38,100 nt of DNA from Alteromonadales bacterium (GCA_964228485.1 CAXRAF010000023.1:1-38100); one strand, 5' to 3'. Positions 1 to 38,100 are shown, numbered from the stretch's first letter. Made by a program: numbers and translations. Notes: generated by a model not told the origin, from the letters alone.

Positions 1-88
1 GTTTGATTAACTTCTCATACTGATATCTTGGCATGGCTCCTGATTAGGGACGGAGCATTAACGATCGTCAAAAGAGAGGAGTAAAATC

Positions 89-271
89 ATGATTGAATGT
101 TTCATCAGTCTGTTAGCTTTCTTGGGATTTGGTACTGGAGATGGGAATGACCCTCTTCATGGCCATCATGCCCCTGAGTACCAACAAGAAATGATCCGTG
201 CTATTGATAGCAACGAGCTTAAAGGCTTTGATCAACTAGAGGTACAAAAAGCTGACGAATGGTTCGTATAG
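89..271 (+). CDS. small hypothetical protein (60 aa)
   Basis: ATG at 89 is preceded by AGGAG (77-81, 7-nt spacing). A strong hairpin terminator follows at 308-336. No family recognised. Confidence 0.5.
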   Translation: MIECFISLLAFLGFGTGDGNDPLHGHHAPEYQQEMIRAIDSNELKGFDQLEVQKADEWFV

Positions 272-307
272 ACCATTAGACCAAAAATAAATCTATACAC
301 CTCACTT

Positions 308-336
308 AGCCATTGGCATTTTGCCAATGGCTTTTT
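308..336 (+). terminator. rho-independent terminator
   Basis: Perfect 11-bp stem agccattggca / tgccaatggct (308-318 with 322-332), 3-nt loop, then a T-run (333-336). Confidence 0.75.
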
Positions 337-400
337 CATATCTGCTTCCCAATTATTTTCATATTCGTTATAGTGCCTCAGATTCGACGAGGAGTATCCA

Positions 401-1021
401 TTGAGTAATTTAGTAAAACAAATCGAGACCATGCTCGAGCTGCAAAAAGCCATGAATAGTAAGGTAAACCCAGATTGGCAAAATCAGGGCTTCGAGTGGT
501 ATAGAGCAATTTGGATTGAATGTGGAGAAATGCTCGATCACTATGGTTGGAAATGGTGGAAGAAGCAAGAAATTGATCTGCCCCAAGTGCAGCTTGAATT
601 AGTGGATATCTTCCATTTTGGTTTGAGCCTACACCTTTGCAAGGGCCAGAATACCGAGACTCTTGCAACAAGCATAGCAGACCAAATGGATACAATTCTT
701 GACTATGATGACTTCAAACTGGCGCTTGAAGAACTCGCCAGCGATGCATTATCAAGTCGCAGTTTCAATATATCAGCTTTTGCCACCTGTCTGACGCTAG
801 CCCAGATGACAACAGATGATTTGTTCAAACAATATGTCGGTAAAAATACCCTGAATTTTTTCCGTCAGGATCACGGCTATCAGGATGGTACATACATCAA
901 AGTATGGAATGGTCGAGAAGATAATGAATATTTAGTAGATATTCTTAATCATCTCTCAGCTGACTCCGAAGAATTTCAGCAGCTAGTCTATCAGGGATTA
1001 GAACAACACTATCCTGCATAA
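401..1021 (+). CDS. all-alpha dimeric dUTPase family (dUTPase_2-like NTP pyrophosphatase)
   Basis: TTG start with GAGGAG at 389-394 (6-nt spacing). The segment YRAIWIECGEMLDHYGWKWWKK...LELVDIFHFGLS matches my memory of dimeric dUTPase family motifs. Confidence 0.7.
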   Translation: MSNLVKQIETMLELQKAMNSKVNPDWQNQGFEWYRAIWIECGEMLDHYGWKWWKKQEIDLPQVQLELVDIFHFGLSLHLCKGQNTETLATSIADQMDTILDYDDFKLALEELASDALSSRSFNISAFATCLTLAQMTTDDLFKQYVGKNTLNFFRQDHGYQDGTYIKVWNGREDNEYLVDILNHLSADSEEFQQLVYQGLEQHYPA

Positions 1022-1031
1022 CTCATAATCG

Positions 1032-1871
1032 ATGCTCGACATAAAAAAACATAGCACTTTACTCATTGATAGTAATGCGTACATGTACCGTTTTTTTTAT
1101 GGTACCGAACCTCGTCATTGCCCCGATAATAATCCAGTCCATGTGGTATACGCTTTCATGGGCTATGCCCGCCGTCTGTTACAACAGTATCATCCAAATA
1201 GACTCATATTTGTATTTGACGCTGAGGGTAATAACTTTCGTCACGAGTTGTACTCGGACTATAAATCTCATCGAGATCCGATGCCTGAGGACTTGGCTGC
1301 TCAGATTGAGTTAATTAAGACAGCGATTACCTTACTGGGCATTCCACTCGTTGAGCAGCCCGCGGTAGAAGCAGATGACAGCATTGCATCACTGGCAAAA
1401 GTCTTGGCGTCTGAGTCAAATCATGTATATATCTTTTCGCGAGATAAAGACCTGATGCAGTTAGTGAATGATCAGGTTTTCATGGTTGATGAAAAAAAGC
1501 AGCAAATTATTGATAGAGAGGCTGTGCAAAGTAGATACGGTATTGAGCCAGAACGAATTGTTCAGATGCTGGCCTTGATGGGTGATGAGGCAGATAATAT
1601 ACCCGGCGTAGAGGGCATTGGTGCAGTTACGGCAGCTAAGTTGATCAATCAATGGGGAAGTATCGATAAGATTGTTGAGAACTCGCACTGGCTTAAAGGG
1701 GCCGTAGGTAACAATCTGCGACGTGCCGTGGATGCACTTCACTTGAGTGAGCAACTAACACAACTAAAAATTGATTTATACACCGCTGAAGCGCAGGATG
1801 ATTTTCACTTACTCCCTGAAGACAAGTATGAAATACATCAATTCTGTCTGAAATTGGGTTTTCACGAATGA
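1032..1871 (+). CDS. standalone 5'-3' exonuclease / flap endonuclease (PolA N-terminal-like, ExoIX/Xni family)
   Basis: Has VFDAEGNNFRHELYSDYKSHR, EADD, and the H3TH motif LMGDEADNIPGVEGIGAVTAAKLI. Confidence 0.85.
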   Translation: MLDIKKHSTLLIDSNAYMYRFFYGTEPRHCPDNNPVHVVYAFMGYARRLLQQYHPNRLIFVFDAEGNNFRHELYSDYKSHRDPMPEDLAAQIELIKTAITLLGIPLVEQPAVEADDSIASLAKVLASESNHVYIFSRDKDLMQLVNDQVFMVDEKKQQIIDREAVQSRYGIEPERIVQMLALMGDEADNIPGVEGIGAVTAAKLINQWGSIDKIVENSHWLKGAVGNNLRRAVDALHLSEQLTQLKIDLYTAEAQDDFHLLPEDKYEIHQFCLKLGFHE

Positions 1872-2089
1872 TTATTCCATATCAGGAATTAGATAAGCAT
1901 ACACTGCAAAACCTTATCAAGGAGTTCGTGCTGCGAGAGGGCACTGATTACGGTGAGACTGAGGTATCTCTCGAAACCAAGGTGAATCAAGTATTAGAGC
2001 AAATCAAATCAGGAAAACTGGTGATCACCTTCAGTGAGGAGTATGAATCTGTAGATATTAGCCCTGCTGACAAATTCCCGCTAATTTAG
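1868..2089 (+). CDS. yheU: YheU family protein (UPF0270)
   Basis: MIIPYQELDKHTLQNLIKEFVLREGTDYGE closely resembles E. coli YheU. ATGA start/stop overlap with the upstream exonuclease gene. Confidence 0.88.
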   Translation: MIIPYQELDKHTLQNLIKEFVLREGTDYGETEVSLETKVNQVLEQIKSGKLVITFSEEYESVDISPADKFPLI

Positions 2090-2096
2090 CCATTTA

Positions 2097-2125
2097 TCCA
2101 CAAACCACCTCTATTACGCTATAAT
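2097..2125 (+). promoter_or_regulatory. candidate sigma70 promoter (TCCACA-N17-TATAAT)
   Basis: Perfect TATAAT at 2120-2125 with a 4/6 -35 element 17 nt upstream, about 50 nt before the 2174 CDS. Confidence 0.35.
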
Positions 2126-2173
2126 GAAAACTCCCTAATGGAGATTACAGATAAAAGGCTGTAGATTATTGTC

Positions 2174-2800
2174 ATGAAGTTTTTAATTACAATAGTTCTT
2201 TTGTTGTGTGCTACTCAGACAATCAATGCACAGGTGTTCATTTGTGTTGATGAGAAAGACCGCAAGCATTATTCCGATAAACGCTGTGTCCTGTCAGGTA
2301 AAAATACCACTGGCTCAATGGATAAGTCAGGGACAATTAATGAGCATGGTAACCTTGAAATACCCGAAAACATCCGTGCATATACCTCGGCTATTCAGGT
2401 AGTCAAACAGTTATTCACACTACTTACCAGTCGTGAGCCAGCCAATAGAGAGTACACCGAAGTCTACAAGCTAGTCTCAGATGCTGAGCAAAGACATCAG
2501 ATTTTTATCTCCAACCCAGATAGCAAACGCTTTCAAACATACAGTCCTTTCTCGGCAGAGGGACAGCATAGGATGATCCGCTCACTTAGTGAGGCATGCC
2601 GTAAACAGGGGTACTTTAGTATCTGCTCTGCAATCGAGGGCAACCCATGGCTATCCGCCTCAGAAAGAGTCCTTCGTGATGGCATGACTGATGAGGAAAA
2701 ATTCGTCAAGACTGATGCTACGAGTTGTGAAAAGGCGACTGAAGCACACGGCGGTGGTGTGATCAGTGACAAAATGCTTCTTTATTTCTGCAGAAAGTAG
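2174..2800 (+). CDS. secreted Cys-rich hypothetical protein (DUF4124-like N-terminus)
   Basis: Signal peptide MKFLITIVLLLCATQTINA-QV. The mature part has 6 Cys. FICVDEKDRKHYSDKRC resembles the DUF4124 N-terminal motif. Confidence 0.65.
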   Translation: MKFLITIVLLLCATQTINAQVFICVDEKDRKHYSDKRCVLSGKNTTGSMDKSGTINEHGNLEIPENIRAYTSAIQVVKQLFTLLTSREPANREYTEVYKLVSDAEQRHQIFISNPDSKRFQTYSPFSAEGQHRMIRSLSEACRKQGYFSICSAIEGNPWLSASERVLRDGMTDEEKFVKTDATSCEKATEAHGGGVISDKMLLYFCRK

Positions 2801-2805
2801 TCCTC

Positions 2806-3051
2806 ATGTTTTTCAGAGTTGTCATCAAGACGCTTGAGTTACTAGTCCACCTTTTTTTAATTGTTGGCGTACCTGTCATCTATTTAGACATCACTACGGG
2901 TTACAATAAATATCGCTTACCAGAGCAAATGCCGGTAGTGTATGTCTACTGGCTGGTATATATCGTCATTATTGCCATTATCTATGGCATATCTCAGAAA
3001 ACCAAAAAGTATCAGCGCCCTGATTGTACAAAAAATTCTAGCGACACCTAA
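2806..3051 (+). CDS. small membrane protein (81 aa, two predicted TM helices)
   Basis: Two hydrophobic stretches. Starts 5 nt after the preceding stop and ends 8 nt before the permease gene. Confidence 0.5.
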   Translation: MFFRVVIKTLELLVHLFLIVGVPVIYLDITTGYNKYRLPEQMPVVYVYWLVYIVIIAIIYGISQKTKKYQRPDCTKNSSDT

Positions 3052-3059
3052 TCCAGAGT

Positions 3060-4349
3060 ATGTCCAACGTCTATAAACCCTATACAGCCGTTGCGATAAT
3101 CGTCGCAAATATGATTGGCACTGGGGTATTCACAAGTCTTGGATTTCAATTACTCGGCATACAATCTGGCTTTGCCATTCTTATGCTGTGGGTGGTGGGT
3201 GGCATCATGGCCTTATGTGGTGCTCTGACTTATGCTGAATTAGGCGCAACTTATCCACGCTCTGGTGGAGAATATAACTTTCTAACGCGGATCTATCACC
3301 CTGTCGCAGGATTCACATCCGGATGGGTTTCTTCAACTATTGGATTTTCAGCACCGACCGCCCTGGCTGCGATTACCTTTGGTACCTACTTATCCTCTGT
3401 GATCCCATCCTTATCGAGTGATTGGTTAGCGATTGTCCTCATTATTGCCATGGCCATTATTCACTCGACTAAACGTTCGGGTAGCGGTTCTACTCAGGTT
3501 ATTTTTACAGCGATAAAAATCCTTTTTATTGTTCTATTCATCATCAGTGGCATTGTGCTGATTGAGAATCCTCAGCCAGTTATATTTACTCCTGATAAAG
3601 ACAACATACCGCTGCTCTTTACCGCAGGATTCGCTGTTTCACTAATATATGTAAATTATGCCTATACAGGATGGAACGCAGCCACGTATATAAGCAGTGA
3701 ATTAGAATCACCGCAAAAATCCCTGCCAGCTATTTTGCTAACAGGCACATTAATTGTGACGGTTGTGTATGTCTTACTCAATTTTCTCTTCATGTACAGT
3801 ACACCAATCAATGCGATGCAGGGAAAATTAGAAATTGGTGTAATCGCCGCGCAATCTATCTGGGGTGAGTCCGGGGCAAAAATAATGGGTATATCCATGG
3901 CTCTGTTATTAATATCAACAGTAAGTGCCATGACCATTGCTGGACCGCGGGTACTTCAGGTGATCGGTGAGGATTATGATTTCTTCAAAGCGCTGGGCAA
4001 GACAAATGAGGATGGTATTCCTGCCAGAGCAATCTGGATGCAGACAGCACTGGCATTGTTATTCGTAATCACAGCATCCTTTGAATCGATACTTATTTTT
4101 TCCGGATTTGCTTTGGCATTGAATAATCTGTTTGCAGTGGCTGGTATATTTGTTAGTAGACTACGTCATAAAGAGATAGAACGCCCATACAAAACCGCGC
4201 TTTATCCGATTACACCACTCTTATACTGTGCACTTACTCTGTGGACTCTGAGTTATCTTGCGATTGAACGTCCGACAGAGATACTTGCAAGCCTCGCAAT
4301 AATTATTGCAGGCGTAGTGTTTTACTTTTTCTCGAGGAATAAACCTTAA
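3060..4349 (+). CDS. APC-superfamily amino acid permease
   Basis: About 12 hydrophobic segments. N-terminal IVANMIGTGVFTSLGF and YAELGATYPRSGGEYNF are typical of amino-acid/polyamine permeases. Confidence 0.85.
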   Translation: MSNVYKPYTAVAIIVANMIGTGVFTSLGFQLLGIQSGFAILMLWVVGGIMALCGALTYAELGATYPRSGGEYNFLTRIYHPVAGFTSGWVSSTIGFSAPTALAAITFGTYLSSVIPSLSSDWLAIVLIIAMAIIHSTKRSGSGSTQVIFTAIKILFIVLFIISGIVLIENPQPVIFTPDKDNIPLLFTAGFAVSLIYVNYAYTGWNAATYISSELESPQKSLPAILLTGTLIVTVVYVLLNFLFMYSTPINAMQGKLEIGVIAAQSIWGESGAKIMGISMALLLISTVSAMTIAGPRVLQVIGEDYDFFKALGKTNEDGIPARAIWMQTALALLFVITASFESILIFSGFALALNNLFAVAGIFVSRLRHKEIERPYKTALYPITPLLYCALTLWTLSYLAIERPTEILASLAIIIAGVVFYFFSRNKP

Positions 4350-4421
4350 TCTTTTAAACCGTCATCGATTTTGGTAGATTCCTAACCTCATTCATCAGCG
4401 ACTAAATAGCGGCTAAATATT

Positions 4422-5252
4422 ATGGGTAATATTGTCTGGGTGGCTTCCTATCCTAAATCGGGTAATACATGGATGCGTGCATTTCTTGGTAATTACCTTG
4501 CCAATCAAGATAAACCTGTCGATATTAATGCGCTGCACAACACGCTGCTATCTGAAGCCAATAGCTATCATTACCAGCCATACATCTCGGCTGAGAAAAA
4601 AACAACAGATGTTGATATGATGGATTTGATCCGTCTTCGCCCACGAGTTCATGCTGATATGGCTCGAAATGCACAAGGTTCAATTTTTGTTAAGACCCAC
4701 AACTTTTTGGGTGAGTACAAGGGATTTCCGCTACACAATGCCCAAGTGACATCGGGTGCTATTGTTGTGGTGCGAAATCCACTGGATGTGGTGGTGTCGA
4801 TGTCGAACTATTTTAACTATGACATTGATCACACGATTGCATTCATGGCTGATGAGCTGACTGGCACGCCAAACGAGGAGGGCAATGTGCCACAGATCAT
4901 AAGTTCTTGGTCTGTACATACCAAAAGCTGGGCTGAAAATACTGAAGATAGTGTGCTTGTTGTCAGATATGAAGACATGCTGGCTAATGCGCAAAAAACC
5001 TTCCGCAAAGTAGAATCATTTCTCAAATTAAAAAAGGATCCTAAGCGCTTACGACGAGCGATTCAATTTTCATCGTTTGAGCAACTCAAAAAACAAGAAT
5101 CACAAGTCGGCTTTGTGGAAAAATTCGAACATGCGACTGCCTTTTTTAACACCGGCAGAAAGGGTCAGTGGCAGAATATTTTGACGCAACAGCAAATCGA
5201 TACCGTAAAGAAACAACACAAGCCAATGATGGATTTATTTAAATATAGCTAA
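4422..5252 (+). CDS. PAPS-dependent sulfotransferase (Sulfotransfer_1-like)
   Basis: 5'-PSB loop SYPKSGNTWMR and 3'-PB motif GRKGQWQNILT. Confidence 0.85.
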   Translation: MGNIVWVASYPKSGNTWMRAFLGNYLANQDKPVDINALHNTLLSEANSYHYQPYISAEKKTTDVDMMDLIRLRPRVHADMARNAQGSIFVKTHNFLGEYKGFPLHNAQVTSGAIVVVRNPLDVVVSMSNYFNYDIDHTIAFMADELTGTPNEEGNVPQIISSWSVHTKSWAENTEDSVLVVRYEDMLANAQKTFRKVESFLKLKKDPKRLRRAIQFSSFEQLKKQESQVGFVEKFEHATAFFNTGRKGQWQNILTQQQIDTVKKQHKPMMDLFKYS

Positions 5253-5370
5253 GCGCCATAAGTTTGTTTCCTAAGCTGCTGAAAATAAAGCATTTCTGTC
5301 CCCAAAATGACGCAATTAAGCAGATCTCAGTGAAAATCACTAAAAAATCAGAAACTTTTTGTTACTTTTC

Positions 5371-5400
5371 TTGCATATTTGTTACTTAAGCGGTTATTAT
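5371..5400 (+). promoter_or_regulatory. candidate sigma70 promoter for TBDR1 (TTGCAT-N18-TATTAT)
   Basis: -35 TTGCAT at 5371-5376 and -10 TATTAT at 5395-5400. The -35 element is flanked by the 10-bp direct repeat tttgttactt at 5358-5367 and 5378-5387. Confidence 0.4.
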
Positions 5401-5517
5401 CCGGACGTGGGTAGCCTCTTCGAGGCTGCGTATTATGTGCTGTACGCATGGTTTACTAATATGTGTAAAGTGCAATAGGTTAGTTAACTAACTTCCAATT
5501 AACCGGGGAGAAAAACA

Positions 5518-8151
5518 TTGATTAAACAAAATAAACATAATCCTCTCGTTAAGGCTATCAGAAATGCATTACTAGCAGGTGCTGCAATTTCTATGGCTGC
5601 AACTGGTTCAGCTCTTGCAGAAGAAGCTGACGATGAAGAGGCAGATGAAGAAGAAAATACGGTAACCGTCACGGGTTCACGTATTAAAAGAACTGACATC
5701 GAAGGTTCATTACCTGTAACAGTCATTGATCGCGAGATGATTGAATTATCAGGTGAGGCTAACGCTGCAGATTTCTTGAGAAGCATGACATTTAACAGTT
5801 CTGGTTCGTTCCGTCCTCAGTCTGGTAGCTCTGCTCAGGGTACTGCATCAATCAGTTTACGTGGTATTGGTTCATCACGTACATTGGTATTGGTTGACGG
5901 TCGTCGTCTACCTAAGTCACCTTCAACAGGTTCAAACCAAGACTTGAACACTATCCCAATGGGTGCAATCGAGCGTATTGAGGTACTGTCTGACGGTGCA
6001 TCTGCGATCTACGGTTCTGACGCTCTAGGTGGTGTTGTAAACGTCATCACTCGTAAAGACTTCGAAGGCGCGCAAATCATGTTAGGTCAGGCAAGCGTTA
6101 GTATTCCTGCTAACGGTGGTGACCGTGAAAACGGTAGCATAACCTTTGGTGCTTCAAGCGACACATCAAGCCTGATAGGTGGTGTATCGTGGAACAAGCG
6201 TGACATTATCTTCGCACGTGACTTCTACTTCAACACTCCTGGTGGATCTGTGTATGGTAACTCTTATACAACAATCACTGGCGGTTTTGATGATTTCAAC
6301 TGGACCTCAATTCCAGACGGTCAAGGCGGTACTGCTTGTGACTTCCCAGGAACAGGTTTCTACACTCGAGCTAACAGTTTTGCTGTTAACGCTGCACAGA
6401 CTCGTTGTGCTTACGACTTCACATTGGTATCTGCAGACGAAGCGTCTACAGGTAATACCTCTATCTGGTTGAAAGCAACTCACGAGTTTAGTGATGATTG
6501 GTCTGTTTGGGCTAATGCTAGCATCAACAAATCAAGCTCGTTTGGTCGTTATGCTCCAGTACCAGATTCAAGCTACTTCTCAGTACCTCTGACTGGTAAC
6601 AGCCCTAATAACCCTACTAACCCTAACGGTAACGTATGGGATGGCGTCTCTACAGTTGGCGTACCTGTAAACTGGTGGCATCGTTTCGACGCACTGGGTA
6701 ATCGTGACAGTGAAGTAGACAATGAGCTGTCAGAGCTTATGACTGGTATGACAGGTAATGTTGGTGATGTTGAGTTAGATTTCGGTCTACGTATCACTAA
6801 GAACCTAACTTACGATATCGGTCGTAACTATCTGTTACGTTCTGCAGCTGCAGCGTATATCGAAAGTGGTGCATATGACTTACGCAACCCTTATGCGACT
6901 CCAGATAATGTCTTGAACGCAATGAAGGTTGTTATTAGCCGTATTTCTCAGTACAACCAGAATGAAGCATGGTTCACTGCAGCATTCGACGCGTTCGAAA
7001 TGGAAAATGGTTTCGCACAAATGTTCGTCGGTATGGAGTATCGTGAAGAAGACTACAATGACCAGTATGACTCTCTGTCAGAAGCTGGCCAGGTTGGTGG
7101 TTCTGCAGGTAACTCAGCTGGTGGTACACGTGACGTAACTGCTTACTACTTCGAGTTGTTAATGCCTGTAATGGATAACCTAGAAGTAACTGTAGCTGGT
7201 CGTCAAGATGACTACTCAGATTACGGTTCTGACTTCTCACCAAAAGTGTCTGCTCGTTGGGTTGTCACTGATGACATGACTATACGTGCATCTTATGGTG
7301 AAGGTTTCCGTGCACCGACACTCGACATTCTGACTCAGAAAGATTCGTTCTCAGCTGACTCAGTTCGTGACGAGCAGTCTTGTTTGGCCCAGGGTCAGCC
7401 AGCTAACTGTAGCTTGCAGATTAACGCTCTGGTAACAGCGAATCCATCACTGAGTTCAGAGCAGTCAGAGCAGTACTCTTTCGGTTTTGCTCATGAAGCA
7501 ACTGATTGGTTCAACTACTCTATCGACTACTACAACATTGCAATCTCTAACCGTATTACAGGTTTCTCTTCACAGGGCCTGATTGCCAGAGAGATTGCTG
7601 GTGACCCGATTCCTCCAGGTTTGGGTGTAACTCGTAATCCTACTAACGGCGCGATTACACAAATCGTTCGTGGTTTCGGTAACGAGGGTACAGTTGATAC
7701 CTCAGGTCTTGATATCAACGCTGTATTTTCATACGAAATGCTAGGTGGTCGATTCAACCACAACGTTCAGATCGGTTACTTACTTGATCAGGCTGTTGAC
7801 GGTGGTCGTAACCTAGTAGGTGACCCTGGTACTCCAGAGGCTCGTATGGTTATCTCTAACTCTTATGAGATGGATAACTTCAGCATAGGTTACAACCTGA
7901 ACCTAATCGGTAACCAGTGTGATGAGATTGTTGCTGGTGAGTGTATTGGTAACGTACCAACTTGGGTTACACATGATGTGCAATTCAACTACTTCGCCCC
8001 TTGGGACGGACGTATTACAGTTGGTGTTCGTAACGCTGGCGAGAAGAGACCTCCAATTGGTCTTGGTGCCGTCGGCTCACGTGACTATGACTTCAGCCTG
8101 TACGATGCGTACGGTCGAATCACTTACGTGAACTACACGCAAACTTTCTAA
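5518..8151 (+). CDS. TonB-dependent outer-membrane receptor (877 aa)
   Basis: TTG start with GGGGAG 8 nt upstream. Signal peptide ...ATGSALA, acidic linker, TonB-box/plug region NTVTVTGSRIKR...IERIEVLSDGASAIYGSDALGGVVNVITR, and a C-terminal ...YTQTF beta-signal. Confidence 0.92.
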   Translation: MIKQNKHNPLVKAIRNALLAGAAISMAATGSALAEEADDEEADEEENTVTVTGSRIKRTDIEGSLPVTVIDREMIELSGEANAADFLRSMTFNSSGSFRPQSGSSAQGTASISLRGIGSSRTLVLVDGRRLPKSPSTGSNQDLNTIPMGAIERIEVLSDGASAIYGSDALGGVVNVITRKDFEGAQIMLGQASVSIPANGGDRENGSITFGASSDTSSLIGGVSWNKRDIIFARDFYFNTPGGSVYGNSYTTITGGFDDFNWTSIPDGQGGTACDFPGTGFYTRANSFAVNAAQTRCAYDFTLVSADEASTGNTSIWLKATHEFSDDWSVWANASINKSSSFGRYAPVPDSSYFSVPLTGNSPNNPTNPNGNVWDGVSTVGVPVNWWHRFDALGNRDSEVDNELSELMTGMTGNVGDVELDFGLRITKNLTYDIGRNYLLRSAAAAYIESGAYDLRNPYATPDNVLNAMKVVISRISQYNQNEAWFTAAFDAFEMENGFAQMFVGMEYREEDYNDQYDSLSEAGQVGGSAGNSAGGTRDVTAYYFELLMPVMDNLEVTVAGRQDDYSDYGSDFSPKVSARWVVTDDMTIRASYGEGFRAPTLDILTQKDSFSADSVRDEQSCLAQGQPANCSLQINALVTANPSLSSEQSEQYSFGFAHEATDWFNYSIDYYNIAISNRITGFSSQGLIAREIAGDPIPPGLGVTRNPTNGAITQIVRGFGNEGTVDTSGLDINAVFSYEMLGGRFNHNVQIGYLLDQAVDGGRNLVGDPGTPEARMVISNSYEMDNFSIGYNLNLIGNQCDEIVAGECIGNVPTWVTHDVQFNYFAPWDGRITVGVRNAGEKRPPIGLGAVGSRDYDFSLYDAYGRITYVNYTQTF

Positions 8152-8170
8152 GTTTTACTTATAAAGTTGA

Positions 8171-8200
8171 AAAGGCGCTCTATGAGCGCCTTTTTATTTT
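8171..8200 (+). terminator. rho-independent terminator after TBDR1
   Basis: aaaggcgctc-tat-gagcgccttt gives a 7 GC-rich bp stem plus 3 A:T bp, followed by tttttatttt. Starts 20 nt after the TBDR stop. Confidence 0.8.
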
Positions 8201-8214
8201 TCACGATAAAAATT

Positions 8215-9141
8215 ATGAAACTAGATCAATGGAGCCGGTATTGGCAAGCGGGGCAACTCACCTCGTTGCCACAAGATTTTGCTGTCAATTATGAGGGCGA
8301 GATTTATGATTATTGGGTGTCATATTTTTCTGAATTGCCGAGCGCAGCTTCAGTACTTGATTTATGTACAGGTAACGGTGCTGTAGCACTACTCGCTCAA
8401 ACATTTTCTGATCAACAATCTAAACAATTATCTATTACCGGTTTAGATGGCGCTTCAATTAGTCTAGAAGCCATTCACAAACGCTACCCTGATTTGTCTA
8501 AACAAATTGACGCGGTTAATTTTATTGATAATCAAGCCATTGAAACCATGTCTCTTGATGATAAGTTTGATTTAATTACAAGCCAGTACGGTATTGAATA
8601 TTGTGACTGGTCTGTTGTGGCATCAATAGTAACGCAACACCTTAAGCCTGGAGGTCAATTTGTTATTATTACTCATGCTCCTGAAACAGACATTACGCAG
8701 TACATGAAGCAGGAGCGATCAGAGTATGACGCAATTAAAGAAGCAAAATTTTTCAATGCCGTGGATAATATTCTGACAGGACAAATTAACTTCGCTGCAT
8801 TTAAGAAACAGATGGTGTCTCTGCAAAAGCACTTGGCACGAATGCTTCAAAGCAAATCAAGTCCATTAATTCAGGGAATCTATAACTTTACTCAGCATAT
8901 TATTGCGAGTGACTATGAGACCTTTACTCAACAGCGTAATCAATTAGAGTCTTATTACCTCGATCACTTATTTGCCTATGAAAGACTTAATGACATATTG
9001 ACTGTCTCGGAGCGATTAGCCGAAAATAAGGAATGGTATAAACCGTTTTGTGATGCTGGACTTGATATAATTTCGGTCAAGCCAATCTTACAAGGTGGAA
9101 GACATTTAGCAGGTATTGGATATCATTTTGCCAAACCTTAA
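8215..9141 (+). CDS. class I SAM-dependent methyltransferase
   Basis: Motif I VLDLCTGNGAVALL. N-terminal WSRYWQAGQ is reminiscent of TPMT/halide-thiol methyltransferase N-termini (tentative). I use the ATG at 8215 because the 8167 start would translate through the terminator hairpin. Confidence 0.8.
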   Translation: MKLDQWSRYWQAGQLTSLPQDFAVNYEGEIYDYWVSYFSELPSAASVLDLCTGNGAVALLAQTFSDQQSKQLSITGLDGASISLEAIHKRYPDLSKQIDAVNFIDNQAIETMSLDDKFDLITSQYGIEYCDWSVVASIVTQHLKPGGQFVIITHAPETDITQYMKQERSEYDAIKEAKFFNAVDNILTGQINFAAFKKQMVSLQKHLARMLQSKSSPLIQGIYNFTQHIIASDYETFTQQRNQLESYYLDHLFAYERLNDILTVSERLAENKEWYKPFCDAGLDIISVKPILQGGRHLAGIGYHFAKP

Positions 9142-9155
9142 TTTACGATTACTCA

Positions 9156-11690
9156 ATGAAGAATAAATTAACACCTCTATCTGTTTTAAAAGTGAATCCT
9201 GACTATCAGTTATTAGTTAGAGGTGCGAGCATTCAATGTACAAAGCTTGATATCCGTGAAGCTGCCATTCCACTTCAACCACTGCATCTGTTATTGATTG
9301 AAACATTCCTATCCGCTAAGAATGTGACGGACGCATTTCAGGCATTCATTAATTCTGATTTAACGAAACGACTCATGGGCAATGTGCCTGAAAACGCGGT
9401 TTTGAGTCGTATTGCGGAATTGTATAGCAAAGACATTTTAATTGAATCACCAGCATCGAGCGTATCTGACTCTGTTGCGATAACGATGCAGTCGCCTAAG
9501 AAAGCTCCAGTCGATGATGTGTATACGGGTTGTTATATAACACATCGTAATTTAGCAATACATTTCGCTGAATCTGGATTCATTGCCAAATTTAGCGACG
9601 CGAGTCGTGATCAAAAGATTTCTATCAATGAGTTATTTACTTTGTTGGCAATTGGGCAGGCGCAAGAGATAGAAAAGTCTGATCGCTATAAGGCACCACA
9701 TATTGCATCAGAGGATCATTGGGAGATGATCGCAGGCTTTATTACCAGTGGAGTGATTGTAAAGAAACAGATCCTCGAGACTGAGGATCAAACAGAAAAG
9801 GTTGAGCATGAGTCTTCTTCGACAGCCTGGCAAGAACTTGAACCAGAATGTAATAAAACGCCAATTTATTTCGTTCCTCATACAGAGAATCATTACCCAT
9901 TAGCTTTGGGGCTAATCTATACAGCCATTCAAGATTATGAGGGCGGAGGTTTGTTAGACAAGTTTCAACTAATCCCGATTGTCTACATGAATGCAGAGCA
10001 GTTTTTATCGGGCCCGTATAAAAAATTTGGCTCAGGTGTTTGGCTATTCTCGAACTATTTGTGGTCGAGTGATACAAACATGGCATTGTCGAAACACGTC
10101 AAGAAAGATTCTAAGAAAAATATCACGATTCATGGTGGACCAAGCACACCAGATTATGAGCAGGCCTGTGAAGAATTCTTTGCTGAACATACGTCTGTAG
10201 ACATTGCCGTTCATGCTGAGGGCGAGGTTGCCATTGCTCAGATATTAAGCGCCATGATGCATTCAGATGACCATGTCTCCTATAACAAGCAGGATATGTC
10301 TGAAATAGCTGGCATTTCTTTCCGAGATGAGAAGGATGGTATCTCTATCGTGCAGCACACTGCGTCGCGAACACGCATGGCTGATCCTAACATTATCCCA
10401 TCGCCTTATATGGCAGGTGTGTTTGACCATTATGGCTCAGATATTGAAGCGGCAATCATTGAAACCAATCGTGGCTGCCCATTCGGCTGCACCTTTTGTG
10501 ATTGGGGCTCTGCGATTAATCAAAAAGTCAGGCGCTTTGATATGGATCGTGTGAAAGAGGAAATCGAATGGATTGCACGAAATAAAACCAAAGTACTGTG
10601 GATTGCAGATGCTAACTTCGGAATGCTGGATCGTGATGTCGAAGTAGCGCAAACGATTATCGATTTAAAGGAACAATACGGCTTTCCACATGAGGTTGTT
10701 GTTAACTACACCAAAAACACCACAGTTCGTCTGGTTGAGATTATCAAGATCTTCACTGAGGGTGGCATTATCAGTCAGGGCGTTATTTCTATTCAAAGTA
10801 TGGACGCCAAGACTCTGGAAGTGATTGATCGCAAAAATATTAAACTCAGTAAATATGATGAACTGAGAAAGATTTTTTCCGATCTTAAGTTACCGCTGTC
10901 AACCGACCTAATGCTTGGTCTACCAGGTACAACGATGACAGCACTTAAAAATGATCTGCAGCATTATATTGATGCAGATGTCCCCGTTAAGGCCTACCCA
11001 ACACAATTATTGCCCAATAGCCCGATGGCAGATCCCGATTACATGCGCAAGTATGAAATCCAAACCTATGATGATGGTTTTTTAAAATCGACCTATAGCT
11101 ACACCGAAGAAGATCTCATCAAGATGAAAGGTCTGTATAAGACCTTCACTATGGCTGACGGGTACGGGCTGTTGCGTTATGTCATTCGCTTCCTGCAGTG
11201 GGAATACAACATAAAAGCGATTGATTTCATTGCAGAGCTTATGGTTTCAATTAAAGACAATCCTATGCAGTATCCATTATTGTCATATGCAACGGTCTTT
11301 TTTGAGACTGAGAAGTCAATTCCGGGTGGTTGGCCATTATTTTATGCCCAGTTAAAAAACTACATTCTGGACAAATATTCAGTGAGTGATGACTCGGCAT
11401 TGGATACTGTTTTAAAGGTGAATGCCGCCGTTATGCCCGATGAAGCGGTTGCTTATCCAATGACCATTCATCTAGACCATGACATCATCCAATACTTTAT
11501 CGCTCAGCAGCAAAAATCTGATGATGATAAGCCAGAAGCGCTTCATACCTATGCGCCAGGCGAATTAGTGATTTCAGATCCAGATGGTATGGTGAATATC
11601 GATGCACAATTCTTGCAGTATGATTCACATCAGTTTTTCTGGGAGTTATTATCTGATGTATCAAGAGTGCGATCTGCCTTCACACTCTAA
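9156..11690 (+). CDS. B12-binding-domain-type (class B-like) radical SAM enzyme, 844 aa, with a long N-terminal extension
   Basis: CX3CX2C cluster motif ETNRGCPFGCTFCDWG (Cys441/445/448, nt 10476-10499). A Rossmann-like segment IYFVPHTENHYPLALGLIYTAIQ...ITIHGGPSTP lies upstream. About 230 aa N-terminal and about 200 aa C-terminal are unassigned. Confidence 0.85.
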   Translation: MKNKLTPLSVLKVNPDYQLLVRGASIQCTKLDIREAAIPLQPLHLLLIETFLSAKNVTDAFQAFINSDLTKRLMGNVPENAVLSRIAELYSKDILIESPASSVSDSVAITMQSPKKAPVDDVYTGCYITHRNLAIHFAESGFIAKFSDASRDQKISINELFTLLAIGQAQEIEKSDRYKAPHIASEDHWEMIAGFITSGVIVKKQILETEDQTEKVEHESSSTAWQELEPECNKTPIYFVPHTENHYPLALGLIYTAIQDYEGGGLLDKFQLIPIVYMNAEQFLSGPYKKFGSGVWLFSNYLWSSDTNMALSKHVKKDSKKNITIHGGPSTPDYEQACEEFFAEHTSVDIAVHAEGEVAIAQILSAMMHSDDHVSYNKQDMSEIAGISFRDEKDGISIVQHTASRTRMADPNIIPSPYMAGVFDHYGSDIEAAIIETNRGCPFGCTFCDWGSAINQKVRRFDMDRVKEEIEWIARNKTKVLWIADANFGMLDRDVEVAQTIIDLKEQYGFPHEVVVNYTKNTTVRLVEIIKIFTEGGIISQGVISIQSMDAKTLEVIDRKNIKLSKYDELRKIFSDLKLPLSTDLMLGLPGTTMTALKNDLQHYIDADVPVKAYPTQLLPNSPMADPDYMRKYEIQTYDDGFLKSTYSYTEEDLIKMKGLYKTFTMADGYGLLRYVIRFLQWEYNIKAIDFIAELMVSIKDNPMQYPLLSYATVFFETEKSIPGGWPLFYAQLKNYILDKYSVSDDSALDTVLKVNAAVMPDEAVAYPMTIHLDHDIIQYFIAQQQKSDDDKPEALHTYAPGELVISDPDGMVNIDAQFLQYDSHQFFWELLSDVSRVRSAFTL

Positions 11691-11936
11691 CTAAATTCGA
11701 TGTTCGATATACCCTCTCTCTGCAGTTAAAAGTGCTCTGTCAGTTAGGATAATGGCAATAGGACAGAGGTGTCATTACTCTGATGGCTCAACGCCAATAG
11801 TGGGATGACTCTAAGATATTAATGCAATTAAATAAACGTTAATTCAGGACGTTTAATCCGTCTATTCGTTGGACTTGGACCGGCAATATCGTTATTCTCA
11901 TGAGAGTCCATTAAGTAGATATATTCCGGATATACT

Positions 11937-13493
11937 ATGATTAAAAACATTGTCATTGTCGGTGGTGGTACTGCAGGTTGGATGACGGCTTCGGCCTTTG
12001 TAAAACATCTACCAAAAAGCTGTAAGATTCGTCTGATAGAGTCTGATGCGATTGCTACTGTCGGCGTAGGTGAAGCTACCATTCCTGTGATTCGCCAGTT
12101 TAATAGTATCTTAGGCATTGATGAACGTGAGTTCATGAGTAAAACAAATGCCAGTTTTAAATTGGGTATTCGCTTTGAAAATTGGGCGCATCGTGGCGAT
12201 AGTTATGACCATGCTTTCGGGTATTATGGCATACCCATGAATGATGTCTCATTTCATCATTATTGGGTAAAGCAACATCAACATGGCAAGGGCGGTAATA
12301 TTGAAGATTACAACGTTCCTGCTGTAGCTTCAGAAGAGCAACGATATGCTCATCGACAGTACAATGATAGTCGTTTTGACTCGCGCTATTTTTATGCATT
12401 CCAATTCGATGCCAGTCTCTACGCTCAATTTCTCCGCAACTGGTCTACCTCTCGTGGTGTCACCAGAACCGAAGGGAAAGTCCAAGAAATTTATCAAAAC
12501 CAAGAAACCGGGTACATTACTTCAATCTTGCTAGAGTCAGGCGAGAAAGTCAGTGCCGATTTATTTATCGACTGCACAGGCTTCCGAGGCATACTTATTA
12601 ATCAAACTATGGGCGTAAACTTCCGTGACTGGAGTCACTGGTTACCATGTAACCGTGCCTGGGCGGTGTCATCATCTTATCCGAGTGCTGATTCATCGAT
12701 TCCACCATACACCCGCGCAAGGGCGTTAGAGGCCGGTTGGCAGTGGCGTATTCCGCTACAGAATCGCTCAGGAGACGGCAATGTATTCTGTTGCGACTTT
12801 ATTTCTGAAGAACGTGGACGCGAGCAGTTACTAGAGAATATCGAAGGTGACCCATTGAATGAACCTCGATTATTGAAGTTCACCACGGGTATGAGAGAGC
12901 GATTATGGGATAAGAATTGTGTGGCAATTGGTTTGTCTGCAGGATTCTTGGAGCCATTAGAATCAACGAGTATTGCTCTGATTCAAGCGACCATCATGAT
13001 CTTCTTGAAAAACTTCCCTGATAAAGATTTTGATAGCATTCGTCGTGATGAGTTTAACCGCAGGATGGTCAATAAATATGAGGAGTCTCGAAACTTCTTG
13101 ATCCTGCACTATCACGCTATTCAACGTGAAGACACAGAGTTCTGGAAGTATTGCAAAAACATGTCCGTGCCAGATGAGCTGAGACATCGACTAGACCTGT
13201 TCAAAGAAACGGGCTATGTGTCAAACCTAGCCTCAGATCTCTTCCTTGAGCACAATTGGCTAGCCGTACTCTTTGGTCAAGACATCGTTCCGACTAATTA
13301 CGACTTGCGAGTGAATATGGTCTCTGATGAGGAATCTTTGGCGAGTATGGAAAGTATGAGCAGGGAAATCTCAAATGTTATTCAAGAAATGCCCACGCAT
13401 AACCAAACATTGGCTGATTATTGTGCAGGCGATCTAATTTCTCTAATTAAGTCAACCAACACAGCACCTACAGTAGATGGAGTAGTGCAATAA
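11937..13493 (+). CDS. flavin-dependent halogenase family protein (tryptophan-halogenase-like), motifs intact
   Basis: Has IVGGGTAGW (GxGxxG), GVGEATIP, the FKLG lysine, GWQWRIPLQ (WxWxIP) and GFLEPLESTSI. Confidence 0.87.
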   Translation: MIKNIVIVGGGTAGWMTASAFVKHLPKSCKIRLIESDAIATVGVGEATIPVIRQFNSILGIDEREFMSKTNASFKLGIRFENWAHRGDSYDHAFGYYGIPMNDVSFHHYWVKQHQHGKGGNIEDYNVPAVASEEQRYAHRQYNDSRFDSRYFYAFQFDASLYAQFLRNWSTSRGVTRTEGKVQEIYQNQETGYITSILLESGEKVSADLFIDCTGFRGILINQTMGVNFRDWSHWLPCNRAWAVSSSYPSADSSIPPYTRARALEAGWQWRIPLQNRSGDGNVFCCDFISEERGREQLLENIEGDPLNEPRLLKFTTGMRERLWDKNCVAIGLSAGFLEPLESTSIALIQATIMIFLKNFPDKDFDSIRRDEFNRRMVNKYEESRNFLILHYHAIQREDTEFWKYCKNMSVPDELRHRLDLFKETGYVSNLASDLFLEHNWLAVLFGQDIVPTNYDLRVNMVSDEESLASMESMSREISNVIQEMPTHNQTLADYCAGDLISLIKSTNTAPTVDGVVQ

Positions 13494-13494
13494 C

Positions 13495-14973
13495 ATGACT
13501 AAGCCAATGCACCTGGTGATTGCAGGTACGCCACTCGAGGCTTCTTTACTGACAGCTTGGTTCAGAAACTCTTACACCACAGAGGATTTAAATATTACTC
13601 TGGTTACTGAGGCTAGTTCTGTTAGACAGAGAGTTCATCAATTGAACTATAAAAATTTAGGCGTCATTTCTCACTTAGGTCTAGATGAGAAGGCTTTTAT
13701 GAAATTAACGGGTGCTACCTTCAATCTAGGTACCTGGCATAAAGGTTGGCTCGATAATTCACATCATTATTTTCAACCATTTGGAACTCACGGCGGTTCA
13801 ATGGATTTCGTGTCATTTCAGCACTACTTGTTTAAAAGACGCGGCATCGATACAGATATCAGTTATGAAGATTATTCTTTATCCTGTGTGGCTGCGTATA
13901 AAGGAAAGTTCACTCATCCGAAGTCAGATCAAAACTCCATTGCCTCTACCATCGGCTATTCTTTAGCGATAGATGAACAGGTAACTGTGAGAGGCTTACT
14001 AGACTATTTTTCAAATGTAGAAGTTACATATCATGATGCTTCGGTCTCTTCGGTCTCCGTCTCTGATGGTGTCATTAATGCGCTTGAGTTATCTGATGGT
14101 AGCCAACTGTCAGCAGACATATATCTAGACTGTACTGGAACTGAAAGACTCTTGATCAAGGAGTTGCCTGACTATGTTTTTCATCCTTGGAGCGAGCTTG
14201 GTAGTTATAATCGTACAGATTTCACCATCAATGCCACAGATGATTTACCTCCCTACAGCGAAATAATTAAGACAAAGTCTGGATGGTTGAGGTTAGATCG
14301 CAGTCAGACGACAACTGCTGGACAGTTCTATAGTAAGAGTCAGAACTCGACAGATGAAGTAATCAATGAGCTCTCAGAGGTATTAAACGGTGCCGAAGTC
14401 TCATTAGGAATGAGTGAAGAGGTTCAACCAGGTCGTTTAGAGAGCCTATGGTTAGGTAATTGTATCGCCATTGGTGAAACCGCAGCCTGCTTTGAAGCGC
14501 TTGATTGTAGTCCAATACATTCGTTAATCGCTCAGACATTTCGTTTATTGGATTTATTCCCGCGAAGCGAAGATATTGCCCTGCAGCGTTTCGAGTTTAA
14601 TCGTAAAGCAATTTGGTGGCATGACAATATTCGTGATTTTAATGTACTCCGTCACGCAATGCTCAACAAAAGACAAACTTTGTCTGAGTTGATTTCCTCT
14701 GAGCTACCGGAAAGCTTGAAACATAAACTATCGTTATATCAAAGCAACGGTCAGATGGCTGATTCTGAGGAAGAACCATTTCATGATGACTATCTGACTT
14801 CAACACTTATCGGGTTAGAGCTGTTTCCGCAAAAATATAATCCGTTGCTGGAATCATTTGATATGAATGAGTTGAACAATCGGTTTAACTCAATGCGAGA
14901 CAAAATTTCACTGGCTTCAGATATCATGCCAGTGCATCAAGATTACTTACAGAGATATTTGTCGGTTAACTAG
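13495..14973 (+). CDS. degenerate halogenase-family paralogue (predicted non-catalytic)
   Basis: Collinear with the upstream halogenase, but GGGTAGW becomes AGTPLEA, GEATIP becomes VHQLNY, FKLG becomes FNLG, GWQWRIP becomes GWLRLDR, and FLEPLEST becomes FEALDCS. Starts 1 nt after the upstream stop. Confidence 0.75.
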   Translation: MTKPMHLVIAGTPLEASLLTAWFRNSYTTEDLNITLVTEASSVRQRVHQLNYKNLGVISHLGLDEKAFMKLTGATFNLGTWHKGWLDNSHHYFQPFGTHGGSMDFVSFQHYLFKRRGIDTDISYEDYSLSCVAAYKGKFTHPKSDQNSIASTIGYSLAIDEQVTVRGLLDYFSNVEVTYHDASVSSVSVSDGVINALELSDGSQLSADIYLDCTGTERLLIKELPDYVFHPWSELGSYNRTDFTINATDDLPPYSEIIKTKSGWLRLDRSQTTTAGQFYSKSQNSTDEVINELSEVLNGAEVSLGMSEEVQPGRLESLWLGNCIAIGETAACFEALDCSPIHSLIAQTFRLLDLFPRSEDIALQRFEFNRKAIWWHDNIRDFNVLRHAMLNKRQTLSELISSELPESLKHKLSLYQSNGQMADSEEEPFHDDYLTSTLIGLELFPQKYNPLLESFDMNELNNRFNSMRDKISLASDIMPVHQDYLQRYLSVN

Positions 14974-15028
14974 TTTTCTATATAATTGGCAGCAATTTGT
15001 GCAGTGATATCAGCAGTCTCGGGCAGCG

Positions 15029-15784
15029 TTATTTCCCTTGCTGTCCGTATTTATAGCGTTCTAAGATATCCTTCCTTATATCCGCGATAGCTTCGTGCGC
15101 ATCGACGAGTTGCTTGTATGACGAATCCGGTAATCCAAGCGAACACCCCATACTTAATTCCGTACTACTCATTCGAAAAGCAATTACGGGCTGTGGGATA
15201 CCAACATACTGCGCAGCCAGTGGTCCATCGACAATACCTGCTGCCCATAAGTCGCCACGACCTTTAGCAAACATTCTAGCTGCCGTTCTATCATTTTGCG
15301 CTTTCACAAGAGTCGCTCCGTGATTGGTATCTAGCCCCTTACCGGCAACCCCATCTATTTTTGCTACAACTGTATAGTTCTTAAGCTGTTCCAATGATGT
15401 GATTTCAATTTTCGAATCTTTGTGTTTATATAATGCAAGTCCACCCAAGATCATCGGACCTACCCAGCGGTACTTATCCCTTCTTTCCAGTGTGTTATTC
15501 ATGATGAAAATACATGAGTTGGGATCTTTTGACTGCCTTTTAAGTAATCTCAGCCAGGGCATTACTTCAATATTCGCTACTAGGTCAGTCCTTTTAAGAA
15601 TTTCTTGAACGATTTCGTAAGCAATACCAGTGAGCTCGTTTGTGCTGTCCTTGTAGTAGACATAAGGATGATTAATTTCCGTGTACAGAGTAATTTGATT
15701 ATTACTTTTGACTGAAGTGGAACTCTCAGCAGCAATGGCTCCTAATGAGAGAATGAGTATTAATTTGGCGGCGATTAGCTTCAT
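15029..15784 (-). CDS. periplasmic solute-binding protein, family 3 (amino-acid-type), orphan
   Basis: Signal peptide MKLIAAKLILILSLGAIAAE and an SBP_bac_3-like body. No permease or ATPase partner is adjacent. Confidence 0.78.
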   Translation of the reverse strand: MKLIAAKLILILSLGAIAAESSTSVKSNNQITLYTEINHPYVYYKDSTNELTGIAYEIVQEILKRTDLVANIEVMPWLRLLKRQSKDPNSCIFIMNNTLERRDKYRWVGPMILGGLALYKHKDSKIEITSLEQLKNYTVVAKIDGVAGKGLDTNHGATLVKAQNDRTAARMFAKGRGDLWAAGIVDGPLAAQYVGIPQPVIAFRMSSTELSMGCSLGLPDSSYKQLVDAHEAIADIRKDILERYKYGQQGK

Positions 15785-15827
15785 ATGACTGAGTAATAAT
15801 ATTGTTGATCATGTTGTTGTATGGAAG

Positions 15828-15861
15828 GTTGTTTTACTTCACATGTTGTTTTACTTCACAT
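15828..15861. repeat. perfect 17-bp tandem direct repeat x2 (gttgttttacttcacat)
   Basis: Copies at 15828-15844 and 15845-15861. A partial third copy (catgttgtt) lies at 15810-18. Sits 44 nt upstream of the SBP start on the - strand. Confidence 0.9.
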
Positions 15862-16200
15862 ATTAGAAATACTTTATATTCTATTACATATTATAACTAT
15901 TGCCATGTTCTAGCCACTCAAACTTTTTAGAATCGTTTTTATCTTGGATGCTCAATAACAGACTCTGTCAGTCAATTTATGTTGTCTCGCTCCAATTCAT
16001 GTCCCATATGATTGGATTATCTAAACCAATTTATAGAATACTTAATGTGTACCAATATCCTTCGAAATTGCGTTATTGAATAGCAGAGATGAACTATAAA
16101 TCAATTAACTGTCTGATAAACAGAACAAAAATATACTTCTCAGAGGCCGTGAACACTATATCCTAGGTGATAATCGCTATAAAGTGAGTTGCTAGGGATG

Positions 16201-16247
16201 ATTGAATACGTATGTAACAGGCATATGCATAATTGAATACGTATGCA
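16201..16247. promoter_or_regulatory. two copies of a 14-bp near-palindrome with central CG (candidate LacI-type operators)
   Basis: attgaatacgtatg occurs at 16201-16214 and 16232-16245, 31 bp apart. The cores are TGAATACGTATGTA and TGAATACGTATGCA. They lie about 145-185 nt upstream of the TBDR2 start. Confidence 0.4.
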
Positions 16248-16388
16248 TAAATTAGTATGTAATTCTGAGATTCATTATCATAAGAGTGCGAAAAGTAACA
16301 TATTCAAATATGTAACAAAAATAAAATAATGATCACTCGCAAGGTTATTAAACAACAAATCACTTGTCTGATTATGGGGACTCAAGAA

Positions 16389-19187
16389 ATGAATAATTTC
16401 AAGCCAAATAAACTTATGCTCGCAATGTTATCCTCAGGGTTAATCGCTTTAGGCACTTCATCCTTAATAGCTGAGGAGGCAGATGACGAAGAGGAAAAAG
16501 CAGAGGAAGAAAATACCATAACAATCACTGGTTTTCGTGGCAGTATTATAGAATCGATTAATACTAAGCGATATTCAACCAGCGTTGTTGAATCAATCTC
16601 TGCAGAGGATATTGGTAAATTACCAGACTCATCTATTGCTGAATCAATTGCACGTTTACCCGGTATTGCTGCTCAGCGTCTGGATGGTCGAGCTAGCCGC
16701 GTGACAATACGTGGTTTCGGTGAGAATGAATCAGGAACAACATTCAATGGCCGAGAGCAAGTATCTATCTCTGATAACCGGGGTGTAGAGTTTGACTTGT
16801 ACCCATCAGAAATCATGAGCGGTGTTACTGTTTATAAAACACCGGATGCTTCAATCGATGGCGAAGGTATTGCGGGTGTGATTGATCTCCAAACCATCAG
16901 TCCTCTGACTCAAGATGAAAGGGTCATGCAGATCAATGGTCAATATGAGATGACCTCTCTTGAAAAGCTAAACCCGGATGGTCATGATTCTGGCTTCAGA
17001 GGCACGTTTACCTTCGTTGACAAATTTGCTGATGATAAGCTCGGCGTAGCCTTTGCTTATTCTATGATGGAGTCTCCTAATCAGGAAGAACGCTGGAATG
17101 CATGGGGTTATCCTAACTTTGGCGTGGATGGCACTGATTATTATATCTTAGGTGGAGCCAAGCCCTTTGTTCGCTCCTCGCTGTTAGATCGCGATACAGT
17201 GATGCTTGTTGTCGAAGCTGCGCCTACTGAAAATCTTAAAGTTACTTTCGATGCATTAAATGTAAACTTTCTAGATGAAAAACGTCTGCGTGGTATTGAA
17301 ATACCATTTGCATGGGGGCAGGGCGCTGTATCCGCCAATACGGTTGAGTCGAATGGCTTTATCTCATCGGCAACAACAACAGGTCAACGCGTCGTCGTTC
17401 GAAATGACTACGAGACGCGCGAAGCCGATCTAACTAACTTTGGCTTTAACGTTGAGTACACCGTATCTGAAGATCTAAATTTAGAGTTCGATATGAGCAG
17501 TTCAAAAGTTGAACGCGAAATTTACTCATTAGAGAGCTATTCTGGTACTGGTCGTGGTAGCGATCGCGGTGTAGCTGATACGCTGACTTATACCATGGGT
17601 GCTGGCAATGCCGGTGCTACATTTGCTCATGGCCTGAACTATGCAGACTATAACCTGATCCAATTAGGTGGCCCACAATCATGGGGTTGGTCAAGTGCTC
17701 TGAATGATTCTCTTGGTATTACAGGTACTGAGTATGAGAATCAGGCGCAAGATGGCTTCCTGAATACACCGACTATCGATGATGAGTTAAGCTCACTGCG
17801 TTTTGCCGCTGAGCAGGCGCTTGATGGTGATGTCATTTCTAGCCTGACATACGGTGTGTACTACAGAGAGCGTGAGAAGAACAAATCATCGGACGGTTTC
17901 TTCATGACCCTGAGTGCCTTCAGTTATCCTGATAATCCAGGTATGCAGATGGTGCCATCTGAGTATCAATTAGGTACTGTGAGTCTGGATTTCTTGGGTA
18001 TGGGTAACATGATTGCCTATGATCCAATGGCATTGATTGCTAATGGTTACTACACCTTCTTATCTGAATCATTGACCAGTACATCGCACTTAACGCAATC
18101 ATGGAATGTCAAAGAAGAAACAACTTCGCTATTTGTGAAAGCTGACATCAATACAGAGGTTGGTGGTATGCCGCTAACGGGTAATTTTGGTGTCAGATAT
18201 ACACAGACCGATCAGTCTTCCGCAGGATTTGCTGGTAACTTGAATGGTAATGGACGTATCGTGGTATCACCCATCAGTAACTCACATGATTACTCACATG
18301 TGTTGCCAAGCTTGAATCTGGCATTACAGATGGATGACAGTCAAATACTGCGCTTTGGTATTGCCGAGACAATATCGCGCCCACGTATGGATGAGATGAA
18401 TAGTAATGTCTCCATCAACTACAACCAACAACCAGATAACAACGGTAACTATTGGAGTGTAAATGGTGGTAATACTAAGCTCGAGCCAAAAGAGGCATTA
18501 GGCATTGACCTAACTTACGAGAACTACTTCTCTAATGAAGGTTACTTCTCAGTAGCATACTTTTATAAAGATCTCGAACAGTGGATATTTGATGGTAACT
18601 ACTTCCTCGATTTACCTGGTGTAGTTGATCCGAATACTGGCCTGGTTCCACCAACCTCAGGTGCGACTGGCTCAGGTAAGATCAATGCTGGCGGTGGTGA
18701 TCTAAGTGGTTACGAGGTTTCACTCTCTATGCCACTGAGTGAATTCACCGATTCACTGGAAGGATTTGGTGTCATACTAAGCCACACAGGCCTGAGTTCA
18801 AGCATCAAAATTCCTGGAACTGATAATGACTTCCAGCTTCCAGGTTTATCCGATAGCATCTCAACATTTACGATGTACTATGACCTCAATGGCTTCTCAG
18901 CCAGAGCTAGCATGCGTAAGCGTGATGACTTTAAGGGTGATGTATATGGTCTAGGTTTCAGCACCAATCAGGTTGATATCCTAGGCGAGACTATCTGGGA
19001 TGCTCAGATAGGCTATGACTTCGGTCAAGCGGGTGTTGAAGGTTGGGAAGGATTGTCTGTCTTCTTGCAGGCACAGAACCTGACCAACGAGCCATTCACA
19101 TCATATGTGAATGGTGACCCACTGCAGGTACGTGATTATCAGAACTATGGTAAATACTATCTGCTGGGATTCAGCTACAAACTTTAA
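16389..19187 (+). CDS. TonB-dependent outer-membrane receptor (932 aa from ATG 16389)
   Basis: GGGGA sits 8 nt upstream of ATG 16389. Signal peptide MNNFKPNKLMLAMLSSGLIALGTSSLIA, acidic linker, plug region NTITITGFRGS...VESISAEDIGKLPDSSIAESIARLPGI, and a long beta-barrel. Confidence 0.92.
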   Translation: MNNFKPNKLMLAMLSSGLIALGTSSLIAEEADDEEEKAEEENTITITGFRGSIIESINTKRYSTSVVESISAEDIGKLPDSSIAESIARLPGIAAQRLDGRASRVTIRGFGENESGTTFNGREQVSISDNRGVEFDLYPSEIMSGVTVYKTPDASIDGEGIAGVIDLQTISPLTQDERVMQINGQYEMTSLEKLNPDGHDSGFRGTFTFVDKFADDKLGVAFAYSMMESPNQEERWNAWGYPNFGVDGTDYYILGGAKPFVRSSLLDRDTVMLVVEAAPTENLKVTFDALNVNFLDEKRLRGIEIPFAWGQGAVSANTVESNGFISSATTTGQRVVVRNDYETREADLTNFGFNVEYTVSEDLNLEFDMSSSKVEREIYSLESYSGTGRGSDRGVADTLTYTMGAGNAGATFAHGLNYADYNLIQLGGPQSWGWSSALNDSLGITGTEYENQAQDGFLNTPTIDDELSSLRFAAEQALDGDVISSLTYGVYYREREKNKSSDGFFMTLSAFSYPDNPGMQMVPSEYQLGTVSLDFLGMGNMIAYDPMALIANGYYTFLSESLTSTSHLTQSWNVKEETTSLFVKADINTEVGGMPLTGNFGVRYTQTDQSSAGFAGNLNGNGRIVVSPISNSHDYSHVLPSLNLALQMDDSQILRFGIAETISRPRMDEMNSNVSINYNQQPDNNGNYWSVNGGNTKLEPKEALGIDLTYENYFSNEGYFSVAYFYKDLEQWIFDGNYFLDLPGVVDPNTGLVPPTSGATGSGKINAGGGDLSGYEVSLSMPLSEFTDSLEGFGVILSHTGLSSSIKIPGTDNDFQLPGLSDSISTFTMYYDLNGFSARASMRKRDDFKGDVYGLGFSTNQVDILGETIWDAQIGYDFGQAGVEGWEGLSVFLQAQNLTNEPFTSYVNGDPLQVRDYQNYGKYYLLGFSYKL

Positions 19188-19213
19188 TTTAATTTTTGTC
19201 TCCCACAATCTTG

Positions 19214-19248
19214 AGTCCCTTCTAACTTAGGTTATAAGGGACTTTTTT
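19214..19248 (+). terminator. rho-independent terminator after TBDR2
   Basis: 8-bp stem agtccctt / aagggact (19214-21 with 19236-43), 14-nt loop, T6 run. TATAAT follows at 19255-19260. Confidence 0.65.
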
Positions 19249-19305
19249 ATGGGCTATAATCAAGTTCACACTCAAAGTAGCATTCGTTAACAGAGACTGA
19301 GCAGG

Positions 19306-20796
19306 ATGGAAAACAAAGTAGATAATGTAGTCATTGTAGGTGGCGGTAACGCGGGCTGGTTAACTGCTGCGTTGCTCGTTAAAGTACTTGGACGAAGTAT
19401 CAACATACGTCTCATAGAATCCGAAAAGATTGGTATCATCGGGGTGGGCGAAGCCACGATACCTCCCATTATCGCTTATAACAACGCGCTCGGTGTCAAT
19501 GAATCAGATTTTCTCAAGGCCACGAAAGGTACAATCAAGCTAGGCATACAATTTGAGAATTGGGGCAAAATTGGCGACAGTTATATGCATGCCTTTGGTG
19601 ACATTGGCAAAAACTTTCCCTTCTGTGAATTCCATCATTTCTGGGTAAAAGCATTACAGCTTGGTAAGAAATCAGATTTCTGGGATTATTCTCTTAATTT
19701 CCAAACAGCCACCAATAATAAGTTTTCCAAGCTGGACACGCTTGAGGGCACAAACCTGCCCGGAATCCAGTATGCCTATCATTTTGATGCTTCGCTGTAC
19801 GCAAAATATCTGCGTGAAATCAGTGAAAAGCAAGGCGTTAAACGTATCGAAGGGATCATCAATCAGGTCAGCCTGAATGCAAACAATGGTTACGTTGAGT
19901 CGGTGACACTCGAGGATGGTACTGAGGTGACTGGTGATTTATTTGTCGACTGTACCGGTTTACATGGTTTGCTAATCGAGAAAACACTGAATACCGGATA
20001 TGTTGACTGGAATCATTGGCTACCCTGTGACCGTGCTGTCGCGATGCCAAGTGAGAACGAGGATAGAATTCGACCCTATACCCGTGCCATGGCGCAACCC
20101 GTTGGCTGGCAATGGCAAATCCCACTACAACACCGAACTGGTAATGGCTTAGTCTATTCGAGTAAACACCTATCCGATGATGAAGCAGTGCAGCGTCTTA
20201 AAGATAATATACAAACTGAAATTATCGGCGAGCCGAATCTGATCCGCTATCGTACTGGGCGCAGAAGAAAACAGTGGAATAAGAATGTTGTATGTGTCGG
20301 TTTATCTGCTGGCTTTTTCGAGCCACTTGAATCAACAAACTTACATCTGATCCAGACCGGTGCTATTCGATTACTAAAATTCTTCCCACACAATGGCATA
20401 CAGAGCAGTGAGGTCGAAGAATACAACCGACGTTCTCAGGATGAGTACGAGCGTATACGAGATTTTATTATTCTGCACTATAAACAAAATATGAGAGACG
20501 ACACCGACTTTTGGCGTCAGTGTCAACAGATGGAAATCCCCGACACGCTCAAGTTGAAAATGGATCTATTTAAGAAAACCGGTAAAGTATTTCGAGAGAT
20601 TGAAGACCTATTTACAGAAATTGCCTGGAAACAGGTATTGATTGGTCAACGAGCAATTCCTGAAGATTATCACCCTATGGTTGATTCACTCACTGATAGT
20701 CAATTATTTGAGTTAATGGATAATTTGAAAACAATCATTGGCGCGAATGTTCAGAAAATGCCGACTCACGAGCAATTTTTATCTCAGTTTAGTTAA
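19306..20796 (+). CDS. flavin-dependent halogenase family protein (tryptophan-halogenase-like), motifs intact
   Basis: Has IVGGGNAGW, GVGEATIPP, the IKLG lysine, GWQWQIPLQ and GFFEPLESTNL. Confidence 0.87.
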   Translation: MENKVDNVVIVGGGNAGWLTAALLVKVLGRSINIRLIESEKIGIIGVGEATIPPIIAYNNALGVNESDFLKATKGTIKLGIQFENWGKIGDSYMHAFGDIGKNFPFCEFHHFWVKALQLGKKSDFWDYSLNFQTATNNKFSKLDTLEGTNLPGIQYAYHFDASLYAKYLREISEKQGVKRIEGIINQVSLNANNGYVESVTLEDGTEVTGDLFVDCTGLHGLLIEKTLNTGYVDWNHWLPCDRAVAMPSENEDRIRPYTRAMAQPVGWQWQIPLQHRTGNGLVYSSKHLSDDEAVQRLKDNIQTEIIGEPNLIRYRTGRRRKQWNKNVVCVGLSAGFFEPLESTNLHLIQTGAIRLLKFFPHNGIQSSEVEEYNRRSQDEYERIRDFIILHYKQNMRDDTDFWRQCQQMEIPDTLKLKMDLFKKTGKVFREIEDLFTEIAWKQVLIGQRAIPEDYHPMVDSLTDSQLFELMDNLKTIIGANVQKMPTHEQFLSQFS

Positions 20797-20798
20797 GC

Positions 20799-22379
20799 AT
20801 GATCCGTACAAGTTGCTCACGAAACATTTTATTATTTGTTACCACGGTATTGGCAATGGCACAGTTAACCGCAGCTGAAGAGTCTATATTTGAGAATCGT
20901 AAGAACGATTGGCGAATTGGTGCTATGACCTACCAAATATTTGTCGATCGATTTGCACCAGCGCGAGACTTGTCTGCCAAAAAGCACCTATATCCTGCCC
21001 CAAAAACATTGAGAGATTGGGCTGAATCGCCAAAGCAGGAGCAGCCATCGGATAGCTCCATATTGTGGACTCATGAGTTAGCATTTTGGGGAGGAGACCT
21101 TAATTCTCTGACACACAAGTTGGATTACATCGACTCGCTCGGCATGGATGTTGTTTATTTAAACCCGATTGTTCAGGCACAATCTAACCATAAGTATGAT
21201 GCCATAGATTTTTTCAAGATTGCTCCAGAGTATGGTGATTTTGATGATCTTAATCAGTTGACCACCGAGCTGAAAAAAAGGGATATGCACCTTATCCTTG
21301 ATGGCGTATTTAATCATGTGGGCTATCAATCTGACTGGTTTCAGAGTGCGTTAAACGATGAAAACTCGCCATTCAGAGGCTGGTTTACCTTTAATGAGAA
21401 ATTACCCAATGGCTTTGTCGGCTGGTGGGGAGTGAAAAATCTTCCGGAGTTGAATTGGGATAATCCTGAGGTGAAAAATACTATCGTCAGTGATGAGAAT
21501 TCAGTGGTTCGTCATTATTTCAAACATGGTATTTCTGGCTGGCGACTCGATGTAGCCTCTGATCTCGGTTTTGAGCACCTGGCTGCCATCACAGCTGCAT
21601 CACATGAGGAGATGGCGGATAGTCTAGTGATAGGTGAAGTGTGGGCCTATCCCGAGAGATGGACCCAGTCTATGGATGCCGTGATGAATTATCCATTACG
21701 AGAATTGACGTTTCTCATGGTGGAAAACAAGTTATCAGGCGAACAATTGGGCCGACAACTAGAATCAATGATCAATGATGCTGGGATAGAGGCGCTACTT
21801 CGCTCATGGTTGATTATCGATAACCACGACACGGCTCGACTGAAAACCCTGTACCCTGATGAAAAACAGCAGCGGTTACTTCAGATACTGCAGATGACAT
21901 TACCCGGTGCGCCACTGATTTATTATGGTGTGGAGCTTGGTATGACTGGTGGTGAGGACCCCGGTAGCCGCGGGCCAATGCGTTGGGACCTCAATATGGA
22001 AGGTAATCAACAGCTTTCATGGCTTAAGAATTTGATTGCCATTAGACAAGAGAATGTGGCGTTAAAAATAGGCGATTTCACTAGGCTCAATTCGTCTAAA
22101 GCGCTGGCATTTATGAGAACTACCGATAAGGTATCTGATACTGTCATGGTGATCGTGAATTCTGATGACAAGCCGCAGTCGGAATATCTCATGATCCGTG
22201 ATTCCAAAATCATGGCCGGTGAGATATTTAAAGATGCTCTCTCAGGGGCGGAATTCAAAAGTCACGCTGGGGTATTACAAATCACTATTCCAGCCCAAAC
22301 AGCATTTATTCTGCGACCGAAAATGTGGCGACAATACCGTAATGAGAGTGGCTATAGTCCGTATAAGAATATCGACTGA
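20799..22379 (+). CDS. periplasmic GH13 alpha-amylase-family glycoside hydrolase
   Basis: Signal peptide, then GH13 conserved regions I LILDGVFNH, II GWRLDVASD, III IGEVW and IV IIDNHD. Starts 2 nt after the halogenase stop. Confidence 0.9.
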   Translation: MIRTSCSRNILLFVTTVLAMAQLTAAEESIFENRKNDWRIGAMTYQIFVDRFAPARDLSAKKHLYPAPKTLRDWAESPKQEQPSDSSILWTHELAFWGGDLNSLTHKLDYIDSLGMDVVYLNPIVQAQSNHKYDAIDFFKIAPEYGDFDDLNQLTTELKKRDMHLILDGVFNHVGYQSDWFQSALNDENSPFRGWFTFNEKLPNGFVGWWGVKNLPELNWDNPEVKNTIVSDENSVVRHYFKHGISGWRLDVASDLGFEHLAAITAASHEEMADSLVIGEVWAYPERWTQSMDAVMNYPLRELTFLMVENKLSGEQLGRQLESMINDAGIEALLRSWLIIDNHDTARLKTLYPDEKQQRLLQILQMTLPGAPLIYYGVELGMTGGEDPGSRGPMRWDLNMEGNQQLSWLKNLIAIRQENVALKIGDFTRLNSSKALAFMRTTDKVSDTVMVIVNSDDKPQSEYLMIRDSKIMAGEIFKDALSGAEFKSHAGVLQITIPAQTAFILRPKMWRQYRNESGYSPYKNID

Positions 22380-22381
22380 AA

Positions 22382-22458
22382 TGGTAGCTACGGGTGGACT
22401 TGAACCACCGACCCCAGCATTATGAATGCTGTGCTCTAACCAGCTGAGCTACGTAGCC
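22382..22458 (-). tRNA. tRNA-Met (CAU), elongator type
   Basis: The reverse complement is GGCTACGTAGCTCAGCTGGTTAGAGCACAGCATTCATAATGCTGGGGTCGGTGGTTCAAGTCCACCCGTAGCTACCA. It folds as a cloverleaf. The first 15 nt are identical to E. coli metT-type tRNA. CCA is encoded. Confidence 0.93.
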
Positions 22459-22483
22459 ATTTCATCTTTTGGAAGAGGCGCGT

Positions 22484-22512
22484 ATTTTGCTAGAACAACA
22501 CTGTTCTGTCAA
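22484..22512 (-). promoter_or_regulatory. candidate promoter for tRNA-Met (TTGACA-N17-CAAAAT with a GC-rich discriminator)
   Basis: On the - strand there is a perfect TTGACA (22512-22507), a 17-nt spacer, CAAAAT (22489-22484), then ACGCGCC. That discriminator is typical of stringently controlled stable-RNA promoters. Confidence 0.45.
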
Positions 22513-22583
22513 TACTTAGTTAATCCTCAAAGCGCTGAATTTTGACTAATAATCCTATTAGTAGTGACGATGCCTAAATAGGC

Positions 22584-23675
22584 TTAAACATTGAAGCGGA
22601 AATGGATAACATCACCGTCCGCAACGATATATTCCTTGCCTTCTAATCGCCATTTTCCCGATGCTTTTGCACCTGCCTCACCATTGTTGGCAATATAGTC
22701 ATCGTAGGAGACTACTTCGGCACGAATGAAGCCTTTTTCAAAATCTGTATGGATTTTACCTGCGGCCTGAGGTGCCGTGGAATTCTTTTTAATCGTCCAG
22801 GCTCTGACCTCTTTTTCGCCGGCGGTGAAGTATGTATGCAGATTCAGTAACTCATATCCAGCACGAATGACTCGATTTAAACCGGGCTCTTCTTGACCGA
22901 TCTCCTGTAAGAATTCAATCTTGTCGTCATCGTCTAATTCTGCCACCTCAGCTTCAATTGAAGCACATACTGGCACTACCATGGCACCTTCCTGACTGGC
23001 GAGTTCACGAACTTGGTCGAGGAGGGGGTTATCTTCAAATCCAGATTCATCAACATTGGCAATATACATGGTTGGCTTATTGGTCAGTAATTGCATTCGT
23101 GAAAGCACTTCAAGCTCTGCTTCATCTAAATCCAAACTTCGGATCGGATGTCCCTGATCGAGTTGCTCTTTTAACTTTTCATAGACACTGATTTGAAACA
23201 GCGCCTCTTTATTGCCAGTTCGGCTGATTTTCAATGCGCGCTGATGCTGTTTATCAACAGATTCATAATCCGCCAGAGCTAATTCGGTATTGATAACTTC
23301 TATATCTGAAAGGGGATCAATTTTGCCCTCGACATGCACCACATCGTCATTCTCAAAACAACGCACGACATGAGCGATGGCATCCGTTTCACGAATGTTG
23401 GCCAGAAACTGATTACCAAGTCCTTCACCTTTCGATGCGCCTGCAACAAGACCGGCTATATCAACAAATTCCATGGTTGTTGGAATAATTTTTTGCGGAT
23501 TGACTATCTTAGCAATGGCATCAATTCGCAGATCAGGCACACCGACAAGGCCGGTATTGGGTTCGATGGTGCAAAAAGGGTAGTTCTGAGCATCGATCCC
23601 AGCGTTTGTAAGTGCGTTGAAGAGGGTAGACTTTCCGACATTGGGTAAGCCTACGATTCCACAATTAAATCCCAT
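22584..23675 (-). CDS. ychF: redox-regulated ribosome-binding ATPase YchF
   Basis: [24 protein letters not shown]-loop and a C-terminal TGS-like ...[18 protein letters not shown]. Confidence 0.95.
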
Positions 23676-24262
23676 CAGGGCGTCTCCTGTGTATGAAGTG
23701 CGTTCATTGCTTTGGCGATATCACCTGTGACAATCGACTCCAGATATCGGTGTGCTTCATCAATCGAGTCGACAATCTTTTGTTTGTCTGCGCTGGATGG
23801 ATTCTTCAGAACGTAGTTATGTACTTTAGACTTATCACCCGGATGGCCAATGCCAATTCTGAGACGAGTGAAGTCCTTGGCACCACCTAGTTTCTGGATG
23901 ATGTCGCGTAAACCGTTATGACCACCATGGCCACCTGCAACTTTTATCCTGGCCACACCGGCATCAAAATCCAGCTCATCATGGGCGACCAAAATCTCTT
24001 CTGGAGCAATCTTGTAGAACTGACAGATCGCTTGCACCGCTAATCCTGAGCGATTCATAAAGGTTGTTGGATTCAGCAAATATACCGTTTGATTGGCAAT
24101 AATGACTTTAGCGAACAAACCATGAAATTTAGTTTCTGCTTTCAATGGCGTTTGCTCACTCGCAGCGATTTTCTCGACGAACCACGCGCCGGCGTTGTGT
24201 CTGGTGTCGATATAATTAGGGCCGGGATTCCCCAGCCCTATGATGAGTTTGATGGTACTCAT
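23675..24262 (-). CDS. pth: peptidyl-tRNA hydrolase
   Basis: [20 protein letters not shown] and HDELDF...[12 protein letters not shown] motifs. Confidence 0.95.
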
Positions 24263-24278
24263 GTACCTCTACTGAAGA

Positions 24279-24950
24279 TTACTCTTCAGTATCACCTTCT
24301 TCAGCTGCAGGTGCTTCTGGAGCTTCTGGTGCTGCTGCATCATCAGCAGACGCTTCAGTTGTTGAAGAGCCACCACGGTGCAAGATACTTACCACTGGTA
24401 AGTCATGATCTTCACCATGAGACAAGGCAACTGATTCAACACCTTCCGGCAGTGATAGGTCAGAAATGTGAAGGCTTGAGCCAATTTCTAGTGCTTCAAC
24501 ATCAACCTCGATGTACTCAGGAAGATCTTTCGGCAAGCAGCTTACTTCAAGCTCATTGATCTGATGCGAGATGATACCGCCTTCTTTAAATCCAGCACAC
24601 TTGCTTTCGTTGATGAAGTGCATTGGTACGCTCTTTGTCAGCTTCTTACGTGAGTTAATGCGTTGGAAATCCATGTGCATTACTTTGGGCTTCCATGGGT
24701 GACGCTGAATGTCACGTAGAATCGCGCGCTGCTTTTTACCGTTCGCAACAAGTGTTAATACTTGCGAGTAAAATGCTTCGTGCTCAAGATGTTGGATAAC
24801 CTCGTTGTGGTCTAAAACCAGCGACTGAGGCTCCTTTGTATCACCATATAAAATGGCAGGGACCTTCCCTTCGTGACGCAGGCGGCGGCTCGCTCCTTTT
24901 CCCGATTCATCACGGAGTTCAGCATGAATTACAAATGGTTCAATTTTCAT
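24279..24950 (-). CDS. rplY: 50S ribosomal protein L25 / general stress protein Ctc (long form)
   Basis: AELRDESGKGASRRLRHEGKVPAILYG N-terminus with a Ctc-type C-terminal domain and an acidic Ala/Pro tail. Confidence 0.9.
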   Translation of the reverse strand: MKIEPFVIHAELRDESGKGASRRLRHEGKVPAILYGDTKEPQSLVLDHNEVIQHLEHEAFYSQVLTLVANGKKQRAILRDIQRHPWKPKVMHMDFQRINSRKKLTKSVPMHFINESKCAGFKEGGIISHQINELEVSCLPKDLPEYIEVDVEALEIGSSLHISDLSLPEGVESVALSHGEDHDLPVVSILHRGGSSTTEASADDAAAPEAPEAPAAEEGDTEE

Positions 24951-24983
24951 TGTGCTTCTCCAAAAAATAGACCGTTAGGTCGT

Positions 24984-25018
24984 AAAAAACTCAGGATCCG
25001 CGACCAGATACCTGAGTT
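24984..25018 (-). terminator. hairpin terminator/attenuator between prs and rplY
   Basis: On the - strand: aactcagg-(15 nt)-cctgagtt followed by a T6 run (plus-strand aaaaaa at 24984-24989). Confidence 0.55.
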
Positions 25019-25063
25019 CACACAGTGCTCGTACTGAGCAATTATTAAGGACTAGGCGTTAGC

Positions 25064-26011
25064 TTAGTCCAGAAACATTGAGCTGAGTGATTCTTCTGTG
25101 TTCACACGGCGAACCGCCTCAGCCAGCATATTAGCCAGAGAAATCTGACGAATTCGACTACATCCCTGAGCTGCTTCGCTCAATGGAATAGTGTCTGTTA
25201 CTACTAACTCATCTAATTGTGAGTTACTGATATTATCAATCGCCTTACCCGATAGTACTGGGTGGGTACAGTAGGCTAATACTTCCTTAGCCCCCTGTGA
25301 CTTCAGAGCGCCAGCTGCAGTACACAAAGTACCCGCTGTATCGACAATATCATCTACGATAATGCATGTCTTACCTTCAACATTACCGATAATATTCATT
25401 ACTTCCGCGCGATTCGGACCGGGCCGACGTTTATCAATGATCGCCAGGTCGATATCCTGTAATCGCTTCGCCACTGCGCGAGCACGAATTACACCGCCGA
25501 CGTCTGGTGATACCACAATCGGATCATCCAAATGCTTTTTGTTGATGTCATGCAGCATAATGGGCGTGGCGTATACGTTATCTACAGGAAAATCGAAAAA
25601 GCCCTGTATCTGGTCCGCGTGTAAGTCAACCGTTAGTACACGATTGATACCCACAATTGCTAACATGTCAGCAACAACTTTAGCACTGATAGCGACGCGA
25701 GCAGAGCGTACTCTGCGATCCTGACGTGCGTAACCGAAGTAGGGCACGACCGCCGTTATTCGAGCAGCTGATGCGCGTCTCAGTGCATCGGCCATAATAA
25801 TCAGTTCCATGAGATTTTCATTCGCAGGTGAACAGGTGGATTGGATAATGAATACATCCTGACCACGAACATTCTCATTAATCTCTACGTTAATCTCACC
25901 GTCGCTAAAGCGACCAAGTTTAACTTCTGAGAGAGAGACACCCAGGTAACTGCTGATATCCTCAGCCAGTTTTGGAGTGGCATTGCCACCGAAAATCATC
26001 ATATCTGACAT
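25064..26011 (-). CDS. prs: ribose-phosphate pyrophosphokinase
   Basis: Full-length PRPP synthetase, including [13 protein letters not shown] and the PRPP-binding loop [14 protein letters not shown]. Confidence 0.96.
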
Positions 26012-26073
26012 GGTAAAAACCGATATCTATTTAAGTTAAAAAGGGCGTAGTCTTGCGAATACACCCTGAAAAA

Positions 26074-26148
26074 TGGCTGGGACGGGAGGATTCGAACCTC
26101 CGAATGACAGGATCAAAACCTGTTGTCTTGCCGCTTGACGACGTCCCA
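26074..26148 (-). tRNA. tRNA-Gln (UUG)
   Basis: The reverse complement is TGGGACGTCGTCAAGCGGCAAGACAACAGGTTTTGATCCTGTCATTCGGAGGTTCGAATCCTCCCGTCCCAGCCA. It has the U1:A72 pair and an anticodon loop TT-TTG-AT. Its position between prs and ispE is as in Pseudomonas. Confidence 0.93.
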
Positions 26149-26168
26149 ATAATTTCTCAATCCCCGGA

Positions 26169-27035
26169 CTAATCCGCGATGGGCTTAGTGCCTTTGGACT
26201 CGTTACTGGCCGACGCTATAAAGTAATTATAACTATCGGGTACGAGGGAGGCTATTTTACGTGCTTCGTCTTCATTTTTAAAGGGTGAAAACACGCTTGC
26301 TCCTGTCCCCGTCAGCCTTGCCAGACCATGCTCTGAGAGAAGGTTTAGTGCCTCATCAACCTCGGGATAGAGGCGTCTGACCACGTCTTCACAATCATTG
26401 CGATAATCTGCTAACTGGTCCCAGTTTAAGGGAGCGCGTATTCTGAGGCTTTTGCTATTTCTTGTCAATGCTGGATGAGAGAAAATTTGTGCTGTATTTA
26501 TACTAATTTTAGGGGTCACAACTAAAAACCAATCCTCAGGTGGTTGGCAAGGTGTCATGCGCTCTCCAACTCCCTCGGCAAAGCAGGCTTTTCCTGCGAT
26601 AAACACAGGTACATCAGCGCCTAACTGTAGTGCTAAAGTTAACAACTGCTCCTCGCTAAAATCTCCCTGCCATAGTTCATTCAGAGCGAGCATCGTTGTC
26701 GCGGCATCACTACTACCACCGCCCATACCAGCACCCATTGGGATGCGTTTATTGAGTTGTATATCAACTCCATGAGGTCCTTCAGATTCGATATTATTTT
26801 GAATAACCTGAGCGGCTTTGACGATAAGATTATCCTCATTATTGACGCCAAATAATGGTGTAGTGAGATTGATTTTATTGTCATCACGACGGGTGAAGGT
26901 TAATTCATCACCGAAGTCCAGAAACTGGAAGATCGTTTCCAAATTATGATACCCATCAATGCGTCGATCGAGGATGTGTAAAAAGAGATTTAGTTTAGCA
27001 GGAGCTAACCAGTGCTGAGTTATAGGGCTTGCCAT
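26169..27035 (-). CDS. ispE: 4-diphosphocytidyl-2-C-methyl-D-erythritol kinase
   Basis: APAKLNLFLHI N-terminus and the GHMP kinase motif IPMGAGMGGGSSDAA. Confidence 0.94.
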   Translation of the reverse strand: MASPITQHWLAPAKLNLFLHILDRRIDGYHNLETIFQFLDFGDELTFTRRDDNKINLTTPLFGVNNEDNLIVKAAQVIQNNIESEGPHGVDIQLNKRIPMGAGMGGGSSDAATTMLALNELWQGDFSEEQLLTLALQLGADVPVFIAGKACFAEGVGERMTPCQPPEDWFLVVTPKISINTAQIFSHPALTRNSKSLRIRAPLNWDQLADYRNDCEDVVRRLYPEVDEALNLLSEHGLARLTGTGASVFSPFKNEDEARKIASLVPDSYNYFIASASNESKGTKPIAD

Positions 27036-27625
27036 GTTTTGATTGCTAATTTAATGGTTTCACGTTCATTGGTTACTGTTAATCGAGCAGGTAACTGCAC
27101 ATTCTCATAGTCCGGGTAGTCGTCATATTTTCTGTATGTGACTTGCCAGTTCTGAAAACTCATCGCTTGTATCATGCCACTTTCATTAATACGAATACTT
27201 GGCTGTGTAGATGAGGTTGGATAGGCTTTTATCCAATCTGTCAAAAGCGCCACTGGAATGGTAAAGCCCAACTGACTCCACATCAGGGCATCGATATTTC
27301 TGGCTTGAACAGGCGCACTATCCTGCACCGTCAATGTGGCATAATCTGGAAATATCTCCAGTAGGGCATATTGCTGTCCTAACATACCCGTAATCTCCAG
27401 ACGTTGGTAGCCTTCTTCTCGCCGCCAGGCAAAACTGGCAGAGAAGGCATCTTCTGTAGTTTGTACTGAGATACGACCCTTTATATACCAATAGTTGACC
27501 TCTGAGAGATCACTCAGCTGTGACTGATACTGAGGTATTGTCTCAGTACTGATTGGTTGCGGCGGATTGCTGGCACAGCTAGCTAGTAGCAGTATCCCTG
27601 TGCTGATAATGAGTCGTTTAATCAT
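27020..27625 (-). CDS. lolB: outer-membrane lipoprotein LolB
   Basis: Lipobox LLASC, size and position (upstream of ispE), and the GRISVQT...FSASFAWR pattern. Confidence 0.85.
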   Translation of the reverse strand: MIKRLIISTGILLLASCASNPPQPISTETIPQYQSQLSDLSEVNYWYIKGRISVQTTEDAFSASFAWRREEGYQRLEITGMLGQQYALLEIFPDYATLTVQDSAPVQARNIDALMWSQLGFTIPVALLTDWIKAYPTSSTQPSIRINESGMIQAMSFQNWQVTYRKYDDYPDYENVQLPARLTVTNERETIKLAIKTWQAL

Positions 27626-29513
27626 TGGCAGATTTTAGCAGATTGGTAGCATCCAGTTGCAATGCTTTTAGCGGAACACTGTCAGGAAATGACTCGAGTG
27701 CTTCGTTCAACATTTGTCTGGCCTCTTCATGACGATCTTGGGCCTGATAAACTTCGATAAGATGCGCCTTAATGGTTGGCTCGTTGGTATATGCATTTGC
27801 CCGAGTGAGTAATGCTTCTGCTGCACTGAGATCCCCCTGTTTGAATCTCAGCCAGCCCATGCTGTCCAGGTAGGCAGCACTATCTGGATTTGAGTCGAGC
27901 GCTTGATTCAATAATTTTTCAGCAGTCACTAATTGTTTACCCTCCAGAACATAGGTGTAACCCAGCGCATTCTGAATATCATGCCGCTCTGGATTTTGTT
28001 CAAGCAGCTGATGTAATTGCTTGGTGGCGGTAGCAAAGTTCCCGGCCATGGCATGAGCTAAACTATGTAAGAGTGTATATTTTTCAGTGTCTGGCAGGAT
28101 AATGGTTTGTGCTTCGACCAGTGTCACTGCCTGTTGGCCATATTCCTGCTCCATCAGGTGGTATAGGGTTGAGGTAATCAGCTGCCGCTTTTGAGTGTCA
28201 TTGATTAAACCCGACAGGCTCGCTTCAAGATTTGCCATGATGCGATCAACATACCCCTGATCAATCAACCACTGCATTCGCAGAACCTGTAAGCGTAAGT
28301 GTGTCGGAAAATCATCCGCAAGCGACACAAGCTCTTGGGTTGCCTTTAACTTCTCCCCGGCATTGTTGTACAAATCTATTTGTGCCAACTTAATCGCCAT
28401 TCGATTTTCAGGCTGTTCATCCAGCAGATCATATAGGCCATTAATCGCCACCATAAGGTCATCTTGTGCAACCAGTTGCCAATAATTTAATTGTGCTGGC
28501 AGGTATTCTTCAGAGGGTGTGACCGAGCTCAGGAATTCCATGGCTTGTTCTGTATTGCCAGACTCCATCGCAATCATCCCGAGATAGTAGAACGCCAGAT
28601 TGCGAAGAGGTTGATAGACCAAAATTTTCTCAAACCAAATCTGACTTTTATCGAGTTCGCGTTCGGCGTAATAGCTTGCCGCGAGTAGGTACTGAGCATT
28701 GCGGTTTTTGGGGGATTGTAACAATAGACTCTCAAGTTGCGTGATCGCCGAAGCAAAATTGCTCTGATCGTAATAAATACTGGCCAACTCGTAACGGCTT
28801 TGTACATCATTGGGCTCCAGTGTCAGCAATTGCTCATAGGTTTGTTGCGCTAGAGGCAGCTGCTGTGTCATGCGGTATAGCTCAGCAAGGGCTCTAAGGT
28901 CGCGAATATCCGAGAGGGGGCCAATATGCTCAAAACATCTGATTGCCTCTGCTGCTTGACTGCTTCTTGCTAACAAATGACATGACAACTGGTTGATTGT
29001 CCGATTATTGGCATCTTGCGCTTGTAGTTCGCTGACCAGTAGTAATTGCGCGCCAACATTTAAACATGCCATGGTAGCTCGGAGCACATTGATGTCATCG
29101 ATATTTTTAAATGCATTACTAGCAGACGACGTCTGCTGCTCGTTGCCATTACAAATATCCTCTTTGGCGAGCGCTAATAGTGCATCTGAACTTTGTGGAT
29201 AATTATCATTCCAGCGCTGAATTAATTGATACCGATATACATCATGCTTACGTTTGTTGAGCAGGGATACCAAGTGGGCATAATTCTGATTACTGAGACC
29301 CGAATCAGTTAGTTGCTCAATGATCTCATAGGCTTGCTTATCTTGATTTCTCCTGAGTGCTAACTCGATTAAAATATAGTCTCTGATTTGCGATGCGCCA
29401 TCCTCGTTAGCCGGCTCTCGTGCTGCACAACTGGCACACAATAAGACCACTAAAAGACATGTTTTAGTCAATATCACGCGAAGTTTTTGAACCTGATCAA
29501 TCATTATCAGCAT
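27618..29513 (-). CDS. TPR-repeat protein with N-terminal signal sequence
   Basis: Repeated TPR-like helices (for example AEALLTRANAY, YLDSMGWLRFKQGDL). Occupies the conserved position upstream of lolB, opposite hemA. Confidence 0.8.
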   Translation of the reverse strand: MLIMIDQVQKLRVILTKTCLLVVLLCASCAAREPANEDGASQIRDYILIELALRRNQDKQAYEIIEQLTDSGLSNQNYAHLVSLLNKRKHDVYRYQLIQRWNDNYPQSSDALLALAKEDICNGNEQQTSSASNAFKNIDDINVLRATMACLNVGAQLLLVSELQAQDANNRTINQLSCHLLARSSQAAEAIRCFEHIGPLSDIRDLRALAELYRMTQQLPLAQQTYEQLLTLEPNDVQSRYELASIYYDQSNFASAITQLESLLLQSPKNRNAQYLLAASYYAERELDKSQIWFEKILVYQPLRNLAFYYLGMIAMESGNTEQAMEFLSSVTPSEEYLPAQLNYWQLVAQDDLMVAINGLYDLLDEQPENRMAIKLAQIDLYNNAGEKLKATQELVSLADDFPTHLRLQVLRMQWLIDQGYVDRIMANLEASLSGLINDTQKRQLITSTLYHLMEQEYGQQAVTLVEAQTIILPDTEKYTLLHSLAHAMAGNFATATKQLHQLLEQNPERHDIQNALGYTYVLEGKQLVTAEKLLNQALDSNPDSAAYLDSMGWLRFKQGDLSAAEALLTRANAYTNEPTIKAHLIEVYQAQDRHEEARQMLNEALESFPDSVPLKALQLDATNLLKSAND

Positions 29514-29620
29514 AATCTACATCAAGATGGTTAAATTTGAGTGAGGGCGCACATAGCAAGTATCGCATACTTTGCTACACTTGATATAATACGCATGAGC
29601 TTTTAAGACGATATATTTGC

Positions 29621-30883
29621 ATGACACTTGTTGCATTTGGCATAAATCATAAGACGGCGCCTATAGAGGTACGTGAGAAGATTGCTTTCTCACCCACCGA
29701 GATTCCAGAGGCGTTGCAGGCTCTGCTGCGTCTGCCAAATTCTGCAGAGGTTGCCTTATTATCGACCTGTAATCGTACCGAGCTTTATCTGCGTCTTGAA
29801 GGTGAAGATCTAAGCCACATTTTTAACTGGCTCGAGCAACATAAATCCCTGACGCGTGATGAATTGAACGCTTATCACTACCTCTATCAGGGTGAACAGG
29901 CTGTCGCACATATGATGAAGGTTGCCTGTGGTCTCGACTCCATGGTACTCGGGGAGCCGCAAATACTGGGTCAGTTAAAACAGTCATTCAAAGCCGCGCG
30001 AAATACCGGCACGATTGGTACTTATCTGGAGCGCACATTTCAGCAATCATTTTCGGTGGCGAAAACGGTGCGAACTGAAACGGATATAGGAGCCAGTGCC
30101 GTCTCTGTTGCATACGCGGCAGTGACACTTGCGAAACGCTTATTCAGCAAACTCAACTCCTTGAACATTTTACTCATCGGTGCCGGAGAAACGATTGAGC
30201 TCGTCGCTAAGCACTTTGACGAAGTTGCTGATATGAATATGATTGTCGCCAATCGCTCTCGTGAGCGAGCGGCTAAACTTGCTAATCAGTATCAGGCCGA
30301 GATGATTACTCTGACAGAAATTCCAGCCCATCTTCATCGAGCTGATATTGTCATATCGTCGACAGCGAGCCCACTGCCGATTCTTGGTAAAGGGTTGGTG
30401 GAAAAAGTCATCAAAGAACGTAAACACCAACCCATGTTTATGATTGATCTGGCAGTGCCTCGGGATATCGAAAATGAAGTCAGAGAATTAGCTGATGTGT
30501 ATCTTTATGACGTCGATGATTTACAGGATATCATTCAGGAAAACATTAAAGTCCGCGAATCGGCAGCAGAGCAAGCTAAACTGATCATTTCAGAGCAGAG
30601 CGAACATTATATGAGCTGGCAACGTTCACTGGATGCTGTATCAACCATCAAGACCTTCCGCAATAAGTATCAAAGTCTTGCTGAGAAGGAACTGCAGCGA
30701 AGTCTATCGCGACTGGAGCAGGGCGAAGCCCCCGAAGCTTTGTTGAAGGAGCTGAGTCACAGATTAACCAACAAGTTTTTGCACGAACCCACGCGTCAAC
30801 TTAATGATGCCAGCGGTCAGGGCAAAACTGATTCACTCCTGATAGCACGGGATCTGTTTTCGCTCGAAAAGAAAAAGCCTTAG
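29621..30883 (+). CDS. hemA: glutamyl-tRNA reductase
   Basis: MTLVAFGINHKTAPIEVREKIAF, LSTCNRTELY (catalytic Cys) and the NADPH site LLIGAGETIE. Confidence 0.96.
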   Translation: MTLVAFGINHKTAPIEVREKIAFSPTEIPEALQALLRLPNSAEVALLSTCNRTELYLRLEGEDLSHIFNWLEQHKSLTRDELNAYHYLYQGEQAVAHMMKVACGLDSMVLGEPQILGQLKQSFKAARNTGTIGTYLERTFQQSFSVAKTVRTETDIGASAVSVAYAAVTLAKRLFSKLNSLNILLIGAGETIELVAKHFDEVADMNMIVANRSRERAAKLANQYQAEMITLTEIPAHLHRADIVISSTASPLPILGKGLVEKVIKERKHQPMFMIDLAVPRDIENEVRELADVYLYDVDDLQDIIQENIKVRESAAEQAKLIISEQSEHYMSWQRSLDAVSTIKTFRNKYQSLAEKELQRSLSRLEQGEAPEALLKELSHRLTNKFLHEPTRQLNDASGQGKTDSLLIARDLFSLEKKKP

Positions 30884-30946
30884 ATTCTTCTAAAACACGA
30901 AGCATCAACCTATCATCTCAGACCAGACCCTTGTAGTATACGCCCT

Positions 30947-32038
30947 ATGAAACAATCGATATTTGAAAAGCTAACCATTCTCGAAGAGCGTCACGAGGAA
31001 GTGGGGCATTTATTAGGTGATCCTGAGGTACTATCAGACCAAAACCGATTCCGGGATCTCTCGCAAGAGTATGCCAAGCTGGAAGAGGTCGTGAAAACAT
31101 TTGGCCAGTATCGAGAAGCACAAGAGAATTTATCCTCAGCGGAAGAAATGCTCAAGGATGATGATCCTGATATCAGAGAAATGGCGCAGGAAGAGTTAAA
31201 AGAGTCGAAAGCCAGTATAGAGGCTTTGGATACGTCTTTGCAGACCTTGTTGCTGCCTGAAGATCCCAATGATAGTAAGAACACATTCCTGGAAATCCGT
31301 GCCGGAACCGGTGGTGATGAGGCGGCTATTTTTGCCGGCGATCTATTCCGCATGTACAGCCGCTATGCAGAAAAGTGTAACTGGACACTGGAAGTGCTCA
31401 GTGAGCATGAGGGTGAGCACGGGGGATATAAGGAAATCATTACCCGAGTGGTCGGTAATAATGTCTACTCAAAGCTAAAATTTGAGTCCGGTGCGCATCG
31501 TGTTCAACGCGTGCCAGAAACCGAGTCTCAAGGCCGAATTCATACCTCTGCCTGCACCGTGGTAATCATGCCAGAGGCCGATGAAGTTGATGCTCCTGAT
31601 ATTAACCCGGCTGACCTTCGGATTGACACTTTTCGTGCATCAGGCGCGGGTGGGCAGCACGTGAATAAAACCGATTCAGCGATTCGTATTACGCATCTGC
31701 CAAGCGGTGTTGTTGTTGAATGTCAGGATGAGCGCTCGCAACATAAAAATAGAGCACGGGCCATGTCCATGCTTGCTTCCAGACTGTTGCAGGCAGCAGA
31801 ATCAGCGCAACAGGCAGAGCAGGAAGCGACGCGTCGTAATCTTGTCGGTACCGGTGATCGTTCCGATCGAATCCGCACCTATAACTACCCTCAAGGCCGA
31901 GTGACTGATCATCGTATCAACTTAACCCTCTATAAACTTGATGAAATCATGGAAGGTGATTTAGATCCTGTCTTAGGGCCTTTAACACAAGAGCATCAAG
32001 CAGACCTACTTGCGCAACTATCTGAGGGAGATGAGTAA
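30947..32038 (+). CDS. prfA: peptide chain release factor 1
   Basis: PET tripeptide context ([17 protein letters not shown]) and the GGQ motif [14 protein letters not shown]. Confidence 0.97.
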
Positions 32039-32882
32039 CTCAATCACCCGTAAAGCGTGGTTGTCATCAGCAGCGCAAGCACTCAGTCGAGTCTCTGACT
32101 CATCTCAACTCGATGCCAGACTATTACTCTGTCAGATATTAGATATTAGCAAGTCACAACTGTTAGCCTGGCCAGAGCTGACCATTAATACACAACAACA
32201 ATCTGCTTTACAAAAGCTGATAGATCGACGGTTGGCCGGTGAACCCATGGCTTATATTCTGGGTTCAGCTGAGTTTTGGGGGCTAGAATTGATGGTATCG
32301 CCGGCAGTATTAGTGCCGCGACCTGAAACTGAGCTGATTATTGAAATCACCTTAGAAACAATCACTGAGCAAGCACTATCAGCACCAACGATACTTGATC
32401 TGGGAACCGGTAGTGGTGCGATTGCACTTGCACTAGCATCTGAATTACCAGACGCTACTCTACTGGCAGTCGATGTTTCTGAGCCAGCGTTGCAGGTGGC
32501 TGAAGCCAATCGCAAGCGCCATGGATTTAGCAATGTGCGCATGATCCAGTCGAATTGGTTCGAGCGTATTGATCCCAATATGACCTTTGACTTCATTGTG
32601 AGTAACCCGCCTTATGTGGCAGAGGGCGACCCGCATCTGAGAGACTTAGCTCATGAGCCAGATCTGGCATTAACCGCTGCGGAAGAGGGCATGGCAGACA
32701 TACGACATCTGGCATCTACTGCACCAAAATTCCTAAAACCCGGAGGATGGCTGATTGTGGAGCATGGTTATAATCAAGGTGATATTACCAAAGCGCAGTT
32801 TCAGGCAGCGCAGTTCAGCAACGTCAACACGCGTCGAGATTTAGCCCAAGTGCAGCGCGTGACATTAGGACAATGGGCGTGA
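32031..32882 (+). CDS. prmC: release-factor glutamine N5-methyltransferase
   Basis: [16 protein letters not shown] motif I and the NPPY catalytic motif. ATG 32031 is preceded by GAGGGAG and overlaps the prfA stop (ATGAGTAA). Confidence 0.9.
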
Positions 32883-32886
32883 TTTG

Positions 32887-33639
32887 ATGATGGATGATTC
32901 TCAACTTGCACGATATGCTCGGCAGATATTGCTCCCCGAAATTGATATTGAGGGACAGCAGCGCTTGAACACATCGACCATCATGATTGTTGGTATTGGT
33001 GGATTAGGGAATGTGGCGGCAATGGCGCTTGTGGGTGCTGGAATAGGCACGCTGCATTTGTGGGATGGTGATGAGGTAGAGTCATCAAACCTTCACCGAC
33101 AACCATTGTTTGATCAGGACGATATCGGTGGCAACAAAGCGCAAGCAGCGGCACGACAACTAAAGGCGCTGAATCCGGATTGTCTGATCAACTGCCATGA
33201 GCACTTCACCGAACTGTCACAGGCCTTAGCGATTGCACAACAATGCGATCTGATTCTCGACTGCACTGATAACAGACAAACTCGTATGTTAGTCAACCAA
33301 CTGGCGATACACACTAATACTCCATTGATCATTGGCGCCGCGATTCGATTTGAAGGACAGTTAATTACCTTACTCAATCAGGGTGGGCCCTGTTATGAAT
33401 GTGTGTCAGCACAAATGACTATCAGTGACGTGGCTTGTCGTGATGTGGGCATATTGAACACTCAGGTCATGATCATCGGCCTTTATCAGGCACATGTCGC
33501 TTTAAAACACCTTTTAGACGTGAAATCTATTGCAGACGGCCAGTTGTTGCTAATGGACGGTAAACAAGATGATTGGCAGAGCTTTATGATCACCAAGTCT
33601 GAGAATTGTCCAACCTGTCATATTGATAAGGTAAACTAA
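32887..33639 (+). CDS. moeB: molybdopterin-synthase adenylyltransferase (HesA/MoeB/ThiF family)
   Basis: RYARQILLPEIDIEGQQRL, the nucleotide loop VGIGGLGN, and CYECV...CPTC zinc-site cysteines. Its position after prmC is as in Pseudomonas. Confidence 0.85.
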   Translation: MMDDSQLARYARQILLPEIDIEGQQRLNTSTIMIVGIGGLGNVAAMALVGAGIGTLHLWDGDEVESSNLHRQPLFDQDDIGGNKAQAAARQLKALNPDCLINCHEHFTELSQALAIAQQCDLILDCTDNRQTRMLVNQLAIHTNTPLIIGAAIRFEGQLITLLNQGGPCYECVSAQMTISDVACRDVGILNTQVMIIGLYQAHVALKHLLDVKSIADGQLLLMDGKQDDWQSFMITKSENCPTCHIDKVN

Positions 33640-33697
33640 ACCTAAACACACTATAATAGCTTTAGTGCTAGAAAATATTTTTGGGAAAATGCATTAA

Positions 33698-34780
33698 ATG
33701 TCAGGAATCCGTATAGTCGGTTTTGTTATTCGATCAGTCATGATGGGCATGATTGCGGCTATCTTTTTATTCCTATTTTTTCCTGAATTACTCAAACCCA
33801 TCACAGAACCACAACCAGAAGAGACAGCGACAGAGCTCAAGTTAGAATCCTATGCCGACATTATTGAGCAGGTGTCGGATTCGATCGTGAATATTCGTCG
33901 TTTCAATATTGATAGAAATACCTTTTCTCCCACTCGGGGAAATCTTCGTGTCAGCGGTGGTTCAGGTGTAATTATCAGCGATATTGGCTATATCGTGACT
34001 AATTATCACGTTGTCGCGGGTGCAGAGGAACTCACCGTCGAGTTACGTGATGGGCGCACCGCAATACCTCAGGTGATTGGTTATGATGAGGCGACAGACT
34101 TGGCAGTATTAAAAATTAACCTGGATAATTTATCATTTCCAATCATTAATTCAGCCATTAGCAGTAGTGTCGGCGATGTTGTTTTTGCGATCGGTTATCC
34201 TTTCGGTGTTGGTCAGGTTTCTACCATGGGTATTGTCAGTTCGATGGGAAGTCAGTTTCGAGTGGCAGAGTATGAAGACTATATCTACGCCGATGTAAGT
34301 ACATTCCCGGGTAATTCTGGTGGTGCCTTAATCAATACCAAAGGCGATTTGATCGGTATCGTTTCTTCCAGAATCGAAAACACAACCATGAGTTTTGCGA
34401 TATCAACAAAACTAACCATGGATGTGGTCGAACAGATTGTCGAAAATGGCCGTGTTATTCGAGGCTGGTTGGGCTTCAGTGGTAGTCCACTAAACCGTGA
34501 AGATCGCGAGAAGTATGGTGATTCCAGTTATCTTGTCAATGGCATCACGCTTGGCGGACCTGCTGATCAGGCCGGACTAAGAGTTGATGATATTGTCACG
34601 GCTCTTGATGGCAAAACAGTGGCCACTGCGATTGATATGCATCAATTAATTGCCTCGATTGAGCCCGGCAAGACTATTAATTTAGATATCATTCGTCAGG
34701 AGCAAAAACTGTCGCTTCAAATGTTGGTAGCTGAGCGACCAGAGAGTTCTAATCGCACACTGAACACGCTAAACCGTTAG
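33698..34780 (+). CDS. DegS/AlgW-like S1C serine endoprotease with a single PDZ domain
   Basis: N-terminal TM anchor. Catalytic triad contexts TNYHVV, DLAVLKI and PGNSGGALIN. C-terminal PDZ (GITLGGPADQAGLRVDDIV). Confidence 0.85.
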   Translation: MSGIRIVGFVIRSVMMGMIAAIFLFLFFPELLKPITEPQPEETATELKLESYADIIEQVSDSIVNIRRFNIDRNTFSPTRGNLRVSGGSGVIISDIGYIVTNYHVVAGAEELTVELRDGRTAIPQVIGYDEATDLAVLKINLDNLSFPIINSAISSSVGDVVFAIGYPFGVGQVSTMGIVSSMGSQFRVAEYEDYIYADVSTFPGNSGGALINTKGDLIGIVSSRIENTTMSFAISTKLTMDVVEQIVENGRVIRGWLGFSGSPLNREDREKYGDSSYLVNGITLGGPADQAGLRVDDIVTALDGKTVATAIDMHQLIASIEPGKTINLDIIRQEQKLSLQMLVAERPESSNRTLNTLNR

Positions 34781-35038
34781 TTAACCAACCAAAAATTTCT
34801 TAGCAGTCTGCCACTCATCCTGAGTGTAGGTCTTTATTCCGATTGCATGTAATTCGCCGGATGTGATCTGTTCATTGAGGTGTTGGTAGATCATCTGTTG
34901 ACGTTTAACCGGACGCAGGCCTTCGAAACTATCTGAGACTACAGTCACTTGGAAATGACTACCATCGCCAGTGCACTCTGGTATTTCTGCATTTTCGATA
35001 TTTTGTTCAAGTATGGTGACAATATCTTCGGGTGTCAT
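34781..35038 (-). CDS. ibaG: BolA-family protein IbaG
   Basis: GDGSHFQVTVVSDSFEGLRPVKRQQMIY...HAIGIKTYT closely parallels E. coli IbaG/YrbA. Lies downstream of the mla operon. Confidence 0.88.
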   Translation of the reverse strand: MTPEDIVTILEQNIENAEIPECTGDGSHFQVTVVSDSFEGLRPVKRQQMIYQHLNEQITSGELHAIGIKTYTQDEWQTAKKFLVG

Positions 35039-35116
35039 GACATCCTCAATTAATTTTTAATATTAAAAAGCACACAGCATCAGCCATTCTTTGCCTGTGT
35101 TTGTGTCTGTAAGTGG

Positions 35117-35416
35117 TTAATTAGATCGAATTGAGAGAATACCATCTAATTCGGATAAGTCTATCAGCTGTCGTACCTGCTTTGAACAATTGACCAACTC
35201 AATTTCACCATCGGTATTTTTATGCTGTGCAATTAAATTAACCAGATAGGCCAGCCCAGCGCTATCGAATAGCTCAAGCCCAGCCAGATCGAGAGTATAG
35301 GATTGTCCTGCATGCAGTGAAACCAGATCGGTCAGCTCGCGCTCGACACTCTCTTTGTTCAAATTACCATTGACAGAGATAGCAAACTGCTCATGATCTG
35401 TGGTGATAATGGTCAC
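35117..35416 (-). CDS. mlaB: STAS-domain lipid asymmetry maintenance protein MlaB
   Basis: About 99-aa STAS-like protein (LDLAGLELFDSAGLAYLVNL) directly after mlaC, with a 4-nt overlap. Confidence 0.8.
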   Translation of the reverse strand: MTIITTDHEQFAISVNGNLNKESVERELTDLVSLHAGQSYTLDLAGLELFDSAGLAYLVNLIAQHKNTDGEIELVNCSKQVRQLIDLSELDGILSIRSN

Positions 35417-36033
35417 TCGTTGCTGACCTGCTCAGTCTGCTTGTACTCTAACTTAGCAATGACCGTATCTAACCCGTCACGAGAAATACTATTACCAAAC
35501 TGCGTGCGATTGCTGATCACCAGGCTAATGCCCTCAATGACAACATCAATAATTTTCCAACTATCACGACTACGTTGCATAACATAATTAATAGGTACCG
35601 GCTCTCCAGCAGCAAGGTTCAGTTTAGTGCGAATCGTAACCCGACGTTCATTGGCAAAATCGGGTGCTTCCAGATATTCCACGGTTTCATCGGTGTACTC
35701 GGCAAAGGCATTTGAGTAAAAACGGATCATGTAGCCCTTGAACGCCGCCGCAAAGCGCTCCTTTTGCTCATCGGTTGCTGTCCGTGCGTACTTTCCCATC
35801 ACTTTGCGTGCAATGGTATTCGAGGCAATTTCTGGCAGCAAAACGCGCTCAACGATTTCGTTGACGATGGTTTTATCTTCACTAATCGCGACTCGTCTGT
35901 CGCGTAGTTCGGTCATCATTTGCTCTGTGGCTTTTTGTACTATTAGCTGCGGATTTGATTCCGCCAATACCGCTGATGAGAGCAGTAATATCGATATAGT
36001 TACAAGTTGCTGAATACGTTTAATCATGATCAA
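35413..36033 (-). CDS. mlaC: periplasmic phospholipid-binding protein MlaC (Ttg2D family)
   Basis: Signal peptide. The ...IARKVMGKYARTATDEQKERFAAAFKGYMIRFYSNAF pattern is typical of MlaC. Confidence 0.9.
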   Translation of the reverse strand: MIMIKRIQQLVTISILLLSSAVLAESNPQLIVQKATEQMMTELRDRRVAISEDKTIVNEIVERVLLPEIASNTIARKVMGKYARTATDEQKERFAAAFKGYMIRFYSNAFAEYTDETVEYLEAPDFANERRVTIRTKLNLAAGEPVPINYVMQRSRDSWKIIDVVIEGISLVISNRTQFGNSISRDGLDTVIAKLEYKQTEQVSNE

Positions 36034-36041
36034 ATAAACCT

Positions 36042-36503
36042 CTACAGATCATTACTTTCATTAAATAAGAACTTACCAATCAACTCTTCGATTACCAGAG
36101 CCGATTGCGTATCATATATTCGGTCACCATCCATCAGGAAGAGATCATCTCCCCCGGGTGATAATGACATAAATTGTTCACCCAAAAGACCCGCTGTGAG
36201 GATAGAGGCCGAGGTCTCCGTCGGCAGTTCATCGTACTCACTAAAGATAGCCATAGTGACCACGGGTGATAGTGTCTTTTTATCCAGATGAATATCCGAG
36301 ATGCGACCAATCAGAACGCCGCCCATTTTGACGGGTGATTTGACTCGTAATCCACCAATATTATCGAAATGCGCTGTCACAGAGTATGTTTCGCGCTCTG
36401 CAGACTCTGATATATTGCTTACTTGCACCGCTAATATCGCGATCGCCGCAAAACCAATCAGGATAAAAAATCCGATGATTATTTCTGTTTGTCTCTGACC
36501 CAT
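36042..36503 (-). CDS. mlaD: MCE-domain protein MlaD
   Basis: N-terminal TM anchor plus MCE domain (YSVTAHFDNIGGLRVKSPVKMGGVLIGRI). Confidence 0.9.
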   Translation of the reverse strand: MGQRQTEIIIGFFILIGFAAIAILAVQVSNISESAERETYSVTAHFDNIGGLRVKSPVKMGGVLIGRISDIHLDKKTLSPVVTMAIFSEYDELPTETSASILTAGLLGEQFMSLSPGGDDLFLMDGDRIYDTQSALVIEELIGKFLFNESNDL

Positions 36504-37285
36504 CAGACAATGTCTCCAAACATTAATGTAGTTAACAGAAAATCGAGTGCCAAAATTGCCAGTGAGGAGTGAACAACTGTTTGAGTCGTTGAACGACTGA
36601 TACCCTCAGAGGTTGGTACACAATCATATCCCCTGAATACTGCGATCCAGGTTACAAAAAATCCAAATACGCCGCTTTTAATAATGCCATTGATTACGTC
36701 ATTTTCCCAATCAACAGCTCCTTGCATGGCAGACCAAAAGCCACCCGAATCAACACCTAGCCAGTTAACTCCGACCAGACTGCCACCGATAATGGCAATT
36801 GCGCTGAATATGGCTGCTAATAGCGGCATTGCAATGATGCCAGCAAAAAATCTTGGTGCAATTATCCTGTGCACCGGATTAACGGCCATCATTTCCATGC
36901 TTGCTAATTGCTCAGTGGCCTTCATAAGACCAATTTCAGCTGTTAGTGCTGATCCTGCTCGTCCAGCGAATAACAATGCCGCAACCACCGGACCTAGCTC
37001 ACGCACAATACTCAAAGCAACGAGTGGGCCGAGGGCTGATTCAGCGCCAAATTTAACCAACGTGGTATAGCCCTGAAGACCTAAAACCATACCTATGAAC
37101 AATCCTGACACAGCAATTATTAACAAAGACTGAACGCCAATGGAATAAAGTTGCACATAGGTCAGATAAACATCTTTAAATCGAGGCAAGCGCAGGATGG
37201 ATTGCATAAGCAATTGACCTGCTCGACCAGCGGTTGCTACCGTATCCAGCGTTCTCGAGCCTAAACTTTGCGCCAACTTGATCAT
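36503..37285 (-). CDS. mlaE: ABC transporter permease MlaE
   Basis: Polytopic membrane protein with REL(G)[21 protein letters not shown], a motif characteristic of MlaE. Confidence 0.93.
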
Positions 37286-38091
37286 CGCTTCATTGACTCC
37301 TGCAGGTCAGCCATATAATCCTCAGCAGGAAAATGAAACGGCACAGGACCATCGGGGCTACCTTGCATAAATTGACTGACTGTTTCGGAGCTATTTTGAT
37401 TGAGTTCCCCGGGCGTTCCTTCAGCCATCACTTTACCCTGTGCAAGGACATAACAATAGTCAGCAATTGATGTGACTTCGGCAACATCATGGGACACCAC
37501 CACTGAGGTTAATTTCAGTGATGTATTGAGTGTATTGATCAGCTTCATCAGGACACCCATAGAAATCGGGTCTTGTCCGGTAAAGGGTTCATCATACATG
37601 ACCATTTCAGGGTCCAATGCAACCGCTCTCGCGAGTGCAACACGCCGTGCCATACCGCCAGAAAGTTCAGAGGGCATCAAATCTTTGGCACCACGTAAAC
37701 CAACAGCATTAAGCTTCATCAGCACGATCGTGCGTATTATCGAGCGGGGCAAGTTGGTATGCTCACGTAGTGGAAAAGCGACATTGTCAAATACGCTTAA
37801 GTCGCTGAATAAGGCGCCACTCTGAAACAGCATGCCCATTTTCTGACGCGCATTATAGAGTTCTTTTTGTGACATCTTATGAATATCTTCACCATGAAAT
37901 AATATTCGCCCACCGTCAGGTTTTAGCTGAGCGCCAATGAGTTTTAGCAGAGTGGTTTTACCGGTGCCACTGGGCCCCATAATGGCGGTTGTTTTGCCGG
38001 CCATTATCGTTAAATTAAGACCATTAAATATCGCCCGCTCTCCACGGTGATATGTCATGTTCTCAACTTGGATTAGTGGAGTGTCAGTCAT
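37282..38091 (-). CDS. mlaF: ABC transporter ATP-binding protein MlaF
   Basis: Walker [10 protein letters not shown], signature [14 protein letters not shown] and Walker B MVMYDEP. First gene of the mla operon. Confidence 0.95.
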
Positions 38092-38100
38092 TTACGTATT

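Follow-up and report, generated by a model that had tools for sequence, protein, structure and literature searches.

A recurrent TonB-dependent receptor and methyltransferase cassette with a predicted cobalamin radical SAM methylase and a halogenase pair in an Alteromonadales bacterium

Cobalamin-dependent radical SAM (rSAM) methylases of the TokK/ThnK (carbapenem), CysS (cystobactamid) and KedN5 family combine a cobalamin-binding (Cbl) Rossmann domain, an rSAM barrel and a large C-terminal domain, and CysS is paired with an O-methyltransferase, CysQ. Methanobactin operons encode the TonB-dependent MbnT and the PAPS sulfotransferase MbnS with a RiPP core, whose product the cell secretes and then takes up again. 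"Tryptophan halogenase" genes with group C motifs are linked to receptors in glycan-uptake loci of Xanthomonas, Caulobacter and Alteromonas. Here we describe a locus sharing features with these systems in a 38,100-nt stretch of DNA from an Alteromonadales bacterium, referred to as the window. A sequence-only reading had proposed six plus-strand genes at positions 4422-14973 (locus 1), and ORF and motif reading of the sequence recovered all six with matching coordinates, motifs and spacings (Table 1). These genes are real and part of a recurrent, uncharacterized marine-bacterial cassette. In locus 1 this cassette, which is widespread in marine and saline Gammaproteobacteria, has decayed slightly, and purifying selection acts on all cassette genes as judged by dN/dS. 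We lean, tentatively, towards the explanation that the enzymes tailor a peptide-like substrate in the cytoplasm by methylation, radical C-methylation, sulfation and halogenation, and that this substrate is tied to the receptor.

Like methanobactin operons, locus 1 combines the genes of a TonB-dependent receptor and of a PAPS sulfotransferase with those of putative peptide-modifying enzymes. Unlike them, it shows neither an MbnA-like precursor nor a MATE exporter and no called ORF of the MbnB/C-type family, and its chemistry would consist of methylation and halogenation, in place of oxazolone-thioamide formation. The halogenase Hal1 is encoded near a receptor gene, as is Hal3 in a second locus of the window (locus 2). 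In contrast to the glycan-uptake loci, however, the Hal1 gene has a conserved dead paralogue as its partner and sits within a group of methyltransferase, rSAM and sulfotransferase genes, and CAZymes are missing. Locus 1 indeed holds no glycoside hydrolase, the GH13 gene of the window being confined to 20799-22379, and no CAZymes were found in 25 rSAM-seeded or 22 methyltransferase-seeded loci. The earlier proposal of a coherent, uncharacterized cassette rather than a glycan-utilization locus is upheld by these counts, except that the halogenases are not part of the core.

Table 1. Features of locus 1 and its flanks, in window coordinates.
Feature	Position	Strand	Evidence or detail
Amino-acid permease, possible peripheral member	3060..4349	+	Pfam AA_permease_2
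Sulfotransferase	4422-5252	+	Pfam Sulfotransfer_1, 98 bits
Sigma-70-like promoter of TBDR1 gene	5371..5400	+	TTGCAT, 17 nt, TTATTA/TATTAT
Conserved 5' leader of TBDR1	5411..5517	+	hairpin 5411-5429; palindrome GTTAGTTAACTAAC 5479-5492; CUUCC pairing with GGGAG Shine-Dalgarno
TonB-dependent receptor TBDR1	5518-8151	+	Pfam Plug and TonB beta-barrel
Intrinsic terminator, directly 3' of receptor stop	8168..8203	+	13-bp GC-rich stem and T run
Class I methyltransferase, as first called	8167-9141	+	Pfam
Class I SAM methyltransferase, corrected start, 308 aa	8215..9141	+	Pfam; homologue lengths
Predicted cobalamin-dependent rSAM methylase, 844 aa	9156..11690	+	Pfam Radical_SAM; sequence matches and AF2/Foldseek
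RRE-like 1 of rSAM enzyme (aa 10-97)	9183-9446	+	predicted fold
RRE-like 2 of rSAM enzyme (aa 126-204)	9531-9767	+	predicted fold
Remainder of rSAM enzyme			Cbl Rossmann ~aa 235-410; rSAM barrel ~aa 430-640; TokK-type C-terminal domain aa 641-844
CX3CX2C [4Fe-4S] motif CPFGCTFC	10476..10499	+	residues 441-448; C441, C445, C448
Deletion scar of TPR-sulfotransferase gene	11691..11936	.	blastn against L088
Hal1	11937-13493	+	Pfam Trp_halogenase, 575 bits
Hal2	13495-14973	+	Pfam Trp_halogenase, 221 bits
SBP_bac_3 periplasmic binding protein	15029..15784	-	Pfam

Three sets of loci were compared: rSAM-seeded loci from 20 GTDB species representatives, five loci from close metagenomic relatives, and 22 methyltransferase-seeded loci. 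TBDR1 orthologues (42-75% identity) adjoin the methyltransferase in 21 of the 22 methyltransferase-seeded loci, which also carry genes for the rSAM enzyme (8), sulfotransferase (9), TPR-sulfotransferase (9), 2OG oxygenase (7) and halogenase (5-6). Counts among the 20 species of the rSAM-seeded set were 9-10 for methyltransferase, 8 for TBDR1, 5 for S9 peptidase, 4 for TPR-sulfotransferase, 3 for sulfotransferase, 2 for halogenase and 0 for GH13, and in 10 species the rSAM gene occurs without methyltransferase or TBDR1, for example beside metH or aroKB. All five close relatives keep TBDR1-methyltransferase-rSAM, and three have the halogenase pair. The tightest unit is the receptor with the methyltransferase, whose gene comes directly after that of the receptor; this core had not been singled out from the window. 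Roughly one third to one half of loci add the rSAM enzyme to it, whereas the halogenases are a less common addition, limited to few lineages. Gene content recurs but its order changes across lineages (L012, L013, L094, L107 and L109), and since the receptor, methyltransferase, rSAM and accessory genes are found together in many lineages in such rearranged orders, we consider their association more than chance adjacency. Variable accessory genes encode PAPS sulfotransferases of three families, 2OG oxygenases and secreted S9 peptidases, the types including TPST-like TPR-sulfotransferases, S9 oligopeptidases and P4H-like 2OG oxygenases. The solitary rSAM genes and the many receptor-methyltransferase pairs without one were counted against the tailoring explanation.

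The 844-aa enzyme is predicted from its matches to be a TokK/CysS-type cobalamin (class B) rSAM methylase and not TsrM-like. Its proposed B12 type was borne out by the NCBIfam KedN5 family (3e-69) and by TokK (1e-72) and CysS (2e-63) in the PDB, although its KedN5 score of 234 bits is below the cut-off of 700. TsrM reached 15.8 bits (E 0.003) and the structural neighbors are TokK and CysS, which weakens the free-tryptophan logic earlier built on TsrM. The AF2 model (pLDDT 85.5) aligned in Foldseek to TokK at TM 0.74 and to CysS at 0.72-0.74, C-terminal domain included, with 22-24% identity over ~650 aligned residues. Shared with both are the CX3CX2C motif, whose CPFGCTFC sequence is invariant across 62 homologues, and the lower-axial tryptophan, Trp76 of TokK aligning to invariant W303. 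The pairing of CysS with CysQ is also echoed here by the rSAM enzyme and the class I methyltransferase. However, the substrate-binding Arg280 of TokK is replaced by an invariant valine in this family, carrier protein, NRPS, PKS and beta-lactam genes are absent nearby, the context is Gammaproteobacterial and receptor-linked, and the enzyme has an extra 225-aa N-terminal didomain.

The two domains of this extension share, in the predicted structure, the fold of RiPP recognition elements (RREs). Structural matches of the N-terminal model (pLDDT 84.9) were almost exclusively RRE domains, namely those of ThcOx, TbtB, TigE, MccB, TruD, LynD, TbiB1 and lasso B1. The didomain aligned to the tandem-RRE oxidase ThcOx over 219 columns (Foldseek E 2.6e-4), and each half resembled TbiB1 or lasso B1 at target-normalized TM 0.63-0.66, while Pfam and PDB sequence profiles detected no RRE domains in this region. 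Its sequence is unique to the family of this rSAM enzyme, with 36 matches among 1.84 billion representatives. A match to TIGR03975 (4e-11) further recalls the RiPP B12 rSAM C-methylases PoyB/C. Unlike RRE-dependent RiPP systems, no precursor, leader protease or exporter genes were found in the locus or its vicinity: no conserved small ORF of precursor type turned up between the genes of 30 cassette loci or in 58 distant-homologue loci, and the window held no exporter or dedicated leader peptidase. These absences, and the lack of RRE matches in the sequence profiles, were counted against the tailoring explanation. The RRE-like didomain favors a peptide substrate, and we counted towards this reading the RRE matches, the likeness of the sulfotransferase to Teg12, Teg14 and StaL, the group C motifs of Hal1 and the accessory families.

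In the tailoring explanation, the didomain would dock the peptide substrate onto the rSAM enzyme. The class I methyltransferase would methylate a heteroatom or make some other simple methyl addition, and the rSAM enzyme would methylate an unactivated carbon, once or more, via methylcobalamin and the 5'-deoxyadenosyl radical, on the model of the CysQ/CysS and TokK systems. A hydroxyl group would be sulfated by the sulfotransferase, and an electron-rich aromatic ring brominated or chlorinated by Hal1, for which Hal2 would serve as a structural partner. The modified product would be functionally tied to the receptor: most probably the cell would release it and take it up again in the manner of a metallophore or signal, a route paralleled by MbnT and MbnS of methanobactin operons. 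The substrate gene would be located outside the locus. We take the enzymes to build rather than degrade, since none in locus 1 has a signal peptide and their cofactors are costly (PAPS, two SAM per radical methylation, FADH2). Two observations were counted towards a link to TonB transport: in Aliikangiella and L009 a TonB/ExbBD system lies 3' of the receptor-methyltransferase-rSAM triad, and in Marinicella a TonB-like gene lies 3' of the rSAM gene.

TBDR1 (877 aa, conserved TTG start) falls below every NCBIfam equivalog cut-off. The promoter-like element noted for its gene is conserved, both hexamers aligning in 7 of 8 orthologous upstream regions. The leader shows compensatory changes in two hairpin pairs, and an anti-SD/SD helix was predicted in all 6 aligned leaders, with 3 pairs invariant, 1 with a one-sided change and 1 broken in 2 sequences. 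A terminator hairpin follows the receptor gene in 7/7 loci with differing stem sequences; this strong terminator between receptor and enzyme genes was counted against the tailoring explanation. The methyltransferase start was moved to ATG 8215, since an ORF from the originally called TTG 8167 crosses this terminator and homologues are 308-320 aa long, with N-termini ~10 aa ahead of HWSxYW. The family motif reads HWSxYWxxGxLTSLPQDFxxNYDGEI followed by LDxCTGNGA, and no close relative was found among solved structures (best YcgJ, 8e-9). The rSAM ATG follows the methyltransferase stop by 14 nt, as noticed earlier, and relatives show the same spacing or an overlap, making the two genes translationally adjacent.

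One quite improbable alternative is that TBDR1 imports corrinoids for the rSAM enzyme and that their adjacency is unrelated to the rSAM substrate. The B12-dependent metH adjoins the rSAM gene in Glaciecola and Opacimonas, the receptor plug is most like those of Cir and BtuB, and the methyltransferase has a weak NCBIfam CpaM match (E 0.001). However, BtuB models gave TBDR1 114 bits against a cut-off of 600, an rSAM gene is absent from the 8 kb around 13 of 21 receptor-methyltransferase pairs, and no riboswitch of any kind was found at the locus, the cobalamin type included even at permissive thresholds. The invariable pairing could instead mean that the target of the enzymes is the receptor protein or the TonB machinery, modified prior to export, the receptor gene being the only protein-coding gene invariably beside the methyltransferase (21/22). 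This agrees with the missing precursor gene, with TonB-system genes beside the rSAM gene where the receptor is missing, and with protein-modifying relatives for all accessory families. Yet receptor N-termini have no feature that tracks the rSAM gene, the terminator uncouples receptor and enzyme expression levels, and we know of no precedent for a radical SAM-modified TonB-dependent receptor, making this very improbable.

Hal1, a flavin-dependent halogenase with intact motifs, keeps GGGTAG, the catalytic lysine (SFKLG), WQWRIP and EPLEST, is of the BrvH/Xcc4156 type (ATIPVI / HAFGY) and matches 6frl, 6y1w and 9luq at 1e-127 to 1e-142. Hal2, 1 nt downstream, has an intact ORF and, as first noticed, is motif-dead: it lacks GxGxxG, the catalytic lysine and WxWxIP, the motif positions reading AGTPLEA, asparagine for lysine, GW-LRLD and EALDCS. 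It is nonetheless under purifying selection (dN/dS 0.08; about 0.01 for Hal1, the most constrained gene of the cluster). BrvH/Xcc4156 "group C" halogenases do not take free tryptophan (PMC7754283; PMC8269204), which argues against the suggested free-tryptophan link, and the group includes the peptide halogenase MibH (PMC8269204). The 246-nt spacer before Hal1, correctly measured earlier, is a recent deletion scar rather than an ancestral boundary. By blastn, L088 positions 6839-8263 are missing from the window (a ~1.4-kb deletion), and the spacer retains ~60 nt from the start and ~78 nt from the end of a 520-aa TPR-sulfotransferase gene, present there in close relatives, plus intergenic DNA. 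A fairly unlikely alternative is that locus 1 consists of two neighboring modules, receptor-methyltransferase-rSAM(-sulfotransferase) and a generic receptor-associated halogenase pair, like Hal3, with separate chemistry. Halogenase genes accompany few rSAM or methyltransferase genes, close Hal2 orthologues are limited to three 90%-identity clusters in a narrow clade, 246 bp of non-coding DNA precede Hal1, and the window has another halogenase beside a receptor and the GH13 gene. Against this, the spacer is a scar, Hal1 is so strongly constrained, and halogenases occur within the cassette in three lineages (the window clade; L012 and L094; L013 and L109) with differing gene orders, interleaved with sulfotransferase and methyltransferase genes. 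The rarity of the pair, and the TPR-sulfotransferase gene between it and the rSAM gene in close relatives, were counted against the tailoring explanation.

The sulfotransferase (276 aa, cytoplasmic) was recognized correctly from PKSGNTW and RKGQW and also has KTH. Its nearest solved structures are the glycopeptide sulfotransferases Teg12, Teg14 and StaL (1e-13), and L001, L082, L085 and L088 each have an orthologue at the corresponding place. Another possibility, also unlikely, is that a peptide or aromatic compound from the environment enters through the receptor, is trimmed by periplasmic S9 peptidases and is then modified in the cytoplasm for activation, detoxification or salvage. Secreted S9 peptidases occur in 5-7 loci, and the host taxa Kangiellaceae, Marinicella and Wenzhouxiangella are proteolytic heterotrophs. 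However, PAPS sulfation and cobalamin radical methylation are costly and anabolic, with no known catabolic role, a conserved inner-membrane transporter is absent, and RREs are known to bind the leader peptides of ribosomally made precursors rather than fragments taken up from outside. Some loci have hybrid Y_Y_Y sensor kinases, which fit uptake; being more typical of nutrient-uptake loci, they were counted against the tailoring explanation. The permease upstream in the window also fits uptake, yet the flanking permease and binding protein lend less support than first thought: the permease has an orthologue (65% identity) upstream of the cassette in L001 and is missing from the other loci, and the binding protein, present in L079 and L088 and not in L080, is conserved in the nearest relatives only.

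All six plus-strand open reading frames that a sequence-only reading had placed in locus 1 (4422-14973) were found in the window, and Pfam and NCBIfam searches returned the families it had named: a sulfotransferase, a TonB receptor, a class I methyltransferase, a radical SAM enzyme and two Trp_halogenase proteins. The motifs it quoted (PKSGNTW and RKGQW; CPFGCTFC at 10476-10499) and its spacers of 14, 246 and 1 nt are correct, and no glycoside hydrolase or other CAZyme lies within locus 1, the GH13 gene being part of the second receptor locus, locus 2. A receptor together with a CAZyme, the feature of CUT/PUL-like carbohydrate-utilisation loci, is found in locus 2 and not in locus 1; tblastn detected no GH13 homologue in 25 loci seeded with the radical SAM gene or 80 seeded with the methyltransferase gene, loci whose other ORFs were Pfam-scanned in part. 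As observation the earlier reading is confirmed, and its interpretation holds in part. Locus 1 appears to be a tailoring cluster around a new predicted TokK-type methylase fused to putative RiPP recognition elements (RREs) and a strictly coupled receptor-methyltransferase pair. The cassette is not treated in any paper that full-text literature searches retrieved.

Features of locus 1 and the adjoining region in the window
Feature	Position	Strand	Basis
Sulfotransfer_1 protein (276-aa sulfotransferase)	4422-5252	+	family search
Sigma-70-like promoter of TBDR1	5371-5400
5' leader of TBDR1	5411-5517
Perfect 14-nt palindrome in leader	5479-5492
TBDR1, Plug and barrel TonB-dependent receptor	5518-8151	+	family search
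Class I SAM methyltransferase	8167-9141 as first called; corrected start ATG 8215	+	family search, homologue lengths
Terminator hairpin and T run	8168-8203
844-aa radical SAM protein (rSAM)	9156-11690	+	PF04055, 54 bits
Deletion scar	11691-11936		blastn against L088
Hal1, Trp_halogenase family	11937-13493	+	family search
Hal2, Trp_halogenase family	13495-14973	+	family search
SBP3, SBP_bac_3 binding protein	15029-15784	-
Region next to SBP3, with TBDR2-Hal3-GH13 and tRNA	15785-22460
Second receptor locus (locus 2)	16329-22379
tRNA	22385-22458

Sequence comparison and a structural model place the rSAM enzyme in a distinct subfamily of the TokK/CysS/KedN5 class B methylases, probably with a different substrate. 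Residues 295-625 match the NCBIfam KedN5 family of methylcobalamin-dependent radical SAM C-methylases at 3e-69, with a score of 234 bits that lies under the curated cut-off of 700, and a profile of 17 homologues retrieved TokK (1e-72) and CysS (2e-63) from the PDB. The CX3CX2C cysteines C441, C445 and C448 are invariant in 62 sequences. An AlphaFold model built from 62 sequences (pLDDT 85.5) aligns with TokK at a Foldseek TM of 0.74 over 661 residues and with CysS at 0.72-0.74, including the large C-terminal domain, which the TokK paper sets apart from its counterparts in TsrM and OxsB (bioRxiv 10.1101/2021.07.10.451909). Invariant W303 aligns with the lower-axial Trp76 of TokK, and an invariant Val515 takes the position of the substrate-anchoring Arg280. 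The shared fold and axial tryptophan, together with the absence of this arginine, suggest a methylase of TokK/CysS type that acts on another substrate. The analogy drawn earlier with the tryptophan C2-methylase TsrM is not supported: the score for TIGR04428 was 15.8 bits (E 0.003), where the cut-off is 500, the TM to TsrM is 0.45-0.51 versus 0.74 to TokK, and the lower-axial residue is Trp where the TsrM type has Arg69.

Residues 1-228 of the rSAM enzyme are variable in sequence, but a confident model (pLDDT 84.9) shows them as a pair of winged-helix repeats of beta3-alpha3 type. When this didomain was compared with the PDB using Foldseek, nearly all matches, up to about E 0.7, were RiPP enzymes that contain an RRE, with PKMT1 and MINA53 among the exceptions. 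ThcOx spans both repeats (E 2.6e-4, 219 columns), further matches are TbtB, TigE, MccB, TruD, LynD, TbiB1, lasso-peptide B1, TglHI and SuiB, and TM values normalised to free-standing RREs are 0.63-0.66. Neither Pfam (E up to 10) nor a PDB profile search of the didomain matched an RRE by sequence, BLAST detected no similarity between the two halves, and a didomain profile recovered this rSAM family only from 1.84 billion representatives. The RREs are putative, assigned by predicted fold. From this fold we derive the predicted architecture RRE-RRE-Cbl-rSAM-TokK C-terminal domain (Cbl, cobalamin domain), which is new; no description of it was found in the literature. Thousands of metagenomic proteins share this architecture, and the didomain would provide a peptide-recognition handle usable as substrate bait.

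A precursor peptide was sought in 30 cassette loci and 58 loci of distant homologues, and no small intergenic ORF was conserved beyond close relatives; the small-ORF matches of an initial all-against-all comparison were merely shadow ORFs within conserved genes. Gaps 3' of the rSAM gene contain nothing plausible as a precursor, and those in L170 and L085 are empty (L-numbers denote comparison loci from other genomes or metagenomes). It is possible that the precursor is encoded remotely. No exporter was seen at the locus. S9 peptidases, which are leader-peptidase candidates, occur in 5-7 relatives and not in the window.

The rSAM family comprises 2,716 hits among metagenomic proteins, with full-length orthologues of about 840 aa in Marinicella, Arsukibacterium, Rheinheimera, Glaciecola, Planctobacterium, Aliikangiella and Lysobacterales. 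Neighbours within 10 kb were counted for the 20 GTDB species representatives that have a full-length orthologue: the methyltransferase is present in 9-10, a TBDR1 orthologue in 8 and a halogenase in 2. S9 peptidases were counted in 5 of these genomes, the TPR-sulfotransferase, a 520-aa protein of relatives, in 4, the 276-aa sulfotransferase in 3 and GH13 in none. All five close metagenomic relatives keep the triad TBDR1-methyltransferase-rSAM, and three of them the halogenase pair. These counts leave room for the halogenases as an independent module, separate from the receptor-methyltransferase-rSAM unit, a reading that we regard as unlikely.

Other settings of the rSAM gene were also found. 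In L008, L010, L011 and L019 (Glaciecola, Opacimonas) it lies directly 3' of metA and the cobalamin-dependent methionine synthase gene metH, with receptor and methyltransferase not nearby; in L001, metA is immediately upstream of the cassette. Marinicella has a stand-alone rSAM gene near aroKB with a TonB-like gene downstream (L003, L004), and in L017 and L018 the gene adjoins P4H-like 2OG oxygenases. In the cultured Aliikangiella coralliicola (L170, 13260-18301) the triad is followed by a TonB2-type system of DUF3450, ExbB, ExbB, ExbD, TonB and TPR genes, of which at least the first, a DUF3450-like ORF, follows the triad in L009 (7007 onward).

Seeding with the methyltransferase gave 22 metagenomic loci with usable context, and in 21 of these a TBDR1-like receptor is adjacent. 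The 276-aa sulfotransferase and the TPR-sulfotransferase (up to four copies) were each found in 9 loci, rSAM in 8, a PF13759 2OG oxygenase in 7, a halogenase in 5-6, and an S9 peptidase and a Y_Y_Y hybrid sensor kinase in 5 each. Receptor and methyltransferase are the tightest unit, and rSAM, sulfotransferases and halogenases are variable additions. Gene order varies by lineage (L012, L013, L094, L107, L109) and content recurs, which favours functional linkage over chance. Some receptor-methyltransferase loci (L106, L107, L140-L143) have no rSAM gene, but between two and four paralogues of the TPR-sulfotransferase beside the 276-aa sulfotransferase; across the wider family of cassettes, sulfation may be the prevailing chemistry.

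The start codon of the methyltransferase ORF had to be corrected from TTG 8167. Directly 3' of the receptor stop codon is a 13-bp GC-rich hairpin with a T run, present at the same position in 7 of 7 orthologous loci with a stem sequence that varies between them, and the TTG-initiated ORF traverses it. Homologues are 308-320 aa long and start about 10 residues ahead of HWSxYW. Terminator position and homologue starts both indicate ATG 8215 as the start codon. Between the T run and this ATG there are only about 11 nt, so expression of methyltransferase and rSAM must use terminator read-through or a promoter within the receptor gene. The methyltransferase N-terminus (8215-8330) carries a strongly conserved HWSxYWxxGxLTSLPQDFxxNYDGEI ahead of the SAM-binding loop; it recalls the W..W..G of thiopurine and halide methyltransferases, a family to which Pfam gave no match. 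Solved structures gave generic class I matches only.

Both the sigma-70-like promoter and the TTG start of the receptor gene are conserved, as is its 5' leader, which contains a hairpin with compensatory changes and a perfect palindrome and matches no Rfam family. In six orthologous leaders a CUUCC anti-Shine-Dalgarno element is predicted to pair with the GGGAG Shine-Dalgarno, so the leader may be a translational control element. Rfam searches at gathering and at permissive thresholds detected no riboswitch, for cobalamin or otherwise, either ahead of the receptor gene or at any other place, and the BtuB model TIGR01779 gave 114 bits against a cut-off of 600, in the plug domain only. We rejected a BtuB-type cobalamin receptor on these grounds, and it is very improbable that TBDR1 serves to supply cobalamin. 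Comparison with solved structures was uninformative as to ligand class, with similarity in the plug domain alone. Least probable among the alternatives is that the cassette enzymes modify the receptor itself; no feature of TBDR1 N-termini correlates with presence or absence of the rSAM gene, the N-termini being alike in both cases.

Hal1 retains the complete motif set of active halogenases: GGGTAG (GxGxxG), the catalytic Lys, WQWRIP (WxWxIP) and the Glu of EPLEST. Its nearest solved structures are 9luq, 6y1w (Xcc4156) and 6frl (BrvH), and its ATIPVI / HAFGY motifs follow the group C pattern (ATIPxx / HxFGx) seen in BrvH and Xcc4156. The Trp-binding motifs ATFSxx / HPFEx of free-tryptophan halogenases (PrnA/RebH/PyrH type) are not present, and this assignment was rejected. 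MibH, a peptide halogenase, also belongs to group C (PMC8269204), and BrvH, whose native substrate is not known, does not take tryptophan (PMC7754283). Constraint is by far the strongest on Hal1 among the genes of the cluster: its amino-acid identity is 96-99% where dS is saturated, and its dN/dS is about 0.01. Hal2 lacks the active motifs (AGTPLEA, Asn for Lys, GW-LRLD), a degeneration shared by the L080 orthologue and partly by the second halogenase copy in L013, and has also lost EPLEST. It has close orthologues in three clusters only (99, 82 and 68% identity) and evolves about ten times faster than Hal1. Its dN/dS of 0.08 indicates purifying selection and thus a maintained pseudoenzyme rather than a decaying gene, and Hal1 and Hal2 may form a catalytic / non-catalytic heterodimer. 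The 276-aa sulfotransferase is nearest to the glycopeptide-aglycone sulfotransferases Teg12, Teg14 and StaL (~1e-13).

Distant rSAM homologues (L021-L068; Acidimicrobiia, Microthrixaceae, Halioglobus) share 33-41% identity, and most have an N-terminal extension of 230-280 aa. Two to four paralogues stand in tandem beside several PhyH dioxygenases and a double ABC ATPase, an arrangement compatible with multi-enzyme tailoring pathways and apparently a separate uncharacterised pathway family. ORFs in these loci resemble rSAM-SPASM and P450 proteins by eye only, outside any Pfam scan, and no precursor gene was recognisable there.

Locus 1 encodes cytoplasmic enzymes with costly cofactors, an indication of synthesis rather than catabolism; modification of an imported substrate by the cassette enzymes is quite unlikely. 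A peptide or protein substrate is suggested by the RRE didomain, the peptide-type kin of the sulfotransferase, the TPST-like TPR-sulfotransferases, the S9 oligopeptidases, the P4H-like oxygenases and the group C halogenase. By analogy with CysQ/CysS and TokK, the class I methyltransferase could perform a simple methylation before radical C-methylation by the cobalamin enzyme; the cobalamin methylase CysS pairs with the O-methyltransferase CysQ. The constant link to one specific receptor and, in places, to TonB systems suggests recapture of the product, for which methanobactin operons with MbnT and MbnS offer a parallel. Our tentative preference is for cytoplasmic tailoring of a peptide-like product that is recaptured through the linked receptor, with confidence limited because precursor and exporter are missing.

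A broader reading is conceivable, if doubtful: RRE-guided TokK-type methylases and receptor-coupled methyltransferases, sulfotransferases and halogenases could constitute a new, widespread peptide-modifying family in marine Gammaproteobacteria, and probably in Acidimicrobiia and Halioglobus. Its remotely encoded substrate would be either the transport machinery or a new class of ribosomal peptide, sulfated, C-methylated or halogenated, which its own TonB-dependent receptor takes up again. In both cases the receptor-linked 'tryptophan halogenases', long unexplained, would gain a functional context for the first time. Such halogenase-family genes, so far without a known substrate (BrvH: PMC7754283), stand here within a defined enzyme set. 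The strict receptor-methyltransferase pairing suggests that abundant marine heterotrophs couple TonB-dependent transport to group-transfer chemistry of the cytoplasm in a way so far unrecognised, and cultured carriers make direct testing feasible.

The gap between rSAM and Hal1 has the length first reported, 246 bp, but is not an ordinary gap: a clean deletion of 1,425 bp has left this scar, L088 6839-8263 being exactly the segment missing by blastn. The deletion removed nearly the entire TPR-sulfotransferase gene, leaving its first ~60 nt and last ~78 nt in the window; the gene is still present in the relatives L088, L080 and L081. The order in L088 is sulfotransferase, TBDR1, methyltransferase, rSAM, TPR-sulfotransferase (520 aa), Hal, Hal', SBP3, tRNA, Sulfotransfer_2 and ychF. 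The Sulfotransfer_2 gene is also absent from the window, which instead has the TBDR2-Hal3-GH13 block of locus 2 between SBP3 and the tRNA; the arrangement resembles the replacement of a block of genes at a site flanked by a tRNA. Apart from this contig, the 98%-identical relative alone has the block in this position, and in L080, L085 and L088 a 217-219-aa Sulfotransfer_2 gene adjoins ychF in its place. At the other end of the region, an 81-aa predicted membrane ORF without a Pfam match (2806-3051) lies 5' of the amino-acid permease, and L001 has an 87-aa counterpart in the same position.
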